DNA from: an uncultured Chloroflexia bacterium
GTDB taxonomy: Bacteria > Chloroflexota > Dehalococcoidia > GIF9 > UBA5629
Assembly (NCBI GenBank): GCA_963775935.1
Contig: CAVZKR010000006.1
Coordinates: forward strand, 111,198 to 175,197
Direction: 5' to 3'
Length of the DNA: 64,000 nt
Every line of letters begins with the position of its first letter. Position 1 is the stretch's first letter. Shown piece after piece: positions 1 to 64,000 of this stretch. A program made the position numbers and the translations under genes. Below the pieces are notes generated by a model that made no database searches, was not told the DNA's origin, and worked only from the letters and a program-made list of their open reading frames with translations.

Positions 1-1684
1 TAAATACTGCCATTACCCCTACCATGATGACCGAGATGGCGGCAGCTACGTTGTAATTCGAATTAATCCACTGAATCCATATGACCGTTGACAAGACCAT
101 ATTGCGAGGACTTACCAGAAACAATGCCGTCGTTACTTCCCTGTACGCTTGAAGAAGTGCCCAGATAAAGGAATACAATAGTGCCGGTGTGATCAGTGGT
201 ATGATTACTTTTCTCAAGGCAACGACTTTGGATGACCCGGAGGTTTGCACCGCTTCCTCCAGCTCTGGATGTATTTGAATCAGAGATGAATTGATCGTTC
301 TGGTGGTGAAGGGGAGGCGGCGTACGGTTTCGGCAATGATAATGGCGGCAACACTGCCGTGGAGAGGAACAACTTTGACAAGCAATATTCCTAGAAAGGC
401 GACAGCAAAGGCAAGAGCTATGCCGGGCACTACCTGAGGTACCATGGCAATAGTATCTATAGCAAATCTTCCCGGCATTCGGGTGCGAAGGGCAATCCAG
501 GACATGATAAGACCGATTAACATACCAAGTAACCCCACAAAAAATAAAAGTTGAAGCGTGTTACCTATTGCTTTCTGGCTTATCAATAAAGTGATGGCTT
601 GAGAGTATCCTATGAAGCTTATTTTTTCAAGCGCTGCCATCGAGGGCATTTGAATTAACGGCAGAAGAGAAGTCCAGACCACCGACAGGTAAGGGAGGAG
701 AAAGTCTACCGTGTAGTAAAATAGTATGAACGCAAGACCAGCCCAGCTCCAGGAGCCTAAATCTGTGAGCTTGGGTCGATACCCTTTGCCGGTCACCGTG
801 GCGTAACGGTGGCTGAGTTTCATCATCCTCTGATAATAGTAAAGGGCAACCAGTGTTGGAATGGTCAGCATCACACCATATACCCCGGCTATGCCGAAGT
901 TGGCGAAACCTACTGATGGACGGACAGCGTCGTACATGAGGGTGCTGAAAACCCAAATATTATGAGGTGATCCTAGCAGCTGTGGCACTTCGAACATTGA
1001 TGCTGCAGTCACAAATATATAGATTGCACCTGCCACTATGGCTGGTTTTAAGAGTGGTAAGGAAATGCGACGAAAAACCTGGAGCTTGCTCATTCCGGAT
1101 GCCTCGGCAGACTCCTCGAACGAAGGGTCAATCGCCATAAAAGCGCCACCGAGCATAAGGAATAAGGTAGGGGTAAGACTGACACCCTGCAGAAAAATCA
1201 TGAAGGGGATATTGTACGGGCTCAGCGGTCCTTTCTCGATAATTGGAATTACCAACCTGATCGCTTGATTGATTATGCCAATCTCAGGGCTGAGCAGCAT
1301 TATCCAGCCCATGATCCTGACGAAACCAGGAAGCACCGAGTGAAGGAGCATTAATGTAATGAAAACCTGCTTGAAGGGGATAGTGGTGCGGTGAACCAAC
1401 CAGGCCATGGGAACAGCAAAGAAAATAGATACCGCCGTGGTACCAAGCGCCAGTATCGCAGTATTAAGCGCTGCCTTGGGCATAAGGGGATATGAAAAGA
1501 CGTCAAAGTAATTTTTTAATGAAAACGTAAATATAGTTTTTAAACTGGGCAAACCCTCCTGAAATGTTGACCAGAAAACAACGATGACCAGGATGATTAT
1601 TACCGCTGCGGCTAGTAGACCTACTACATAAAGTGGTGTCTCTGGCTTCAAAAAGGGAAATATCCAGTTAAGTGCTCTTTTCAA
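1..1684 (-). CDS. ABC transporter permease, fused two-domain type (Fe(III)/thiamine/polyamine-like); C-terminus runs off the left edge
   Basis: Not in ORF track (no stop inside window). Manual minus-strand translation from TTG at 1684 (GAGGT 6 nt upstream, in-frame TAG just before) stays open for 561 codons to the edge: LKRALNWIFPF..ILALGTTAVSIFFAVPMAWLVHRT..FEESAEASGMSKLQVFRRISLPLLKPA..HPELEEAVQTSGSSKVVALRKVIIPLITPA. Two EAA-type permease loops and many hydrophobic spans. Confidence 0.75.
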   Translation of the reverse strand, partial: MKRALNWIFPFLKPETPLYVVGLLAAAVIIILVIVVFWSTFQEGLPSLKTIFTFSLKNYFDVFSYPLMPKAALNTAILALGTTAVSIFFAVPMAWLVHRTTIPFKQVFITLMLLHSVLPGFVRIMGWIMLLSPEIGIINQAIRLVIPIIEKGPLSPYNIPFMIFLQGVSLTPTLFLMLGGAFMAIDPSFEESAEASGMSKLQVFRRISLPLLKPAIVAGAIYIFVTAASMFEVPQLLGSPHNIWVFSTLMYDAVRPSVGFANFGIAGVYGVMLTIPTLVALYYYQRMMKLSHRYATVTGKGYRPKLTDLGSWSWAGLAFILFYYTVDFLLPYLSVVWTSLLPLIQMPSMAALEKISFIGYSQAITLLISQKAIGNTLQLLFFVGLLGMLIGLIMSWIALRTRMPGRFAIDTIAMVPQVVPGIALAFAVAFLGILLVKVVPLHGSVAAIIIAETVRRLPFTTRTINSSLIQIHPELEEAVQTSGSSKVVALRKVIIPLITPALLYSFIWALLQAYREVTTALFLVSPRNMVLSTVIWIQWINSNYNVAAAISVIMVGVMAVF

Positions 1685-1764
1685 CAGGCTACCTCGTACC
1701 TCTTCATTGTTAGCATCCTAAATTTAATTCAATCAAAAAAGTGCTTCTATACTCCTATAATGTT

Positions 1765-2691
1765 TCAATGTTTTTCAAGCATGTCTAAATAATATTTAGC
1801 AAATGATGTTGATTGGTGAGGTATCAGTTCTTCAAGTGTATATTCGTATAGGACCTTTCCTCTCGGTTTTAGAAGCTTTTTTGCCTCCGGCAGCTTGCTG
1901 GCTGTAATCCTAGATTCAATCTCCTCTGGTTTTCCCTCTGCTATACATTGTGCTCCAATATCTAATAGCCGTTGCATGCCCTCTAAGGCACGTTTTATGA
2001 CCATTTGGGGGGCATCGCTAATTCCGAAATGGCCGAGGAAAAGCCTTGTGATGGGTATTTCCATAAGCTTATTTAAAGATTTCATTGACTGAATAACATC
2101 AGAACCGTAGGGCGTGAGAATCATTGAAAAATCAGCATCAGCAAAATAATTCCCAACTAGATCATTAATGAATAGCCCCATATTTTTCTCTTCAAGTATG
2201 ACTATCCCGCTTGGTTGGTGTCCAGGAGCGAAAAAAATCCTTAGTTTCTCGCCGTCTCCTAGATCAAACACGTCACCATCATTCAAATATCGTATATCAG
2301 ATGGCATGACTGGCTCTGCAACACCAAACCTGGCAATCATTTTGGGTAAAAGTAACCCTTTTATCCTATCGATCTCACCTAATGGATCAATAAGATATTG
2401 TTCAGCTGCAGGATGTATATAGACCTTTGCCTTGGGGCTTTCTCTTAACAGAGGTGCCACATTACCGTAATGGTCGCCGTGGCCATGAGTGATGAATATA
2501 TATGATATGTCGCTAATAGAAAACCCGTGTGCTTTTATGCCAGCACGCACTGTTTCAAGCTGGTTTGGCAGGCCAGTGTCGATTAAAGCAATCTCCTTAC
2601 CTTTTACTATATAAGCTGAGCCATAATGGTCATAACCAAACTGTTTAGTGTCTATCAGGTAGACATTATCAGCTCTATTTACATATTCCAA
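1765..2691 (-). CDS. MBL-fold metallo-hydrolase (paralog 1 of 4)
   Basis: 308-aa ORF with HxHxDH zinc motif (ITHGHGDHYGN), later APGHQPSG and LGHFG histidines. Clear paralog of ORFs at 5848, 51262 and 52358. Confidence 0.85.
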   Translation of the reverse strand: MEYVNRADNVYLIDTKQFGYDHYGSAYIVKGKEIALIDTGLPNQLETVRAGIKAHGFSISDISYIFITHGHGDHYGNVAPLLRESPKAKVYIHPAAEQYLIDPLGEIDRIKGLLLPKMIARFGVAEPVMPSDIRYLNDGDVFDLGDGEKLRIFFAPGHQPSGIVILEEKNMGLFINDLVGNYFADADFSMILTPYGSDVIQSMKSLNKLMEIPITRLFLGHFGISDAPQMVIKRALEGMQRLLDIGAQCIAEGKPEEIESRITASKLPEAKKLLKPRGKVLYEYTLEELIPHQSTSFAKYYLDMLEKH

Positions 2692-2736
2692 AGCAAAAAT
2701 ACCTCCTTTTATTGATTACTGTGAACTTGGGAGACA

Positions 2737-4485
2737 CTATAAAATATTCTCCAATTTTTTTGTCCTAAGGCTATGCGTTGCCTCATAATTAATTTCCAGA
2801 GTATCAGGATTAAAGATGACTTTATAGACATTCTCAGCCATCTCAAGTGAGACCAGCTCATTTTCAACGTCCATTTTGACTGCCTCGGGATCTCTTTCCT
2901 CTGGACACCCTACACCTGCACCACCACTACTTATGTTGATTTTATGGTCTCCAGCTTTTATGTCAATGTCCCTGCCCTTAATCTCAATTTTTTGATTCCC
3001 CGTCAAGACATAACTTCTATTGAGAGGAGTCGGCTTACCGCCTTGTTGTCCCAATGCTTGAGTTATTAATCCATCGCAACCACCGTTAATGCATGTACAT
3101 TCGCCTCCTTCATTCACACCTTCCCATATTATGCCTGGGGCACCACGCCATTTCCCTGCACCGTGCATATCGGTCATAAACTCATACTTAACTACTTCCC
3201 AAGGAAATCTAACCATCTCTTCTTCAGCATCGGTCTTACCAAACAGTCCCAATGCACTTGTATCCGAGCAACACTGATATCCGTCATATCCAGTTACTGC
3301 ACCGGCACCAGCAAAAGAGCCAGGCGAAATATAAACATATAATCCTCCTGTTATCGGATCACGCCCCACTGCATGAGTGCCTATCTTTCGAGCGTATGGT
3401 GCAATTGCTTTGTCAGGTAGTGCTTGTGACAATACCGAAAGAACAGCTTCTATGACCAAGCCGCCGGTAATCGCTGGAGCGCCTGCCGTCAGAGCGCCAG
3501 GATTGCAATCTACAATAGTACCCTTTTTGGTTATCACATGAATAGGCTTTAAACTGCCTTCATTATGATAGGCACTGAGCTCAGCTCCTAAAAAGAGAAA
3601 GGTAGTGCATAGGGCATTGCTCAGCGTTTGTTGATAGTGCGAATTAATGAAGCCTTTTACCTGTGTATCGGTGTTTGAAAAGTCAAATGTAAGCTCGCCA
3701 TTCTTGATAGCGAGCTTACATTTGACGGTAACTGGAACACCAAGCGTAACACGATCATCATCTGTTTGCGCTTCTGCATAATAGGTGCCCTCAGGCCACT
3801 TGCTTATCTCTATCCTTACCGCCTTTTCTGTTCGCTTAATAATCTCTTCTATGCTTTCGAATACAGTCTCCTTACCATACTTGTCGAGTAACTCCACCAT
3901 CCTTCGCTCGGCTACCTCAGTACTGCCCATTAGAGAAGCTATCTCACGCCGCATCATGTCAGGAAGACGATTGTTAGCCAAGATTAATTCAATCACGTCG
4001 TTCCTCCAATGGCCCCTTTCCACCACTTTTATTAACGGTATGTTAAGACCCTCGGCGATAGAATCGTAAGCAAGAAAATGTGAACCCGGTCGGGCACCAC
4101 CATTGTCCGGGACATGAGTACCCATGCAGGTGAAGAATACCAGTTCATCTTTATAGAAGATCGGTCTGACAAAGACCCAATCCGGGAGATGGATAGCCCC
4201 ATCCAGGGGGTAATTAGTCAGGAACACATCTCCTGGGTATATTTGCCCCTCGAATTTTTCTTTAACTCGCCGGATTGGAAAGGTGCTCGCTATCAGACGG
4301 GGAGGAATACCTTCAGGAATAGCTATGACTCGAGCATCAGCATCCCATACTCCATAAGCCAAGTCATGAAGTGTAACTGCTAAGACGTTAGCTGCTGTCA
4401 GTTCAGTGGTCTCACGCATCTCCCGACAAACCCTTTGTATGAAATGCCATGTCGTGGCTAGAGTTATTGGATCTACTTTATTCAT
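2737..4485 (-). CDS. Hydantoinase B / oxoprolinase family protein (HyuB-like), no adjacent HyuA
   Basis: 582-aa ORF. N-terminus VDPITLATTWHFIQRVCREM is typical of the HyuB family. Colinear and highly similar to the 587-aa ORF at 37904-39667. Confidence 0.85.
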   Translation of the reverse strand: MNKVDPITLATTWHFIQRVCREMRETTELTAANVLAVTLHDLAYGVWDADARVIAIPEGIPPRLIASTFPIRRVKEKFEGQIYPGDVFLTNYPLDGAIHLPDWVFVRPIFYKDELVFFTCMGTHVPDNGGARPGSHFLAYDSIAEGLNIPLIKVVERGHWRNDVIELILANNRLPDMMRREIASLMGSTEVAERRMVELLDKYGKETVFESIEEIIKRTEKAVRIEISKWPEGTYYAEAQTDDDRVTLGVPVTVKCKLAIKNGELTFDFSNTDTQVKGFINSHYQQTLSNALCTTFLFLGAELSAYHNEGSLKPIHVITKKGTIVDCNPGALTAGAPAITGGLVIEAVLSVLSQALPDKAIAPYARKIGTHAVGRDPITGGLYVYISPGSFAGAGAVTGYDGYQCCSDTSALGLFGKTDAEEEMVRFPWEVVKYEFMTDMHGAGKWRGAPGIIWEGVNEGGECTCINGGCDGLITQALGQQGGKPTPLNRSYVLTGNQKIEIKGRDIDIKAGDHKINISSGGAGVGCPEERDPEAVKMDVENELVSLEMAENVYKVIFNPDTLEINYEATHSLRTKKLENIL

Positions 4486-4529
4486 CGCCTTTGCTCTATT
4501 GCTAAAAGATAGTTTGTATTATCTGCCAT

Positions 4530-5573
4530 CTATTTTAGGTTAAAGAGCCTAACGGCGTTTCCACCCAAAATTAGCGACTTCTCTTCCTCGGTTATGTCCA
4601 AGCTTCGCACAAAGTCTACACCCGTTAGTAACCACTCCCGCCTAACGGGGTAGCCACCTCCAAAAAGAATATGATCAGCTCCCAGTACTTTGACAGCACA
4701 CTCTAATTGTGCTTTACCCCAGGGTGATGCATGTGTCATATCGAAGTAAATATTCCGCTCCAGGTAACCCCTGATCTTTTCAGATGCTCCCAAATCGAAA
4801 CGCTCCATGTCTTCCCTCATTCGAGACTTCTGGGGTGCTATTAAGTTCACGTATGTAAAGAAACCTCCAGCAAGCATAGTGAATATAAGTTTTAGATTCG
4901 GGAACTCATCGAGTAGCCCGCTGTAAAGTATCCTTCCCAGTGAAGTCACCTGATCTACACATCTTCCATAGAAACGACGCAAATTACTATATTTACAGAG
5001 GCTGCCGTAATCTACGGGAAGGGGGGTGTGATGCACAAGAATCGGAACGCCAAGCTCGCTGATTTTCTTGAAGTAGGGACGAAATTCCTCTTCATCCAGA
5101 TAAAGCTTACCATAATGTGCTGTGCATAATACTCCGGGAAAGCCGAGCTCTTTCACACATCGTTCTATCTCATCAAGTGACTGTTTATCGCCCCAGGGTG
5201 GCACGGATGCAAGCCCCAAGAATCGGCTAGGATGCTCCCGAATACACTGAGCCATACCATCGTTAAACTTTTTTGACATTTCCAGGTTTAACCATTCTTG
5301 CCAAACGGATACTTGCAGGAAAGCCTTATCTATCTTGGCTTCATCCATAATCTCCAGTTTAAGTTTTGTATCACAAAAAATCTCTGAGCAGTTGTTGTTT
5401 TCATAGCCTTTCGGTCTCGTTGTAACAATCTGCCTCTTGTTTGTTCCTGGTATAGTGATTACCTCAGCATGTTCACCATAAGCACGCGGCACACTACCTA
5501 TAACCGAATTTAATAAATTTTCATCTGAAAAGAGATTCTCAGGAAACCAGCCCATGTTAAGATCGATAATCAT
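4530..5573 (-). CDS. Amidohydrolase-2 (PF04909 / ACMSD-LigW-type TIM-barrel) family protein, divergent active site
   Basis: 347-aa ORF. N-terminal MIIDLNMGW in place of the IDxHxH motif, VPILVHHTPLP strand, C-terminal LFGGGYP. Paralog of 9849, 41847, 48518, 49798. Confidence 0.8.
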   Translation of the reverse strand: MIIDLNMGWFPENLFSDENLLNSVIGSVPRAYGEHAEVITIPGTNKRQIVTTRPKGYENNNCSEIFCDTKLKLEIMDEAKIDKAFLQVSVWQEWLNLEMSKKFNDGMAQCIREHPSRFLGLASVPPWGDKQSLDEIERCVKELGFPGVLCTAHYGKLYLDEEEFRPYFKKISELGVPILVHHTPLPVDYGSLCKYSNLRRFYGRCVDQVTSLGRILYSGLLDEFPNLKLIFTMLAGGFFTYVNLIAPQKSRMREDMERFDLGASEKIRGYLERNIYFDMTHASPWGKAQLECAVKVLGADHILFGGGYPVRREWLLTGVDFVRSLDITEEEKSLILGGNAVRLFNLK

Positions 5574-5737
5574 AAAACTCCTTTATACACGAATATTTTC
5601 AAATATTAGTGCTAATTATTTTTCTTTCTTGTGATAATGTAATTTCCATACTCATCACCACAGCAAGTAAATGCATTCGAAAAAACTGCTATTGTACTCC
5701 CTTAGCAAAAGCCCTGTCTTAATGGGGAGCAGTATAT

Positions 5738-5788
5738 AAACATTTTTGTGTCTATCACATGGACATTATTCAGTTGTCTAGAATACTT
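5738..5788 (-). pseudogene. 5' remnant of an MBL-fold hydrolase paralog (17 codons)
   Basis: Minus-strand translation KYSRQLNNVHVIDTKMF matches KYSMQADNVYVIDTKMF at the N-terminus of the intact MBL gene at 5848-6795. Over the last 12 codons (ADNVYVIDTKMF vs LNNVHVIDTKMF) 27 of 36 nt are identical and the last 15 nt are identical. Homology stops abruptly; stop 11 codons later. Confidence 0.5.
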
Positions 5789-5847
5789 ACTGGTCAATAT
5801 TTAATCCTTCCGTTACAAAATGCCATCATTTAAAAAAGAGTTACTTA

Positions 5848-6795
5848 TTAGGGCACTTGCTGATGATCTAATGAAGTATAATAATTAGCAAATGCTACCG
5901 ACTGATGTGGTATTAGCTCTTCGACTATATAATTGTATAGTACCTCTCCTCTAGCAGCCCTGATTTTCTCTACCTCCTTCATTCTATAGTCATTAACTTT
6001 GGGTGCAATGAGTTCAGGTCTACCTTCAGCGACGCACTTTGCCCCTATTTCCAATACTGCCTGCATGTTATTCAAGGCTCGTTGCATTACCATTTTTGGT
6101 GTATCAGAAATACCGAAATGACCCAGGAAAAGCCTTGTAGCCGGCATTTTTAGACATCTTCTAAGTGATTCCATAGTTCGTATAGTATCCGAACCGTTGG
6201 GAGTAAGTAATATTGCAGCATCGGCATCTGCGAAATAATTTCCTACTAAATCATTAATGAATAGTCCACGGTACTTTTCTGCAAATATCACTACAGAACC
6301 AGGTTGATGTCCTGGTGTGAACATAATTTTCAGTTTTTCACCATCACCCAAGTCAAACGTATCACCATCACTGAAATACTGTAGACGGGAGGCAGGGACA
6401 GGCTCCATTGTGCCAAATCTGGCGATCATCTTGGGCAACATTTTCCCCTTCATTTGCGCTAGAACGCTTTCCGGGTCGGTTAATCGGTGTTTCCCGAGAG
6501 GATGAATATACGCCTTTATCTTTGGGTTCTCCCTCAGGAATGACCCTACATTGCCGCAATGGTCATGATGTTCATGCGTGACAAATATATACGAAATATC
6601 GCTGATAGAAAATCCGTGTGCCTTTATACCTGCACGCACAACTTCAACCTGGTTTGCTAAACCAGTATCGATTAAGGCAAGTTCCTTTCCTTTAATTAAA
6701 TAAGCAGACATGTAATGGTCAAAACCAAACATTTTTGTGTCGATTACATAAACGTTATCAGCTTGCATCGAGTATTTGTATTTCATATTCTCCAT
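5848..6795 (-). CDS. MBL-fold metallo-hydrolase (paralog 2)
   Basis: 315-aa ORF with VTHEHHDHCGN (HxHxDH), TPGHQPGS and LGHFG. Start may be the internal ATG at 6786 (MKYKYS) by comparison with paralogs. Confidence 0.85.
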   Translation of the reverse strand: MENMKYKYSMQADNVYVIDTKMFGFDHYMSAYLIKGKELALIDTGLANQVEVVRAGIKAHGFSISDISYIFVTHEHHDHCGNVGSFLRENPKIKAYIHPLGKHRLTDPESVLAQMKGKMLPKMIARFGTMEPVPASRLQYFSDGDTFDLGDGEKLKIMFTPGHQPGSVVIFAEKYRGLFINDLVGNYFADADAAILLTPNGSDTIRTMESLRRCLKMPATRLFLGHFGISDTPKMVMQRALNNMQAVLEIGAKCVAEGRPELIAPKVNDYRMKEVEKIRAARGEVLYNYIVEELIPHQSVAFANYYTSLDHQQVP

Positions 6796-6928
6796 ACTTC
6801 CGTAATAAAAAATTATTCTACCTTCTATTAGACGTTAATCTTGAGTTTAACCATGTACCAAAGTTGATTTTTACAGGTGCGTAACCGCCGTAATTTAAAT
6901 TATTTTCTCCTTATTGCAACAGAATAGG

Positions 6929-8170
6929 TCATTGTTCTATCTCTATGTTGCCTTCCAGTATTACCATCTTTATCCTTTTAGCATCCTGCAAGACCTTTAT
7001 ATCGACGAGGGGGTCTCCGTCAACCACAATAATATCGGCAAGTTTATCGGCTTCTATGGTACCAGTCTTATCACCGATGAAACATGCTATAGCTCCATTT
7101 TTAGTGGCAGCAACAATCGCCTCCATAGGTGTAAAATCGCAGTATCTGATTAAAAGTTCAAGCTCCACTGCGCTGCTACCAAGCTTTTCAATTAATTTTT
7201 CGCCCCCGTAATCAGTACCAATGGCCAATTTTGCTCTCGCTTTGTGAATTTTTTTATAACCTTGACACATACGCTCTAACATGCCTTTAGCCCACTCTGG
7301 TCCATGGAGGGGACTTGTTGCCTTGTCACCAAATGTAATCAGTGATTGCATACAAATCAAGGTCGATACGAATACAATGCCAGCCTTAATTCCTAGTTCT
7401 ATCACGTTATCAGTTATACCTACAGCGTGGTCAATTGTTTTGACACCGGCAAGTATCGCGCTTTTCGCCACGCGATCACTATCACTATGAATGGTCACAA
7501 ACTTATCAACTTCTGCTGCTGTTTGGACAATGGCTTTTATTTCATCGGTGTTAAACTCAGAACCCCCACGAGACCAAATCTTAATGAAATCTGCTCCAAG
7601 CCGTGACACATAACGTGCGGCTTTTATACATTCATCCACACCATCACAAATAAGTGTTTGCCCTCCCTGTTGTCCCATGTGTTTGCTTGTTCGGGCATCT
7701 ATATATTCAGGTGGCATATATGGGTAGGGATTCCCGATTGTTGTGGTCAGAGGAAAACCTGATGCTACAATACGCGGAACCTTTGTTACGACCTCATCTT
7801 TTATCGCTTCCTTGAGAAATACCCCGTTCATCCCACCACAGTCTTTCACTGTGGTAAAGCCTTTTCTCAGATAATTTTGGGCATCGAATAACGCCTTGAG
7901 CAATCTCACTTCCCGTGGACGCGCTATTTCTTCACCATATGTGTCATCAGCCTTGGTGCCCCACAAATGCATATGTGAATCTATCATTCCAGGCATTACA
8001 GTCTTCGTTGTAGCATCAATAATATGTGTACCATCCGGTATTCTGATATTATGGCCTACGGTCTTGATCTTTTTATTCTCAATAAGTATGGTAGCATTCT
8101 CAATCGGAGGTGAGCCGGTTCCGTCGATTAACTTACCAGCCCTGATTGCTTTCATGCCTTTTTCTGCCAT
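6929..8170 (-). CDS. Amidohydrolase (Amidohydro_1, imidazolonepropionase / Xaa-Pro-dipeptidase-like metal hydrolase)
   Basis: 413-aa ORF. PGMIDSHMHLWG (HxH), TIHSDSD, IDHAVG and IGTDYG motifs are typical of the binuclear TIM-barrel amidohydrolase superfamily. Confidence 0.85.
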   Translation of the reverse strand: MAEKGMKAIRAGKLIDGTGSPPIENATILIENKKIKTVGHNIRIPDGTHIIDATTKTVMPGMIDSHMHLWGTKADDTYGEEIARPREVRLLKALFDAQNYLRKGFTTVKDCGGMNGVFLKEAIKDEVVTKVPRIVASGFPLTTTIGNPYPYMPPEYIDARTSKHMGQQGGQTLICDGVDECIKAARYVSRLGADFIKIWSRGGSEFNTDEIKAIVQTAAEVDKFVTIHSDSDRVAKSAILAGVKTIDHAVGITDNVIELGIKAGIVFVSTLICMQSLITFGDKATSPLHGPEWAKGMLERMCQGYKKIHKARAKLAIGTDYGGEKLIEKLGSSAVELELLIRYCDFTPMEAIVAATKNGAIACFIGDKTGTIEADKLADIIVVDGDPLVDIKVLQDAKRIKMVILEGNIEIEQ

Positions 8171-8265
8171 TTAATACCCCCTAACAATTAATATTAAATT
8201 ATAGATGTCGTGATCCAAGTAATTAAGTCAGGGTTTACAATGAAACCACGTTAAAAACGTAGTAT

Positions 8266-8754
8266 TCATAACTCCCTTAAAGGATATTTAGTAGGCTTCA
8301 TATTGCCTACATTAATGCCGACAACAACCAGCAAAAAAGGCTTGCTAACATGCTTGTAAATGATCGGCATATGCAATAATCCTCCTGGGACAAAAACCAG
8401 CGATGAGGTATTAAATACAAGTTTATCTGCTGCTTTTCCTTCGCCTAACCAGAACTCGACTTCAGCTCCCAGATCATTTGTGTCCGTTCGGTTAGTCCCC
8501 ATAAATAGAAACATCTCGTCACAGTCGTGTTTATGTGGTGGCTTGGCTGGGTGAACACCCATAGCAGTATCTTGCCATATCCATACCGCCTCGACCATCT
8601 GATTAGCTCCTTGAATAGGCGTATCGCCCTCTAAAAACATCAATGGTGGTACAGTCATACTACCCTTTACTGAGGTCCATGCTGTTTCACCGACTCTATG
8701 CTGAGCACGAGTTGGTTTTCTGACAATATATTTTTCATAAAGCGATTCACTCAT
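8266..8754 (-). CDS. Cupin-fold protein of unknown function
   Basis: 162-aa ORF. PHKHDCDEMFLFMG and VFVPGGLLHMP resemble the two cupin motifs. No closer assignment possible. Confidence 0.5.
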   Translation of the reverse strand: MSESLYEKYIVRKPTRAQHRVGETAWTSVKGSMTVPPLMFLEGDTPIQGANQMVEAVWIWQDTAMGVHPAKPPHKHDCDEMFLFMGTNRTDTNDLGAEVEFWLGEGKAADKLVFNTSSLVFVPGGLLHMPIIYKHVSKPFLLVVVGINVGNMKPTKYPLREL

Positions 8755-8930
8755 AATCGGGCTCCTTTCTTGATTAGGCTACTTTTCGTTGGAATACTCA
8801 TTGTAATTGCGTGACCAGTCTCAATTTAACTGAGACATATCTTAATTAGCCTTACTCCATTCTGGGCATCTATTTTCAACAGTAAAGAATCAGAACTTAG
8901 TTGTCGCAAGAATTACCAAAAACTCGTCAG

Positions 8931-9461
8931 TTAAAGTCGCACACGGGTCTTTTTGGATTTAGTACCATCATTTTTCATTATTTGAAGTATCTGTTCTTTC
9001 TGTTGTTTTAACAGAGACCTAAATACTCTCATATCTTCTTTCGTAAAAGAATGCATAGCCTGTGAAAAAACACGATGTTCTATCGGCAGAATCATCTCGA
9101 CTAAGTCTAAGCCTTTTTCAGTCAGTGTTACTTTTCGTATTCTGCGGTCTTTATTTGAGTGATAGCTCTTGGTTATTCCCATTTTATCAAGGGCATCGAT
9201 AGATTTATTTATCCTGTCTACTGAATGAAGCGAGATTCTACTGAGTTCCGTGGGAGTCATAAATTCACATTTTAATAGTATAAAGAGAATAATCATCCGC
9301 TGAGTACGATTGATGCTATCATTACTTAGTTGTGCATCAAGATATTTTTCAATCAGGTGAGTTAAATAAAGGAAATCGCGAAAGCTACGTATCTTTAATT
9401 CTTTGCGCTGTTTTTCTAACCTCTTTGCTAACTGGTACCATTTCTCCGAAGGTTTGACCAT
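8931..9461 (-). CDS. MarR-family transcriptional regulator
   Basis: 176-aa ORF with winged-helix region LKCEFMTPTELSRISLHSVDRINKSIDALDKMGITKSYHSNKDRRIRKVTLTEKG, typical of MarR. Divergent from the gene at 9849. Confidence 0.8.
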   Translation of the reverse strand: MVKPSEKWYQLAKRLEKQRKELKIRSFRDFLYLTHLIEKYLDAQLSNDSINRTQRMIILFILLKCEFMTPTELSRISLHSVDRINKSIDALDKMGITKSYHSNKDRRIRKVTLTEKGLDLVEMILPIEHRVFSQAMHSFTKEDMRVFRSLLKQQKEQILQIMKNDGTKSKKTRVRL

Positions 9462-9586
9462 ATAAACCTCACATTGAACAAATGATCTATACCATTTCTA
9501 ATCACATTATGTTGTCAATCACCGGACTAAATAGGCTCCATATAACTATGAACTACAAATTATCGTTTCTGTACAAGGTAAATATC

Positions 9587-9615
9587 TTGACAAACATAGT
9601 TACTGTTAGTATAAT
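9587..9615 (+). promoter_or_regulatory. Consensus sigma-70-type promoter (TTGACA-17 nt-TATAAT)
   Basis: TTGACA at 9587-9592, exactly 17-nt spacer, TATAAT at 9610-9615, pointing toward the amidohydrolase-2 gene at 9849. Confidence 0.6.
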
Positions 9616-9622
9616 CGTACAT

Positions 9623-9651
9623 ATTCTAAATTTAGAATATCTAAAATTAGA
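9623..9651. promoter_or_regulatory. Tandem palindromic operator candidates (probable MarR site)
   Basis: Perfect 16-bp palindrome ATTCTAAATTTAGAAT (9623-9638), directly followed by TCTAA-AA-TTAGA (9640-9651). Located 8 nt downstream of the -10 box, overlapping the expected transcription start. Confidence 0.5.
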
Positions 9652-9848
9652 ATAATTATACCACAATTTCGATATCTGTAAAGAGCATTCTTAACCGGAT
9701 TGTAAAAAAATTAATTAATGAGCTGACTATCCGGTAGTTATTTTTTTCTGTAAATGTCGGTATTAATGAAGACTGGTACAATTAAGCAACCTGCCAATTT
9801 TATATGCAGAAATTAACATAATCGGACAAATAATTAAGGAGGCAGTCC

Positions 9849-10892
9849 ATGATCATTGATGTCAATATGCACTGGCTACCGGAGACTCTTTTTTCGGATC
9901 AAGCTATGCTCGCGTTATTTATGCGAGCTGTCCCTCGTAATGAGGGTGTATATGGCGAAGTTATCAATATACCCGGATCAACTAAAAAGCAAATCGTACT
10001 GTCCAAACCAAAAGGTTATGCGAATCTGAATTTTAGTGAGCTGGATACAAGTATAGAACTGCGCCTCAAGATTATGGATGAAGCCAAGATAGATAAGGCT
10101 GTCCTGAGAATACCATGCTGGGAACAATGGCTGAGCCTGGAAATGGCTAAAAAACTCAATGATTTAATGGCCCAATGTGTAAAAGAGCACTCTGATCGTT
10201 TTTTCGGCCTTGCCCTCGCACCACCATGGGGTAATAAAGAGTCTTTAAACGAAGTGGAACGATGCATCAAAGACCTGGGTTGCTGTGGAGTGGAGGTGGC
10301 AGCACACTATGGGGAACTCTATCTGGACGAAGAAGAGTTCAGACCTTACTTAAGGAAGCTCAACGAACTGGGAGTGCCAGTAGTTATTCATCATTCCCCG
10401 CTTCCCGTGGAATATCGCTCTATCTACGAGTACACCAATGTACGGCGTTTGTATGGCAGAGTTTTCGATCAGCTGACCTGTATAGGCAGGATACTATATA
10501 GTGGATTACTCGATGAGTTGCCAAATCTCAGACTTATTTTCAGTTATCTTGCAGGAGGATTCCAGGCATTTACAGGCATGATAGCGGTAAAAAAATCTGT
10601 AGTTAAAGAAGAAATGGAGCGTTCCGATACAGATGCGGCTGAAAAGGTACAGGGTTATCTAAAAAGAAATATTTATTTTGACATGTGTCATGCACCACCC
10701 TGGGGAAAGGAACACTTAGAGTTTGCCATCAAAGTGCTGGGAGCAGATCATGTTCTGTTCGGAACCTCTTATCCTGTGAAACGAGAGTGGTGTTTAAAAG
10801 GTGTGGAATTTGTGAAAAACCTAGACATTGATGAAAAAGCCAAGTCGCTGGTTTTAGGTGAAAATACGATGAGGCTCTTTCACATAAAGTAA
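9849..10892 (+). CDS. Amidohydrolase-2 family protein, divergent active site
   Basis: 347-aa ORF. AAGGAGG RBS 7 nt upstream. MIIDVNMHW N-terminus, VPVVIHHSPLP, LFGTSYP. Closest to the paralog at 4530. Confidence 0.8.
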   Translation: MIIDVNMHWLPETLFSDQAMLALFMRAVPRNEGVYGEVINIPGSTKKQIVLSKPKGYANLNFSELDTSIELRLKIMDEAKIDKAVLRIPCWEQWLSLEMAKKLNDLMAQCVKEHSDRFFGLALAPPWGNKESLNEVERCIKDLGCCGVEVAAHYGELYLDEEEFRPYLRKLNELGVPVVIHHSPLPVEYRSIYEYTNVRRLYGRVFDQLTCIGRILYSGLLDELPNLRLIFSYLAGGFQAFTGMIAVKKSVVKEEMERSDTDAAEKVQGYLKRNIYFDMCHAPPWGKEHLEFAIKVLGADHVLFGTSYPVKREWCLKGVEFVKNLDIDEKAKSLVLGENTMRLFHIK

Positions 10893-11333
10893 AAGGTAAT
10901 TTTGATGTATCGTGTATTCGCAATACGAAAACAGGAACACCTGTGTAATCACTCTTAGTAATATGAATTAACCGCTACTTTGGAACCGAATAATGAATAG
11001 AGCAGAAAGGAGGATATGCCTATTGATCATCATGTATTTTTTATGATACAAAAACTGTCCAACATGATGAACCTACATCAGACAATTAAATCTGGTCAAA
11101 CAAGGGCAGTGTTTCTATCCATGTAGGAATTGCTGATTAATTTAATTTGAATACGCGTTTGACAATTCATGAGATTGTTTCGGAAGCGACTATCTTTATC
11201 ATGTTCCGAAATGGTATGCTGTGTTTAGTGCGAAGGCTGTTTGCCCTTATGTTGTAGGAGCATTTATCAAAATCACAATGCTCTTGCTAGCTTGCTAGCC
11301 CTTGTGGTTCCTTATTAGTAGTTGATAGTTCGA

Positions 11334-11780
11334 ATGGAGCATGTAGAAATGGAGAGAAAACAAATTTCATGTTTGGAGGGCTGGCTCACCATGCCACCTG
11401 AAGAACCCAGGATTATTGGTAGCAAGTGTACATCGTGCGGACACTATTTCTTTCCTAAAGCGAAATTTTGTCGCAACCCTTATTGTAAGAAGACTAAGCC
11501 CATAGAAGATGTTCCCCTTAGCAGGAGAGGTAAATTATTCTCTTACGCCGTCAATCATTATGCTCCGCCTCCTCCTTATCATGCGCCCGACCCGTTTACA
11601 CCTTTCGGCGTTGCCTGTGTGGAAATGCCGGAAGGCATCAAAGTAGTTGGGCAGATACCGAGGAGCGTGGATTTAGATACAATCAAGATCGGGATGGAGA
11701 TGGAGACAACGAGAGAGGTGCTATATACAGATAAGGATGGGAACGAGGTTTTGTGCTGGATGTTCAAGCCTGTCTCATAA
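11334..11780 (+). CDS. DUF35 OB-fold / zinc-ribbon protein (thiolase-associated)
   Basis: Zinc-ribbon CTSCGHYFFPKAKFCRNPYC followed by an OB-fold-like region. Sits directly upstream of an SCP-x-type thiolase, as in known DUF35-thiolase pairs. Start uncertain (TTG 11322, ATG 11334 or 11349). Confidence 0.75.
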   Translation: MEHVEMERKQISCLEGWLTMPPEEPRIIGSKCTSCGHYFFPKAKFCRNPYCKKTKPIEDVPLSRRGKLFSYAVNHYAPPPPYHAPDPFTPFGVACVEMPEGIKVVGQIPRSVDLDTIKIGMEMETTREVLYTDKDGNEVLCWMFKPVS

Positions 11781-11807
11781 TTTCACGACATAATAAGTGA
11801 GGGAGAA

Positions 11808-12995
11808 ATGAAAGAAGTTGCCATAATAGGTATAGGAATACATCCTTGGGGAAAATTCCCCGAGAGAACTGTTCACGAGTTGAACATGCAAATAGCGCAG
11901 CTGGCGCTCAATAATGCCGGCGTTGACTGGAAAGATGTTCAGGGACTTTTCTGTGCACAGGACCCATGGAGTGGTATTCAGGGAATGCTGGCTGGATGTG
12001 CCCTGGCTAGTAATCTAGGCTATACGGGCATACCTGTTTACAATAATTATAATGGTTGTGCCAGCGGTGGGTATGCGCTACGAGCTGCCCATCTTCATAT
12101 TTCCGCTGGTATCATGGATATTGCTCTTGTTGTAGGAGGAAGTGTTTCCCCCAAGGGTGCTTTTGGCACTACAAAATCCCAAGAATTTGATGCCACCGAC
12201 CTTGATAGTCAGCGGTTTCGAGTTCTTGGATCGGCAAATTACACTCAGTTCGCTATGCAAGCAATGAGACGAATGCATGACTATAGCCTGACCGAAGAGG
12301 ACATCGCCAGACAGAAAGCAAAGGCCAGCAAATTTGCATCGCTAAACCCCAATGCCCGCTATAGAAAGGAATACACCGTAGAAGAGGTATTAGCTTCGCC
12401 GATAGTGGCATATCCTCTCCACCTTTTTGAAATATGTGCCACCAGTGATGGTGCTGCTGCAATGATACTATGTAGCTTAAAAAAAGCCAAGCAATATACC
12501 ACGAAACCAATAATTATAGCCGGAATTGGTGCTGCCAATCCTTTATATCCGGCGCCAGGCTTTTCCGGTTTCAACAGTGATTTTAGTGAAATACCGCCAC
12601 CAATGGAGAATGACGCCGGTATACTATCAAGCAAGAAAGCTTATGAGATGGCAGGTATTGGACCCGAAGATTTACATTTTGCACAGGTATATGACCTTAC
12701 CGGCGCCATGGAAATACAATGGTATGAAGATATTGGCCTCTGTAAGGAAGGTGAAGGTGAAAGACTATTACGTGAAGGCGCTACGTCATTAGGAGGCAGG
12801 ATACCCGTATGCACTGATGGTGGCTGTACCTCTTCAGGGGAGTGCATACCGGCGCAAGCCCTCTTTCAGGTGTATGAATCTGTCTTACAATTGCGAGGTG
12901 ACGCTAAAGCAAGGCAGGTAGAAGGTGCAAAGGTGGGCTTTTCGGTTAATTCAGGCAAATTAGGGAATGCGTCCGCCGTTGTATACAAACGATAA
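11808..12995 (+). CDS. Thiolase-like protein (SCP-x / nonspecific lipid-transfer-type)
   Basis: 395-aa ORF with NYNGCASGGYALRAA (nucleophile Cys context) and C-terminal CTDGGCTSSGECIPA, typical of the thiolase fold. Confidence 0.8.
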   Translation: MKEVAIIGIGIHPWGKFPERTVHELNMQIAQLALNNAGVDWKDVQGLFCAQDPWSGIQGMLAGCALASNLGYTGIPVYNNYNGCASGGYALRAAHLHISAGIMDIALVVGGSVSPKGAFGTTKSQEFDATDLDSQRFRVLGSANYTQFAMQAMRRMHDYSLTEEDIARQKAKASKFASLNPNARYRKEYTVEEVLASPIVAYPLHLFEICATSDGAAAMILCSLKKAKQYTTKPIIIAGIGAANPLYPAPGFSGFNSDFSEIPPPMENDAGILSSKKAYEMAGIGPEDLHFAQVYDLTGAMEIQWYEDIGLCKEGEGERLLREGATSLGGRIPVCTDGGCTSSGECIPAQALFQVYESVLQLRGDAKARQVEGAKVGFSVNSGKLGNASAVVYKR

Positions 12996-13073
12996 CAGTG
13001 CGCTATAAGCTAAATGTGCTAGGGCGTAATCACATAAAACATACTATTGCCTTTATTTTTAGGAGGTCGGAGC

Positions 13074-14222
13074 ATGCGTTTTGACTTAACCCCGGAGGAA
13101 AAAGCCTTTCAACAGGAAATACGGGAGTTTATGGATAAAGAAGTAAATGATGGGGTTATTGCAGAGACTGAGTCCATGCAGGGACCAGGACCACATACCA
13201 AAGAGCTGTTGCGTAAATTCGGTAAGGAGAGGATGCTCGCCCCGTCATGGCCCAAGGAATATGGTACACGGGGAATGAGCTTTACAGCCGAAACCGTCTT
13301 TATGGATGAGTTAATTAGTCATCGTGGACCCTTTCCACTTGATGGTATCGAAATAGGTAGAGGTATTCTCGCCTATGGCAGTGAAAGCATGAAAAAGAAG
13401 TTTTTACCGCCCATTGCACGTGGAGAAATAGATATTGCTCTTGGTTATACTGAGCCAGATGCTGGTTCAGACCTTGCTTCACTTCAGCTTCGGGCTGTTG
13501 AAGATGGCGATAGCTATATCCTCAATGGACAGAAGATATATAATACTGAGGCTCACCATTGTGAATATCACTGGGTGCTTACCAGAACCGATACTACTGT
13601 TCCCAGACATAAAGGGCTATCACTTTTCATAGTTGATTTGAAAAGCCCCGGTATTACTATTCGTCCGCTCTATACTATGGCAGGATTGAGAACAAATGAG
13701 GTCTTCTATGAAGATGTACGTGTCCTTAAGGAGAATATGGTTGGTGAAAAGAACCAGGGTTGGGAGATTGCACAGAATGCACTTCGTGGTGGTCCCGGAA
13801 TGTCCAACGCAGGAATGAGACAGCGTTTTAGTACTTTGCTGAAATATGTTCTTGAAGAAGGTAGTAATCTTCTATCTGAAAAGCCCTGGATACGAGATGA
13901 ACTGGCAAAATGGTATGTTACTATCCATATTGGCGATCTCCTCGGTTATAGAACATCTTATCTGGGCGACAAGGGAATTGAGTCAACCTACGAGGCACCG
14001 TTAGCAATTACATTTACAGATGAATCGAGGAAAGCTTTCTTTCGATCCGTTATGGAACTATTAGGGCCCTATGGGCAGCTTGCTGAAGTATCCAAACGGG
14101 TACCAATGGATGGTGTCATGATGAAAGAGTTCATGGATAGTCCCCGATGGACAATAGTCCATGGCACCAGCGAGATCAGGAGAATTCTTATTGCAAGAGG
14201 TTTAGGGTTACCACGAAAATAA
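13074..14222 (+). CDS. Acyl-CoA dehydrogenase family protein
   Basis: ATG at 13074 follows AGGAGG (the track's TTG 13047 is probably too long). Has LGYTEPDAGSDLASL and the C-terminal HGTSEIRRILIARGL ACAD signature. Confidence 0.85.
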   Translation: MRFDLTPEEKAFQQEIREFMDKEVNDGVIAETESMQGPGPHTKELLRKFGKERMLAPSWPKEYGTRGMSFTAETVFMDELISHRGPFPLDGIEIGRGILAYGSESMKKKFLPPIARGEIDIALGYTEPDAGSDLASLQLRAVEDGDSYILNGQKIYNTEAHHCEYHWVLTRTDTTVPRHKGLSLFIVDLKSPGITIRPLYTMAGLRTNEVFYEDVRVLKENMVGEKNQGWEIAQNALRGGPGMSNAGMRQRFSTLLKYVLEEGSNLLSEKPWIRDELAKWYVTIHIGDLLGYRTSYLGDKGIESTYEAPLAITFTDESRKAFFRSVMELLGPYGQLAEVSKRVPMDGVMMKEFMDSPRWTIVHGTSEIRRILIARGLGLPRK

Positions 14223-14243
14223 TATAAAAAAGGTGACTAAGGA

Positions 14244-15389
14244 ATGGATTTAACGTTTTCTGAACAGCAGGAGATGCTCAAGAAGTCAGCACGAAGCTTC
14301 TTAGCTGAAAAATGTTCAAAATCTTTTGTACGGGAAATGGAAAGGGACGCGAACGGTTACTCGCCGCAGCTATGGAAAGAGATAGCTGACCTAAGTTGGC
14401 TGGGTCTAATACTACCTGAGAAATACAGCGGCGCTGAGATGAATTTTCTTGATCTGGCAATATTGCTTGAGGAAATGGGACGTGCCTGTTTTCCCGGGCC
14501 GTTCATCTCCACAGTCATTTGTGGTGGCTTATCAATTCTGAATATGGGGAGTAATGAGCAAAAGCAGAAATACTTGCCATTAATAGCTAATGGCAAGGCA
14601 ATTTTTACCATGGCAATACTTGAGGCTGATGGCAGCACCTACACTGCTGATTCAGTACAAGTAATGGCAAAGTACGATAAGGATGGCTATGTTATTAATG
14701 GGACTAAGCTGTTTGTTCCCTATGCTCATATAGCTGACTATATATTGTGCATTGCCAGAACCAAAAAATCCAAAAAGTCTGAGAATGGGATTACTCTATT
14801 TATCGTAGATACTAGTAGCCCGGGAATTAGCACGACAGTATTGCAGACTATTGCACATGATAAACAGTGTGAAGTGGTATTTAGTGAAGTAAGAGTGCCA
14901 GAAGGAAATGTACTGGGCACAGTAAACGAGGGGTGGGCTGAGGTTCAGAGAATCATAGAGCAAGCGGCGCTGGCAAAAGCCTGTGAGATGGTAGGAGGTA
15001 TGCAGGCAGCTCTTGATATGACCTTGCAATATGTCAATCAACGTATACAGTTCGGTGCCCATATCGGTAGCTTCCAGGCGATACAGTGGCATTGTGTGAA
15101 TATGGCAATGGATGTCGATAGTTCCAGAATGATTACATACGAAGCAGCATGGCGGCTCAGCGAGGGACTTTCTTATTCCGTAGAAGCTGCAATGGCAAAA
15201 GCCTGGGTAAGTGAAGCATACGGACGGGTTGTTGCCTCAGGAATACAAGCACATGGTGGTGTTTCAATAATAGAAGATCACGATATGCCGTTATATTTTA
15301 AGAGGGCTAAAGCTGATGAAATTATATACGGTGATAGCAGGTTTCATAGAAAAACTATTGCCAAAAAATTGGGACTTGAAAAGCTATAA
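14244..15389 (+). CDS. Acyl-CoA dehydrogenase family protein (second subunit/paralog)
   Basis: 381-aa ORF 21 nt after the previous ACAD. ACAD fold motifs (MAILEADGS, GITLFIV, QRIQFG, IQAHGG). Confidence 0.85.
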   Translation: MDLTFSEQQEMLKKSARSFLAEKCSKSFVREMERDANGYSPQLWKEIADLSWLGLILPEKYSGAEMNFLDLAILLEEMGRACFPGPFISTVICGGLSILNMGSNEQKQKYLPLIANGKAIFTMAILEADGSTYTADSVQVMAKYDKDGYVINGTKLFVPYAHIADYILCIARTKKSKKSENGITLFIVDTSSPGISTTVLQTIAHDKQCEVVFSEVRVPEGNVLGTVNEGWAEVQRIIEQAALAKACEMVGGMQAALDMTLQYVNQRIQFGAHIGSFQAIQWHCVNMAMDVDSSRMITYEAAWRLSEGLSYSVEAAMAKAWVSEAYGRVVASGIQAHGGVSIIEDHDMPLYFKRAKADEIIYGDSRFHRKTIAKKLGLEKL

Positions 15390-15484
15390 ACACGTTAAGA
15401 TTTGATAGCAAACTATATATAGTATGCACTATCAAGAAACTACTAAATTAATAAAATGACATTTTCTTACCAAGAAGGGGGTAT

Positions 15485-16723
15485 ATGATGGCGAAGTTGG
15501 CGTCACGAGTAGCCGGGGGCCGGGAAGCTGTCGATTGGGACGTGGGAATCGATATGGCTCGTATGAGAAAAGAAAGGTTAGAACGAGCACAAGCCTCCCT
15601 GAAGAGAAATGGCATAGCAGCGTGCTTACTGACGAGACCCGAGAATATAAGGTACGCGACCAGTACCAAATCGGTGGACTTTATAGATCAGCTCAGGTAT
15701 TGTATGGCCTTTGCAGAGCATGTCCCTATACTCTATGAAATGCCGCCTGGTAAGCCTTTTGGGACTTGTCCCTGGATTAAACCAGAAAACCTCAGGGTTG
15801 CTACATTATGGGCTACTGAATCTTGCGGTCGTGAAGCAACATGGGAGATGGCGAAGGAATTTGCACACTCCATAAAACGCGACCTTGTTGAAAGAGGATT
15901 AGAAAAAGAAAAACTGGGCGTTGACTTACTGGATGAACCTGGTCATCAGGCATTACGAGAGGTCGGTTTGGAAATCATTGATGTAATGCCGTCAATGCTC
16001 GAAGCAAGGGCAACAAAAACGGATGACGAGATCGCTTGCCTTAAAATGGCTGTTTCTATAGCTGAAGTAGGCTGGTCTGCACTTTACAATACCTTAAAGC
16101 CAGGTATTCAGAATAGGGATCTTGTGGCTGCAGCTAATGAAGCAATGTGGAAAGCTGGTGCTGAGAATATTTGGGGAGTGCTGGTAAGCTCAGGAAGCGG
16201 TCCCTATGGCGATAAAATAATACAAGTAGGTGATGTTGTAGTCACCGACTTTGTGCGTGTCTCGTATATGGGATACTGCACCTGCTACTACCGTAATATG
16301 GTAGCTGGTAGAGAACCGAATGACAAGGAAAAAGACATGCACAAAAGAAGCTATGAGCGGATGTATAAAGTTATTAATAGCATTAAGCCAGGGGTATCTA
16401 CCGCTGATCTCGCACGACACTGGGTCACAGCCAAAGATAGAGGATATCCATCAGAAAAAAATACATGGTGTGAGGACTTAGGTCATGGAATCGGTTTATG
16501 GTTGTATGAATATCCTGTCATCAATAGGCTCTGGTCACTTGATCATCCCATGACAATTGAAAAAGGTATGACTATGGCAGTTGAGGCGATGGAGTTCGAT
16601 CCCGAGATCGGCAGAACCAAGCTGGAAGAAATGATTGTTGTAACTGATACTGGCGCCGAGGTTATGACGAGGATGCCTGTTAAGGATATGATGACAACTA
16701 ATTTAATAACGACGGCAAGATGA
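15485..16723 (+). CDS. M24-fold (creatinase / Xaa-Pro peptidase-like) protein
   Basis: 412-aa ORF with pita-bread-fold motifs GDVVVTDF, GHGIGLWLYEYP, MTMAVEAM, EEMIVVT. RBS AAGGGGG upstream. Confidence 0.8.
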   Translation: MMAKLASRVAGGREAVDWDVGIDMARMRKERLERAQASLKRNGIAACLLTRPENIRYATSTKSVDFIDQLRYCMAFAEHVPILYEMPPGKPFGTCPWIKPENLRVATLWATESCGREATWEMAKEFAHSIKRDLVERGLEKEKLGVDLLDEPGHQALREVGLEIIDVMPSMLEARATKTDDEIACLKMAVSIAEVGWSALYNTLKPGIQNRDLVAAANEAMWKAGAENIWGVLVSSGSGPYGDKIIQVGDVVVTDFVRVSYMGYCTCYYRNMVAGREPNDKEKDMHKRSYERMYKVINSIKPGVSTADLARHWVTAKDRGYPSEKNTWCEDLGHGIGLWLYEYPVINRLWSLDHPMTIEKGMTMAVEAMEFDPEIGRTKLEEMIVVTDTGAEVMTRMPVKDMMTTNLITTAR

Positions 16724-16770
16724 ACTGAATAGAGAAATGTCAAAATATAATTTTTATAGGAGCGATTACA

Positions 16771-18171
16771 ATGGCAATTTTAAAAGTACCCAAGAAATGG
16801 GATAGTGAAGCTGATGTCATCGTTATAGGTGCAGGAACTGCAGGTCTACCGGCTGCTATTACAGCAAGTGATAAGGGAGCAAAAGTAGTTGTACTGGAAG
16901 TCTGGTCTGGCATGGCCAGTAGTCTAGCTATGATTGCTGGCGGGACACCTTTTGCAGGCGTGGATTTGCAAAAAGAAAAAGGCATAGAAGATTCCTCTGA
17001 CAAGCTTTTTAAAGAAGCCGTTGAGACCAGTTGTGGCTCACCAGAACTGTGGAGAGCAATAACTGACAGACAATTGGAAACTTATGAATGGCTTAAGTCA
17101 ATAGGTGCTAAGCCGTCTCAATTACTTCTTGGCCCTGGACATAAGGTGATGCGATCAATCCGGTTTGAAGGGCATGGTCCAGCACTTCTTAAATTATTTC
17201 GAAAAACAGCCGAGGCCAAAGGAATTAGCATCTTGTTTAATCATCGTGCTGAAAGGCTGATCTATAATACTGAACTTGGCAGGATTACCGGTGTCAGAGT
17301 TAAAAGTAAAGATAAAATTATGAATTTAAGAGCCAGGAAAGCAATTATCCTGGCTACAGGTGGTTTTGTCAATAATAAAGAACTTATTAAAGAATATGGC
17401 CCCAACTATGTCGACTGTATCCCCACAGCACCACCAACCCATGTGGGGGATGGGCTGAAAATGGCGTTAGCCGTTGGTGCTGCGACGGAAGGCATTGGAT
17501 TAGCTGTGTGTCCCTCTATGTCAGTAGACATCCATTCCAGACGTCCAGTATTGATGGGAGCAGAAGGTGGAATTCAGGTAAAAACGGACGGTAATAGATG
17601 GACTAACGAGATGCCCACACCCCCCGCCTCCTACACTAGTGGATATAAAGAGCTTCTCCTCCAAGACCAATCAGGTGATCACTTTGTGATGTATGACGAA
17701 AAGGCCAGACGAAGTGCACCGCCTCAAAGTTATCAGATATCTAAAGAATTTTCTGCGAACACTATTGGCGAATTGGAGAAAATTCTAGGTATTGCCACTG
17801 GGGCTCTAAAGGCAACAATAAATGAATATAACTCAGATATTGACACATATGGTTATGACAGGAAATTTGGTAGAAGGCAGAAGGGATTGGCTGATTCGAA
17901 TGAGCCTCCATCAAAGCTCGATACACCACCCTTCTATGCTATTAAGTGCAAGGTTTGTCTCACCTCTATGAAAGGCGGGGTAAAAATCAATGCGAAAGAC
18001 CAGGTTATCGATCAGTTTGGCGACGTAATACCAGGACTATATGCGGCTGGAGAGATAATCGGTGGTCTAATGGGTAAACCGGCGCACTATTTTACAGGAG
18101 CCATGACACTTAGTGCCTTTGTTCAAGGCAGGATTGCTGGAGAAAATGCAGCTGCTGAAGTTTCCAGATAA
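16771..18171 (+). CDS. FAD-dependent oxidoreductase (FAD_binding_2; soluble fumarate-reductase / KstD-like)
   Basis: 466-aa ORF with dinucleotide fold DVIVIGAGTAGLPAAITA, ILATGGF, and C-terminal GLYAAGEIIGG, typical of this flavoprotein family. Confidence 0.8.
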   Translation: MAILKVPKKWDSEADVIVIGAGTAGLPAAITASDKGAKVVVLEVWSGMASSLAMIAGGTPFAGVDLQKEKGIEDSSDKLFKEAVETSCGSPELWRAITDRQLETYEWLKSIGAKPSQLLLGPGHKVMRSIRFEGHGPALLKLFRKTAEAKGISILFNHRAERLIYNTELGRITGVRVKSKDKIMNLRARKAIILATGGFVNNKELIKEYGPNYVDCIPTAPPTHVGDGLKMALAVGAATEGIGLAVCPSMSVDIHSRRPVLMGAEGGIQVKTDGNRWTNEMPTPPASYTSGYKELLLQDQSGDHFVMYDEKARRSAPPQSYQISKEFSANTIGELEKILGIATGALKATINEYNSDIDTYGYDRKFGRRQKGLADSNEPPSKLDTPPFYAIKCKVCLTSMKGGVKINAKDQVIDQFGDVIPGLYAAGEIIGGLMGKPAHYFTGAMTLSAFVQGRIAGENAAAEVSR

Positions 18172-18210
18172 ACGCCATACTCATGTAACTAAAAACGAAA
18201 AGAAAATGAA

Positions 18211-19572
18211 ATGAAGTGGCAGGACAAATACAGAAATAAGTTGATAACGGCAAAGCAATCGGCTGAGCTCGTAACCAATGGGGCCGACGTGCTATTTTCC
18301 ATGATGGATCAACCAGGGGATATTATTCTGGAAATTAGTAATCGATATCAGTCCCTGAAGAATATAACTTTGACCTCACACTGGGTGGCAGATTATCCAT
18401 TTCTGCATCCTAAACAATATCCTGAAATGGCAAAAACATTTATAGTAAAGGACCCAATGACTTTACGAACAACACGGGAAGCAGTCCGCGATAAGACAAT
18501 AGATTGGCAACCAACTGTTTTTGGGCTTAGCAATGGTGAGCGGCAAAAGTGTACTGATCGGGGACGGTTATACCATCATAAGGATTTTTTCTTTTTCAAG
18601 CTTACTCCTCCAGATGACAACGGCGATTGCAGCTTTGGTCCATATACTTGGTATTCACCAAACGCTTGCAAGACAGCGAAACTGAAGATTGCAGAAATTG
18701 ATCCTCATCTCCCACGAGTAAATGGTGACTCTGTAAACATTGAGAGCATTGACTATCTTGTCGAAGCTCCTAAAGCAGAAGACACAGGGAGAAAGGAAGT
18801 TTTAGGATTTACTCCATCTAAGGAGGAGTGGGAAATTTCCCAGGTCATTGGTGCTAATGCTGCCTCTTTAATTCAAGATGGAGACACCCTACAGATTGGA
18901 GTCGGGACATCATCTGAGGCAATTACCGGTTTCCTTGCAGATAAAAACGATCTTGGTTTTGATAGCGAAGTAATCTATGTCGAACTTGTTGACCTGGTTA
19001 AACGCGGTGTTATTAATGGCAGGAAAAAAAATATCGACACGGGGATAGCGGCCAGCTCTTGTCTGCAGATATATGGACGTAATACACCTGCCAGCAACGA
19101 AGCGCTCGCATTTGTGAAGGGAAACCCCAGTTTTATATTCAGAGATATCTCCACCCAATGTAATATTGCCAGAATTGCCTCGCAGAATAATATGGTTGCT
19201 ATAAATAGTATTTTGAGTGTAGATCTTCTGGGACAAGTTGTTCTTACTCATATTGGTCCAACCCCGATAGGTGGCCCTGGAGGACAAATAGAGTTTTGCA
19301 TCGGTGCACACTATTGCAAAGGAGGCCGCTCGGTGTCTATGTTAAAGTCCACAGCTGTTGACGGAAAAGCATCAAGGATAGTGCCCAAATTTGAAAAGGG
19401 AACTGTGATTGCAATTCCCATGTTTTACTTAGATTATCTGGTAACTGAGTTTGGTACCGTAAACCTTGACTGCAAAAGCCGGCGGGAAAGGGCTGAAGCT
19501 ATCATATCAGTCGCCCACCCCGATTTCCAGCCGGAGTTAAGACGAGCAGCCAGGGAAATGTTCTATCCATAA
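18211..19572 (+). CDS. Acetyl-CoA hydrolase/transferase family protein (4-hydroxybutyrate CoA-transferase-like)
   Basis: 453-aa ORF. LQIGVGTSSEA and GGPGGQIEF motifs are characteristic of family I Cat1/AbfT-type CoA-transferases. Confidence 0.8.
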   Translation: MKWQDKYRNKLITAKQSAELVTNGADVLFSMMDQPGDIILEISNRYQSLKNITLTSHWVADYPFLHPKQYPEMAKTFIVKDPMTLRTTREAVRDKTIDWQPTVFGLSNGERQKCTDRGRLYHHKDFFFFKLTPPDDNGDCSFGPYTWYSPNACKTAKLKIAEIDPHLPRVNGDSVNIESIDYLVEAPKAEDTGRKEVLGFTPSKEEWEISQVIGANAASLIQDGDTLQIGVGTSSEAITGFLADKNDLGFDSEVIYVELVDLVKRGVINGRKKNIDTGIAASSCLQIYGRNTPASNEALAFVKGNPSFIFRDISTQCNIARIASQNNMVAINSILSVDLLGQVVLTHIGPTPIGGPGGQIEFCIGAHYCKGGRSVSMLKSTAVDGKASRIVPKFEKGTVIAIPMFYLDYLVTEFGTVNLDCKSRRERAEAIISVAHPDFQPELRRAAREMFYP

Positions 19573-19596
19573 AAACAAATGGGGAGGTAAATACTG

Positions 19597-21057
19597 TTGC
19601 AGACAATTGAAGAACTAATAAACATCGTCGGCAGTCAAAATGTCTACGATGATCCTGAAATACTTTTGTCATATGCACGAGATCAGAGCTTTTATACTCC
19701 TCATATGCCTCATTATGTAGTTAAGCCGAAGAATGCAGATGAAATTCAAAAAATCATTAAACTGGCGAATACAATCAAAATGTCAGTGATACCATGTAGT
19801 TCGGGCATTCACTTTTACGGTAATACGATTCCAAGTATGGGTGGTATCGTACTAGATTTACGACGGATGAATCAAATTCTAGAAATCGATACAAAAAGTA
19901 AGATGGCAAGAATTGAGCCCGGTGTGACCTGGGGGCAGTTGCAAACTGAACTCGCATCGCATGATATGTTCGCCTTCTGTCCGCTTCTTCCTCATCCACT
20001 GAAATCGGTTGTCACTAGTCACCTAGAAAGAGAACCCGCGCTTATACCAAAGTTTGAATACGCTGGAAGTATGGTGACGTTGGAGGTGGTCTTACCAGAC
20101 GGTGAGCTATTTAGAACTGGTTCTGCCTGTGTACCCGGTTTCCCCGATGAATGTCTGACAGAAGGGGCATTTCCGGGAGGACCAGGGGATATTTCCTGGA
20201 ATTGGCTTCTACAGGGCGCCCAAGGAACGCTGGGTGTGGTAACCTGGGCACAAGTCAAAATAGCGCCCTGTCCAAGAACTAACAAAACATATATTATCCC
20301 GTTTGAACGTATTGAGGATGCTATTCAGTTAGTGTATAACGTGCAGAAGCGTATGATAGGAGAGGAATGCCTGATACTCAATTCTTTCAATATGGCTACT
20401 ATCCTGGCTGACAAATGGCCTCAGGACTTTAATAGTCTCATAAAGAAGCTTTCACCATGGATAGTAATCCTGATATCCGGTGGTGGTTGGCGACTCCCTG
20501 AAGGAAGAATAGAATATGAGACCCAGGGACTCCACGAAGCTGCAGCAGAATTACATATCCCTGAACTGCCAGTAACCATACCCGGTATACCCGGCATAGA
20601 AAAAGATTTGCCTAGGATGCTTCGTACTGCATGGACTGAAAAAAAACCTTACTGGAAATTTGCCTATAAGGGCAATTGCCAGGATCTTTTTTTTCACACC
20701 ACACTTAATAGAACACCAGAGTTCGTTCGGCATATTTGCCGAATAGCAGCTCGTTACGATTACACTAGCAATGATATTGGTTTCTATATTCAACCCCTAG
20801 AATATGGTCGTGCCTGCCACTTCGAAAGTAACTTCACCTATGATTCAAATAATCTTGCTGCTATAGATAAGGTTCGTAATCTTTTTGCTGAAGCTGTTGA
20901 AACTACTCTTGATATGGGTGCTTTCTACACAAGGCCTTATGGAATAGTATCCAATATGGTTTATGAACGTACCGCAAGCTATACAATAGCTCTGCGAAAA
21001 CTGAAGCAGCTAATGGATCCCAATAATATTATGTCCCCCGGTAGATTATGTTTTTAG
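19597..21057 (+). CDS. FAD-linked oxidase (FAD_binding_4 / GlcD-VAO family)
   Basis: 486-aa ORF with TTG start after GGGGAGG. PCSSGIHFYG, RIEPGVTWGQL and C-terminal DPNNIMSPGR are typical of GlcD/D-lactate dehydrogenase-like flavoenzymes. Confidence 0.8.
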   Translation: MQTIEELINIVGSQNVYDDPEILLSYARDQSFYTPHMPHYVVKPKNADEIQKIIKLANTIKMSVIPCSSGIHFYGNTIPSMGGIVLDLRRMNQILEIDTKSKMARIEPGVTWGQLQTELASHDMFAFCPLLPHPLKSVVTSHLEREPALIPKFEYAGSMVTLEVVLPDGELFRTGSACVPGFPDECLTEGAFPGGPGDISWNWLLQGAQGTLGVVTWAQVKIAPCPRTNKTYIIPFERIEDAIQLVYNVQKRMIGEECLILNSFNMATILADKWPQDFNSLIKKLSPWIVILISGGGWRLPEGRIEYETQGLHEAAAELHIPELPVTIPGIPGIEKDLPRMLRTAWTEKKPYWKFAYKGNCQDLFFHTTLNRTPEFVRHICRIAARYDYTSNDIGFYIQPLEYGRACHFESNFTYDSNNLAAIDKVRNLFAEAVETTLDMGAFYTRPYGIVSNMVYERTASYTIALRKLKQLMDPNNIMSPGRLCF

Positions 21058-21087
21058 TGCCAAATGATTATATAGGGAGAAGTAATA

Positions 21088-22344
21088 TTGAACATTGAAG
21101 AATATAAACATCAAGCGTCGACATGTGTACGGTGCAGCTTCTGTAAGTTTATCGATCTTAACTGGATTAAAAGCGATAAATTTTCTCGACAGTGCCCAAT
21201 AAATACACGATACAAATTTAATCTCTACTCAGCCCACGGATTAATACATTCAGCGTTAGCTGAGCTGGATAGCAAGCTTGAATTCACCCCAAAACTGATG
21301 GATGCCTTATGGAAATGCAACCTTTGTGGTGGTTGTGACATGCGATGTAAGAGAAATCTCGATGTTGAGGTGTTGCAAGTAATTGAGACTCTGAGGCGGA
21401 GATGTGTCGAAAAAGGAAAGGGCCCGCTAGCTGAGCATAAAATAATAGCCGAAAATGTTAAAACCAGCCACAACATATACGGGGCTGACCAGAAAGGCCG
21501 ACTAGCCTGGATATCGGGTGATATCAAACCATCAAAAAGTGCTGAGTTGCTTTTCTTCGTCGGTGATCCCATGTCTTTTCGACACACAGAATTAGCTAGG
21601 ATAACCCTAAAACTGCTGAATAAGGCGAAGGTACAATGTATGGTATTGGATAATGAATGGAGTAGCGGCCATGAACTTTTTGCAACTGCCCAATTGGAAT
21701 TAGCTAAAGAAATGGCTGAACACAATATAGAAGCTATTAAAAACTCAGGCGCAAAAACGGTTATTACTAGTGATGCGGAATGTTACAAGACTCTTAAGGT
21801 AGACTATCCAAAGATTATGGAGAAATCAACCGAAGATATGCCATACAAAATTCTTCATATTACCGAATATTTTGACCAGCTGATTAAAGATGGTAAGTTC
21901 AAATTCACAAAAGGTGTTCCGATGAAGGTGACCTATCATGATCCCTGTAATTTGGGAAGACTTGCTGAGCCCTGGTTTCACTGGGTACCGAATTATAAAC
22001 CACCTAATATCGCCGTAGGTAAGACATGGAGACGAGGTGACAAGGGTGTGTATGATCCTCCGAGGAATATACTTAAGGAAATCTCAGGAATAGAGCTTGT
22101 TGAGGTAGAAAGAGCTAAAGATAATGCTTGGTGCTGCGGGTACGGTGGTGGAGTAGGAATAGCATTTCCAGATTTTGCCAGATGGGTCACCAGCAAAAGA
22201 ATTGACGAGGTCCTCGCAACAGGAGCTGAGGCGGTTGTAAGTTGTTGTCCTCATTGCAAGAGCATGTTTGGCACAGCCGCAAAAAAAATGGAAACAGCCT
22301 TAAAAGTGTATGATATTACCGAGATAATGCTTCAGGCAGCTTAA
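21088..22344 (+). CDS. Fe-S oxidoreductase with 4Fe-4S motifs and CCG domains (GlcF / HdrD / LutA-like)
   Basis: 418-aa ORF with CVRCSFCKF..CP and CNLCGGCDMRC cluster motifs, plus YHDPCNLGR and WCCGYGGG cysteine-rich (CCG) domains. Confidence 0.8.
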   Translation: MNIEEYKHQASTCVRCSFCKFIDLNWIKSDKFSRQCPINTRYKFNLYSAHGLIHSALAELDSKLEFTPKLMDALWKCNLCGGCDMRCKRNLDVEVLQVIETLRRRCVEKGKGPLAEHKIIAENVKTSHNIYGADQKGRLAWISGDIKPSKSAELLFFVGDPMSFRHTELARITLKLLNKAKVQCMVLDNEWSSGHELFATAQLELAKEMAEHNIEAIKNSGAKTVITSDAECYKTLKVDYPKIMEKSTEDMPYKILHITEYFDQLIKDGKFKFTKGVPMKVTYHDPCNLGRLAEPWFHWVPNYKPPNIAVGKTWRRGDKGVYDPPRNILKEISGIELVEVERAKDNAWCCGYGGGVGIAFPDFARWVTSKRIDEVLATGAEAVVSCCPHCKSMFGTAAKKMETALKVYDITEIMLQAA

Positions 22345-22357
22345 TAGACGAAAGGAG

Positions 22358-23842
22358 ATGGCGATGAGCCTGTCAAAAGAGATTTACCAAACGTTAGAAT
22401 CTATTGTTGGGCCTGAATGGGTGAGCGATGATCCTGCAATATGCGAAGCAGACCGATTTTGCAACTCTGTTGCTATACCAGTGGCACCATATAGGCCAGC
22501 ATGCAGTATAGAACCAGCCAATAGTGAAGAGGTACAGGCAATTGTTAAAGTAGCAAATAGATATAGAGTGCCCTTCATTGCCACAAGTACTTTCTACGCA
22601 CCAGAAACTCATGCTAGAAGAGAAAACTCGATTCTAATAGATTTGAAAAGAATGGACAAACTGGAGATAGATGAAGAAAACCTATATGCCGTAGTTGAAC
22701 CGGGCGTTTGTTTCTCAGTTCTTCAAGCTGAGCTATTGAAGAAAAACCTTTTTACATTTGTACCCGGCTGTGGCGGCAATGCTTCGGTATTAGCGAATAC
22801 AATTAATATGGGTGATGCACCACTTGGATGGAGACATGGATTGGGCTATCAGAGAATATTAGCTGCTGAGTGGGTTCTCCCAGACGGAGAGATGCTACAG
22901 TTAGGTTCTCGGTCCTTATCTCAAAACTTTTTCTGGGGCGAAGGTCCTGGTCCCGACCTCCGTGGTCTATTGAGAGGAAGCAGGGGCCAGAGGTCGCGGC
23001 TCGGCATAGTGACTAAGTTAGGTGTAAAAGTATTTCCGTTTATCTCCGAGAAACTCGAGCCGCAAGGATGGGCATATCATACTTCAATGAAATTGCCGGA
23101 TAACAGACTCAAGTGGTACAACATTATGTTCTCTAAGAAAGAGGATGCTGTTAACGCAATTTGTGAGCTCGGCAAATGTGAAATAGGGTTAATTGTCATG
23201 ACAGTGCCACCACTTTTTAGGGGCATTGCAAGAAGTCGAGGTGTTGGTTGCGGTGGATTCTGGGAATACTGGCTTGAAGCCGGGCCCAAATTAGATCCAA
23301 ATCAGGAAGTTCTCAGGGTTCTCCTTTATGGAATAGGCTCCAGTAAGCGATTAGGCTATGAGGAAGAAGTACTGCTTGATATCTGTAAGGCATATAATGG
23401 ACAGGCGCGACCTGCACGAGGTATTGATGAGACGAATTTTATGGCCGCAGATGCCATTTGTGCCGCGGTTGTCGGCGGTCGATTTACTTCTGAGGTGGCT
23501 TATGAATCCATGAACCTTGCGCAGAAATACAGCGTCATTATTAATGAGGTAACAAATAGGCATAAACCCCCAATATTAGAAGATTACGGGACAACCAATT
23601 GGATTTGCCCATATGAATTAGGTTATGTGGTCAAGTTAGAATGTCTGAGAGTAGCATCAGCAGAAGATGGTCAAGCACTAATGGAATTTGTGGAAGATGC
23701 TTTCAATACTTGCCTTAAGGTAGGTGCCTTCACTCTACACCCCGAGCCCGATTTATTTGGTCCAGTTTGGGAAAACTATCATGTGAAAGAAAGAAGAATT
23801 AGGCAAGCTTTTGATCCAAATAATGTTTCATTCCCTGAATAG
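22358..23842 (+). CDS. FAD-linked oxidase (second FAD_binding_4 / GlcD-VAO family member)
   Basis: 494-aa ORF (ATG 22358, or 22364 with better GGAG spacing). VVEPGVCFSVLQAEL and C-terminal DPNNVSFPE. Confidence 0.8.
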   Translation: MAMSLSKEIYQTLESIVGPEWVSDDPAICEADRFCNSVAIPVAPYRPACSIEPANSEEVQAIVKVANRYRVPFIATSTFYAPETHARRENSILIDLKRMDKLEIDEENLYAVVEPGVCFSVLQAELLKKNLFTFVPGCGGNASVLANTINMGDAPLGWRHGLGYQRILAAEWVLPDGEMLQLGSRSLSQNFFWGEGPGPDLRGLLRGSRGQRSRLGIVTKLGVKVFPFISEKLEPQGWAYHTSMKLPDNRLKWYNIMFSKKEDAVNAICELGKCEIGLIVMTVPPLFRGIARSRGVGCGGFWEYWLEAGPKLDPNQEVLRVLLYGIGSSKRLGYEEEVLLDICKAYNGQARPARGIDETNFMAADAICAAVVGGRFTSEVAYESMNLAQKYSVIINEVTNRHKPPILEDYGTTNWICPYELGYVVKLECLRVASAEDGQALMEFVEDAFNTCLKVGAFTLHPEPDLFGPVWENYHVKERRIRQAFDPNNVSFPE

Positions 23843-23888
23843 GGGAAAATTACATTAGATTATTATACTCTCACTTTATGGAGGTTAC

Positions 23889-26540
23889 GTGATACCGAAA
23901 AAAAACAATCCAAAACGAGAAACTGTAGGAGAAAAAAGCATAGTAAAAGGGCTCGGTTTTTGCTCGGTTATGTCAGATTCAAATGTATCTGTCGTTGATG
24001 TTAAAAACGGAAAGATCGTCAGGATCAGACCCTTACACTATGACTGGAAGTACAATGATTTAAAGCCATGGCAGATGGAAGCACGTGGTCAGTTATTTAA
24101 GGCAACGACGAAGTCTTTAATACCTCCTTTTGCTTTAGCATACAAGAAGCGAGCTATTTCACCCAACAGGATACTCTATCCACTAAAGAGAGTGGATTGG
24201 AACCCCAATGGAGAAAGAAATCCACAGAATAGAGGTAATGCTCATTATGTCAGAATTACTTGGGATGAAGCGCTGGACATAATCGTCGGAGAAATAAGGA
24301 GGATTATTAAAACCTATGGACCTGAGGCAATCCTTGCCCAGTCAGATGGTCACGGCGAAACAAAAACTATTCACGCACCTCATGGTTGCCAGAGACCTCT
24401 TCTTATGCTTCTCGGTGGGTATACAATGCAGCTTCGGAATACGGATAGCTGGGAGGGATGGTATTGGGGAGCTAAACATATGTGGGGATGTGAACCACTC
24501 GGGCAAATGTCTCCATCAACAAATACATTTCCAGATGCGGCTGAAAACACGGAGCTCATGTTGTTTTGGGGTTGTGATCCAGAAACTACGACGTGGGGCT
24601 GGCAAGGACAATTGTCCAGCAAATTGTGCTATTGGTTTACGGATCTGGGGATAAAACAAATATATATATGTCCTGACTTAAATTATGGGGCCGCGGTTCA
24701 TGCGGATAAGTGGATTCCTATTTTACCAAATACCGATACCGCTATGCGCCTGGCAATAGCTTACCAGTGGATTGTCGAAGGCACTTATGACAAAGACTAT
24801 CTAGCCACGCACTCCTTCGGTTTCGATAAATTTGAAGCTTATGTATTAGGCAAAGAAGATGGAATACCGAAAACTCCTAAGTGGGCCTCAGAAAAAACCG
24901 GAGTTCCATCTCGTATTATTAAAGTATTGGCCAGAGAATGGGCAAGGAAAAGTACCTCAATTATGCACTCAAACGGAGGTCCCGCCATCAGAGGACCTTA
25001 CGCAACTGAAGCGGCCAGGTTGGAGGTCTGCCTGCTGGCCATGCAGGGACTGGGCAAACCTGGAGTACACCAGATTAAATTTATCGAATGGGGTCTTTTC
25101 AGCGAGCCATGGCAATATCCTTTACCCGCGGGGGTAGAGCTTCCAGATGTATTTGCTGCTTGTCCTGGGCAGCGATCAGCCTTAGCCGCAGAGATGAAAG
25201 GCTTGATTACGCTGGATGAAATAAGAGACCAGAGTATACCTAAACAACATATACCCAAAACTCACATTCATGATGCTATTCTCGACCCGCCTTTGAAGTG
25301 GTATGGCCATGGTGATGCGGGTCAACCAGTGACAGACCAGTTTATTGAATACAAATATCCGGCAGATGGATGTTCTGAAATACACATGATCTGGACCGAT
25401 ACGCCATGTCTAATGACGTGCTGGAATGATAGTAATAGTACTGCGAAGGCATACCAAAACTCCAAAATCGAGTTCATTCTCGCCCAGCATCCATGGATGG
25501 AAAATGACTGCCTTTTCGCCGATATCATTCTACCTTCCAATACTAAATTTGAAACTCCGAGTGACATTTCAACCGATGTTTTTAGCGGCCAATTTCATAG
25601 TATCGTCCTTGAAGAACAATGCATAAAACCTGTGGGTGAGTCCATGAGTGATTATGAGATTGTATGCAAAATAGCTGAGCGTATGGGCTTACTGAAGGAA
25701 TACACCAAGGGTAAATCAAATGAAGAATGGATTCGATTTGGCTATAAGACTTCTGGTGTGGCACATATGGTAAGCTGGGATGAACTTGAGGATAAGAAAT
25801 ACTGGGTAGTACCTGTGAATCCTACATGGGAAAAAAATAAGCCAGGATTGAGAGCCTTTTTTGAAGATCCTGCGAATAATCCTCTAACAACACCTTCAGG
25901 GAAAATTGAGTTCTATTCTCAAAATTTAGCCAAGTACTTTCCTAATGATATCGAAAGGCCACCCGTGCCACATTGGATTGAAAAGGGTGAGAGTCACGAT
26001 GAGAGCATATCCAGCGAAAGAGCCAAACACTATCCCTTGCTTTTAATGTCAAATCACGGACGCTGGAGGTTGCATGCTCAACTTGATGATATCACCTGGT
26101 TCAGAGAAATCGAAACCTGCAAAGTAAGAGGGGATGACGGTTACCTCTACGAACCTGCGTGGATTCATCCCAAAACTGCAGAAGAGAGAGGTATTAAGAA
26201 CGGTAATATCGTTAAGGTTCTTAACGAGAGAGGAACTGTCCTTTGTGGGGCTTATGTAACAGAAAGAATTATGCCAGGTGTTGTCTACGTAGACCATGGC
26301 GCCAGATATGATCCAGTAGTTATAGGAGAACTTGATAGGGGTGGCGCAATAAACACTATTACTCCGCACAATTGTACCTCGAAGAATACAGTTGGTATGG
26401 CTATCAGTGGTTTTCTCGTCGAGGTTGAACGGGCTGACCTCGATGAATTGAGAAGGAAATATCCAGAAGCATTTAATAGACCATACGATCAGGTATCTGG
26501 TCTGAAATTTGAGAGAGTATTAGTTCGAGGTAAAGGCTAA
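23889..26540 (+). CDS. Molybdopterin (bis-PGD, DMSO-reductase superfamily) catalytic subunit, pyrogallol-transhydroxylase-like, copy 1
   Basis: 883-aa ORF, GTG start after GGAGG. Superfamily blocks DSWEGWYWGAKHMWG, ADKWIPILPNTDTA, FILAQHPWMENDCLFADIILP, and the C-terminal barrel GNIVKVLNERGTVLCGAYVTERIMPGVVYVDHGA. Only one Cys in the first 60 aa and no RR motif. Confidence 0.85.
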   Translation: MIPKKNNPKRETVGEKSIVKGLGFCSVMSDSNVSVVDVKNGKIVRIRPLHYDWKYNDLKPWQMEARGQLFKATTKSLIPPFALAYKKRAISPNRILYPLKRVDWNPNGERNPQNRGNAHYVRITWDEALDIIVGEIRRIIKTYGPEAILAQSDGHGETKTIHAPHGCQRPLLMLLGGYTMQLRNTDSWEGWYWGAKHMWGCEPLGQMSPSTNTFPDAAENTELMLFWGCDPETTTWGWQGQLSSKLCYWFTDLGIKQIYICPDLNYGAAVHADKWIPILPNTDTAMRLAIAYQWIVEGTYDKDYLATHSFGFDKFEAYVLGKEDGIPKTPKWASEKTGVPSRIIKVLAREWARKSTSIMHSNGGPAIRGPYATEAARLEVCLLAMQGLGKPGVHQIKFIEWGLFSEPWQYPLPAGVELPDVFAACPGQRSALAAEMKGLITLDEIRDQSIPKQHIPKTHIHDAILDPPLKWYGHGDAGQPVTDQFIEYKYPADGCSEIHMIWTDTPCLMTCWNDSNSTAKAYQNSKIEFILAQHPWMENDCLFADIILPSNTKFETPSDISTDVFSGQFHSIVLEEQCIKPVGESMSDYEIVCKIAERMGLLKEYTKGKSNEEWIRFGYKTSGVAHMVSWDELEDKKYWVVPVNPTWEKNKPGLRAFFEDPANNPLTTPSGKIEFYSQNLAKYFPNDIERPPVPHWIEKGESHDESISSERAKHYPLLLMSNHGRWRLHAQLDDITWFREIETCKVRGDDGYLYEPAWIHPKTAEERGIKNGNIVKVLNERGTVLCGAYVTERIMPGVVYVDHGARYDPVVIGELDRGGAINTITPHNCTSKNTVGMAISGFLVEVERADLDELRRKYPEAFNRPYDQVSGLKFERVLVRGKG

Positions 26541-26551
26541 TCACAAAGACT

Positions 26552-26641
26552 ATGATCGTCGACATCACCCGGTGCAATGGTTGCCATAACTGCCCAATTG
26601 TTTATGAGTACGAGTGTATACTTGATGAAGGGAGCCAATAG
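26552..26641 (+). pseudogene. 29-codon relic of a 4Fe-4S ferredoxin-type beta-subunit gene
   Basis: ATG 26552 to TAG 26641 translates MIVDITRCNGCHNCPIVYEYECILDEGSQ. This is the characteristic N-terminus (VDxxxCxGCxxC) of DMSO-reductase-family beta subunits. It is too short for a full subunit, and the RBS of the next gene lies inside it. Confidence 0.5.
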
Positions 26642-26643
26642 TA

Positions 26644-29298
26644 ATGCCAAAATATAGACCTAAAAAGAACACCAGAGAGAAAAAATCATGTCTGAAGGGT
26701 ATTGGCTTTATAGCTTCCGGTAGCGGTGATGCCAATACCTCTGTGATCGATATAAAAAACGGCAGGATAGTCAGGATCAGGCCACTACATTTTGATTGGA
26801 AATACGACAAGAAGGAATTCAATCCCTGGAAGATGGAGGTACGAGGACAGAGCTTTGAACCGAAGATGAAATCACTGATACCTCCCTACAGTTTGTCATA
26901 TAAAAAGAGAGTTTACTCTCCTAACCGCATCCTTTATCCCTTAAAAAGAGTTGATTGGAATCCACATGGCGATAGAAACACAACGAGCAGAGGTAAGAGC
27001 GGCTATGTCAGAATTTCCTGGGATGAGGCTCTAGAAATAATTGTGAGCGAGCTCAAGCGAGTGAAAGAAAAGTATGGTCCAACAGCCATACTTTCCCAGT
27101 CTGATGGACATGGGGAAACAAAGGTTGTGCATGGCCCACACGGCTGTGCCAATAAACTGCTTAGTCTGCTTGGTGGTTATACGATACAGACCAGGAATCC
27201 AGATAGCTGGGAGGGATGGTACTGGGGTGCCAAGCACGTCTGGGGATGTGAGCCGGTAGGGCAAATGGAGCCAACGATTAATGCGATGCCTGATATTGCT
27301 GAGAATAGCGAGCTTCTGTTGTTCTGGGGATGTGATGCGGAAGCTACACCCTGGGGTTTTGACGGACAAATGGCCAGTCGCTTGTGCTACTGGTTTACTG
27401 AACTTGGAATAAAATCGATTTACATTTGCCCGGATGTAAACTACGCTGCTGCAGTTCACGCTGATAAGTGGATCCCGATAAGACCAGGCACTGACGCTGC
27501 ATTACAGTTGGCTATTGCATATGTCTGGATTACTCAAGGAACCTATGATAAGAAGTATATAGCTACTCATTCGGTTGGATTCGATAAATTCGAAGAATAC
27601 GTGTTAGGTAAAGAAGATAAGATTGCCAAGACACCCAAATGGGCTGAAGAGAAAACGGGTATCCCTTCTAGAATAATTAAGGCGCTGGCAAGAGAGTGGG
27701 CCTCAAAGCCGACTTCGATAGCACATGGTAACGGTGGCCCCGCCATCCGAGTGGCATATGCAACTGAAAACGGCAGGCTTGAGATTTTGTTGTTAGCAAT
27801 GCAGGGATTAGGGAAGCCTGGTGTTCACCAGGTCAAAATGCTGGAATGGGGACGGAGGAATGAAAAGATAACTGAACCCATGCCCCTGAGCAAGATACTT
27901 CCCAAAGTGTCATCGTCTTATAGGGGAGCTTTGTTTGCTGTAGGCCCGAGACAGAAAGGAGAGGCTGCCATATCGGAAAATCTGGCCGAGCTTCCCACCC
28001 AAATCATTCCCAAAGATCTCATTCATGACGCATTGTTGAATCCGCCGATCAGCTGGTACGGAACCACCCTCTCCCGTTCTCCTGTGGAAGACCAGTTTAT
28101 AAAGTATACGTATCCAGACAAGGGCTGCTCTGAGATACACATGATATGGACTGATTCACCTTGCTGGATAACCTGTTGGAATGATAGCAATTCCTACATC
28201 AAAGCACTGAGAAGTCCGAAAATAGAATTTATTTTAGCGCAACATCCATGGCTAGAAAATGACTGCCTTTTTGCAGATATCATTCTACCGGCAAGCACCA
28301 AATTCGAACAAGAGGATATCCAGTCAGACATCATGGGCGGGCAGGTTCGTCTAATTTTCAAGGAAAGGAAATGTGTTGAACCGATAGGGGAATCCAGGAG
28401 TGACTATGAGATAGTCTGTATGATAGCTGAAAAATTGGGTTTGCTAAAAGAATATACCGGAGGAATAACTGTTGAACAATTAATAAGGAGCAGTTACGAA
28501 AATTCCGGCATAAAGCCTATGATTTCATATGAAGAGTTTGATGAGAAAGAATACTTTGTCATTCCGACCGATGCCGATTGGAAAAAATACCCCGCAGGAT
28601 TGAGTAAATTCTATGAAGACCCAGAAAACAACCCCTTAACAACGCCAAGTGGTAAGATAGAATTTTATTCCGAGAGATTAGCCAGCCATTTCCCTGGTGA
28701 TAAAGAAAGACCGCCAGTTCCACACTGGATTGAAAAGGGGGAGAGTCATGATGAAAGAATTACCAGTGAAAGAGCAAAACAATATCCCCTGTTGGTTGTT
28801 TCTAACCACCCGAGGTGGAGAGTCCATGCTAATCATGATGATCTGAACTGGGTAAGAGAAATTCCGACATGCAAAGTTACGGGACCTGACGGATACAAAT
28901 ATGAGCCACTCTGGATCAACCCGGCAGATGCTGCATCGAGAGGTATCAACAATGGCGATGTTGTTAAAGTATACAATGAAAGAGGAGCTGTTCTCGGTGG
29001 CGCATATGTAACAGAAAGAATAATGGCTGGAGCTGTATACATAGACCATGGAGCAAGGTATGATCCAATAGTCCCAGGAGAGCTTGATAGAGGTGGCGCA
29101 ATTAACACAATAACACCACATAACACGACCTCTAAGAATGCAACAGGGATGGTCGTCAGTGGTTTTCTCGTCGAGGTTGAACAGGCTGATCTCGACGAAT
29201 TGAGAAGGAAATATCCAGAAGTTTTTACAAGAGAGTATGACAAAGCCTCTGGGCTGAAATTTGAGCGAGTATTGGCTAAAGGAAAAAATGATGGATAA
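26644..29298 (+). CDS. Molybdopterin (bis-PGD) catalytic subunit, pyrogallol-transhydroxylase-like, copy 2
   Basis: 884-aa ORF, colinear paralog of 23889-26540 with the same blocks (DSWEGWYWGAKHVWG, ADKWIPIRPGTDAA, FILAQHPWLENDCLFADIILP, GDVVKVYNERGAVLGGAYVTERIMAGAVYIDHGA). GAAGGGAG RBS. Confidence 0.85.
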   Translation: MPKYRPKKNTREKKSCLKGIGFIASGSGDANTSVIDIKNGRIVRIRPLHFDWKYDKKEFNPWKMEVRGQSFEPKMKSLIPPYSLSYKKRVYSPNRILYPLKRVDWNPHGDRNTTSRGKSGYVRISWDEALEIIVSELKRVKEKYGPTAILSQSDGHGETKVVHGPHGCANKLLSLLGGYTIQTRNPDSWEGWYWGAKHVWGCEPVGQMEPTINAMPDIAENSELLLFWGCDAEATPWGFDGQMASRLCYWFTELGIKSIYICPDVNYAAAVHADKWIPIRPGTDAALQLAIAYVWITQGTYDKKYIATHSVGFDKFEEYVLGKEDKIAKTPKWAEEKTGIPSRIIKALAREWASKPTSIAHGNGGPAIRVAYATENGRLEILLLAMQGLGKPGVHQVKMLEWGRRNEKITEPMPLSKILPKVSSSYRGALFAVGPRQKGEAAISENLAELPTQIIPKDLIHDALLNPPISWYGTTLSRSPVEDQFIKYTYPDKGCSEIHMIWTDSPCWITCWNDSNSYIKALRSPKIEFILAQHPWLENDCLFADIILPASTKFEQEDIQSDIMGGQVRLIFKERKCVEPIGESRSDYEIVCMIAEKLGLLKEYTGGITVEQLIRSSYENSGIKPMISYEEFDEKEYFVIPTDADWKKYPAGLSKFYEDPENNPLTTPSGKIEFYSERLASHFPGDKERPPVPHWIEKGESHDERITSERAKQYPLLVVSNHPRWRVHANHDDLNWVREIPTCKVTGPDGYKYEPLWINPADAASRGINNGDVVKVYNERGAVLGGAYVTERIMAGAVYIDHGARYDPIVPGELDRGGAINTITPHNTTSKNATGMVVSGFLVEVEQADLDELRRKYPEVFTREYDKASGLKFERVLAKGKNDG

Positions 29299-30799
29299 GA
29301 GTAACAACGTAAGCAAAGAAAAAAGAAAAAAGCTGTTAAGGACAGCCAGAGAATACAGGGATAGCCTGCAAAAATTGAATTTGACTGTCTACTTATTGGG
29401 AGAAAAAGTTGATAGCTGGATAGACAATCCCATCATAAAACCCTCTATGAATGCGGTAGCTATGACCTATAAGCTGGCAAACGATCCTAAAACTGAGGAT
29501 TTGGCAACTACGAAATCAATGCTTACAGGCAAACCAGTGAACAGGTTTAACTCTCTTTTCATGAGCCCGGATGATATGGTGAACAAGATAAAATTACAGA
29601 GAGTGCTGGGACAAAGGACGGCTTGTTGTTTCCAGAGATGCGTTGGCATGGACGCTATCAATGCTACATTTAGTACTACGTATGAAATTGATGAGAAATA
29701 TGGCACCCAGTACCATCAGAGGTTTAGAAAGTGGCTTCAATACATACAGGAGAATGATTTCTGTGTTGCTGGAGCTATGACTGATGTTAAAGGAAACAGG
29801 GGTTTAGCACCAAGCCAGCAGGCAGACCCGGATATGTTTGTTCATGTTGTTGAGAAAAGAGATGATGGGATTATTATTCGAGGGAGCAAAGCAAACATAA
29901 CAGGGACAGTAAATTCGCATGAAATGCTGCTGATGCCTACCTTGAGAATGAGAGAGGAGGATAAAGACTATTCAGTATCCTGCGCTATTCCTACTGATGC
30001 CAAAGGAGTAATTCATATCTACGGCAGACAATCCTGCGATACTCGCAAGTTAGAGAAGGGTGATATTGACGTGGGTAACTACAACTTTGGTGGTCATGAG
30101 ACATTAACTATTCTTGACAACGTCTTTGTGCCCTGGGACCATGTGTTTATGTGTGGAGAGTACGATTTCAGCATCATGCTGGTGGAACGCTTTGCCGCTT
30201 ATCATCGACAAAGCTATGGCGGCTGCAAACCTGGCATTGCCGATGTTCTGATTGGAGCCGCGGCATCAATGGCTGATTACAATGGTGTCAGAAAAGCTGC
30301 TCATATCAGAGAGAAAATCGGGGAAATGATTCATCTTGCCGAAACAATACATGCCTGTGGATTAGCCTGTGCCCACCAGGGATGGAAAACGAAATCGGGT
30401 AACTACCAGGCTCATGTGCTCCTGGCAAATATTTGCAAGCACAATACCACCAGGTTCCCCTATGAGATCACCAGGCTCGCTGAAGATATAGCCGGCGGAC
30501 TGTTAGTAACAACCCCATCTGAGGGTGATTTTAAAAATCCAGAGATAGGAAAATACCTGGACAAATACCTGAAGGGAGATGCTCAATACTCCACGGAAGA
30601 ACGCTATCGTATGTTAACGCTCATTCATGCGATGTGTTTCGGTGTGGTAGCTCCCAGCTACCGAACAGAGTCGATGCATGGCGCTGGTTCTCCCCAGGCA
30701 CAGAAAATCATGATGGAGCGTGAGACTGATATGGAGACAAAACAAAAGCTTGCGCGTAGCATCGCCGGGATAGATCCCAGAGAAGATGTATTTGAATAG
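29288..30799 (+). CDS. abfD: 4-hydroxybutyryl-CoA dehydratase / vinylacetyl-CoA isomerase family (AbfD-type, HpaB fold)
   Basis: Start ATG 29288 overlaps the preceding stop by 11 nt. EYRDSLQKLNLTVYLLGEKV N-terminus. CFQRC (C-x3-C) and HRQSYGGC (H-x6-C) reproduce the spacing of the [4Fe-4S] ligands Cys99/Cys103/His292/Cys299 of Clostridium aminobutyricum AbfD. Confidence 0.75.
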   Translation: MMDKSNNVSKEKRKKLLRTAREYRDSLQKLNLTVYLLGEKVDSWIDNPIIKPSMNAVAMTYKLANDPKTEDLATTKSMLTGKPVNRFNSLFMSPDDMVNKIKLQRVLGQRTACCFQRCVGMDAINATFSTTYEIDEKYGTQYHQRFRKWLQYIQENDFCVAGAMTDVKGNRGLAPSQQADPDMFVHVVEKRDDGIIIRGSKANITGTVNSHEMLLMPTLRMREEDKDYSVSCAIPTDAKGVIHIYGRQSCDTRKLEKGDIDVGNYNFGGHETLTILDNVFVPWDHVFMCGEYDFSIMLVERFAAYHRQSYGGCKPGIADVLIGAAASMADYNGVRKAAHIREKIGEMIHLAETIHACGLACAHQGWKTKSGNYQAHVLLANICKHNTTRFPYEITRLAEDIAGGLLVTTPSEGDFKNPEIGKYLDKYLKGDAQYSTEERYRMLTLIHAMCFGVVAPSYRTESMHGAGSPQAQKIMMERETDMETKQKLARSIAGIDPREDVFE

Positions 30800-30821
30800 T
30801 CGTTGAAAGGAGGTAGGTATA

Positions 30822-32015
30822 ATGCCTTACTTTTTTAGTCCGAAAATATTATATGGAAAGGGTATGTTGAAGAGGCTGGGAAGTGAAATAGCAGGTCATG
30901 GAAATAAAGCAATCATCATTACTGACAAAATTATGGCAAAGACGAGCGACCAGCTTGTCGAGACTATCAAAACTGCCGGGTACGAGGTCAAGATATGGGA
31001 TGGCGCCGAGCCAGACCCCTCTGTCGAGGTAGCACAAGCTGCCAACAAGGCACTTATCGCGTTTGAACCACAGTTAGTAGTTGGCTACGGTGGAGGTTCA
31101 GCCATTGATACAGCAAAAGCGGCATGGGTGCTTTATGAAAACCCCGAGGTAGCTGCTGCTGAAGGAGGCATAGCAGCAGTTAATATTAAAACCAAGTTGA
31201 ACTGGCGCAAGAAAGCTCTGTTTATCACCGTCCCTACTACCAGCGGCACCGGTTCAGATGTAACCTGGGCAATTGTGCTTACTGATAACATAAACCACAG
31301 AAAGATAGGATTTGCAAATAATGAAATCGTGCCTGATATTGCACTTTTGGTTCCAGAGTTTACCAGTGGAATGCCCAGGTCATTAACCGCTAGCACTGGA
31401 ATGGATGTTCTGGGACATGCCATTGACGGGTATACGGCTCGACAGCAAAATGATTTCAGTGATGGTCTCTGTTTACAAGCGGCGAAGATGACCTTTGAGT
31501 GGCTTCCCAAAGCCTGTGCAGATGGAAATGACCTTGTAGCCAGGGAGAAAATGCAGAACGCAGCCACTATTGCCGGGTTAGGTTTCGGCAACAGCAACAC
31601 ATCACTTAGTCATGCATTGGGACATGCACTTGGAGCTACCTTTGGTATACCTCATGGACGAGCCATTGGAATAGCGCTCCCCTATTCTCTGGAATACATT
31701 TCCTCAAATCCTCCTATGCAAGGTGCTCCAGACCCTGTAGAGAGATTAAGTACCATTGCCAGGTTTATAGGAACCAATGCAGGAACTGCACCAGCATCAG
31801 TAAATAAGCTTATTGTGAAAATCCGAGATTTAGCAAAAGACATCGGTGAGCCACTAAGCTTAAAGGAAGCTGGGATACATGAGAGGCAGATGTTAGAGAA
31901 AATAGACCTTCTGGTAACCCTAGCCAGTAAGGATGTCAATATGTTCTCCAGTCCGTGTGAATGCAAGGATGAAAAATTGAAGCAGTTATTTAAGAATATG
32001 TGGGAAGGAAAGTAA
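30822..32015 (+). CDS. Iron-containing (group III) alcohol dehydrogenase
   Basis: 397-aa ORF with GYGGGSAIDTAKA, PTTSGTGSDVT, and the His-rich metal motif LSHALGHALGATFGIPHG. Confidence 0.85.
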   Translation: MPYFFSPKILYGKGMLKRLGSEIAGHGNKAIIITDKIMAKTSDQLVETIKTAGYEVKIWDGAEPDPSVEVAQAANKALIAFEPQLVVGYGGGSAIDTAKAAWVLYENPEVAAAEGGIAAVNIKTKLNWRKKALFITVPTTSGTGSDVTWAIVLTDNINHRKIGFANNEIVPDIALLVPEFTSGMPRSLTASTGMDVLGHAIDGYTARQQNDFSDGLCLQAAKMTFEWLPKACADGNDLVAREKMQNAATIAGLGFGNSNTSLSHALGHALGATFGIPHGRAIGIALPYSLEYISSNPPMQGAPDPVERLSTIARFIGTNAGTAPASVNKLIVKIRDLAKDIGEPLSLKEAGIHERQMLEKIDLLVTLASKDVNMFSSPCECKDEKLKQLFKNMWEGK

Positions 32016-32294
32016 TCTATTTACACCCTGTTACTGAAAGAAAAAGGCTTTATAACTATATTAAATCCAATATAAGTTAATGATAAGAAGTATCAAAATA
32101 AACATTCTAGTAAATATATGCCTCAAAAATCCAAATTTCCTGGGCTAGTATTCTGGTTCTACCGAAAATATTATACTTGATAATCTGCAAGATTCTTCGG
32201 TTGAAATTAGTAATGTAAGGGATTGGGCATATGAGGTATTCTATTACATCATATTGAGGAGTACATTTATTAAAGAGGCGAGTCGATTATGGAC

Positions 32295-33075
32295 TTATAA
32301 CCACTCTGCCCTTGTGGCTGATGCGATAATACTGCAAATACAAAGTCCAGCGAAGACGATGAAAGCTATGCGAATGCTTTGCATGAAAGATGCGTAGTAT
32401 TCAGGTGTAATTGCCGCGTTGCCAATATAGAGTGAAAACAAGAGTATAATAACGCTCATACTGAATGTTATGCCGATATTTCTGGTTGTGGCTTGTATTG
32501 CCGAGGCAACTCCATAATGCTTTCTCTCTACGGAGCTCATTATAGCGTTGGTATTCGGAGATGTAAAAAAGGCATATCCCAAACCGAGTAAAACGAGAGC
32601 AATTATAATGTTTATCAGTCCTTGATTCTCGGTGGCATGGAACAGCAATAAAATCCCGATGAGCACTACCACGATTGCAATCGACACATTTACTCGTGGT
32701 TGTATTCTATCAGAGATTCTGCCGGCTATCGGCGAAGAAATGGCCATGATAGCCGGAGTGATTAACAGGATAAATCCTGCCTCCTGGGAACTAAATCCTT
32801 TTATATATTGTAGGTAGAGGCTCATAATAAATGTTATGGCAAATGTGGCTGTATAGAAGAGAAAATGGGCAAAGCTGCTGAATGCAAACAGGCGATTTCT
32901 GGTGATGAGGCTAATATTGAATATAGGACTTTGACCTTTAATTCCCATGGAATAAATAATATTGCTGCTACGACACCAATTACGATTATCAATATACCCG
33001 ATTGGTTTGGCAGTAATGGAAAACCATAGAGGAGACAAAACAACATTATTGATAGTAATATTGAACCGATAATAT
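32295..33075 (-). pseudogene. MFS transporter pseudogene (N-terminal half deleted, plus frameshift near 32940)
   Basis: Two minus-strand frames (32295-33038 and 32834-33148) together align with residues from about 195 to the end of the intact MFS at 35007-36392 (DIIGSILLSIMLFCLLYGF vs DLIGSIAYILFLLLILYGF; SLYLQYIKGFSSQEAG vs SFYLQYIKGFSPQEAG). The frame switches between IPWE and KGQSPIFNISL. Confidence 0.7.
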
Positions 33076-33079
33076 CAGC

Positions 33080-33682
33080 ATGGAGGAAGGAGCGCTCTTG
33101 GAGCCGGTTTCTGTAGCTTTGCATGGGATTGATCGGACGGAGATCCATCCGGGAAATTTCGTATTTATATCCGGGGCTGGACCAATAGGGATCCTTATGC
33201 TGGAATTGGCTAGATTATCCGGTGCTGCCAAGATTATGGTCTCGGACCCGGTAGCCATTAAAAGGAAGTTGGCACAGGATCTCGGCGCTGATATAACCAT
33301 CAATACTTTACAAGAAGATGTGGAACAAGCCAGTAATCGATTCACTAGTGGAAAAGGCTTTGATGTGGTGTTGGAAGCCAGCGGCAACCTGAAAGCTGTT
33401 AAGCAATCGTTATCTTTAGCTGGAAAGGGCGGCACTGTAGTCTGGGCGGCATCATATCCTTTTGAGGCTGAAGTAGCCATCAATCCTTTTTTTATGTTTG
33501 TTAAAGAACTGACGGTTCGGTCTGTTTTATTGTCTCCTTATTCATTCCCCAGAGCATTAAACATCTTGCCTAAGCTTAACCTGCGACCACTTATCTCCAA
33601 TATTATTCTACTTCAACACATTGATAAAGCTTTTGCTCTCCACAAACAAGGTGACCAGATCAAAATATTAATTAAACCGTAA
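33080..33682 (+). pseudogene. Zinc-type (MDR) alcohol dehydrogenase, C-terminal fragment only
   Basis: 200-aa ORF starts at EEGALLEPVSVALHG, then the Rossmann motif FISGAGPIGILMLELA. The roughly 140-aa catalytic N-terminal domain is absent, and there is no RBS. Confidence 0.65.
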
Positions 33683-33711
33683 CTCATTAAAAATATAGAA
33701 TGGAGGTTAAA

Positions 33712-34692
33712 ATGAATATTCTTGTCATCGGAGGCAGCGGCCTTTTCGGCCGCAAGACAGTATTTCATCTTCTTCAAGACGCAGAAATAGCGAATGTGGT
33801 TTCTATGGATATAACTCCCCCTAAAGAATGGTTTATGAAGTCAATTGAAAAGTATGTTTCGAAATTTCATTATATCCGTGGCGATGTCTCACAAATGGAA
33901 GATATTTTAAATGTTATGAAATCATTTTCGATTAACAAAGTAGTGAATTGGGCATTTTTACTGGGAGACGCGGTTAATATTAGCCCAAGGACTACCGTCA
34001 AGGTTAACGTCTTAGGTATGAGTAATACTTTTGAAGCAGCCAGAATAATGGGATTATCACGCGTTATTTATGCCAGTTCCGAGACTGTCTACGGTACCCA
34101 GGATGATTATGGAGATATAGAAGTAACCGAAGATGATCGCCTTTACCCCAGTCATTCCTATGCCTTATGCAAACGCTTTGCGGAACTTCAAGCTGACCTC
34201 TACACTCAACTCTATGGAATGAATTTCACTGGTCTGCGTCCGACCATCGGTTACGGTCACAGCGGTCAGGCACCTACAATTGTGAAATGGTTTTCCGATA
34301 TAGTCTCCTTACCCGCTTTAGGCAAACCAGCCTCGTTTGAAATTGATGGTAGAGCCTTATTTTCTCTGGTCTATGCGGACGACCTGGCTAGATTCACTGC
34401 AACTCTTTTAAAAGCTCCATCCTCCCCACATCCCGTATATAATATCGGCGGACCTCCCTGCAGCCTTATCGATGTTGCCGTGCAAGTTCGTCGGTATCTC
34501 CCGGACGCCAAAATCGAATTTGGTAAGCAGCCCATGGTAGGGCAAGGGAAAGGCGCTCAGCTTCCCTGGAAAGTCAGCTGTGCCAGAGCAAAAGAGGATT
34601 TCGGATTTACTTTGATGCCATTAGAAAAAGCTGTTCTAATGCATATTAATGACGCCAGGCTGGAAGCAGGTTTAAAGCCGATAATCGGCTAG
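33712..34692 (+). CDS. NAD-dependent epimerase/dehydratase (extended SDR)
   Basis: ATG 33712 follows GGAGG by 5 nt. MNILVIGGSGLFG glycine-rich motif and YxxxK (YALCK). Confidence 0.8.
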   Translation: MNILVIGGSGLFGRKTVFHLLQDAEIANVVSMDITPPKEWFMKSIEKYVSKFHYIRGDVSQMEDILNVMKSFSINKVVNWAFLLGDAVNISPRTTVKVNVLGMSNTFEAARIMGLSRVIYASSETVYGTQDDYGDIEVTEDDRLYPSHSYALCKRFAELQADLYTQLYGMNFTGLRPTIGYGHSGQAPTIVKWFSDIVSLPALGKPASFEIDGRALFSLVYADDLARFTATLLKAPSSPHPVYNIGGPPCSLIDVAVQVRRYLPDAKIEFGKQPMVGQGKGAQLPWKVSCARAKEDFGFTLMPLEKAVLMHINDARLEAGLKPIIG

Positions 34693-35006
34693 ACACTGGC
34701 AGATAAACAATAGGTGCCAGGTTCATAGACTAGCGCCACTTGTTTCTTAAGATAAGATTAGAATTAACTAAGCGACAGCACGGTTCTTACAGGCAGCATA
34801 GGTATTGTTAAACATTTTCTCGATTCATGTTTTCTACCGTCAGCCTCCAGAGACTAAGGTCAAGGCAGGACGTGGGCATTCTAAACAGTTCCATAATATG
34901 ACCTGCTTCCCGAAAATAAGTCCAGTATTAATGTTAGACTGGAGATCAAGTAAGCTTCCATAAGTGGTTATTTTCATTTATACTTGATCAAAAATGTATA
35001 AGCAAG

Positions 35007-36392
35007 ATGAAACGCACAGCTGAAAATACAAATAAAAATATTACGCTGCTAATAGTCTGTTTAGTTAGTTTCACCACCGCCCTATTGAACCCGTGTGTGA
35101 ATATAGCTTTACCTTCAATAGGAAGAGAGCTTGGCATACCGGCGGTAACACTAGGGTGGGTTAACAACGCATGGGTATTAGCGGTTGCCGCATTCTTGGT
35201 TCCGGCCGGGCGTTTAGCAGATATCTATGGCAGGAGAAAGCTATTTTTCTTCGGGATGGTGCTCTTTGCCGTATCTTCTTTTTTATGTGCTCTTGCCTAT
35301 TCCAGTACTATAATTATCTCATTTCGAATAATTCAGGGGATCGCCTGTGGTATGACGATTAGCTCATCAGTACCCATTTTAACCTCTGCTTTCCCTGTAG
35401 AGGAAAGAGGGAGAGTTCTCGGCATATTTGTAGCAGCAGTGTATTTAGGGCTTTCTGTTGGGCCATTTTTGGGCGGCATTTTTACACAGAACTTTGGCTG
35501 GGAGAGTATTTTCTTTTTCAATGCGGGTCTCGGCCTGCTGGTAATTTTTCTAATGTTCTGGAAATTGAAAGGAGACCAGAGTGAGTGCAGGGCGGAAAAA
35601 TTCGATCTTATAGGCTCAATTGCTTACATCCTTTTCCTTCTGCTGATATTGTATGGTTTCGCAGTTTTACCATCTATGACCGGAGTAGTCCCTTTGGTGC
35701 TGGGAATTCCCATTGCATTGTGGTTTATTTGGTGGGAATCCAAACAACATAATCCTCTTCTTGATTTAAGTCTTTTTAGGAAGAACTCAGTCTTTGTTTT
35801 CTCAAATCTGGCCACTCTAATTAACTATAGTGCTACCACCGCCATAATATTTCTTCTAAGTTTTTACCTGCAATATATTAAGGGGTTCTCACCGCAGGAG
35901 GCTGGCTTGATTTTACTAATTGAGCCAGCAGTCATGACCCTGTTTTCTCCATTTGTTGGAAGGTTTTCCGACCGGGTAAAACCACAACTATTAGCTTCGA
36001 TAGGAATGTCCCTGAACCTGGTATCATTGGTACTACTCGCCTTTTTAAGCAATGATACCAGCCTGGGATTTATTGGAGTTAGTTTAGCTATTTTCGGCAT
36101 GGGTATGGGTTTTTTTGTCTCTCCTAATACCAGTGCCGTTGTTGGCTCTGTGGACAAGAAGGTTTTAGGAACCGCATCAGGAGTGCAGGCCACGTCCAGG
36201 TATATTGGCATGGCGCTGAGCATGGCAATAGTGATGATTTCTTTCTCAATTTACTTCGGTAGCGCCCAAATAACTCCTGAATATTATCCATCTTTCTTGG
36301 CAAGCCTGCCAGTAATGTTTATAATCTTTGCCGTTTTTTGCTTCGGTGGTATATTTGCCCAGCTCAGAGGTGCTAAGACAACGAGAAAATAA
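35007..36392 (+). CDS. MFS transporter (DHA2/EmrB-like, about 14 TM)
   Basis: 461-aa hydrophobic ORF with the MFS signature GRLADIYGRRKLFF and many predicted TM spans. Confidence 0.85.
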   Translation: MKRTAENTNKNITLLIVCLVSFTTALLNPCVNIALPSIGRELGIPAVTLGWVNNAWVLAVAAFLVPAGRLADIYGRRKLFFFGMVLFAVSSFLCALAYSSTIIISFRIIQGIACGMTISSSVPILTSAFPVEERGRVLGIFVAAVYLGLSVGPFLGGIFTQNFGWESIFFFNAGLGLLVIFLMFWKLKGDQSECRAEKFDLIGSIAYILFLLLILYGFAVLPSMTGVVPLVLGIPIALWFIWWESKQHNPLLDLSLFRKNSVFVFSNLATLINYSATTAIIFLLSFYLQYIKGFSPQEAGLILLIEPAVMTLFSPFVGRFSDRVKPQLLASIGMSLNLVSLVLLAFLSNDTSLGFIGVSLAIFGMGMGFFVSPNTSAVVGSVDKKVLGTASGVQATSRYIGMALSMAIVMISFSIYFGSAQITPEYYPSFLASLPVMFIIFAVFCFGGIFAQLRGAKTTRK

Positions 36393-36427
36393 AAGAGCTT
36401 CAATACGGGAATACCCGCAAATACCAC

Positions 36428-36450
36428 GGCGATGGAATCGCCTATTTATT
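36428..36450 (+). terminator. Possible intrinsic terminator between convergent genes
   Basis: GGCGAT-gga-ATCGCC hairpin (6-bp stem) followed by TATTTATT. Lies 36 nt after the MFS stop and overlaps the stop of the convergent rdhA-like gene. Confidence 0.4.
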
Positions 36451-37597
36451 CGACAGGCATTTTAGTATCGAACCACCACTTTCGAGCAGGATGTTCTTTC
36501 CGGTGGTCTTTTAAGAAGCTATCAGCTTTGATTGCCACCAACCTAGCTATTAATGACCTTTCAATAGCATTGCGCACAAGGTTATGGTTCCAGGAGTTTG
36601 GCCGTGTCCAAGGACAAATTTTGACACATGTATTGCAGCCATGCCCTTTATTGTTACAAATGAAGAATTGACCGCAACTATCAGCATCCAGTTTCCAAGT
36701 ATAGTATCCATTATACATTGTCTTGTCTCCTGTGGGGATAGCTTTGCTTGGACACATTTCAGCACATAATTCACAGCGCTTACAGAAATCCTGTAGATTA
36801 AAGTCGATAGGTTTATCATCGATTAAGGGTAAATCTGTGAGAACTGCAGCCGCTTTATAGCCTAAACCTAAAAAGGGATTGAGGATTATTCCAGCACGGC
36901 TAACTTCTCCAATTCCTGACCAAAGCAGTAACGGTGGTATTAAAACATCGTAGCTTTGCGCAGCTGGAAGATTGGGTTTGCTAGACATATGCTCGGCCAC
37001 TGCAGAATATCCTAATCGGCGTATATAGTTAGCCATTGTCTGGCTTATCAAAGCCAGATGCTGGTACGGCACATAACTTAATGGTCCTCCTGACCAGTCA
37101 CGTCCGTTGGATGCATACATAGTGTAGTAGTCCTTGCGCTTCACAATCATAATTGCATGCTTATAATTTAAATTTATTGGTTCACCCAGCGAATTCATAC
37201 TATAGTAAGCAGTTGCAGGTACTTGGCCAATACCTACGATATCAGCCTGTAAATAATATCCCAATTGTCTTATATGGTGAGTCAGTAAACCAGGATTATC
37301 TGTTATCTCAGCTTTAACAGGATTAATATTATTTTGAATAGTCTTGCCAAGATGCGCCGTAAGTTCATTCAATGTAGTGGTTATAGGATCTTTAGCGGTG
37401 ATGCTTAAAAACCGTTTCTGTACTTTTGGGCCATAAAGACCACGAGCAGCTTTTCCAAAGGGGCTTTCACCTGGATTTATCCGTTTAACCTGATCGGTGA
37501 TACTATTTGTAGGCCTGTCAACCCTTTTCAAAAGATGTGTAGGGAATCGATCTAAGTTGCTTTCTTTTGAAAGTAATACATTATCAGTTCCTTCCAT
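36446..37597 (-). CDS. Reductive dehalogenase-family protein (RdhA-like), no Tat signal
   Basis: Two C-terminal Fe-S motifs, CKRCELCAEMCPSKAIP and CGQFFICNNKGHGCNTCVKICPW, about 35 aa from the C-terminus as in RdhA. N-terminus MEGTDNVLLSKESNLDRFP has no RRxFLK. Start ATG 37597 (AGAAGG upstream); the track's GTG 37603 is also possible. Confidence 0.7.
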   Translation of the reverse strand: MEGTDNVLLSKESNLDRFPTHLLKRVDRPTNSITDQVKRINPGESPFGKAARGLYGPKVQKRFLSITAKDPITTTLNELTAHLGKTIQNNINPVKAEITDNPGLLTHHIRQLGYYLQADIVGIGQVPATAYYSMNSLGEPINLNYKHAIMIVKRKDYYTMYASNGRDWSGGPLSYVPYQHLALISQTMANYIRRLGYSAVAEHMSSKPNLPAAQSYDVLIPPLLLWSGIGEVSRAGIILNPFLGLGYKAAAVLTDLPLIDDKPIDFNLQDFCKRCELCAEMCPSKAIPTGDKTMYNGYYTWKLDADSCGQFFICNNKGHGCNTCVKICPWTRPNSWNHNLVRNAIERSLIARLVAIKADSFLKDHRKEHPARKWWFDTKMPVE

Positions 37598-37903
37598 TTT
37601 CACCTTCTTACTAAATTATTTACATTAATTGGTTAAGTTGTTGACAATAGTCTGAAATATGCTAGAACGTTTCTCCAAAAATTTACAATAAACCTCAAAC
37701 TAATTTACGTGAGTTACTGAAGTAGAATCTGCTTCTGAATTTTGGCTTAGTAGTTGGCTAGACTGATATAGAATATATAGACATTCATTTTAAGGTTTTC
37801 CATGGCCTGTAGAATTAAGTTGAGCAATAGTATAACTATTGAGGGCAAGTCACTGTGGGAAATAAAAAAGTAGGCGTAACCCATCTTAGGACAGCCTTTA
37901 TTA

Positions 37904-39667
37904 TTAGCGCTTAGCCCTTAGTTTTTTTGTTGCCTTCTGGTCAATTTCGAGAGTGTCGGGATTGAGTACTACTTTATAAATTTTCCTGGCTGCTTCCAAC
38001 GACACTATTTCATTTTTCACATCCATTTTTACAGCCTCCGGATCACGTTCTTCCGGTGGACCTACACCAGCACCACCACCACTATGACACAGAAGTACAT
38101 CGCCAGCCTTGATATCATGTACTAAATGAAGGTTGCCAAAAGGAATCCTCTCCTTTCCTCGCACGATGTAAATCTTATTGAAAGGAGTGGGCGAACCTCC
38201 CAGTTGTCCTTTGCTCTGGACACTCCAGCCGCTACAGGCACCACTGATGGTCACACAGTCAGCTCCCTCGTTGACACTTTCCAACCAGATACCAGGGGCA
38301 CCACGCCACTTTCCTGCGCCTGGTGAATCGGTGAGAAATTCATATGTTTTCACGCGCCAGGGGAATCTCTCCATCTCTTCCTCGGCATCAGTTTTACTGA
38401 CGACACCCATGGTGCCCAGTTCGCAACAACACTGGTAGCCATCATAGCCGTACACGGCACCCGCACCGCCAGTAGAGCCGAACGTAGTGCACACATACAG
38501 TTCATTGGTTCGCGGGTCGATACCAACGTACTGACCTGGACCGGCTAGCCTGCCATACGGGGCAATGGCACGTTCTGGCAGAGCCTGTGACAATGCTGAA
38601 AGAACACATTCGGTAATGAGAGCACCAGTTAGTCCGGGTGTGGCTGCAGTCAGTGCACCAGGTCTAGCATTTAACACCGTGCCTTCTCGAGCAATCACGT
38701 GAATAGGTTTCAGACTCCCTTCATTATGATAAGCACTCAGCTCAGTGCCCAGGAACATGAAAACAGTGCACATAGTAACACTCTGAGTAACAGAGTAAAC
38801 GGCATTGACATAGCCTGGACGTTGTTCATCGCTTTCCGAGAAGTCGAAGGTGGCTTCATCACCTTTGATGGTTAGCTTACACCTGATGGTTACTGGTACG
38901 TCCAGCTCTTTGCCATCGTCATCCATCTTCGCCTCCGAGTAATAGGTCCCGTCTGGCCATTTGGCAACCTCTGCACGTACCGCTTTTTCAGTGCGACGTA
39001 TCATTTCGTCTATGCAAGCGAAAACCGTCTTTTTGCCATACTTATCAAGTAGTTCTATCAGCCTTCGCTCCGCTAATGAGGTGCTGCCTATGAGAGACTG
39101 TATCTCCCTACGCATCATATCCGGCATGCGATTATTACTCAGAATCAGTTCCACTACATCATCCCTCATCTGGCCTCTTTCTACCACTTTCACCGGTGGG
39201 ATGTTAAGGCCCTCAGCAATAGAATCGTTGGCCAGAAAATGGGTGCCTGCCCGAGCTCCTCCATTATCTGGAACATGGGTACCCATGCAGCTGAAAAATA
39301 CCAGCTCCCCCTTATAGAATATCGGCCGTATGAATACCCAATCCGGCAGGTGTACTGCTCCCGCCTTAAAAGGATGGTTGGTCAGGAACTCATCTCCAGG
39401 GTAAATTTTATCACCGAATATCCTTTTCACTGCCTTGATGGGATAGGTACTGGATATCAATCGCGGGGGAAAACCTTCGGGAATGGCAATTACTTTTACA
39501 TCTGCATCCCATATTCCGTAAGCCAGGTCATGGAGCGAGGTGGCCAGGACATTGGTAGCTGTCCTTTCCATGGTCTCACGCATATCGACGCAGACTCTCT
39601 GTAAATAGTGCCATATAGTGGCGATAGTAAGGGGATCAACCTGGATTTTCCGTTTTGATTGAGGCAT
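37904..39667 (-). CDS. Hydantoinase B / oxoprolinase family protein (HyuB-like)
   Basis: 587-aa ORF with VDPLTIATIWHYLQRVCVDM. Starts 2 nt after the HyuA stop. Confidence 0.85.
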   Translation of the reverse strand: MPQSKRKIQVDPLTIATIWHYLQRVCVDMRETMERTATNVLATSLHDLAYGIWDADVKVIAIPEGFPPRLISSTYPIKAVKRIFGDKIYPGDEFLTNHPFKAGAVHLPDWVFIRPIFYKGELVFFSCMGTHVPDNGGARAGTHFLANDSIAEGLNIPPVKVVERGQMRDDVVELILSNNRMPDMMRREIQSLIGSTSLAERRLIELLDKYGKKTVFACIDEMIRRTEKAVRAEVAKWPDGTYYSEAKMDDDGKELDVPVTIRCKLTIKGDEATFDFSESDEQRPGYVNAVYSVTQSVTMCTVFMFLGTELSAYHNEGSLKPIHVIAREGTVLNARPGALTAATPGLTGALITECVLSALSQALPERAIAPYGRLAGPGQYVGIDPRTNELYVCTTFGSTGGAGAVYGYDGYQCCCELGTMGVVSKTDAEEEMERFPWRVKTYEFLTDSPGAGKWRGAPGIWLESVNEGADCVTISGACSGWSVQSKGQLGGSPTPFNKIYIVRGKERIPFGNLHLVHDIKAGDVLLCHSGGGAGVGPPEERDPEAVKMDVKNEIVSLEAARKIYKVVLNPDTLEIDQKATKKLRAKR

Positions 39668-39669
39668 AC

Positions 39670-41733
39670 CTATTTCCTCCTCGTAATACTATAGTTATTG
39701 TACTCATCAACCTCACACTGATAACCAGGGGGAATGACCGCGGTAGTAGTCGGGACCTCGATTATTGCAGGTCCAACTATAGTATTTCCCGCTTTAAGTT
39801 TTTCACTATCATAGATGGGTGTCTCCACCTGTTTGTCGCTGAAGAGGCAAGTTCTCTTCCGCTTGAATGCCTTTGAAGGATCTTTCGTTCCTTTCGGTAT
39901 TCTATGTAACTCAACTTTCTTTCCTGTTACCCTGGCTATCAATCGAAGATTTCGAATCTCAATCGGAACCCACGCCAAAGTAAACGTATAAAGCTCCCGG
40001 TGCTTGTCATGAAATTTCTTTGCCAGTTCTTCGAGATCCTTGGGAATAATCTCTCGTGGTGGCAGTTCTACCTCAACCTCATGGTATTGACCTTCATAGC
40101 GTAGGTCAGCAGATTGAGTAATCAACAACTTTTCCGAGGATTCGTTAAATGCTTTCAGCTCAGCCTGGGCTTCCTTAAGCATTTCTTTGTACAATGAGTT
40201 GATCTTTGCCGGCTTTGCTTTGCTGAGCTGACAAATGTATGATCGTAAATAGTCACGGCCAATGTCGAGCGTAAACATGCTCCAGGCACAAAAAGAAGAG
40301 GCATAGTTCGGCACAATCACCTTCTTGCAACCCAGCAGCTCTGCCCAGAATGCTCCGCACATCGGACCTCCCCCACCACAAGCTACCAGGCTGAAATCTC
40401 TGATATCATAGCCCTTCCTTGTTGAGATACGCGTTATCTCATCTGCCATATTAGCGTTAACTGTACTGAATATAGCCTGGGCAGCTTTCTCAATCGAAGT
40501 ATGCAGACGAGTAGCTATCTTTTTTACCGCTTTCCGCGCCAATTCTTTGTTGAGAGGAACCTTTCCTCCACAGAAAAAATCGGTTGGCAGATAGCCTAAC
40601 ACCACCGCTGCATCGGTAACTGTTGGCTCTGTGCCACCTTTGCCATAACAAACTGGCCCAGGGTCAGCTGCTGCACTTTGCGGTCCTACTCTGAGCAGAC
40701 CAAGAGAATCAAACCAGGCAATACTGCCACCTCCAGCACCAATACTGCTGACATCCGCTACCTTGATGCCGATTTTGTCATCGTTAAACCATCTACCAGC
40801 TTTGAGGATTACTTCACCATTCTTGACTAAAGCCGCATCCAGCGTGGTCCCACCCATGTCTGCCGTAACCACGTTGGGTTCGTTGATACGCTTTCCTAAA
40901 TAGGCTCCACCAGGAGGTGCTGCCGCTGGACCGGAACCAAACAAGTACACGGGCTTTTTGGCTATTGCAGAAATGGACTGCGTAAATTGATTTGCCTGCA
41001 TTATCAGCAGTTGCCCTTGAAAACCGGCTTTCCTCAATCTCCCCTCAAGGCTCGCCATATATTTTGATACCACAGGACCAACACAGGCACTGATAACACA
41101 GGTGCTTTCTCGCTCATATTCTCCCATTTTAGGAAGAATATCACTCGAGTAAGTAATAAAAACCCCTTTTAGTTCTTGTTCACAGACTTGAGCAGCTTTT
41201 TTCTCATTTTCGGGATTGGCATACGAGTTGATAAAACAGATGGCAACCGCCTCGATTTGTTCCTTCTTTAGCTTTTCGATTACCTCTTTGAGTTCGCGGA
41301 CATCAATAGGTTTCGTTACCTCTCCTGTATATCTGGTTTCCTCATCAACAGTAAATCTGAGGTAGCGTGGTATTATCGGCTCGTATGGGGGAATATAGGC
41401 TTCATACATAGAATGAGTTTCGATTTTCAACGCACGGCGCATCTCGATGATATCCCTGAATCCCCTGGTAGTAATCATCGCTGTTTTTGCCACATTTCTG
41501 GTGACTAGGGCATTTGTGGCTACGGTCGTACCATGGACTATTAATTCGATCTTCTCCATGAACTTAGTAAAGGGTAGTCCATAAGCAACTGCCGCTTCCT
41601 TTAATGTGCTCATGACACCCATAGAGAAGTCATGTGGAGTGGTGGGAACTTTATGCTCCGAAATCTTTCCTGTTGCGTCAATTATTATCGAATCGGTGAA
41701 AGTCCCACCTATATCCACGCAAACTTTGTACAT
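39670..41733 (-). CDS. Hydantoinase A / oxoprolinase family protein (HyuA-like, ATP-binding subunit)
   Basis: 687-aa ORF. MYKVCVDIGGTFTDSIIID and ADMGGTTLDAALV are actin-like ATPase motifs typical of HyuA/AcxA/Apc subunits. Confidence 0.85.
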   Translation of the reverse strand: MYKVCVDIGGTFTDSIIIDATGKISEHKVPTTPHDFSMGVMSTLKEAAVAYGLPFTKFMEKIELIVHGTTVATNALVTRNVAKTAMITTRGFRDIIEMRRALKIETHSMYEAYIPPYEPIIPRYLRFTVDEETRYTGEVTKPIDVRELKEVIEKLKKEQIEAVAICFINSYANPENEKKAAQVCEQELKGVFITYSSDILPKMGEYERESTCVISACVGPVVSKYMASLEGRLRKAGFQGQLLIMQANQFTQSISAIAKKPVYLFGSGPAAAPPGGAYLGKRINEPNVVTADMGGTTLDAALVKNGEVILKAGRWFNDDKIGIKVADVSSIGAGGGSIAWFDSLGLLRVGPQSAAADPGPVCYGKGGTEPTVTDAAVVLGYLPTDFFCGGKVPLNKELARKAVKKIATRLHTSIEKAAQAIFSTVNANMADEITRISTRKGYDIRDFSLVACGGGGPMCGAFWAELLGCKKVIVPNYASSFCAWSMFTLDIGRDYLRSYICQLSKAKPAKINSLYKEMLKEAQAELKAFNESSEKLLITQSADLRYEGQYHEVEVELPPREIIPKDLEELAKKFHDKHRELYTFTLAWVPIEIRNLRLIARVTGKKVELHRIPKGTKDPSKAFKRKRTCLFSDKQVETPIYDSEKLKAGNTIVGPAIIEVPTTTAVIPPGYQCEVDEYNNYSITRRK

Positions 41734-41846
41734 TTCTGTTGCTCCTTTTCATTACTCCATTTTAAAGAAGTACGACGTAGTTGCTTTAATGCAACGATGG
41801 TACGGCTTATTTTGAAAATTGATTCACTCTTGCACTAGGTCAATCT

Positions 41847-42893
41847 TTAACCTTTAATATTGAATAATCTCATAGCGTTTTCACCCAGGATGAGTGCCTT
41901 ATCTTTTTTGCTGATATCGAGACTTTGTATATGATCTACTCCATACAATAACCACTCTTTTCTGAGAGGATAAGAAGTCCCAAAGAGAACATGCTCGGCT
42001 CCCAATTCTTTAACAGCACACTCTATCTGTGCTTTGGACCATGTTGGGGCATGGGTAAGGTCGCTGTAAATATTCTTCTTCAGGTATCCTTCGACCTTAT
42101 TGGAGGCCGTCGGATCGAAACGCTCCATATCGCTCGCCACCCTCGATTTCTTGGGTGTAATGAGGGTTGTATATGCAAAGAGGCCTCCAGCCATCATGGT
42201 ATGGATAAATTTAAGGTTGGGTAACTCATCAAGCATCCCACTGTACATTATCCTTCCCACACTGGTCATCTGGTCTATACACCTTCCGAACAAACGGCGC
42301 AGATTGACATAGTCAATGACATGACCATAATCTACAGGCAGAGCGGTATGGTGAACAATGATCGGTACATTAAATTGATTTATTTTCTTAAAGAAAGGCC
42401 TGAACTCTTCGGAATCAAGGTAAAGCGTGCCGTAATGCGCTTCAACCTGCACCCCGACACAACCAAGCTCATTGATACAGCGGTCTAGCTCGGCAAGACA
42501 ATCTTCGTCGCCCCATGGAGGTACAATAGCCACACCCAATAGCCGGTCAGGGTGCTCCCTTACAGATTTCGCCATAGCATCATTGACTTTCCTGCATATC
42601 TCCAGAGTTGCCCACTCTGGCCAGATGCACCATCTCAGGATGCCCTTATCGATTTTACACTCATCCATCGCCCGTATACGGTCCTCGGGGTCTGCAGATT
42701 CAATAGGAAACTCAAGGTTAGGATATCCTTTTGGGCGCGCCAGTTTAATCTGCTTCTTGTACGTTCCAGGCAGGTCAATAACCTGCAAATGCTCACCATA
42801 GGCACGAGGAATTGCCCTCAGGCACTCTTTGAAAAAGGATCTATCAGAATAGAAAAAGTCAGGGTACCAGTGCAAATTAACATCGACAATCAT
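41847..42893 (-). CDS. Amidohydrolase-2 family protein, divergent active site
   Basis: 348-aa ORF with MIVDVNLHWYPDFF, VPIIVHHTALP, FIHTMMAGG, LFGTSYPL. Close paralog of 48518 and 49798. Confidence 0.8.
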   Translation of the reverse strand: MIVDVNLHWYPDFFYSDRSFFKECLRAIPRAYGEHLQVIDLPGTYKKQIKLARPKGYPNLEFPIESADPEDRIRAMDECKIDKGILRWCIWPEWATLEICRKVNDAMAKSVREHPDRLLGVAIVPPWGDEDCLAELDRCINELGCVGVQVEAHYGTLYLDSEEFRPFFKKINQFNVPIIVHHTALPVDYGHVIDYVNLRRLFGRCIDQMTSVGRIMYSGMLDELPNLKFIHTMMAGGLFAYTTLITPKKSRVASDMERFDPTASNKVEGYLKKNIYSDLTHAPTWSKAQIECAVKELGAEHVLFGTSYPLRKEWLLYGVDHIQSLDISKKDKALILGENAMRLFNIKG

Positions 42894-42918
42894 AAAAAAC
42901 CTCCTTGTATATTTATTT

Positions 42919-42949
42919 TATATAGCTTGTTTGACTTACAAGCTATATA
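42919..42949. promoter_or_regulatory. Perfect 12-bp inverted repeat (operator or RNA hairpin) upstream of amidohydrolase-2 gene
   Basis: TATATAGCTTGT-ttgactt-ACAAGCTATATA at 42919-42949, 25 nt upstream (minus-strand sense) of the start at 42893. No flanking T-tract on either strand. Confidence 0.5.
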
Positions 42950-43166
42950 TTACCGTGTAGATGTTGAGGTTAGCGTTCTTCCTCCTTGAGGAAAAGCATC
43001 CCAACACAACCCTGGGAGTCCTCTGCCGCCGCCTGTTGAATCACATCTATTCAATTGTTAAGGAGCAAAGGCCTTATCAGCCTAAAACTCAACTATGACC
43101 CTATTGATTTTCTATAGTAGGTCTCTCTATAACAACTCCTCTAATTATAAGATTTTTTAATTATAC

Positions 43167-44918
43167 CTAATCCATTTTTGGTTCTCTGATGCTTATATCA
43201 CCTCCAGAGAGATAAGTACCTACAATATTTCCCCGTGTAATTGGTAGTAGTAGGTATGAAGAATGCTCGGCATCGTGGTAAATAGTTACTCTGTTCGATA
43301 GTTGGCTAGAAAGATGTCCTTCGTGAAGAGACTCAATACCGGTCTTTGGAGGTTCTTGGATTGAACCACTGATTTTCAAGCAGATTCGATGACCTACTTT
43401 AAATAAATGTCCCGTAGGCATGATCTCAATCGGAAACTGATAAATTTCTCCCGGTATAAGGGGCTGTGGGTTACTGTGAGTATGAAACGGTTGCCACGGT
43501 TTGGATCGCTCCAGATCAATTTCTCGATGCGAGCCTTTAAGATAACCTCTGGTTAGCAAAACCTTATTTCCCTGTGGGTCTATATCCCATAGGCTGACGA
43601 AGAAATAGATTTCATTACCGCGTGATGAAGCAAAAAGGTTAAGCGCTATCGGTCCGACAACCTCTGTATTTTCTACCAGTTCAGGAGAGCAATACTCGAG
43701 GTATTCACGTTTGTCAGGGGCATCCCAGTAGGTAGAGCTAGGAGCATCAGGCCAAGGCTCTATCTCACATAAAATGCCGCCTTTATGAAGGTTAAACGGA
43801 ATCCATCTTGTGCCTGGCACTGGCCAATTATCGACCATTTTCCAATCATTAAGGCCGGTAATAAAGATTTTAACCGCTGGCTCGTTCATGATACCGGTGT
43901 CTATTTTTTTAAGCCAATAATCATACCAGCGCAATATTTCCCACTGATACTGATACATCGGACGATCAAGATATATCGGAGGCCCGATCACCAATTTTTT
44001 AGGGACATTCAGATTAGCCCAGCTCCGGAGTGTCCCTGGCAGGTGCAATGTGTACATGTCCCAGCTACAGCCGAGATAGGCAGGTATTTTGATTCTGTCA
44101 TATTCCGTTAAATTACGCTCTTCCCAGTAATCGCTGTAGGTAGGATGAAGAAGAAGATCAACTTTTCCCATATTTTCAGGCAGGTCGGGGTTTAGTAAGC
44201 TAGCGACAAACCCGGGATCAGAACTTATATCTTTGTCTGCCAGTGTGCGCGATATCGCTTTCCTAAATTCTTCTTCCCCCATTTCTTCTCTACTGACACT
44301 TGCTGCCGTATGAAGGTTAAGGGCACCAGTGGAAAAAAATACATTGGTAAATGTCGATGTCACAATGCCACCATGATACCATGCATCCCGATACTGGTCT
44401 GTAGCTGCATAGAATGGACAGATTGCCTTGAGATGAGGCGGATTTAACACTGCGGCGTGCTGTTGGCTTATGGCATAATATGATGTGCCCAGCATACCCA
44501 CGTTTCCGCTGCACCAGGGTTGTTTCGCTGCCCATTCCACGATATCATATATATCCCTCATCTCTCTACGATCCATGAATCGATAAGCGCCCCCTGACTT
44601 GCCGGTACCCCTACAACTGGCTACTATATGCACATAGCCTCTTCTTACAAAAAAATCCGTCGGCCCTGCCTCCAGTATGCCATCACCTGACCCACGAACC
44701 ATGCTCGTAGACATTCCCCGAGGCCAGATACGAGCTGTCTGAAGTTCTTTCGAATATGGCGCAATACTCAGTAATACCGGGAACTTTTCATCACTTTTAG
44801 GTCGGAACACATCACAATCAATAACAACACCGTCGCTTACAGGTATTGAAATATTACGTTCATTTGTGACGCTGTATTGTCTTTTAGAGAGTTTGCCTGT
44901 TCCTATTATGGCATCCAT
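43167..44918 (-). CDS. CocE/NonD-family alpha/beta hydrolase (S15 X-Pro dipeptidyl-peptidase-like esterase/amidase)
   Basis: 583-aa ORF with N-terminal hydrolase domain (PVLLSIAPY, nucleophile elbow MLGTSYYA) and a C-terminal jelly-roll-like domain, as in cocaine esterase-type enzymes. Confidence 0.75.
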   Translation of the reverse strand: MDAIIGTGKLSKRQYSVTNERNISIPVSDGVVIDCDVFRPKSDEKFPVLLSIAPYSKELQTARIWPRGMSTSMVRGSGDGILEAGPTDFFVRRGYVHIVASCRGTGKSGGAYRFMDRREMRDIYDIVEWAAKQPWCSGNVGMLGTSYYAISQQHAAVLNPPHLKAICPFYAATDQYRDAWYHGGIVTSTFTNVFFSTGALNLHTAASVSREEMGEEEFRKAISRTLADKDISSDPGFVASLLNPDLPENMGKVDLLLHPTYSDYWEERNLTEYDRIKIPAYLGCSWDMYTLHLPGTLRSWANLNVPKKLVIGPPIYLDRPMYQYQWEILRWYDYWLKKIDTGIMNEPAVKIFITGLNDWKMVDNWPVPGTRWIPFNLHKGGILCEIEPWPDAPSSTYWDAPDKREYLEYCSPELVENTEVVGPIALNLFASSRGNEIYFFVSLWDIDPQGNKVLLTRGYLKGSHREIDLERSKPWQPFHTHSNPQPLIPGEIYQFPIEIMPTGHLFKVGHRICLKISGSIQEPPKTGIESLHEGHLSSQLSNRVTIYHDAEHSSYLLLPITRGNIVGTYLSGGDISIREPKMD

Positions 44919-45041
44919 CAGTAATACCCCCCAATTTAAATTTTAGACAACCGTACTTTGCTTATGGTGCTATATTTGCGCCTAGCTATCATACTACTCT
45001 GCTTTACCGATTTCAACGGGATGTTACTTCCTAGTAATGCA

Positions 45042-45068
45042 TTGACAATATAAAAACCTTGTTATAAT
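45042..45068 (+). promoter_or_regulatory. Candidate promoter with extended -10 for TRAP operon 1
   Basis: TTGACA 45042-45047, 15-nt spacer, TGtTATAAT (TG 45060-45061, TATAAT 45063-45068). Confidence 0.45.
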
Positions 45069-45288
45069 ATAGCGCTTGTTAATTCCTTGTTAGGCAATGT
45101 TTTGTATATACGTTTCTGCGATATGCAATTAGGTTAGTTCCCATTGACGCGTCGGTACGGTAGTTTTTTGTGATATCAGAATGATTATTAGTTACTTGAA
45201 CAAGGAGGTGGTGTCTATGAATGTCGCATAAAGAGACTCAAAAATGTCCTATCTAAATAATGAAATGGTTAAAAAAGGGGGACAAGTA

Positions 45289-46368
45289 ATGAGAAGTCGT
45301 TTTCTTATTTCATTTACAGTTTTGCTAGCTATTCTTGTGATCCTTTGTGGTTGTGCAGCACCAGCACCAGCACCAACTCCAGCTCCTACTCCTGCCCCAG
45401 CGCCTCCAACCAAGGCTGTAGAACTTAAATGGGCAATGCAACAGGCGCCGATGAGTAACCAGATCTTAAAATGGGCTAATCCTTTGGCAGAAGAAATCGG
45501 CAAGAAGTCTAATGGGAGGCTGAAGGTAACTGTCTACCCTGCCGAGGCTTTAGGTAAGGGGGCTGAACACTGGAATATGCTTACTAATCGCGTCTGCGAC
45601 ATTACCAATTTACATCCTGCAGCCTATGGTAAAAATTGCCCGCTCTGTGCCTTTATTACCGTACCACTTGGTCTCGATATACGAATGAAAAATAAAGAGG
45701 GCAAATATATTGTCGATTTCATCGGTGAAAAATATATTAGCCCGACACTTCCTTTTAAATCACTAGCTTATTACCAATATGGCATGAACGAGTTTATTAT
45801 GGGCAAAAAACAGATAAAGACAGTAGAGGATTGTAGAGGGATAATACTAGGCTACACGTCAGGTAGGCCTTATCAACTCTTTCTACAGAAGCTCGGAATG
45901 GCTCCTGAACAGATTGGCTTGCCTGATACCTATATTGCCATAGATAAAGGGACAATAGATGGTTATTGGGCAGGCTCCAGCATCATCGAGTCTTTTGGCC
46001 TGGGTTCGGTGATAAAAAATATTACTACGGACGTGAATGTCAGTACCTCACTTGATTTTCTTGCTATGAACAATGATACCTGGAAAAGCCTGTCGCCTGA
46101 AGACCAGAAAGTTATTAATGACGTCTCTATCCTCGCGAGGGAGATGTGGTATGACATACAAATTGATCAGAATAAAGTTGGCAGACAGCTGGCGGTAGAG
46201 AAAGGTGGTGCCAAAGTCTATAATCTTCCCCCCGCTGAGAGGGATCGATTTATAAGTATTGCAAGTGATGTAGCTGATGACTGGGCAAAGGAATTGGATG
46301 GACGCGGGTTGCCGGGAACGAGCCTTATTAAAGATTTGCGTCAACAGTTGGCTGAAGTCAAAAAGTAA
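45289..46368 (+). CDS. TRAP transporter solute-binding protein (DctP-type), lipoprotein
   Basis: ATG 45289 after AAGGGGGA. Signal peptide plus lipobox ILCGC, Pro/Ala/Thr linker APAPAPTPAPTPAPAPP, then DctP-like fold. Followed by dctQ/dctM-type genes. Confidence 0.8.
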   Translation: MRSRFLISFTVLLAILVILCGCAAPAPAPTPAPTPAPAPPTKAVELKWAMQQAPMSNQILKWANPLAEEIGKKSNGRLKVTVYPAEALGKGAEHWNMLTNRVCDITNLHPAAYGKNCPLCAFITVPLGLDIRMKNKEGKYIVDFIGEKYISPTLPFKSLAYYQYGMNEFIMGKKQIKTVEDCRGIILGYTSGRPYQLFLQKLGMAPEQIGLPDTYIAIDKGTIDGYWAGSSIIESFGLGSVIKNITTDVNVSTSLDFLAMNNDTWKSLSPEDQKVINDVSILAREMWYDIQIDQNKVGRQLAVEKGGAKVYNLPPAERDRFISIASDVADDWAKELDGRGLPGTSLIKDLRQQLAEVKK

Positions 46369-46386
46369 CTCGGTTTAGAGCAACTG

Positions 46387-46425
46387 TAATTACAGATTCA
46401 GCTTCTTCAGCTGAATCTGTAATTA
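46387..46425 (+). other. Intercistronic perfect 17-bp stem-loop between TRAP binding-protein and permease genes
   Basis: TAATTACAGATTCAGCT-tcttc-AGCTGAATCTGTAATTA (46387-46403 / 46409-46425), with no T-tract after it. Confidence 0.6.
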
Positions 46426-46493
46426 GCTGGGAAGCTATCAGATAAGTATAGTGCGTCTTTGTGATGTCGCCTCATCACGGAAGGAGCAAGGTA

Positions 46494-47024
46494 TTGATTA
46501 GGTTTAATAGGTTACTCGACATTGCCACAAAAGTCATACACCGCATATCAACGTATCTGATATGGATTGGAGTTGCTCTAATAAGTGTAATAATACTGCT
46601 TGTTGTCGGCAATGTTATCGGACGCTATGGATTTCGCCATCCTGTTTTAGGGCATGTAGAAGCGGTGCAGCTTCTTTCAGTCGCGCTGGTTTTCTTTATC
46701 ATGGCCTATACTGAGTATAAAAATGGCCACATTAAGGTAAATGTCGTAACTCGTCTTCTGTCAAGGCGTGTTCAGACCATACTAGGACTGATTACATGTC
46801 TGATTACCACGACGTTTGCCGCGTTAATGTGCTGGCAAGGTATGGTTCGGGGATTTGAAAATGTTTTTCCTCTTCTCACGCAAACTGAGGCTTTATTCAT
46901 CCCATATGCTCCTTTTGCATTCTGTATAGCACTGGGAAGTTTATTGTTTACTTTGGAATTGTTGATACATTGTTTGCGCTATATATATCCCGCGAATAAA
47001 GAAAATGGAGGGCCAGATAAATGA
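46494..47024 (+). CDS. TRAP transporter small permease (DctQ-type)
   Basis: Four hydrophobic spans, GNVIGRY motif, stop overlaps the dctM-type start (ATGA). TTG 46494 has AAGGAG 7 nt upstream; the track's GTG 46461 is the longest alternative. Confidence 0.75.
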   Translation: MIRFNRLLDIATKVIHRISTYLIWIGVALISVIILLVVGNVIGRYGFRHPVLGHVEAVQLLSVALVFFIMAYTEYKNGHIKVNVVTRLLSRRVQTILGLITCLITTTFAALMCWQGMVRGFENVFPLLTQTEALFIPYAPFAFCIALGSLLFTLELLIHCLRYIYPANKENGGPDK

Positions 47025-48319
47025 GCCCCGAAATAGTGGGAATTCTCATGTTCGGTCTTTGTTTTATACTAATGTTCTCGGGAATGCACCTCGGCGCAGC
47101 GATTGGCATTTCCGGCTTCATTGGCCTGATTATTATCGACAGTTTTGGGCAAGCAGCAGGTACCGTGGGAATAAGTGCCTATAGCTCTGCATGTTCCTAT
47201 GATATGGTTCTTATTCCAGTCTTCCTGGTTATGGGTGAACTGGCCTTTGTTTCGGGGTTAAGTAAAGAAGGTTACAATGCAGCGTACAAGTTGATAGGGC
47301 ATCTGCCAGGCGGTTTAGCCATGGCTACCATCGCAGGATGCTCCGCTTTTGCCGCAGTGTGTGGCTCAAGCGCTGCTACTGTCAGTACCATGACTACTGT
47401 CGCTCTGCCGGAGATGCGTAGGCGTGGATATGAACCTACTCTATCAACAGGCGCTCTGGCTGCTGGAGGTACATTGGGTATCCTTATACCACCGAGCGGG
47501 TGTTTTGTCCTTTATGGAATTATCACGGAACAATCCATAGGCAAGCTATTCATAGCCGGCATTTTACCTGGACTGCTGCTGAGCGCAATGTTCATAGTTG
47601 CTATATATATTATAGCTAAAAGAAACCCTTCTGGTTATCCTCCAGCACCCAAGTTCGGCTGGCGAGAACGGTCAGTCGCCGTCATGAATTCCTGGGGAAT
47701 ATTCATATTGTTTTTAGTGGTTATGGGCGGCATTTACTCGGGAATTTGTACTGCGAATGAAGCTGCATCTTTGGGGGCTTTTATTGCCTTCCTCATAGCC
47801 ATAGTCAAAAGGCGTCTGGACAAGAAAGATCTACTTCATTCAATGATGGATGCGCTTGAAACCACTGGCTTTATTTTCTTAATCGTCATTGGTGCCAAGG
47901 TTTTTAATGTCTTTTTTGCAGTGACGAAGATACCTATGCTGTTAGCAACTTTCTTGGGTGCCATGAATGTCACACCGCTGGTCTTCATAATTGCTCTTAT
48001 TATTCTCTTTTTAATACTAGGGTGCGTCATGGATGCCTGGGCAATGTTGCTGCTTATGGTACCCGTGTTACTTCCTTCCGTTAAAGTCATGGGGTTCGAC
48101 TTCATATGGTTTGGTGTTTTTATGGTCATAATGGTGGAAGCGGGAATGATTACTCCACCGGTGGGCATGAATGTGTTTATACTCAGTGGTCAGGCACCCG
48201 ATGTCCCCATGTACAAAATTTTCAAAGGTACAATGCCGTTTCTAATATGCATGCTGATATGTGTAGCCCTCCTAATAGCCTTCCCTGATATCGCATTGGT
48301 ATTGCCGCGAGGGATGTGA
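47021..48319 (+). CDS. TRAP transporter large permease (DctM-type)
   Basis: 432-aa polytopic ORF with GGLAMATIAGCSAFAAVCGSSAATV and GTLGILIPPS motifs typical of DctM. Confidence 0.9.
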   Translation: MSPEIVGILMFGLCFILMFSGMHLGAAIGISGFIGLIIIDSFGQAAGTVGISAYSSACSYDMVLIPVFLVMGELAFVSGLSKEGYNAAYKLIGHLPGGLAMATIAGCSAFAAVCGSSAATVSTMTTVALPEMRRRGYEPTLSTGALAAGGTLGILIPPSGCFVLYGIITEQSIGKLFIAGILPGLLLSAMFIVAIYIIAKRNPSGYPPAPKFGWRERSVAVMNSWGIFILFLVVMGGIYSGICTANEAASLGAFIAFLIAIVKRRLDKKDLLHSMMDALETTGFIFLIVIGAKVFNVFFAVTKIPMLLATFLGAMNVTPLVFIIALIILFLILGCVMDAWAMLLLMVPVLLPSVKVMGFDFIWFGVFMVIMVEAGMITPPVGMNVFILSGQAPDVPMYKIFKGTMPFLICMLICVALLIAFPDIALVLPRGM

Positions 48320-48520
48320 GGAAAGCTACCATTAAAATATGGTGGCAAATAAAAATACGATGGACTAAAGAGATTATACTGCTGTTAATAACAGCGGTTT
48401 TATTATCGTTATCCGAAGGGATTCAGCACTGGAAAGTAGGACAAAATTCAAGATTTCACTATATGTTCTTTAATAACTGGAGTTTCAAGTTGAGATTAAA
48501 TTAAAGGAGGCTTTTTTATG
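48300..48520 (+). repeat. Direct repeat copy 1 (dctM 3' end + terminator + leader + RBS/ATG)
   Basis: Aligned by eye to 49580-49800 at a constant offset of 1280 nt, with 4 mismatches in 220 nt. Confidence 0.9.
48378..48406 (+). terminator. Intrinsic terminator after dctM-type gene
   Basis: ACTGCTGTT-aat-AACAGCGGT (9-bp stem, one G-U pair) followed by TTTATTAT, 59 nt after the stop at 48319. Confidence 0.6.
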
Positions 48521-49564
48521 ATAGTCGATGTTAACCTGCACTGGTACCCTGATTTTTTCTATTCGGATAAATCTTTTCTGAAGCAATGTCTGCGTACAAT
48601 TCCTCGGGCTTATGGTGAGCATGTGCGGATTGATGATGTTCCTGGATCTTATAAAGTACAAATTACTACATCGCGTCCAAAGGGCTATGAAAACCTGAAC
48701 TTTCCTTTGGAAATCACTGATACGGAAGACCGTCTAAAAGCTATGGATGAAGGCAAGATCGATAAGGGCATCCTGAGATGGCCCATTTGGCCAGAGTGGG
48801 TAACTCTGGAAATATGCCGTAAGGTCAATGATGCTATGGCTAAAACTGTGAGGGAGCATCCTGATAGGTTCTTAGGTCTTGCTATCGTGCCGCCATGGGG
48901 CGATGAAGACTGTCTTGCTGAGCTTGATCGTTGTATCCATGAACTCGGTTTCGTCGGGGTACAGGTTGAAGCGCATTACGGCACCCTTTACCTTGATTCT
49001 GAAGAGTTCAGGCCCTTCTTCAGGAAAATCAATCAATTGAATGTGCCGATCATTGTTCATCATACTGCTCTTCCTGTCGATTATGGCCATGTCTACGACT
49101 ATACCAACCTGCGCCGTATGTTCGGCAGGTGTATCGACCAGATGACATCTGTGGGCAGGATAATGTACAGCGGGATGCTTGATGAGTTACCCAATCTTAA
49201 ATTCGTCCACAGCATGATGGCTGGAGGGCTGTTTGCTTACGCAGACTTAATTACACCAAAAAAATCAAAGGTTTCAAGCGATATGGAGCGCTGGGATCCA
49301 TCAGCCTCTGAGAAGGTCAGGGGTTACTTAGAAAAGAATATCTACTCTGATATCACCCATGCCCCTACATGGGGAACAGCACAGTTAGAATGTGCTGTTA
49401 AAGCGCTGGGTGCTAAAAATGTTCTTTTTGGAACTTCCTACCCTCTCCGAAAGGAGTGGTTGCTAGAAGGCGTGGGCTATGTACAGAGTTTAGATATAAG
49501 TAAGAAAGATAAAGCGCTCATCCTGGGTGAAAATGCCATGAGATTATTTAATATAAAAGACTAA
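48518..49564 (+). CDS. Amidohydrolase-2 family protein, divergent active site
   Basis: 348-aa ORF with AAAGGAGG RBS. MIVDVNLHWYPDFF, VPIIVHHTALP, FVHSMMAGG, LFGTSYPL. Confidence 0.8.
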   Translation: MIVDVNLHWYPDFFYSDKSFLKQCLRTIPRAYGEHVRIDDVPGSYKVQITTSRPKGYENLNFPLEITDTEDRLKAMDEGKIDKGILRWPIWPEWVTLEICRKVNDAMAKTVREHPDRFLGLAIVPPWGDEDCLAELDRCIHELGFVGVQVEAHYGTLYLDSEEFRPFFRKINQLNVPIIVHHTALPVDYGHVYDYTNLRRMFGRCIDQMTSVGRIMYSGMLDELPNLKFVHSMMAGGLFAYADLITPKKSKVSSDMERWDPSASEKVRGYLEKNIYSDITHAPTWGTAQLECAVKALGAKNVLFGTSYPLRKEWLLEGVGYVQSLDISKKDKALILGENAMRLFNIKD

Positions 49565-49579
49565 AGATTGACCTATTAT

Positions 49580-49800
49580 TATTGCCGCGAGGGATATGAG
49601 GAAAGCTACCGTTAAAATATGGTGGCAAATAAAAATACGATGGACTAAAGAGATAAAACTGCTGTTAATAACAGCGGTTTTATTATCGTTATCCGAAGGG
49701 ATTCAGCACTGGAAAGTAGGACAAAATTCAAGATTTCACTATATGTTCTTTAATAACTGGAGTTTCAAGTTGAGATTAAATTAAAGGAGGCTTTTTTATG
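49580..49800 (+). repeat. Direct repeat copy 2 (includes a non-functional copy of the dctM 3' end)
   Basis: Same 220 nt as 48300-48520 with 4 substitutions. It starts with ATTGCCGCGAGGGAT, which in copy 1 encodes the last residues (LPRGM) of DctM. Confidence 0.9.
49658..49686 (+). terminator. Duplicated copy of the terminator hairpin
   Basis: Identical hairpin ACTGCTGTT-aat-AACAGCGGT + TTTATTAT within repeat copy 2, 94 nt after the stop at 49564. Confidence 0.5.
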
Positions 49801-50844
49801 ATTGTCGATATTAACCTATCTTGGTACCCCGATTTTTTCTATACCGATAAAGCTTTTTTTAGGGAATGTCTGCGGACAATACCCCGTGCTTATGGCGAGC
49901 ATCTGATAGTTGAGGATGTACCTGGAACTGATAAAAAGCAGATCAAACTTCAACGTCCTAAGGGATACCCAAATCTTGAATTTCCTATTGAGGCCGCGGA
50001 CCCTGAGGACCGTATCCGGGCTATGGATGAAGGTAAGATCGATAAGGGTATTATGCGCTGGTGCATCTGGCCAGAGTGGGCAACCCTTGAAATATGCCGG
50101 AGGGTCAATGATGCCATGGCAAAATCGGTCAAAGAACATCCCGACCGGCTTCTAGGTCTTGCTATCGTGCCTCCATGGGGAGACGAGGACTGCCTTGCCG
50201 AGCTGGATCGCTGCATTAAAAAACTTGGTTTCGTGGGGGTACAGGTTGAAGCGCATTACGGCACCCTCTATCTGGACTCGGAAGAATTCCGACCTTTCTT
50301 CAGGAAGGTTAATCAGCTTAACGTGCCGATTATCGTTCACCATACGGCCTTGCCGGTCGACTATGGCTCTATACTCGACTATGTCAATCTGCGCCGTCCC
50401 TTTGGAAGATGTATAGATCAGATGACCAGTGTGGGCAGGATAATGTACAGCGGGATGCTTGATGAACTTCCGAATCTCAAGTTCATCCACACGATGATGG
50501 CTGGAGGCCTGTTTGCGTATACAACTCTGATTACACCCAAGAAATCGAAGGTAGCGACGGATATGGAACGTTTTAACCCGGAGGCCTCGGAAAAGACGAA
50601 GGGGTATCTGAACAATAATATCTATGTTGAGCTCACACATGCTCCAGCCTGGTCTAACAGCCAGATAGAGTGTGCTGTCAAAGAATTAGGCGCCGAGCAT
50701 ATTCTCATGGGCTCTGTCTATCCACTGCGTAAAGAGTGGCTATTGCATGAAGTAGACTTTGTTGAGAATTTGGACATAAGCAAGAAGGATAAATCGCTTA
50801 TCCTTGGAGAAAACGCTATAAGGTTATTCAATATAAAGGGCTAG
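49798..50844 (+). CDS. Amidohydrolase-2 family protein, divergent active site
   Basis: 348-aa ORF with the same RBS as 48518. MIVDINLSWYPDFF, VPIIVHHTALP, FIHTMMAGG, LMGSVYPL. Confidence 0.8.
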   Translation: MIVDINLSWYPDFFYTDKAFFRECLRTIPRAYGEHLIVEDVPGTDKKQIKLQRPKGYPNLEFPIEAADPEDRIRAMDEGKIDKGIMRWCIWPEWATLEICRRVNDAMAKSVKEHPDRLLGLAIVPPWGDEDCLAELDRCIKKLGFVGVQVEAHYGTLYLDSEEFRPFFRKVNQLNVPIIVHHTALPVDYGSILDYVNLRRPFGRCIDQMTSVGRIMYSGMLDELPNLKFIHTMMAGGLFAYTTLITPKKSKVATDMERFNPEASEKTKGYLNNNIYVELTHAPAWSNSQIECAVKELGAEHILMGSVYPLRKEWLLHEVDFVENLDISKKDKSLILGENAIRLFNIKG

Positions 50845-51261
50845 AAACGCGCTAGTAGCATTTAATTTACTCGTGTACTTCCCGAGAAACAATCGAGAAA
50901 GTTTCAGCTACCTCTTATGATAAGTTTGGTCTCTAAGTTTGTACTCTAACAAGAATTTATAGGACATTTTTGGGGGGTCAGGTCAATTAAATGGCGGGGA
51001 TTGATCGTTTTATTTCAATAAATTAGTCTTAAAAAATAAGGAGTCCTGACAAAAACTACTATAAACACAAGTCCTTATACTCAACACGGGGCAATAGGGA
51101 TTGAATACTACAACGGCAAATACTAAAAATTGGCACTTAGTGGCAAGTCACTAAAGAACCTCAAAGAGCAATGTCGAAGCAGCTAAATTACTCTATTATT
51201 CGTGTATTGACTTATTGAAATACTCTGCACTACAATTGTACCCAATAGGGAAAAGGCCATT

Positions 51262-52204
51262 ATGAAATATAATTATGCCATGCGTGCTGATAATGTCTAT
51301 GTGATTGATACCAAAATGTTTGGTTTTGACAATTATATGTCCGCTTTTTTAGTAGAAGGGAAGGAACTTGCACTAATCGACACTGGTTTGCCCAATCAGC
51401 TGGAAGCAGTACGCACAGGTATAAAAGCACACGGATTCTCTATCAGTGACATATCTCATATATTCGTTACCCACGCACACGAAGATCATTCTGGGAATGT
51501 AGGTCCTTTGTTAAGAGAAAGTCCAAAGGCAAACGTTTATATCAATCCTGCAGGTCTGGAATTTCTTACTACACCATCTATCGAGGAGGCTAGGCGGAGG
51601 AAGGAACTTTTAGCAAAGATGAATGATAGATTCGGTAAAATGGAACCTGTTCCTCCATCACGAATACGATATCTGAAAGATGGTGAGAAATTTGACTTGG
51701 GTAACGGTACGAACGTTAAAGATTATTTTCACACCAGGGCACCAACCTAGCGGGATAGTTATATTTGAAGAGAAAAACAGGGGTTTTTTTATTAATGATT
51801 TGGTGGGAAATTATTTTCCTGATTGTGATTATTTACAAATTCTTGCTCCAATCCGTTCGGATATTAAGAAGGCAATGGAATTACTAAGGAAGGTTATAGC
51901 TATACCGGTTACCAATCTGTTTTTAGGCCATTTTGGCATTTGTGATAAACCGAGAGCACTGATACAACGTGCCTTGGACGGCATGCAGCAGCTTATGGAT
52001 ATTGGAGCACAGTGTATAGCAGAAGGAAAACCAGAGGAAATTGAACCTAGAGTTTTGGCCGTCAAGAGGCTTGAGGCAGAAAAAATTCGAGCGAGAGGGG
52101 AGGATGTTTATGAGCATGAATCAGATGAATTAATAACTCACCAAGCAAAATATTTCGCCAAATATTACCAAGAATTACACGAGAGGAATAAACCGGCTTC
52201 TTGA
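51262..52204 (+). pseudogene. MBL-fold metallo-hydrolase with +1 frameshift (paralog 3)
   Basis: ORFs 51262-51750 and 51680-52204 together cover a full-length paralog. Against 52358-53281, the segment GGT-ACGAACG-TTA (51709-51715) has 7 nt where 6 are expected, moving LGNG.. out of frame from ..LKIIFTPGHQPSG. Confidence 0.7.
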
Positions 52205-52357
52205 GATGAATCTGAACATGGGGTGAATATTGGGCAATTCGATGTTGTGATAATATGGTAAACATACGGAATCTAGTGGGCAGTGATGTCATTTTAAGAT
52301 ATGTGATACCTCTAACCTTCGGAACCAAGAATTTTATAGAGGAAGATGTATTGTTTT

Positions 52358-53281
52358 ATGAAATATAAACATCCCACACGTGCTGATAATGTATATGTGA
52401 TCGATACCAAGATGTTCGGTTTTGAACACTATATGTCCGCCTTTTTAATAGCGGGGAAAGAGCTTGCTTTAATCGATACAGGATTGCCAAACCAGCTGAA
52501 AGCAGTACGCGCTGGTATAAAGGCACATGGCTTTTCTATTAGTGACATATCATACATATTTGTTACCCATGAACATCAGGATCATTCAGGAAATGTTGCT
52601 CCCTTATTAAGAGAGAACCCGAGGATAAAATTCTATATTCACCCACTTGCTGCTCCATTTGTCATTGACCCATCCCTGGAAGACGCCAATAGGAAACAGA
52701 ATCTTCCTTCAAAGATGGCTGCTAGATTCGGCACAATGGAGCCAGTTCCTCGAGAGCGCCTAAACTATTTAAACGACGGCGATGTGTTTGACCTTGGCAA
52801 TGGTGAGAAATTAAGGATTATCTTTGCACCAGGGCACCAACCCGGTGGTATAGTTATACTTGAAGAGAAAACCAAAGGGCTCTTCATTAACGATCTCGTG
52901 GGGAACTGTTTTGCTGATTGCGATTTTCAATTAATTCTCAATCCACCACGGTCTGCTGTTAAGCAGGCCATGGAGTCACTGAGGAATATCCAGAACATAC
53001 CTGTCGCCAGACTTTTTCTGGGACATTTCGGCATTAGCGATAAACCAAAAGAACTGATAGAGCGTGCCCTGGATGGTATGCAACAGCTCATGGACATTGG
53101 AGCGGCATGTGTAGCAGAAGGAAAGCCAAGCGAAATTATTCCTAGAGTTTTTGCCTTCAAGATGTTGGAGGTAGAAAAACTAAAAGCAAGAGGAAAAGCC
53201 TTATATGAATATACGAGTCAAGAGCTGGTATCATCGCAAGCAAAATTGTTCGCAGATTACTACTTGAGTATACAACGATAA
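52358..53281 (+). CDS. MBL-fold metallo-hydrolase (paralog 4)
   Basis: MKYKHPTRADNVYVID N-terminus as in the paralogs (ATG 52358; the track's ATG 52346 has no spacing from AGGAAG). VTHEHQDHSGN, APGHQPGG, LGHFG. Confidence 0.85.
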   Translation: MKYKHPTRADNVYVIDTKMFGFEHYMSAFLIAGKELALIDTGLPNQLKAVRAGIKAHGFSISDISYIFVTHEHQDHSGNVAPLLRENPRIKFYIHPLAAPFVIDPSLEDANRKQNLPSKMAARFGTMEPVPRERLNYLNDGDVFDLGNGEKLRIIFAPGHQPGGIVILEEKTKGLFINDLVGNCFADCDFQLILNPPRSAVKQAMESLRNIQNIPVARLFLGHFGISDKPKELIERALDGMQQLMDIGAACVAEGKPSEIIPRVFAFKMLEVEKLKARGKALYEYTSQELVSSQAKLFADYYLSIQR

Positions 53282-53356
53282 GTATAAGTCGGGGGTGAGG
53301 GAAATGTAAAAATATAAGTGGTGTCATTAATTATAATTGTTTAAGGAGGCGAAGAA

Positions 53357-54496
53357 ATGAAAATCAAGCGGTTATTTGGATTATTGATGTGTGTGTTAAT
53401 TATCAGTTTAGCGGTGATAGCATGTTCAGCACCTACTCCGTCACCTGCCCCCACCCCATCACCTGCCCCAGCCCCGGCACCAACACCACAGAAACAAATA
53501 AATCTACGTTTTACGATGTACTTTCCCACCGACTCTCTTCAAACCAAAGTAGGGCGAGAGTACTATCAAGAAATTGAAAAACGCTCTAATGGCCAAGTGA
53601 AGTTTACCTACTACCCCGGTGGCTCCCTGATGGAAGGACCACCTACAACTGACGGCGTGAAATCAGGAATAGCCGATATCGGTTTTATGTCGATTGGACA
53701 TGTTGCGGGGCGATTTCCAGTATCGGAAGTCATAATGACACACATAGGCTTTTCCAGTGCGTTCATAACAGGGCATGTAGCTGATGACTTCTATAATCAA
53801 TTCAAGCCTAAAGAATGGGACGATTTTAAAGTACTCACTCCAGGAGGTAACAGTGCTTTTGTATTGTTTTCGACTAAACCTGTGAATAAGCTGGAAGATT
53901 TCAGGGGCATGAAAGTCAGGGCACCAGGCAGCACTGGCATACAAATGCAAGCACTGGGTGCTGCAGCAGTAAATATGCCAATGGGAGATGCGTTCGATGG
54001 GCTCACCAAAGGTGTAATTGATGGTAATGTTTCATCAATGGAAGCAGCCAAGACCTGGAGGCTCGCTGAGGCATGCCAATACTTGATCCAAACATGGCCA
54101 GTAATAGCACCTGCCGGCTATTTTCTAATAATGAACAAGGACAGTTACAATAATCTACCACCCAATATACAGACAATTTTTAACCAGGTTTCTGTTGATT
54201 GGGTGGATAAGTTTGCGCTGGCATGGAATGAAGCGGATATGGTGTCATGGGAGTACTGTAAACAATTAAAAATCAAGGTTATTGATCCGACACCAGAAGA
54301 AGTAAACAGATGGACACAAGCGATGATTCCATTCAAAGAACAGTATGTTCAGAATATGGTAAAGCGTGGCTTTTCACAGTCAGAGGTCCAAAGCTGGTTT
54401 GATTACCTGAAAACGAGGATAGATTACTGGTTGAAGCAGCAGATACAACGTGGTATCAAGTCACCAGTGGGTCCAGCGGAAATAAGAGCTTCTTAG
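53357..54496 (+). CDS. TRAP transporter solute-binding protein (DctP-type), lipoprotein
   Basis: AAGGAGG RBS. Signal peptide with lipobox VIAC, linker SAPTPSPAPTPSPAPAPAPTP, then DctP-like fold. Confidence 0.8.
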   Translation: MKIKRLFGLLMCVLIISLAVIACSAPTPSPAPTPSPAPAPAPTPQKQINLRFTMYFPTDSLQTKVGREYYQEIEKRSNGQVKFTYYPGGSLMEGPPTTDGVKSGIADIGFMSIGHVAGRFPVSEVIMTHIGFSSAFITGHVADDFYNQFKPKEWDDFKVLTPGGNSAFVLFSTKPVNKLEDFRGMKVRAPGSTGIQMQALGAAAVNMPMGDAFDGLTKGVIDGNVSSMEAAKTWRLAEACQYLIQTWPVIAPAGYFLIMNKDSYNNLPPNIQTIFNQVSVDWVDKFALAWNEADMVSWEYCKQLKIKVIDPTPEEVNRWTQAMIPFKEQYVQNMVKRGFSQSEVQSWFDYLKTRIDYWLKQQIQRGIKSPVGPAEIRAS

Positions 54497-54537
54497 TAGA
54501 ATATGCCACCTGAATTACAGGTATAGTGAATAAATAT

Positions 54538-54585
54538 ACGCTGAAGGGGCCGTCTATTGAGCATAGTTACGGCATCTTTCAGCGT
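54538..54585 (+). other. Intercistronic imperfect stem-loop between TRAP-2 binding-protein and permease genes
   Basis: ACGCTGAA..GCCGT / ACGGC..TTCAGCGT arms (8 + 5 bp with an internal loop) around a 15-nt apical region. Confidence 0.45.
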
Positions 54586-54646
54586 ATTCAGAAGCCTAGT
54601 GGACACAACCGAAACACAATAAGTTGTTTCCACCTAAAGGGGTAAT

Positions 54647-55138
54647 ATGATGCTTAGCAAATACGAGCTATTCGTTAAAAAAATAAGTAACTGGTTTGCG
54701 AATATAGGTGCTGCCATGCTACTACTCATATGTTTTCTTACTTTTTTGGATATAGCAGGTTCAAAGTTCTTTGCCTTGCCTGTGCCTGGCTCGGTAGAGC
54801 TCACAGGTTTCTTACAGACCATGCTGATTCCTTTTGCAGCCGCTTTAACGCTAATTTGCGGCCAACACATCAAGGTGGAGGTATTTACAGACCGCTTACC
54901 TGAGTCGGTAAAAGCCATCCTCGATTGCGTTATCTCTCTCATCTTGTGTTTATTGACAGTAGTTATAATTTGGCAAACTATTGTGTTTGGCATATCCATT
55001 CAAAGCTCAGGTGAATATAGCAATACATTGCACCTGCCTTTGTCCCCCATTATCTATATCATGGCTTTTGCTTTTGTTTCCCTTTGTTTGGCATTTTTGC
55101 TGGGTTTCTTACAATTATTTAGAGGGAGGATTAAATGA
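54647..55138 (+). CDS. TRAP transporter small permease (DctQ-type)
   Basis: 163-aa ORF with four hydrophobic spans. Stop overlaps the next start (ATGA). Confidence 0.75.
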   Translation: MMLSKYELFVKKISNWFANIGAAMLLLICFLTFLDIAGSKFFALPVPGSVELTGFLQTMLIPFAAALTLICGQHIKVEVFTDRLPESVKAILDCVISLILCLLTVVIIWQTIVFGISIQSSGEYSNTLHLPLSPIIYIMAFAFVSLCLAFLLGFLQLFRGRIK

Positions 55139-56439
55139 GTCCTGTCTCCATTGGATATATCTGCATCGGGGCTCTTATTTTGGTAATTGTCCTTAGAGTA
55201 CCAGTTGCTTTCGCCTCGTTGACAATTGGGTTGGTCGGTATGTTATTTCTGCTTCCACCAGCAGCAGCATTACGTTTTGTAGTTTCAGACATATATACAC
55301 AACTCAATTCTTATTCCTTTAGCCTTATCCCAATGTTCGTCATTATGGGTTACTTTGCTGAAATGTCTGGAATGACGAAAAGGCTTTTTGATGCCTTCTA
55401 TATCTGGGTGGGTTGGGTGCGTGGTGGCCTATGTGCGGCCACTGTCTTGGCTTGTGCGGCTTTCGCTGCTGTCTGCGGCTCCGGTGCTGCTACCGCCGCC
55501 ACTATAGGGAAAGTTGCTTATCCTCAAATGAAAAGGTATAACTACGATGACTCTTTGTCCACGGGTTGTATAGCAGCCGCCGGTACGTTGGGCCCACTCA
55601 TACCACCCAGCGGTACCCTAGTTATTTATGCAGTAATGACAGAACAGTCAATCACAAAATGCCTTTTATCGGGTATCATTCCGGGTATAATGATTGCAAT
55701 ATTTATGTGCATTTTGGTTTACGTACTCTGTAAGCGTAACCCTAGTTTAGGCCCTCCTGGTCCAAAAACCAATTGGGGAATGAAGGTGAAAGCATTACCA
55801 TCACTAGCAGAAACCGCAGCGTTGTTCTTCTTTGTTATTGGAGGTATGTTTGGCGGTTTGTTTTCGCCGACTCAGGCGGGAACTGCGGGAGTCTTTGGCA
55901 CCCTGATCATTGGTCTCATGCGCGGAGGTCTAAAATGGAAAGGAGTATGGAACGCCACTAAGGAAGCACTACGTATATCTTGCATGATTATGTTTATGAT
56001 AACTGGTTCTGTTGTTTTTGGTCATTTACTTAGCTTGTCTACGCTGTCATTTGCCCTTATTGAATGGGCTAATAATCTCCCAGTGTCTCCGACAATAATA
56101 GTAATTATCATAATCCTGTTTTATATTGTTGGTGGTTGCTTAATGGATGCTTTGGGCTTAATTGTGCTTACTATTCCTATAACCGCCCCCATGGTGATAA
56201 AGCTTGGTTTTGACCCTATATGGTACGGTTTGATCATATGTATGATGGGTGAGATAGGGGCGATTACACCCCCCGTAGGCATCAGCGTTTATGTGGTTAA
56301 AGCTTTGGTTCCAGAAGTCCCCTTGGGGAAAATATTCGCCGGTATTGTACCGTTCTTGATGGTCATATTATTAGCCTTAATCTTAGTGATAGCTTTTCCC
56401 ATACTTGCCACGTTCATACCGTCTCTTACACGTTTCTAG
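55135..56439 (+). CDS. TRAP transporter large permease (DctM-type)
   Basis: 434-aa polytopic ORF with LACAAFAAVCGSGAATAATIG and GTLGPLIPPS motifs. Confidence 0.9.
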   Translation: MSPVSIGYICIGALILVIVLRVPVAFASLTIGLVGMLFLLPPAAALRFVVSDIYTQLNSYSFSLIPMFVIMGYFAEMSGMTKRLFDAFYIWVGWVRGGLCAATVLACAAFAAVCGSGAATAATIGKVAYPQMKRYNYDDSLSTGCIAAAGTLGPLIPPSGTLVIYAVMTEQSITKCLLSGIIPGIMIAIFMCILVYVLCKRNPSLGPPGPKTNWGMKVKALPSLAETAALFFFVIGGMFGGLFSPTQAGTAGVFGTLIIGLMRGGLKWKGVWNATKEALRISCMIMFMITGSVVFGHLLSLSTLSFALIEWANNLPVSPTIIVIIIILFYIVGGCLMDALGLIVLTIPITAPMVIKLGFDPIWYGLIICMMGEIGAITPPVGISVYVVKALVPEVPLGKIFAGIVPFLMVILLALILVIAFPILATFIPSLTRF

Positions 56440-56767
56440 ATAGCAGACGACAACCATATTAAACATTTGTTTTACAACGCCATTTTTACCCTCCTTATCG
56501 TAACTTGAAGGACATAGAACATCGAAATGTGACCTATCACATCAAAGTCACAATCATCTCACACTTATTGTAGATTCTTATTATTAATGCGATAATGATT
56601 TTTAGGGGAGTAATGAATGGACCTCCTGCCTAGTTGCTTGCCAGCTTCAGGCTTTAACTAGGAAGTGAATCTGGAGTAGTAAAAAATATTCAGTGTGCCT
56701 TCCAAGCAGGCTATCCCGTTGACAGTTGTACTAAAATAGAGTGACTATCAGGAAAAAGGAGGGGGAA

Positions 56768-56995
56768 ATGCCACAAATTTTCAAAGGTATGGCAACGGTA
56801 GCTGTCTGGACACTTTTTATAATTGGATGGATCTCACTAATAGCCGGTTACGTCAACCTGTTAGCTTTATATTTCGGTTTGCCTTTTGCCTCTATGCCAC
56901 CAGGAATTCCACCAGTATGGATGTCCCTTATCGGTGGTTTTATCTGCCTTGCGCTTTCAGTAGCCTTGATGAAACTCAGGCAAATGCTGGAATAA
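56768..56995 (+). CDS. Small membrane protein, unknown function (75 aa, two TM spans)
   Basis: ATG 56768 directly follows AAAAAGGAGGGGGAA. MPQIFKGMATVAVWTLFIIGWISLIAGYV..SLIGGFICLALSVALMKL. Confidence 0.4.
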   Translation: MPQIFKGMATVAVWTLFIIGWISLIAGYVNLLALYFGLPFASMPPGIPPVWMSLIGGFICLALSVALMKLRQMLE

Positions 56996-57032
56996 CATCA
57001 TAGAAAACAATCAATAAAGCGGGCTTATATAC

Positions 57033-57209
57033 TTGATAAAGGTTGGGCTTGAGGAATACTGCGCCATTTGTGGTGGAGGTGGTCTTAATATTGGATTACT
57101 TAAAAAGCTTGAGGATGTGCTCAAATTGAAGCTGTTAGTACCACCACAGCCCCAGATAGTTACCGCACTTGGAGCTGCCCTATTCGCCAAAGAAACGGGT
57201 GATAGTTAG
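57033..57209 (+). pseudogene. C-terminal relic of a BadF/BadG/BcrA/BcrD/HgdC-type ATPase (dehydratase/reductase activase)
   Basis: Frame between TAA 57015 and TAG 57207 reads ..EEYCAICGGGGLNIGLLKKLEDVLKLKLLVPPQPQIVTALGAALFAKETGDS. This is the conserved C-terminal end of activase ATPases (GGVAxN..L...LG..v.vP..PQ..GAlGAAL.A). The roughly 200 N-terminal residues are absent. Confidence 0.55.
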
Positions 57210-57250
57210 TTTTAATGAACATCCTAAGGGTATAGTAACTAAACGGCAAT

Positions 57251-58492
57251 TTAGGCACAATACTGAATTTCCGCATTGGGATAGACCGCGACTTTAACAT
57301 TACCCCTTACATGGTTACCATTCTCAAATAGCTTTAAAACCTTTTCCCATGTGTTCACCAGTATGACCTTATTTTCAGGACTACAAGAGCAGGCTAAAGT
57401 CGGATCAGGGTACTCGCTGAAAATGATCAGCCTGTTTATATGATGTGGAAGCTTAAACTTTCCGGACATGGGACCGCCGCTATTTCTACCGAATGTACCC
57501 AATAGATAATGAATAACGTGACCATCAGGCGCATTGCAAATCAGTATTAAATCTCCACCCTGACTGCTGACAGAGGGTATAGTATTGGACATTCCGCCTT
57601 GTGGTTCATTCACTTTGGCAAAGATATTGGCGATTACTACGTCATTATCGGTGGCTCTAGTGCTCAGATAGTGTTTTTTAGCTATTTCTACTCCTGCTGT
57701 AAAAGTCGACTGCGGATTTCCTGAAAAAATATGAGTTGTTTCTCCCCACATATTACATATGCAATCAATCTTGTAATTTAGCCCGACAATCGTAGCTGCT
57801 TCATCTATCTCCTGACGAAGTGGGTTATCTTTATAAATACCCATTCCCAGATGCCTTTCCTGTTTGACCTTTGCGCCCAGTCTATGGAGAGCCTCGTTTG
57901 TCCCTATTGAAGTTATTCCAGGAAGAACAATTTTGGAGCCGCCACTGAAACCTAAGAGAACATGCGGTGCAATCGAACCAATGCCAATCTTAAAGTCACA
58001 CTTCATTACCTCGGCATTTGCCAGAACCCTGATTCCCTTACTGGTAGTACCCACATAAGTGCAGGAATTGTCGAGTGCATTATGGTTATAGACTGGAAAC
58101 CTGGATACCACTTCTTCACCCAGCTTCCTTACAAAGTCAAATCTACCCATTGTCCCATGACAGCCTAAAGCAGAGATAAAGCGTATCCTGTTATCTGGAA
58201 TCCCTGCCTCAACCAGTTCTTCAAGAACAAATGGCACTATCTGCGCCACCCGGGTGACCCGGGACATATCATCAAAAATTATCGCCACCTCCTGTTTATT
58301 TTTAGCTAGTTTCCCTATCCGAGGCGAACCGATAGGTTTCTGTATGGCAGCTCTTATTTGCTCCAGCTTCATTGCTGGCACATTGAAGCCTTCCATATTA
58401 TAAACACCTACCTGCCAACTATCCGGTACAGGAAGGTTTGATTCGCTACTACCATACCAGGCTAACTGCGGCAACTTAATAGTATTAGTCAT
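57251..58492 (-). CDS. LarA-like protein (lactate racemase N-terminal domain / DUF2088; nickel-pincer-dependent 2-hydroxyacid racemase/epimerase family)
   Basis: 413-aa ORF with IIFDDMSRVT, ALGCHGTM, and APHVLLGFSGGSKIVLPG. By eye these match the LarA His108 / His174 / Lys184 contexts. Confidence 0.75.
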   Translation of the reverse strand: MTNTIKLPQLAWYGSSESNLPVPDSWQVGVYNMEGFNVPAMKLEQIRAAIQKPIGSPRIGKLAKNKQEVAIIFDDMSRVTRVAQIVPFVLEELVEAGIPDNRIRFISALGCHGTMGRFDFVRKLGEEVVSRFPVYNHNALDNSCTYVGTTSKGIRVLANAEVMKCDFKIGIGSIAPHVLLGFSGGSKIVLPGITSIGTNEALHRLGAKVKQERHLGMGIYKDNPLRQEIDEAATIVGLNYKIDCICNMWGETTHIFSGNPQSTFTAGVEIAKKHYLSTRATDNDVVIANIFAKVNEPQGGMSNTIPSVSSQGGDLILICNAPDGHVIHYLLGTFGRNSGGPMSGKFKLPHHINRLIIFSEYPDPTLACSCSPENKVILVNTWEKVLKLFENGNHVRGNVKVAVYPNAEIQYCA

Positions 58493-58603
58493 AAAATACT
58501 CCCCACGGATTTTTTAACGCGTTCCAATGTCATACTCGGCATTTTTATTATTTTCAATTACCACCAGCATTACATTGGATCAAAAATCGCATAATAGCAC
58601 TTT

Positions 58604-60439
58604 TTAGAGACATTGTTCCAAACCCAACTCAATAAGTTTTTCCCTGGTTGGTATACCCTCTTCACCCCACCCCCTGACGATATAATACTCATTTAACATT
58701 GTCCCAAAATGAAAAAGATTTCCCCTGGTCCCTCCTGTAGTAAGTTTATGGGTAAGAATTCGAGGTGGCAACATATCATCTTTTCGGCTGATTCCACGCT
58801 TTACACTAAACATACGTTTAAGATTAAAAATGCGCTCACCAATTAGTATAAACTCATCCAGAGTCATATCCCACCCCGTGGCACTATTAAGTGCCTGCAA
58901 AAGATATGAGGGTTGTACTCCGTTACCTACAAACAAAAACAGGCAAACAGTAATAGAGTCCAGCATACAACCAAAATCCTGTGTCTTGGCTACCAACCTC
59001 CCCTTACCCTCTACATCAAAACGATTAAAAGCAACCGGAAATCCCAATTCCGGAGAAGTCCGCGGCTGAGGTAATTCCATCCAGTTTTCCAGGTGGTCAG
59101 CACCAACAGGCTCCATATGAGCTGCCCCGATACTGCCTGTGGCATATCCCAAAGCATGACTGGCCAAAGAACGTGGGTCATGTGCGGGGAACTCCAGGCC
59201 TTTAACATGCATAGCATACTCAGAGGCAATTCCCCCAATGCGCTCGGCAGCCCTCTTGACACCCTCCCCAAGTAACTCCCCAAATCCCTCACGTTCGCCT
59301 ATCTTCTGCAATAGTGCCATTACTGCTTCAAAATTACCCCATTTCAACTCGATACCGTCAGTATCCTCCTTGTTAATCAATCCCTTTTCAAAGCACTCGA
59401 TAGCGAAGGAGATGACAGCACCAGTGGATATTGTATCCAGACCATACTTATTGCAAAGAGTATAAGCCTCCTGCATGGCCTCGGCATTGGCAATATAGCA
59501 ATTAGTACCGAGCGGCCCCCACGATTCCCATACCATATGCCTCTCGCCGCTCTTAAGCTGGTATGATTCTAAACAGCTATTAGGACAGCGTGCACAGTGC
59601 AGAGGCTTCGCATCGCGCATGGTTTCGGTATATACACGACCTTCTTCAAAAGAACCTTCTGACCAGTTTTTCACCGGTACCCGACCGTAGACAAAGAAAT
59701 TTTTAAATACCATCATGTCGTTGGCAAGACGTTCCTCTGGTTTTGCTATCTGACAGAAAGGGCGTATCTTCTGCACAGCCTCATTGAGCTTCCCCTCATC
59801 ATAGAAGTTTATGGGCAGCGTCCCCCTGACTGCGATAGCTTTCAGGTTTTTCGACCCCATCACCGCTCCCAGACCGCATCGAGCTGCTGCTCTACCTTGC
59901 TTGCCATCATTCATAACGCCAGCAATCTTCACCAGTCTCTCGCCAGCTACACCAATGCAGGCAACGCTGGACTTAGCATCGGTCTCACGTTGGAGTATGT
60001 CAGACACTTCATACGTATCTTTGCCCCAAACTTGCACGGCATCACGGATTTCAGCTTTCTGATTATGTAGCCAAAGGTATACAGGCTTGCTCGCCCGACC
60101 CTCCACAATAATGCCATCAAGTCCAGCATGCCTCAGTTCATCAGCAAATCTACCTCCTGAATGAGCCTGTCCCCATATACCAGTAAGAGGAGAAATACCA
60201 GCAATAATATAGCGACTGCTTTTCGGTAAAATACTACCTGTAAGAGGCCCTGCCATGAATAGTAACTTATTTTCAGGTGATAAGGGGTCAGTGTCAGGTG
60301 TTGTCTCATCCCATAAAATTTTTGCAGCTAAACCAACACCACCAATGTATTTCCTTGCCTTCGGTTCATCAAGGTAATCATAGTTTATGTCTCCAGTAGA
60401 CAAATTAACACGCAGGATTTTACTATTATAACCTTTCAT
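58604..60439 (-). CDS. Aldehyde:ferredoxin oxidoreductase (tungstopterin AOR family)
   Basis: MKGYNSKILRVNLSTG N-terminus (ATG 60439 follows GAGGAGAG by 8 nt; the track start 60457 is longer). CARCPNSC (CxxCxxxC) cluster motif and AOR domains 1-3 length. Confidence 0.85.
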   Translation of the reverse strand: MKGYNSKILRVNLSTGDINYDYLDEPKARKYIGGVGLAAKILWDETTPDTDPLSPENKLLFMAGPLTGSILPKSSRYIIAGISPLTGIWGQAHSGGRFADELRHAGLDGIIVEGRASKPVYLWLHNQKAEIRDAVQVWGKDTYEVSDILQRETDAKSSVACIGVAGERLVKIAGVMNDGKQGRAAARCGLGAVMGSKNLKAIAVRGTLPINFYDEGKLNEAVQKIRPFCQIAKPEERLANDMMVFKNFFVYGRVPVKNWSEGSFEEGRVYTETMRDAKPLHCARCPNSCLESYQLKSGERHMVWESWGPLGTNCYIANAEAMQEAYTLCNKYGLDTISTGAVISFAIECFEKGLINKEDTDGIELKWGNFEAVMALLQKIGEREGFGELLGEGVKRAAERIGGIASEYAMHVKGLEFPAHDPRSLASHALGYATGSIGAAHMEPVGADHLENWMELPQPRTSPELGFPVAFNRFDVEGKGRLVAKTQDFGCMLDSITVCLFLFVGNGVQPSYLLQALNSATGWDMTLDEFILIGERIFNLKRMFSVKRGISRKDDMLPPRILTHKLTTGGTRGNLFHFGTMLNEYYIVRGWGEEGIPTREKLIELGLEQCL

Positions 60440-60797
60440 TATTTGCTCTCTCCTCATACCACACTGTGTGGCAACAAGAAATACTCATATTGTGCGCAAT
60501 AATCTTGTACCTTGTCAAACCCTTAATCCTGTCTGGAAAAGCTCGCCTTAAAAGCGGTTTTAAGAGTGGCTAAAAGTTACACGACTCTAAAACAGTTCAT
60601 CGCGCTTTCAAACCCCATCTCCCACTCTGTTGCCCCCTTAAATACAAAATAAACCTATTGACATACCCTGGAGTAACTGACATTATATAGTTAATGCGGA
60701 GTACTTCTGCACAGCTACAGTTAACAAACAGTTAGATTGAAAATTGTGACTGTGTACGCAATCGCTAACAAATGACCATTATTCAGGGAGGAGATCA

Positions 60798-61589
60798 ATG
60801 AATAAGAATCGAGTACATATTATTCTATCTATTTTAAACTTACTCGGATTCCTGGGGACAGTTATTGTGAACGGACTGGCCAATGCTCTTCCGATAAATA
60901 ATAAAACGACTGGCCAGTTATCTGACCAATATCCTAACTTATTTGTGCCGGCAGGTCTGACCTTTTCAATTTGGGGAATAATCTATATTCTCCTTGCGAT
61001 CTTCGTCATATACCAGTTAATCTCCGCTATAAGAAAGGACACGCAAACTACCTCGTTTATCGATAAAATCGGTATACTGTTTTTCATCACCTCGATTGCA
61101 AATATTGGTTGGATTTTTGCCTGGCACTATATGGTTCTCCCCTTGTCTCTCATTCTCATGCTCATACTATTGGGAACACTGATTGCCATCTACTTGCGAT
61201 TAGGCATCGGTAAATCTAATGCATCAAAAACTGAAAAATACTTAGTGCATCTTCCGTTCAGTGTATATCTTGGTTGGATTACCATCGCAACAATTGCCAA
61301 TACGACAGCTTTATTAGTTGATATCAAATGGAACACGTTTGGGTTTAGCGAGCAATTCTGGACTGTGGCTGTTATTATTGTCGGGATAGCCATTGCACTG
61401 GTATTACTCAGGAAACGAAATGATATATTTTTCTGTCTCGTCGTAGATTGGGCATTATTGGGCATATTAATAAAAAGGCTCGCTATCGAAGCGACACCTG
61501 CTCAGAGTGTCGTTGTGGTTGCTATTATTGGGTTAGTACTTATTACTCTCGGAATCATAGTCCAAATCATCAGGAAAAAAGTCTATTAA
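60798..61589 (+). CDS. Polytopic membrane protein, TspO/MBR-related (tryptophan-rich sensory protein-like)
   Basis: 263-aa ORF with GGGAGGAG RBS. LFVPAGLTFSIWGIIYILL, IGWIFAWHY and VYLGWITIATIAN are reminiscent of the TspO family. Longer than classical TspO. Confidence 0.5.
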   Translation: MNKNRVHIILSILNLLGFLGTVIVNGLANALPINNKTTGQLSDQYPNLFVPAGLTFSIWGIIYILLAIFVIYQLISAIRKDTQTTSFIDKIGILFFITSIANIGWIFAWHYMVLPLSLILMLILLGTLIAIYLRLGIGKSNASKTEKYLVHLPFSVYLGWITIATIANTTALLVDIKWNTFGFSEQFWTVAVIIVGIAIALVLLRKRNDIFFCLVVDWALLGILIKRLAIEATPAQSVVVVAIIGLVLITLGIIVQIIRKKVY

Positions 61590-61821
61590 GTAAACAGATT
61601 CTGATGATACCTGCGCTCATATAGCAAGCTATGCTAAGTCTTACTTTGTAGTAGATAAGTTGTTTGGATTTGGTCACGGTCAGTAGCAGTCACATGAAAA
61701 AAGTAGCAAATAAATCCGAAAAATGAACTGTAATTTTCTCTTCATTCGAATAAAGTGTATAATCAACTGCGCATTTTCATCATTTTTTCAAAATATCACG
61801 GTTAAGCGGAGTATTAGCATC

Positions 61822-62370
61822 ATGCGATATGGTATTAAAATAATCCTTCTTATCACTCTATTTTTATTCGTTACAGCCTGCATGGACCCTGAATATGCCC
61901 ATCTTAAAAAAGGCGATGACTATTCCGAAAAAGAGAAATGGAGTGAGGCTATTATTGAATATACCAAAGCAATCGAGCTTTCGCCAAATATGATTAAAGC
62001 CTATAACAACCGGGCTACTGCATATACTGAAAAGGGTGAGTATGATAAAGCCATAGCCGACTGCACAAAGGCAATCGAAATGGACCCGAAATCCACTATA
62101 CCTTACTACAACCGCAGTATTGCTTACCTCTATAACCGTGAATATAACAAGGCAATTTCTGATTGCGAAAAAATCATCGAGTTCGGATTAAATTCGTCCT
62201 GGGTTTACTATCATCGGGGTATGGGTTACTTTGGATTGGAAAATTACAGGTCTGCGATTGCTGACTTCACGACGGCAAAGCGGATATCAACGAGTACCCA
62301 ATTTATTCAGATGGTAGACCAGAAAATCAAGGATGCCGAAATATTTATGAATAAGCCACAACCGCAGTAG
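61822..62370 (+). CDS. TPR-repeat lipoprotein
   Basis: ATG 61822 gives MRYGIKIILLITLFLFVTAC (lipobox VTAC). At least four 34-aa TPR units follow (AIxxYxKAIELxPxxxxAYxNR pattern). Confidence 0.75.
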   Translation: MRYGIKIILLITLFLFVTACMDPEYAHLKKGDDYSEKEKWSEAIIEYTKAIELSPNMIKAYNNRATAYTEKGEYDKAIADCTKAIEMDPKSTIPYYNRSIAYLYNREYNKAISDCEKIIEFGLNSSWVYYHRGMGYFGLENYRSAIADFTTAKRISTSTQFIQMVDQKIKDAEIFMNKPQPQ

Positions 62371-62424
62371 TCAACCTGTAAGTTGTTCGAAATGTTGTTC
62401 GATTGCGATGATTATATATAATTT

Positions 62425-62453
62425 TTGACAACTGGAACGTAATACGATATACT
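62425..62453 (+). promoter_or_regulatory. Promoter of the pantothenate operon leader
   Basis: TTGACA 62425-62430, 17-nt spacer, TATACT 62448-62453. Confidence 0.55.
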
Positions 62454-62459
62454 AGAAAT

Positions 62460-62600
62460 CGCCATCGACCCATGTGGCGGTGAGCGTGTATTTACAATAG
62501 AATACAAAAAGCGCTTGGATCAGAAACGACCGAGACGTGATATAGGGAAGATTAGGTTGTTGTGCCTTCTCGGCAGTGCTGAGAAGGCTTTTTATTTTTT
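62460..62600 (+). ncRNA. About 140-nt cis-regulatory leader (attenuator / possible pan-motif RNA) upstream of DUF2520-panD-panB
   Basis: Lies between a near-consensus promoter and an intrinsic terminator that ends 12 nt before the start codon. Contains hairpin CGCCA-n10-TGGCG (62460-62479), and GGGAAG (62544-62549) can pair with CTTCTC of the terminator 5' arm. Confidence 0.4.
62564..62600 (+). terminator. Intrinsic terminator inside the 5' leader
   Basis: GCCTTCTC-ggcagtgct-GAGAAGGC (perfect 8-bp stem) followed by TTTTTATTTTTT. Confidence 0.75.
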
Positions 62601-62612
62601 CAGGAGAGGTAA

Positions 62613-63491
62613 ATGATAACAATAGGATTTATAGGTGCCGGAATAACAGGAACAGCATTAGCAGTACGGCTTCACCGTCACGGCTACCGTATAATCGCTG
62701 TATCCAGCCGTACTTTTGCTTCAGCAGAAAGATTAGCTCGAAGGATAGATGGTTGCCGGGTCTATAATACTGCTCAGGAAGTCGCCAACGAAGCTCAACT
62801 CATTTTTATCACTACCCCCGATGATGTCATTAACGAAGTAGCCAGCAGAGTTCGATGGCACAGAGATCAAAGCATAGTACATTGTAGCGGAGCACATTCC
62901 ACGGACATTCTTGCAGCAGCAAAACAATTCGGAGCTCACACCGGTTGTTTCCATCCACTCCAGACTTTTGCCAATATTGAGCAGGCTATTGAAAATCTTC
63001 CCGGCTCAACCTTCGCTATCGAAGCCAGTGAGCCACTATTGACCATACTGCAAGAAATGGCTACCTCAATGGCATGCAATTGGGTAATTCTAACTGCCGA
63101 TAATAAAGTACTCTACCATACAGCAGCGGTCTTTGCCTGCAACTATCTGGTCACTCTGGTTAAACTAGCTACCGATTTATGGCAGGATTTCGGAATACCC
63201 AGGAAACAGGCAGTTAAAGCACTCTTGCCATTATTACATGGCACGCTCAGTAACGTAGAGAGGATCGGCTTGCCTGATTGCCTCACTGGCCCTATTGCTC
63301 GGGGAGACCTTGGCACTATTAAAAAGCACCTGGAAGCGCTGGAGAAGGAAAAACCTTGTTTACTAAGCAGTTATAAGCAACTGGGGTTACAAACTATATC
63401 AATTGCTTTAGATAAAGGAAAAATTAATTCTGAAAAAGCCAAGGAATTAGAGGTTCTCTTATCGAAGCAACCGCAAGGAGTACTGTCATGA
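62613..63491 (+). CDS. Rossmann-fold / DUF2520 domain protein (putative NADP-dependent reductase in pan operon)
   Basis: 292-aa ORF with GGAGAGG RBS. MITIGFIGAGITGTALA, VHCSGAHS, CFHPLQTF, LYHTAAVFACNYLVTL and LTGPIARGD match the DUF2520 family pattern. Stop overlaps the panD start. Confidence 0.8.
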   Translation: MITIGFIGAGITGTALAVRLHRHGYRIIAVSSRTFASAERLARRIDGCRVYNTAQEVANEAQLIFITTPDDVINEVASRVRWHRDQSIVHCSGAHSTDILAAAKQFGAHTGCFHPLQTFANIEQAIENLPGSTFAIEASEPLLTILQEMATSMACNWVILTADNKVLYHTAAVFACNYLVTLVKLATDLWQDFGIPRKQAVKALLPLLHGTLSNVERIGLPDCLTGPIARGDLGTIKKHLEALEKEKPCLLSSYKQLGLQTISIALDKGKINSEKAKELEVLLSKQPQGVLS

Positions 63492-63889
63492 GGACCATGC
63501 TTAAGAGCAAGATACACCGAGCACGAGTAACTGCAGGTAATGTTGATTACGAAGGGAGCATTACTATTGATAAGGTACTCATGGAAGCTGCTGATATTCT
63601 TCCCTATGAAAGAGTAGAAGTACTGGATATTAATAACGGTGCTAGACTAAGCACGTATGCTATCGAAGGGGGAGTGGGTTCAGGAGAAATTTGCCTTAAC
63701 GGTGCCGCAGCTAGATTGATTGCTAAGAATGATACGGTCATTATTCTCACCTACCATGAAGTTCCCGAAGAGGAAGCAATTAAAGCAGCCCCTCGACTGG
63801 TCTACGTGGACTCTTCAAATAGAATAGTTGATGTAAAAAATACTGGAAGCGAACAGGACTGGACAAAAGAACTGCTCTCAACACTTTAA
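63488..63889 (+). CDS. panD: Aspartate 1-decarboxylase (pyruvoyl-dependent)
   Basis: MLKSKIHRARVTAGNVDYEGSITID with the Gly-Ser self-cleavage site, and NGAAARL. 133 aa. Confidence 0.9.
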   Translation: MRTMLKSKIHRARVTAGNVDYEGSITIDKVLMEAADILPYERVEVLDINNGARLSTYAIEGGVGSGEICLNGAAARLIAKNDTVIILTYHEVPEEEAIKAAPRLVYVDSSNRIVDVKNTGSEQDWTKELLSTL

Positions 63890-63904
63890 ATTGGGGACTA
63901 TAAA

Positions 63905-64000
63905 ATGCGTATTACCATTAATAACATCAAGGAAATGAAACTGAAAAAAGAGAGAATAGTCATGCTAACCGCCTATGACTATTCTACGGCCAAATTGGTG
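63905..64000 (+). CDS. panB: 3-methyl-2-oxobutanoate hydroxymethyltransferase, N-terminal part (runs off right edge)
   Basis: ATG 63905 gives MRITINNIKEMKLKKERIVMLTAYDYSTAKLV. The TAYDY motif and position after panD fit PanB. Not in the ORF track because there is no stop in the window. Confidence 0.8.
   Translation, partial: MRITINNIKEMKLKKERIVMLTAYDYSTAKLV

Follow-up and report, generated by a model that had tools for sequence, protein, structure and literature searches.

Whether molybdenum enzymes of the pyrogallol-phloroglucinol transhydroxylase type can be maintained, and can perhaps work, after the gene for their small iron-sulfur subunit has gone from beside them is the question raised by two adjacent genes, TH1 and TH2, in a 64-kb stretch of DNA from an uncultured member of the Dehalococcoidia (the window, by which we mean the whole of that stretch). 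The preliminary description of this DNA had reported two colinear paralogs of 883 and 884 amino acids lying 103 nt apart, and the open reading frames are exactly so (Table 1). Both 2.65-kb frames are intact, the spacer between them occupies positions 26541-26643, and the two proteins are 66% identical in a full-length comparison. The stop codon of TH2 overlaps the start of the abfD-like gene that follows it, an arrangement of translational coupling.

Table 1. Features of the TH1-TH2 locus (positions in the window)
Feature	Position	Strand	Description
Upstream cluster	9849-19572	+	LigW-like Amidohydro_2, DUF35/OB, SCP-x-type thiolase, two acyl-CoA dehydrogenases; also M24 hydrolase, FAD_binding_2 flavoprotein, CoA-transferase (upstream part of same-strand cluster)
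VAO/PCMH/GlcD-like flavoprotein	19597-21057	+	First gene of trio upstream of TH1
Fer4_8 + 2xCCG Fe-S protein	21088-22344	+	Trio; two genes upstream of TH1
Second FAD_binding_4 protein	22358-23842	+	Trio end, 47 nt upstream of TH1
TH1	23889-26540	+	GTG start, 883 aa; AthL-family Mo-bisMGD catalytic subunit
BthL-type beta relic	26543-26641	+	Found by tblastn and by protein alignment; at DNA level aligns colinearly with the junctions of intact alpha-beta pairs
TH2	26644-29298	+	ATG start, 884 aa; AthL-family catalytic subunit, paralog of TH1
AbfD-like protein	ORF from 29261, likely ATG 29288	+	4-hydroxybutyryl-CoA dehydratase / vinylacetyl-CoA isomerase homolog; 1u8v_A E=3.5e-205
Fe-alcohol dehydrogenase	30822-32015	+	After abfD-like gene

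Three Pfam domains, AhtL-like_1st, Molybdopterin and Molydop_binding, are above cut-off in both proteins, and the first of these (PF21423, AhtL-like domain 1) scores 41.8 and 37.4 bits in the window pair against a cut-off of 27. The best sequence match is AthL (PgtL) of Pelobacter acidigallici (4v4c chain A; E=2e-146, 492 bits, residues 35-853), with homology along the full length at 38-39% identity, and the same chain ranks first in Foldseek for the predicted fold (TM 0.84/0.85; mean pLDDT of the TH1 model 82.5). The sequence blocks on which the transhydroxylase assignment had first been based are all present and align with AthL: NPNGERNPQNRG with DPNGERNPQLRG, DSWEGWYWG with DSWEGWHWG, and CIKPVGESMSDYEI / CVEPIGESRSDYEI with CIEPVGESMSDYEI. 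The roles of the AthL residues (Ser175 as the Mo ligand, Asp174, His144 and the pocket set) are those reported for the 2004 structure, and in the AthL sequence as reconstructed these positions are occupied by residues of the expected types. By alignment, the predicted ligands equivalent to Ser175 are Ser187 of TH1 and Ser188 of TH2, both inside the DSWEGW block, and the predicted catalytic-type residues, equivalent to His144 and Asp174, are His155 and Asp186 of TH1 and His156 and Asp187 of TH2. The equivalents of AthL H144, D174, S175, W176 and E177 are invariant in 104/104 family sequences, and TH1 and TH2 retain every invariant family residue. The segment SQSDGHGE, where the Mo ligand had been expected, aligns with AthL 139-146 and holds the equivalent of His144, so that the expectation was mistaken as to position. 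Similarity of sequence and fold, an AhtL domain 1 free of the FS0 cluster and the serine ligand are all found in the pair and place it in the AthL/PgtL-RhL family of the DMSO-reductase superfamily; these results show TH1 and TH2 to be members of the family of the pyrogallol-phloroglucinol transhydroxylase (AthL).

Each protein has a single cysteine in residues 1-60 (C25 in TH1, C16 in TH2), a search of the first 60 residues for an arginine pair found none, and both genes begin at the first start codon past the upstream stop, so that a signal peptide cannot have been overlooked in front of either. The absence of a Tat signal and of an FS0 motif, which the preliminary description had put forward as a peculiarity, is therefore real, but it is not novel: AthL has the same domain 1 without a cluster motif and no Tat signal, and RhL and PgtL are given as cytoplasmic (PMC10100899). 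The window pair probably shares this serine-ligated, cytoplasmic RhL/PgtL lineage (PMC10100899) with RhLS of Azoarcus anaerobius and DbhLS of Thauera aromatica AR-1, which differ in being alpha-beta enzymes that carry out a net oxidation, whereas the window pair has no adjoining beta gene.

A one-subunit, cluster-free, Ser-ligated Mo-bisMGD build is also that of the type III enzymes DorA, TorA, BisC and MtsZ, which come next in both sequence and fold, and TH1 and TH2 could accordingly be stand-alone S-/N-oxide reductases of the BisC/DorA/TorA type whose likeness to transhydroxylases is superficial. The bisC_fam model TIGR00509 does match both proteins at E=1e-113 to 1e-118, with DMSO reductases second in fold at TM 0.76; the model scores (379 and 397 bits), however, fall far short of the NCBIfam cut-off of 1017.55, and the top reductase reaches 279 bits (E=7e-82) against 492 for AthL. 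Identity to the type III enzymes is about 25%, they have no AhtL domain 1, which both window proteins possess, and their residues beside the Mo ligand are different, since the family histidine aligns with the tryptophan of the DMSO reductase YGW motif, giving a TH-type His and Asp in place of the reductase Trp and Tyr. Moreover, the ancestor of the window genes was an alpha-beta enzyme, as the spacer described below indicates, and we regard the oxide reductase reading as very unlikely.

Membership of the family does not extend to the substrate pocket of AthL. Residues Y152, R153, W354 and F468 are robustly replaced in TH1 and TH2 (A/G, P and G stand at positions 152, 153 and 354), the C557-Y560 loop is deleted in both, and position 404, which lies in a gappy loop, is occupied by V in one alignment program and P in another, in neither case by Tyr. 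The full pocket set is kept only in an alpha-prime group of proteins that are 50-65% identical to AthL. The pocket for pyrogallol and its co-substrate not being kept, TH1 and TH2 cannot be called pyrogallol transhydroxylases proper, and the earlier idea of a hydroxyhydroquinone-to-phloroglucinol conversion loses its footing, all the more as no phloroglucinol-pathway genes lie nearby: that pathway employs a reductase, a cyclohydrolase and a triacetate lyase (PMC10470551), and none of these families occurs among the scanned ORFs of the window. The suggestion that the duplication served two substrates or steps fared better. Divergence between the paralogs peaks in the active-site loop (TH1 401-460, 28-30% identical, compared with 66% overall), as would be expected of enzymes with different substrates.

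The preliminary description had also stated that the 64 kb contains no intact beta gene of ferredoxin type. This is correct for an intact BthL-type gene, which was found neither by a six-frame scan for cysteine motifs nor by tblastn with nine intact beta proteins, and none was called in about 4 kb past the left window edge, as covered by short Logan contigs of run ERR10755944; the statement nonetheless overlooked other Fe-S proteins and a relic in the spacer. With intact beta proteins as queries the spacer is the sole beta-like match in the 64 kb (tblastn E=4e-5). It resembles BthL, the small [4Fe-4S] subunit (4v4c chain B), in its N-terminus, matching the pattern MxVDIxxCNGCxNC, and in its position, as it begins 11 nt past the TH1 stop and intact pairs begin beta 0-13 nt past alpha. 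It differs from BthL in retaining only about 20-30 5' codons of some 270, at the site where intact pairs begin beta. The ancestral ATG, at 26543-26545, now reads ACA; the fourth cysteine of the first cluster motif is missing as well, and stop codons follow. A residual ORF of 29 codons from an ATG at 26552 reads MIVDITRCNGCHNCPIVYEYECILDEGSQ* and ends 2 nt before the start of TH2. In ungapped DNA alignment with intact beta genes, codons 1-17 are 65-69% identical and codons 18-30 are 38-51% identical, and the tail (YEYECILDEGSQ) resembles internal beta segments no more than shuffled sequences do, so that homology can be securely asserted only for the first 17-20 codons as aligned. A regulatory RNA was sought in the spacer and not found (fold z-score +1.1), nor was a terminator-like site, promoter and terminator counts being those expected from shuffles. 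At the level of sequence, these comparisons show the 103-nt spacer to be the relic of a deleted BthL-type beta gene.

A beta pseudogene between TH1 and TH2 might signify a locus in decay, in which the alpha genes are non-functional leftovers of beta loss, and truncation is indeed seen nearby, in the MFS and Zn-ADH genes at 32295-33682 and in an MBL-fold gene that is split at 51262-52204. We give this explanation almost no credence: both 2.65-kb frames are unbroken, all invariant family residues are present, translation of TH2 is coupled to that of the following gene, and many genomes that likewise have no adjoining beta carry intact orthologs, 70-81% identical.

These relatives were drawn from public MAGs as a comparison set of 79 loci. 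About half of the alphas in these loci adjoin an intact, 270-aa BthL homolog, and the homology of these beta proteins is genuine (4v4c_B E=9e-54; Fer4_11 + CarboxypepD_reg). The claim of a new architecture is thereby contradicted, about half of the subfamily in public MAGs having no adjoining beta; the partner-less state is common in uncultured sediment bacteria and is not unique to the window. In a tree of AthL, the proteins 50-65% identical to it and the subfamily of the window genes, that subfamily takes a sister position, split from the other two groups at 200/200 bootstrap. Within it TH1 belongs to a clade of 13 sequences (bootstrap 200/200) with no beta in any of 12 loci, which measure up to 22.6 kb, and TH2 to a clade of 17 sequences (194/200), one of them with beta. 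The alpha-beta-alpha order survives in two loci (L014 and L025), and a second, independent beta relic follows a TH2-clade gene in another (L020).

The notion of an alpha-only or re-partnered lineage thus holds insofar as lineages without adjoining beta extend across many genomes, but the two genes were formerly separated by a beta gene, and related MAGs have an intact one elsewhere. TH1 and TH2 might therefore still form alpha-beta heterodimers, with a BthL-type subunit borrowed from another transhydroxylase-like locus after a redundant local copy was deleted. At least six MAGs carry, besides TH1-clade genes, an intact BthL-like gene at a separate locus of this kind, among them CAZCZJ (TH1-clade locus L003, beta locus L014), CAZPAS (L007, L073), JAGLTT (L004, L027), DUFB (L005, L047) and DATLAD (L012, L035), and in L020 an intact beta lies 9 kb from the relic-bearing alpha. 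Operons of alpha-alpha-beta order (L044 and L034) furnish a precedent for one beta serving several alphas. Beta-less clades, furthermore, hold 86-90% of the positions at which beta-linked alphas are conserved, and a search of 336 such columns for a decayed beta interface returned one that is lost in two of three beta-less clades and no shared lost set. On the other side, the TH1-type operon is without beta in 12 loci and in L082, for 37 of the 45 alphas without an adjoining beta the fetched locus (up to +/-10 kb) contains no BthL-like gene, and in several MAGs the sole beta retrieved pairs with an AthL-like alpha-prime gene (L047, L073 and L035). We judge the borrowing of a beta subunit to be a serious possibility, albeit not the probable outcome.

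The surroundings of TH1 and TH2 are themselves conserved. Orthologs of the AbfD-like protein and the Fe-alcohol dehydrogenase (82-83% and 68-73% identical) adjoin TH1 orthologs, L022 and L082 have the gene set of 9849-19572 in linkage with TH1-type genes, and UbiX lies downstream of TH1 orthologs in six loci. Five LigW/gamma-resorcylate-decarboxylase-like genes occur in the window, and LigW-like decarboxylases are linked to the operon both here and in L013, a context that fits the phenolic substrates of RhLS and DbhLS. The operon around the TH1 orthologs includes a beta gene in none of eight loci (L001, L002, L006, L008, L009, L012, L022, L082). These comparisons show that TH1 and TH2 sit in a conserved catabolic operon of Dehalococcoidales; its combination of AbfD, CoA-transferase and acyl-CoA dehydrogenases does not match any described polyphenol pathway. 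The M24 protein was considered as a DMSP lyase and rejected, the DddP model scoring 92 bits against a cut-off of 600, about as generic peptidase models do. An RDH-like Fe-S protein is encoded at 36446-37603.

The same surroundings offer candidates for a different partner, by which electrons would pass not to BthL but to the FAD_binding_4 / Fer4_8+CCG / FAD_binding_4 trio on the same strand immediately upstream of TH1, making TH1 and TH2 net hydroxylases or dehydroxylases. The trio accompanies TH1 orthologs in six loci (L001, L002, L006, L008, L009, L012), with a second, diverged trio nearby in five; and partner replacement does occur in the transhydroxylase family, to judge from a beta-less clade of Actinomycetota in which a nitroreductase-family gene overlaps or abuts alpha (L059, L062, L066, L078). 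However, L082 has a 72% identical TH1 ortholog in the same operon and no trio, loci of the L001 type place three other genes between trio and TH1, TH2-clade loci are without trio-like neighbours, and trios of this sort are known to form complete 2-hydroxyacid or alkylphenol dehydrogenases by themselves. Re-partnering of this kind consequently appears improbable.

Our preferred explanation, which we hold with moderate confidence, is that TH1 and TH2 are two functional, cytoplasmic, Ser-ligated Mo-bis(MGD) subunits whose beta gene was deleted and which have long been kept without an adjoining one. They would form part of a large and uncharacterised subfamily that is sister to the true pyrogallol transhydroxylases, with an ancestral order alpha-beta-alpha as in L014 and L025, from which a deletion of about 0.8 kb would have taken the gene for the BthL-type Fe-S subunit, leaving its first 20-30 codons as the 103-nt spacer. 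That both genes fall in well-supported clades of their own, with members lacking an adjoining beta in many genomes, points to long maintenance of the catalytic subunits without a neighbouring beta. Their substrates may be phenolic or related hydroxylated compounds other than pyrogallol, with one substrate or step per paralog, and the chemistry may be a Mo-centred hydroxyl transfer or hydroxylation without a dedicated Fe-S subunit. The transhydroxylase reaction is net redox-neutral, and loss of beta would for that reason be tolerable. More tentatively, since we think it possible rather than probable, TH1 and TH2 may be stand-alone, Fe-S-free enzymes of the transhydroxylase family, the Fe-S subunit being dispensable for the core chemistry, as the recurrent, independent decay of BthL (in the window and in L020) and its replacement by a nitroreductase-type gene in actinobacteria would suggest.

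Transhydroxylase-like genes in sediment metagenomes are routinely taken as evidence of pyrogallol degradation (PMC3971608, PMC4959651). The present alignments and tree show that most such genes form a separate subfamily, TH1 and TH2 included, with a conserved core and a different pocket, and that about half of them have no adjoining Fe-S subunit gene, so that annotations as pyrogallol enzymes over-interpret the substrate. We found no paper on beta-less enzymes of the transhydroxylase type in literature searches. The beta relics offer a datable and repeatable case of subunit loss in a molybdoenzyme complex, and raise the question of whether transhydroxylase-type catalysis needs its Fe-S subunit at all. 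It is an old question why a redox-neutral transhydroxylase should have three [4Fe-4S] clusters, and the stand-alone reading, if true, would bear upon it; it would also establish, as a new and large class, monomeric Mo enzymes acting on phenolics in subsurface Dehalococcoidia and Actinomycetota. The operon, with its CoA-transferase, AbfD-like dehydratase, Fe-alcohol dehydrogenase, acyl-CoA dehydrogenases and thiolase, provides a defined target for finding the substrate.

Two same-strand open reading frames lie 103 nt apart, exactly where the preliminary description had placed them, and encode transhydroxylase-like molybdoenzyme catalytic (alpha) subunits, TH1 and TH2, which are 66% identical over their entire length. 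Both contain AhtL-like_1st (PF21423), Molybdopterin and Molydop_binding domains above the Pfam cut-offs, and the sequence blocks singled out in that description do match those of AthL (PgtL), the large subunit of Pelobacter acidigallici pyrogallol-phloroglucinol transhydroxylase, in alignment. AthL is also the closest solved relative of the window proteins (4v4c chain A, E=2e-146, residues 35-853; best DMSO reductase 7e-82), and was ranked first by Foldseek (TM 0.84/0.85) using an AlphaFold2 model of TH1 (mean pLDDT 82.5, pTM 0.87), with single-subunit DMSO and TMAO reductases next (TM ~0.76). NCBIfam returned S/N-oxide-reductase models only, all sub-threshold (379-397 bits; cut-off 1017), and an S/N-oxide reductase function is unlikely. 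Model pLDDT falls below 50 in the DSWEGW Mo-ligand block and in another active-site loop, which probably reflects the missing cofactor.

AthL residues 17-871 were reconstructed from a printed alignment. The residues numbered His144, Arg153, Asp174, Ser175, Tyr404 and Tyr560 in the AthL structure each coincide with the correct amino acid in this reconstruction, which places the Mo-ligand serine in the DSWEGW block (predicted TH1 Ser187 and TH2 Ser188); the SQSDGHGE segment, where the ligand had been sought, carries the His144 equivalent instead. Equivalents of His144, Asp174, Ser175, Trp176 and Glu177 are invariant in all groups of the family, and gene decay is an unlikely account of TH1 and TH2. 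AthL Tyr152, Arg153, Trp354 and Phe468 are all substituted, and its Cys557-Tyr560 loop deleted, throughout the core family that includes TH1 and TH2, being kept only in the 'alpha-prime' group close to AthL; position 404 falls in a gappy loop with no aligned Tyr in the core family, where the residue varies with the aligner. Thus, TH1 and TH2 have the catalytic core in common with the transhydroxylase, but AthL's pyrogallol and co-substrate pocket is without counterpart in them. Their own divergence peaks at TH1 residues 401-460 (28-30% identity), which match the region of the Tyr404 loop, and this would fit different substrates for the two enzymes.

Two of the four features initially regarded as unusual are family norms. 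Within residues 1-60, TH1 and TH2 each have only one Cys and lack a twin arginine, as claimed, and a hidden signal peptide is excluded because both frames begin at the first possible start past the upstream stop. Domain 1 of AthL is similarly cluster-free, and a survey gives both PgtL and the resorcinol hydroxylase large subunit (RhL) as cytoplasmic, Ser-ligated enzymes (PMC10100899), so that lacking an N-terminal [4Fe-4S] (FS0) cluster and a Tat signal is ordinary. The missing Fe-S (beta) subunit is real, and is the sole unusual point.

No intact beta gene is present in the window, as had been stated, although a remnant between TH1 and TH2 had been overlooked. Apart from this spacer match, neither a six-frame ferredoxin-motif scan nor tblastn with nine intact beta proteins of relatives found a BthL-type gene in the 64 kb. 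Those proteins are true homologs of BthL, the small [4Fe-4S] subunit (4v4c chain B, E=9e-54; Fer4_11 and CarboxypepD_reg domains). Translated in the matching frame, the spacer reads ITKTMIVDITRCNGCHNCPIVYEYECILDEGSQ followed by two stops, where intact beta proteins begin MGKVMIVDISRCNGCYNCQIVCKDEH; the ancestral ATG has become ACA, the fourth Cys codon TAT, and a Gln is replaced by Pro. Aligned with five intact alpha-beta junctions, the DNA is colinear, starting at the 3' end of alpha and continuing across the junction, and the residual frame starts 11 nt from the TH1 stop, compared with alpha-to-beta gaps of 0-13 nt in intact pairs. Nucleotide identity is 65-69% over relic codons 1-17, similar to the adjoining alpha 3' end, and just 38-51% over codons 18-30, after which come the stops. 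Since the intact alpha-beta-alpha order also survives in two relatives (L014 and L025), we conclude that a deletion of ~0.8 kb took beta out from between TH1 and TH2. Overlapping stop and start codons at both ends of TH2 (see table) are signals of tight coupling, and the relic frame may by now act as a short upstream ORF in the translation of TH2; neither a terminator nor a structured RNA was found in the spacer.

Beta loss extends well beyond the window. The family comprises 6110 clusters at E<=1e-20 among scored candidates, with identity of at least 63% in all of the best 120; GTDB representatives do not include the window's own genome, and the nearest loci are Dehalococcoidales MAGs with several genes 70-83% identical. 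Drawing on 79 fetched loci, we sorted 102 alpha genes according to whether a BthL-like gene is present, and rooted their tree on AthL, which clusters with the alpha-prime group (ten genes, 50-65% identity to AthL) and is split with it from the core family (94 sequences, TH1 and TH2 included) at 200/200 bootstrap. For the 92 core-family genes of relatives, beta is directly downstream in 31, upstream in 8, cut off by a contig end in 8 and absent in 45, 37 of which have no BthL-like gene in the entire locus, up to +/-10 kb. The TH1 clade (n=13, 200/200) has no locus with beta, the TH2 clade (n=17, 194/200) has one (L019), and a third beta-less clade (n=12, 199/200) occurs in Actinomycetota. Directly 3' of a TH2-clade alpha (76%) in L020 lies a separate, independent relic, MAKVMIIDITKCNGRYNCQVACGHDPGEPEMVR followed by a stop, with one Cys changed to Arg, indicating that beta decayed at least twice; this locus also has an intact beta gene 9 kb upstream. 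At four loci of the Actinomycetota clade, a nitroreductase-family flavoprotein gene (PF00881) occupies the place of BthL, abutting or overlapping the alpha 3' end (gaps -45 to +38 nt), and its product is a candidate to have replaced BthL as redox partner of a transhydroxylase-type Mo enzyme.

TH1 and TH2 could instead borrow a beta encoded at another locus, the chief alternative, which we consider less likely. Of the 336 columns that are conserved among beta-linked alphas, beta-less clades hold 86-90%, and their losses have no set in common; alpha-alpha-beta operons occur in L044 and L034, and in at least five to six MAGs that carry TH1-clade genes a different transhydroxylase-like locus includes an intact beta. 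Against this, the TH1-type operon is kept across many MAGs with beta in none, the relics show local copies being lost rather than maintained, and the transhydroxylase reaction is net redox-neutral, so that an electron-transfer subunit is not obviously required. Re-partnering with the adjacent flavoprotein/Fe-S trio is unlikely, being weakened by the absence of the trio from L082.

TH1 and TH2 belong to a same-strand cluster at about 9.8 to 32 kb (see table), within a catabolic island for aromatic or other organic acids. TH1 orthologs (70-72% identity) terminate the same operon in L001, L002, L006, L008, L009 and L012, and its upstream half is seen in L022 and L082, including the M24-family gene, whose product best matches the DMSP lyase DddP in NCBIfam, yet with a score of 92 bits where the cut-off is 600. 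A UbiX-type flavin prenyltransferase gene, absent from the window, lies 3' of TH1-clade genes at six loci (L008, and by blastp clustering L002, L004, L007, L024 and L026), hinting at a linked UbiD-type aromatic (de)carboxylase. TH2-clade genes adjoin LigW-like (L013) or hydantoinase A/B-like (L020) genes. Outside the cluster are four further LigW-like paralogs, two TRAP transporters, MBL-fold hydrolases and an aldehyde:ferredoxin oxidoreductase; no phloroglucinol-pathway genes were seen in those ORFs of the window that were scanned. The five Amidohydro_2 paralogs form an unusual local expansion, and the one tested (9849-10892) is closest to LigW 5-carboxyvanillate and gamma-resorcylate decarboxylases. 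Hydantoinase/oxoprolinase A and B-type genes, of the acetone/acetophenone-carboxylase-like family, occur twice, and copies 57-64% identical adjoin the TH2-clade gene of L020. A reductive-dehalogenase-like protein (TIGR02486, 148 bits, slightly under the cut-off of 160) has two Fe-S motifs and no Tat signal, with no rdhB-like gene seen adjoining. A truncated MFS transporter gene abutting a Zn-ADH without its N-terminal domain resembles a further scar of deletion or rearrangement, and two overlapping ORFs, the first matching only the N-terminal part of the metallo-beta-lactamase fold, are probably a frameshifted copy.

Features of the window and of loci fetched from related MAGs (L-numbers); positions refer to the window unless a locus is named
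Feature	Position	Strand	Remarks
LigW/gamma-resorcylate-decarboxylase-like amidohydrolase			first in cluster
DUF35 + thiolase			second in cluster
Two acyl-CoA dehydrogenases			after thiolase
M24 hydrolase	15485-16723	+	after acyl-CoA dehydrogenases
FAD_binding_2 flavoprotein			after M24 hydrolase
CoA-transferase			after FAD_binding_2 flavoprotein
Trio: VAO/GlcD-like flavoprotein, Fer4_8+CCG Fe-S protein, second flavoprotein			after CoA-transferase, before TH1
TH1	23889-26540	+	GTG start, 883 aa
Low-pLDDT stretch, DSWEGW block	about 24441-24509		TH1 residues 185-207
Low-pLDDT stretch, other active-site loop	about 24975-24989		TH1 residues 363-367
Beta relic, tblastn match	26540-26602		E=4e-5
Ancestral beta ATG	26543-26545		now ACA
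Relic ORF end	26639-26646		TAG TAA; TAA overlaps TH2 ATG (TAATG)
TH2	26644-29298	+	ATG start, 884 aa
TH2 stop and abfD-like start	29288-29298		stop overlaps ATGATG
AbfD-type 4-hydroxybutyryl-CoA dehydratase			after TH2; 1u8v E=3.5e-205
Fe-alcohol dehydrogenase			after AbfD-type gene; last in cluster
Amidohydro_2 paralogs	4530-5573, 9849-10892, 41847-42893, 48518-49564, 49798-50844	-, +, -, +, +	about 347 aa
Hydantoinase/oxoprolinase A and B-type genes	2737-4485, 37904-41733	-, -	
Reductive-dehalogenase-like gene	36446-37603	-	385 aa
Truncated MFS transporter and Zn-ADH	32295-33682	-, +	247 and 200 aa; junction about 33040-33080
Overlapping ORFs, probable frameshifted MBL-fold copy	51262-52204		162 and 174 aa
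Intact MBL-fold paralogs	1765-2691, 5848-6795, 52346-53281		about 310 aa
Beta relic of L020	L020:12658-12759		
UbiX-type gene	L002:12678-13316		blastp clustering
UbiX-type gene	L008:12816-13388		PF02441 match
Nitroreductase-family gene	L059:2781-3365		Pfam scan
Nitroreductase-family gene	L062:12639-13337		Pfam scan
Nitroreductase-family gene	L066:3394-4026		blastp clustering with L059, L062, L078 copies
Nitroreductase-family gene	L078:12583-13179		Pfam scan

Since 2013 and 2016, transhydroxylase-like genes have been described from Dehalococcoidia of sediments and interpreted as pyrogallol hydroxytransferases (PMC3971608, PMC4959651), and our literature search found no paper on beta-less transhydroxylase-type members. 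Rather than the new architecture first proposed, TH1 and TH2 without beta are one case of a widespread, so far undescribed variant. We envisage both as Mo-bisMGD enzymes of the cytoplasm, in which a Ser ligates the Mo and a His/Asp pair is present. They would work without a dedicated adjacent Fe-S subunit, and would perform hydroxyl transfer or hydroxylation, each on a phenolic (or related) substrate of its own that feeds the CoA-dependent part of the operon.

Follow-up and report, generated by a model that had tools for sequence, protein, structure and literature searches.

Can a member of the amidohydrolase superfamily work without the residues that build its metal site? The Asp of strand 8 is regarded as a hallmark residue of this superfamily, and in the COG2159 decarboxylases it is both a metal ligand and the proton donor. 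The window analyzed here, a 64,000-nucleotide stretch of DNA from an uncultured Chloroflexia bacterium, encodes five amidohydrolase-2 (AH2) paralogs, and the original prediction held that all five lack this Asp as well as the first His of the metal site. We asked whether these residues are truly gone and, if so, what the proteins might do.

Canonical residues in the five AH2 paralogs

We found all five open reading frames, with the translations first reported for them. P0003 (41847-42893, minus strand, 348 amino acids [aa]) and P0004 (48518-49564, plus strand, 348 aa) both read IVDVNLHW and FGTSYP, the standard signature of the subfamily described below. In P0004, the residues concerned are N6 (codon at 48533-48535), H8 (48539-48541), H181-H182 (49058-49063), H231, M233 (49214-49216), and S307 (49436-49438). 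P0002 (9849-10892, plus strand, 347 aa; IIDVNMHW and FGTSYP) has N6, H8, H181-H182, F231, Y233, and S307. The other two are variants: P0005 (49798-50844, plus strand, 348 aa; IVDINLSW and MGSVYP) has N6, S8, H181-H182, H231, M233, and V307, and the more stripped P0001 (4530-5573, minus strand, 347 aa; IIDLNMGW and FGGGYP) has N6, G8, Q87, H181-H182, F231, M233, and G307. All five matched the Pfam hidden Markov model PF04909 with 85 to 102 bits (E = 1e-23 to 6e-29) against a gathering cutoff of 26.4 bits. Their strand 1 reads D-x-N-x-[H/G/S], and their strand 8 reads G-x-[S/G/V]-Y-P.

The predicted absence of both residues held. Ser, Gly, or Val falls on the canonical strand-8 Asp in all five paralogs by HMMER, hhalign, and MAFFT; the MAFFT alignment included 106 canonical relatives, and the hhalign profile-profile comparison had a probability of 100% (E = 3e-84). 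Searches with phmmer against PDB chains aligned FGTSYP with FSTDWP of gamma-RSD and YAMDYP of LigW. Asn6 lies on the first metal ligand in all five (MAFFT and hhalign), and the second ligand of the strand-1 [H/E]-x-H motif is His in three paralogs, Gly in P0001, and Ser in P0005. One could argue that the missing residues are an artefact of reading by eye or of alignment, and that these are ordinary metal-dependent decarboxylases, from the fact that the Pfam and PDB local alignments start past the N-terminal 60 residues. However, strand 1 was aligned without gaps by both hhalign and MAFFT (IDxHxHW against VDVNLHW), and four methods (phmmer against PDB, profile against PDB, MAFFT, and hhalign) agreed on strands 5, 6, and 8. 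A by-eye register error was ruled out by the profile and multiple alignments, and we regard this explanation as extremely improbable.

Two further residues had been read only partly correctly. The strand-5 HH was said to be kept. This is true of H181, which aligns with the canonical strand-5 His metal ligand, but H182 replaces a Pro found at this position in 78% of the canonical relatives and is a novelty of the subfamily. Likewise, the His of FIHTMMAGG is present, as H231, but it is not the canonical catalytic His, whose position is taken by Met233 (Tyr in P0002). The canonical strand-6 His is therefore absent from all five paralogs, which the first reading overlooked. This His is His218 in gamma-RSD, His241 in LigW, and His228 in ACMSD; some canonical relatives carry both strand-6 His residues (HxHLGG). 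For the Arg that follows the strand-6 His by 11 residues and binds the leaving carboxylate in the canonical enzymes, the placements conflict: HMMER and hhalign put Met/Leu244 there, whereas MAFFT puts R258 there, an invariant residue within an E-R-F-D motif.

A conserved subfamily with an alternative signature

We compared 196 unique homologs with the 106 canonical relatives. In the homologs N6 is conserved at 92%, H8 at 92%, H181 and H182 at 99%, M233 at 86%, and S307 at 90% (177 of 196); the canonical relatives have, at the same positions, H/E, H, H, P, H (94%, or 100 of 106), and D (96%, or 102 of 106). This pattern, at 86 to 99% over the homologs versus 0 to 1% for the same residues in the canonical relatives, is far beyond chance. 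The homologs form a monophyletic clade (support, 0.94) that also has a conserved insertion, roughly 40 residues long, following strand 1 and new invariant residues at the barrel mouth (Arg87, Tyr154, His182, Asn197, Arg199, and several Trp). H153, H181, and H182 do not vary, not even among the paralogs without H8 and S307, and H231 is variable (85% His; otherwise Pro, Tyr, or Phe). The ratio dN/dS among the five paralogs is 0.03 to 0.14. It is about 0.1 for P0001, and P0005, in which H8 and S307 are both gone, nevertheless has a dN/dS of 0.03 against P0003. Thus, the loss of the canonical residues is not decay, since purifying selection on the proteins is strong, and the high conservation of the alternative residues fits a working rather than a relaxed site. 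Monophyly, a fixed alternative signature, and purifying selection bear out the idea that the subfamily is divergent and that its active site has been rebuilt. To judge from their sequences, all five paralogs are functional members of a large monophyletic PF04909 subfamily in the ACMSD/gamma-RSD/LigW (COG2159) branch. That Asp has become Ser and the catalytic His has become Met under strong selection shows that this scaffold supports an undescribed chemistry or mechanism.

This conservation also bears on whether the proteins are pseudoenzymes, that is, noncatalytic binding, scaffolding, or regulatory subunits. All of the paralogs lack three of the five canonical catalytic residues; P0001 and P0005 also lack H8 and S307, P0001 additionally lacks R87 and H231, and P0005 directly follows P0004, a sister with an intact signature. 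However, the 86 to 99% conservation of the alternative residues, the low dN/dS, and the fact that the genes fill an enzyme's slot in catabolic operons make such a role quite improbable for the family; it may be limited to P0001 and P0005.

We observed that His8 and Ser307 are coupled. Among the conserved columns, position 8 shows the strongest covariation, and the contingency of H8 with S/T307 (176/4/5/10) gives an odds ratio of 88 (p = 1.6e-10), both being statistics that ignore phylogeny. On the tree, H8 and S307 were lost jointly about five times independently. Ser307 is encoded by TCN in 72 cases and by AGY in 4. Variant clades have C307 with a regained H233 or C6 with H307.

About 300 species genomes, bacterial and archaeal, contain members of the clade, among them Chloroflexota and actinomycete metagenome-assembled genomes and cultured Klebsiella, Pantoea, Raoultella, Bradyrhizobium, and Microbacterium; the 196 sequences span several bacterial phyla and one archaeon. 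A search of Escherichia coli genomes by blastn gave no homolog. The expansion first described as fivefold amounts to at least seven paralogs on the same 217-kb contig. Members are annotated simply as "amidohydrolase family protein," and the close homologs had no recorded names; NCBIfam has no model specific to the subfamily, and our literature search found no characterized member. No RNA-seq runs covering P0004 were listed, and the duplicated leader had no meaningful Rfam match.

An AlphaFold2 model (pLDDT, 89; pTM, 0.89) is a TIM barrel whose top Foldseek matches are ACMSD, gamma-RSD, and LigW (E = 2.5e-20; TM, 0.75 to 0.79). The subfamily shares its Pfam family and barrel with gamma-RSD (2DVT and 4QRO), LigW (4QRN and 4ICM), ACMSD (2WM1 and 2HBV), and IDCase (4HK5), at about 20 to 28% identity. 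The best PDB chains (E = 1e-23 to 1e-35) all have the canonical site, and no structure of a subfamily member was among the PDB matches. With the COG2159 decarboxylases, which include the 5-carboxyvanillate decarboxylase LigW, the subfamily has in common the ND, ExxR, and LD motifs, the strand-5 His, and the second strand-1 His, as well as a setting in aromatic-acid catabolic clusters with adjoining flavin monooxygenases. It differs from them in having Asn as the first ligand, Met for the strand-6 His, Ser for the strand-8 Asp, and probably Met or Leu where the decarboxylases have an Arg 11 residues past the strand-6 His, along with the new invariant residues and the insertion.

Gene neighborhoods of the subfamily

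P0004 lies directly 3' of dctM and immediately downstream of a complete set of TRAP transporter genes on the plus strand (DctP, 45244-46368; DctQ, 46461-47024; DctM, 47021-48319). The order DctPQM-AH2 recurs in related loci, one of which reads DctPQM-AH2-MarR-unk384-lactonase-AthL-AthL-BthL. P0003 is the first gene of a minus-strand AH2-HyuA-HyuB cassette (HyuA, 39670-41733; HyuB, 37904-39667), in which HyuA is closest to the caprolactamase alpha subunit (613 bits, below the NCBIfam cutoff). P0001 lies between an MBL gene and a second HyuB-family gene, which is downstream (2737-4485, minus strand). P0002 is the first gene of a long run on the plus strand, in which there are also two tandem molybdopterin (Mo) enzymes resembling the large subunit of pyrogallol hydroxytransferase (23889-26540 and 26644-29298). 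This AthL-like family adjoins AH2 homologs in 12 other loci. Upstream of P0002 and divergent from it is a regulator (8931-9461, minus strand) for which the MarR-like call is weak, with a blastp E value of 9e-7 to a member of a MarR cluster and no Pfam match at 1e-3. The window has four MBL-fold paralogs, at 52346-53281 (plus strand), 1765-2691, 5848-6795, and, frameshifted, 51262-52204.

The paralogs had been described as always next to MBL, HyuAB, TRAP, or MarR genes. Within the window this is correct, but MBL genes occur only here and in a close relative (L014); MBL is a lineage-specific neighbor and not a family-wide one. In anaerobe-type loci, the family-wide partners are TRAP, MarR, HyuAB, and AthL/BthL-like Mo enzymes, the last of which had gone unseen, as had the partners in aerobes: an FAD monooxygenase, DUF3500, and FAH. 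By tblastn, the 79 GTDB loci plus the window gave counts of 33 for the FAD monooxygenase, 31 for FAH, 30 for DUF3500, 18 for DctM, 13 for AthL-like, 9 for BthL-like, 7 for HyuA, and only 2 for UbiD. The clusters that hold the subfamily serve the catabolism of tri- and tetrahydroxy-aromatics (gallate-type plant polyphenols).

We know of no PF04909 protein described in either of the two routes that these partners recall, both of which process gallate-derived tri- and tetrahydroxybenzenes. The anaerobe-type loci share AthL/BthL-like Mo enzymes with the Pelobacter-type pyrogallol-phloroglucinol transhydroxylase route. The aerobes share their partners with the fungal gallate/1,2,3,5-tetrahydroxybenzene cluster, whose defining set is DUF3500, a flavoprotein monooxygenase, and an FAH-like gene, and which has a short Dikarya-specific protein where the bacteria have AH2 (PMC10832562). 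In two loci (L004 and L050), there are also 3HCDH, SDR, and BKACE genes, which resemble the lower pathway of phloroglucinol degradation (PMC10470551). We rejected the identification of AH2 with the known dihydrophloroglucinol cyclohydrolase, which is in the cyclase family and not in PF04909.

Candidate reactions

In the canonical mechanism, the strand-8 Asp protonates the ipso carbon, and a His/Arg/Asp triad surrounds the leaving carboxylate, which is bound by the His (PMC6305744). Because the residues that carry it out are gone, the mechanism must differ. The predicted "different chemistry" is only a possibility, though: the overall reaction need not differ from decarboxylation, a step that all of the contexts share, since these still point to the catabolism of hydroxy-aromatic acids. 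The likeliest role for the subfamily is that of a decarboxylase, and a Ser-His hydrolase is the main rival. We tentatively favor, at somewhat below an even chance, the joint explanation that a PF04909 subfamily with a rebuilt site acts as a non-oxidative decarboxylase of imported gallate-type trihydroxybenzoates without the canonical metal-Asp relay. The enzyme would act early, on an imported aromatic carboxylate, and would convert a gallate-type trihydroxybenzoate to a trihydroxybenzene by non-oxidative decarboxylation, with a His-rich site replacing the canonical proton relay. P0001 and P0005, without His8 and Ser307, would be specialized or noncatalytic partners.

Decarboxylation is the only step that the anaerobic transhydroxylase route shares with the aerobic 1,2,3,5-tetrahydroxybenzene route. 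In addition, all of the nearest characterized relatives in the phmmer and profile searches against PDB are decarboxylases, and the wetland and soil habitat fits as well. The bacterial gallate decarboxylases known to us are UbiD/prFMN enzymes. A precedent for decarboxylating gallate without a cofactor is AGDC1/PPP2, gallate/protocatechuate decarboxylases that have no catalytic metal and rely on a His dyad for acid-base catalysis, together with a Trp clamp (PMC7862292). AGDC1/PPP2 has an unrelated fold and acts on para-hydroxy benzoates, and the likeness to it is functional and hypothetical only.

Against a decarboxylase, the Asp and His that the canonical mechanism needs are replaced by Ser and Met, and Ser is not an acid. 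The canonical Arg would be either lost (Met/Leu244) or moved (R258). The aerobic FAD monooxygenase may itself decarboxylate, by analogy with fungi, and a separate decarboxylase would then be unneeded. Moreover, the coupling of H8 and S307 looks more like a nucleophile-base dyad. Ser307 as nucleophile and His8 as base would make a metal-free hydrolase of a cyclic ester or cyclic beta-diketone in the same pathways, a reading that we consider rather unlikely overall. Its substrate could be 5-hydroxydienelactone in aerobes, in place of the fungal short Ser-protein, and dihydrophloroglucinol in anaerobes, as a nonhomologous replacement of the cyclase-family DPGC. No other pair is coupled as tightly as H8 and S307, which are lost jointly, variant clades still have a nucleophile and a His at neighboring positions (C307 with H233, and C6 with H307), and switching between TCN and AGY codons points to selection for Ser itself. 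A serine hydrolase pairs a nucleophilic Ser with a general-base His, and by the geometry of the canonical metal site S307 and H8 would lie near each other. The contexts also offer support: AH2 takes the place of the fungal protein that converts 5-hydroxydienelactone (PMC10832562), and L004 and L050 have PGR-, TfD-, and TAL-like genes, with no cyclase-family gene called in L004 (PMC10470551). However, the two proposed substrates differ between aerobes and anaerobes, while the active-site residues are the same, and the usual position of the AH2 gene right behind a transporter suggests action on an imported carboxylate. In addition, the M8/C307 clade lacks His8, a Thioclava cluster already has a dienelactone hydrolase, and neither an oxyanion hole nor a triad Asp was identified.

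PF04909 already includes nondecarboxylases: LigI (2-pyrone-4,6-dicarboxylate lactonase), LigY (C-C hydrolase), and LigJ (hydratase) show that acids derived from lignin and polyphenols can undergo metal-free lactone hydrolysis, C-C hydrolysis, and hydration on this fold, and the lactonases and C-C hydrolases among them count in favor of a hydrolase. These enzymes are further in sequence from the subfamily than the decarboxylases are, and all three have retained an acidic residue on strand 8 as well as the HxH pair. The subfamily profile matched LigY (E = 8e-8) and LigJ (E = 3e-16); LigI is known from the literature. Membership in the LigI-type metal-free lactonases (COG3618) was rejected, the paralogs having no strand-8 Asp and LigI being absent from the PDB matches at E values of ≤1 and 0.01.

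The match to LigJ is also consistent with another reaction, neither hydrolytic nor decarboxylating, whose substrates would be polyhydroxy-aromatics or the products of their ring opening; examples are the reactions of a tautomerase, an isomerase, or a LigJ-like hydratase. In such an enzyme, the metal may have been relocated to a His-rich site formed by H153 (strand 4), H181/H182 (strand 5), and H231 (strand 6), much as E. coli NagA has only the beta metal site and has lost HxH. The invariance of H153, H181, and H182 where H8 and S307 are lost would fit, as would the Cys, His, and Met swaps at positions 6, 8, and 307, which are typical metal ligands. However, H231 is variable, adjacent His residues are rarely ligands of the same ion, and no context gene specifically calls for an isomerase; we judge this alternative unlikely.

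Gallate-type polyphenols are central to the preservation of carbon in peat and wetlands, and at least one step in these clusters, a decarboxylation or a ring or lactone opening, is without an assigned bacterial enzyme. The sequences can be read together as a lineage that would be the first in the amidohydrolase superfamily to function with no strand-8 Asp, in which a metal-free Ser307-His8 catalyst with a new His/Arg/Trp shell would supply the missing step in the bacterial catabolism of gallate, pyrogallol, phloroglucinol, and 1,2,3,5-tetrahydroxybenzene, both oxic (DUF3500) and anoxic (transhydroxylase), with catalytic and noncatalytic paralogs in wetland Chloroflexi. We offer this combined reading as a possibility with perhaps a third of our confidence; if it is true, the step would be a prFMN-independent gallate-type decarboxylation or a ring or lactone hydrolysis. 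The question is directly testable, since the carriers include the easily grown and genetically tractable Pantoea, Raoultella, Klebsiella, Bradyrhizobium, and Microbacterium.

Another repurposed PF04909 lineage, the amidohydrolase-related dinuclear oxygenases (AROs; PtmU3, SfbO, and DitZ), was long misannotated as amidohydrolases. AROs have an N-terminal D-x-H motif and a C-terminal D-x-P-H-x-D/E motif (PMC13154177). Membership of the subfamily in this lineage was rejected: these motifs are absent, and the paralogs have D-x-N-x-H and S-Y-P-L-R-[KR]-E instead. PtmU3 and DitZ were marginal matches, with E values of 7e-3 and 5e-6, respectively.

Catalytic positions of the five paralogs

The five amidohydrolase-2 (AH2) paralogs encode proteins of 347 to 348 aa, and all five match PF04909 (Amidohydro_2) with E values of 1e-23 to 6e-29 and scores three- to fourfold above the gathering score. 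Translation gave exactly the strand 1 and strand 8 motifs originally read: DLNMG and GGGYP in P0001 (4530-5573, minus strand), DVNMH and GTSYP in P0002 (9849-10892, plus), DVNLH and GTSYP in P0003 (41847-42893, minus) and P0004 (48518-49564, plus), and DINLS and GSVYP in P0005 (49798-50844, plus). We compared these proteins with canonical relatives, the ACMSD, gamma-resorcylate decarboxylase (gamma-RSD), and LigW-type COG2159 proteins. In phmmer searches of PDB chains, FGTSYP aligned with FSTDWP of gamma-RSD and YAMDYP of LigW, and a 40-sequence profile gave the same strand 8 register against the PDB (E 1e-32 to 1e-35). MAFFT alignment with about 110 canonical representatives paired VDVNLHW without gaps with IDVHHHW or IDxExHF. 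Comparison of the subfamily and canonical profiles by hhalign (probability 100%, E 3e-84) returned the same equivalences. In P0004 numbering, N6 and H8 occupy the first and second metal ligand positions, H181 is the strand 5 His, H182 replaces the canonical Pro, M233 replaces the strand 6 catalytic His, and S307 replaces the strand 8 Asp. The predicted loss of the Asp and the first His therefore holds, and an alignment artefact is excluded as the cause of the missing residues, as all four methods concur.

The AlphaFold2 model of P0004 is a (beta/alpha)8 barrel (pLDDT 89, pTM 0.89) in which the C-terminal ends of strands 1, 5, 6, and 8 carry these six residues. Structurally it comes closest to ACMSD, gamma-RSD, and LigW (E ~1e-20, TM 0.7 to 0.8). 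By sequence and fold the five are PF04909 members. They fail three catalytic features that define the COG2159 decarboxylases; compared with ARO oxygenases, they lack both ARO motifs (PMC13154177). Two details of the original prediction changed. Of the strand 5 His pair described as kept, one His is canonical and the second is new. H231 of FIHTMMAGG is not the canonical catalytic His, whose position holds Met, or Tyr in P0002; in the MAFFT alignment, both strand 6 His residues are found in some canonical relatives (HxHLGG). In all five paralogs, three canonical catalytic positions out of five, rather than the two first counted, are replaced. In canonical enzymes the carboxylate leaving group is bound by an Arg 11 residues after the strand 6 His (PMC6305744). 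The HMM-based alignments match this Arg to Met/Leu244, and MAFFT matches it to R258, which is invariant within an E-R-F-D motif.

Conservation and coupling of the substituted site

Searching 5.8 billion proteins yielded 226 homologs, the majority sharing 50 to 86% identity, and the GTDB species genomes contained 300 relatives. When 1.84 billion 50%-identity representatives were searched exhaustively with HMMER, full-length relatives gave way abruptly to canonical ones, which align only from residue ~65. We compared 196 unique subfamily sequences with 106 canonical relatives. Position 6 is N in 92% of the subfamily (canonical, H 56% and E 20%), position 182 is H in 99% (P 78%), position 233 is M in 86% (H 94%), and position 307 is S in 90% (D 96%), whereas H predominates in both groups at positions 8 (92% and 93%) and 181 (99% and 97%). 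The subfamily is also invariant for R87, W94, W127, Y154, N197, R199, Q208, and W314, which canonical proteins seldom carry, and an insertion behind strand 1 is conserved and subfamily specific. The subfamily is monophyletic relative to its closest canonical relatives (support 0.94), and pairwise dN/dS among the window paralogs is 0.03 to 0.14, with dS saturated. Because the alternative residues are conserved, the clade is monophyletic, and dN/dS is low, the active site is a rebuilt one under maintenance rather than a decayed one, as the prediction of a divergent subfamily had it. Low dN/dS extends to P0001 and P0005, which lack both His8 and Ser307. A noncatalytic role is plausible for these two proteins; for the family as a whole it is unlikely, and we consider it very improbable as a general explanation.

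Closest to the window are Dehalococcoidia/Chloroflexia metagenome-assembled genomes (MAGs), and the DNA occurs in wetland, soil, and sediment metagenomes. Other hosts are actinomycete, Thermoleophilia, and Acidobacteriota MAGs and one Nezhaarchaeota MAG, as well as cultured Klebsiella, Raoultella, Pantoea, Kluyvera, Cedecea, and Mixta; Bradyrhizobium, Rhizobium, Azorhizobium, and Devosia; Microbacterium, Leifsonia, and Gulosibacter; and Desulfosporosinus and Propionispora. D-x-N-x-H is retained across these taxa, with rare exceptions (two loci carry Tyr8, and the archaeon has Asp6/Gly307). In the PDB, the NCBIfam models, and the literature searched, we found no description of a PF04909 protein whose strand 8 residue is Ser. 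The AH2 proteins form a genuine subfamily, widespread and conserved, whose active site has been rebuilt and whose reaction is putative.

His8 and Ser/Thr307 occur together in 176 sequences, His alone in 4, Ser/Thr alone in 5, and neither in 10 (odds ratio 88, Fisher p 1.6e-10, not corrected for phylogeny). On the tree they were lost jointly about five times: in P0005 (S8/V307), in P0001 (G8/G307, with R87Q and H231F), in an M8/C307 clade in which two of three members regained His233, in a C6/x8/H307 clade, and in a single, highly divergent sequence. When all conserved columns are ranked by covariation with 307, position 8 comes first, followed by 286, 89, 6, 208, 231, and 233; all except 208 flank the C-terminal ends of strands 1, 2, 6, and 7 in the P0004 model. 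Ser307 is encoded by TCN in 72 genes and by AGY in 4 from separate lineages, and the two codon types imply selection for Ser itself. Two arrangements agree with these data: a functional pairing of Ser and His, or ligands grouped around a metal site that is still occupied. That the metal has moved to a His-rich site, or that the reaction is a different one altogether, is unlikely in our estimate.

Gene neighborhoods and pathway assignment

We counted partners by tblastn of partner proteins against 79 loci and the window. FAD monooxygenase (33), FAH-family (31), and DUF3500 (30) genes occur mostly in the same aerobe loci. The others were DctM (18), AthL-like molybdopterin enzyme (13), a 384-aa family, unk384 (13), BthL-like Fe-S subunit (9), 7-bladed lactonase (9), HyuA (7), HyuB (5), MBL (2), and UbiD (2); MBL adjoins AH2 only in the window and one close relative. 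Three gene orders recur: PadR, HpaD-like extradiol dioxygenase, MFS, FAD monooxygenase, AH2, DUF3500, SDR, FAH; DctPQM, AH2, MarR, unk384, lactonase, AthL, AthL, BthL; and DctPQM, AH2, (MarR), HyuA, HyuB. The window has the two DctPQM types: dctM precedes P0004, P0003 lies ahead of HyuA-HyuB, P0001 lies ahead of HyuB, and P0002 starts a long run with two tandem AthL-like enzymes (23889-29298).

DUF3500, flavoprotein monooxygenase, and FAH-like proteins are three of the four gene products of a fungal route for gallate or 2,4,6-trihydroxybenzoate via 1,2,3,5-tetrahydroxybenzene, in which DUF3500 is the likely ring-cleaving enzyme (PMC10832562). AthL and BthL are the subunits of pyrogallol-phloroglucinol transhydroxylase, whose co-substrate is 1,2,3,5-tetrahydroxybenzene and whose genes were noted in sediment Chloroflexi (PMC3971608). 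In one marine Dehalococcoidia cell these genes were found alongside seven paralogs labeled "amidohydrolase" as well as hydantoinase subunits and TRAP systems (PMC4959651). Loci L004 and L050 also carry 3-hydroxyacyl-CoA-dehydrogenase-, SDR-, and BKACE-type genes, similar to the phloroglucinol lower pathway of Clostridium scatologenes (PMC10470551). Because of these partners, the oxic and anoxic contexts converge on gallate-derived tri- and tetrahydroxybenzenes, and the pathway assignment is well supported.

The FAD monooxygenase/AH2/DUF3500/FAH cluster, found in ~30 loci (L021-L043, L058, L065, L071-L082) of Enterobacterales, Rhizobiales, Actinomycetes, and Terriglobales and on a Thioclava plasmid (L086), is a bacterial counterpart of the fungal cluster; we found no description of it in the literature searched. 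It often includes HpaD-like extradiol dioxygenase, MFS, PadR-DUF2218, RidA, SDR, and a porin-like protein. unk384 (L068:6239-7393, with homologs in 13 loci, e.g., L047, L050, L061, L019, and L016) has no Pfam match (E<=0.01) and no PDB match by sequence. Its partner is always the 7-bladed beta-propeller lactonase, and the pair lies between AH2/MarR and the AthL-like genes; unk384 is an orphan family of the AH2 pathway. The single-strand run behind P0002 (9849-32015) encodes, in order, DUF35/OB-fold, SCP-x-type thiolase, two acyl-CoA dehydrogenases, M24/creatinase-like, FAD_binding_2, CoA-transferase, two FAD_binding_4 proteins with a CCG Fe-S protein, the two AthL-like Mo enzymes, an HpaB/4-hydroxybutyryl-CoA-dehydratase-like protein, and Fe-ADH. 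Together these genes resemble a complete anaerobic island leading from aromatics to acyl-CoA.

Candidate reactions and other features

In the canonical mechanism the substrate carboxylate and ortho-hydroxyl chelate the metal, and CO2 departs once the strand 8 Asp has protonated the ipso carbon (PMC6305744). This metal-Asp relay cannot operate in the subfamily. We tentatively rank a noncanonical decarboxylase first. TRAP or MFS systems would import trihydroxybenzoate, AH2 would remove the carboxyl group, and the next enzymes would act on phenols. We favor this reading because carboxyl removal would be the step common to both contexts, UbiD-type decarboxylases are nearly absent from the loci, gallate lacks an ortho-hydroxyl with which to chelate a metal, a possible reason for the lost ligands, and an enzyme of unrelated fold is known to decarboxylate gallate without a cofactor, by means of a His dyad and a Trp clamp (PMC7862292). 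AH2 is the obvious decarboxylase candidate in transhydroxylase-type clusters. A Ser307-His8 hydrolase of an enol-lactone or cyclic beta-diketone in the same pathways is possible, if somewhat doubtful. In aerobes its substrate would be 5-hydroxydienelactone, with AH2 filling the slot of the fungal fourth gene; in anaerobes it would be dihydrophloroglucinol.

The ~215-nt leaders before P0004 and P0005 are near identical (93% over 300 nt, 48295-48594 versus 49575-49874). Only a handful of differences precede the ATG, and the coding regions diverge straight after the start codon, with dS saturated. The repeat starts inside the last dctM codons and holds a hairpin, CTGCTGTTAATAACAGCGG, followed by a T-run; it has no Rfam match. 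The near identity points to a conserved regulatory leader or localized gene conversion. An MBL-fold gene (51262-52204) next to an intact paralog (52346-53281) is split into overlapping ORFs (51262-51750 and 51680-52204) by a frameshift or sequencing error. A 162-aa ORF (8266-8754) carries a cupin-like HxH...E motif but has no Pfam match at 1e-3; a homolog adjoins the AthL-like gene in locus L010. A 385-aa protein (36446-37603) adjoining the HyuAB cassette has only C-terminal 4Fe-4S dicluster motifs, and a LarA_N-domain protein (57251-58492) adjoins a tungsten-type aldehyde:ferredoxin oxidoreductase (58604-60457).
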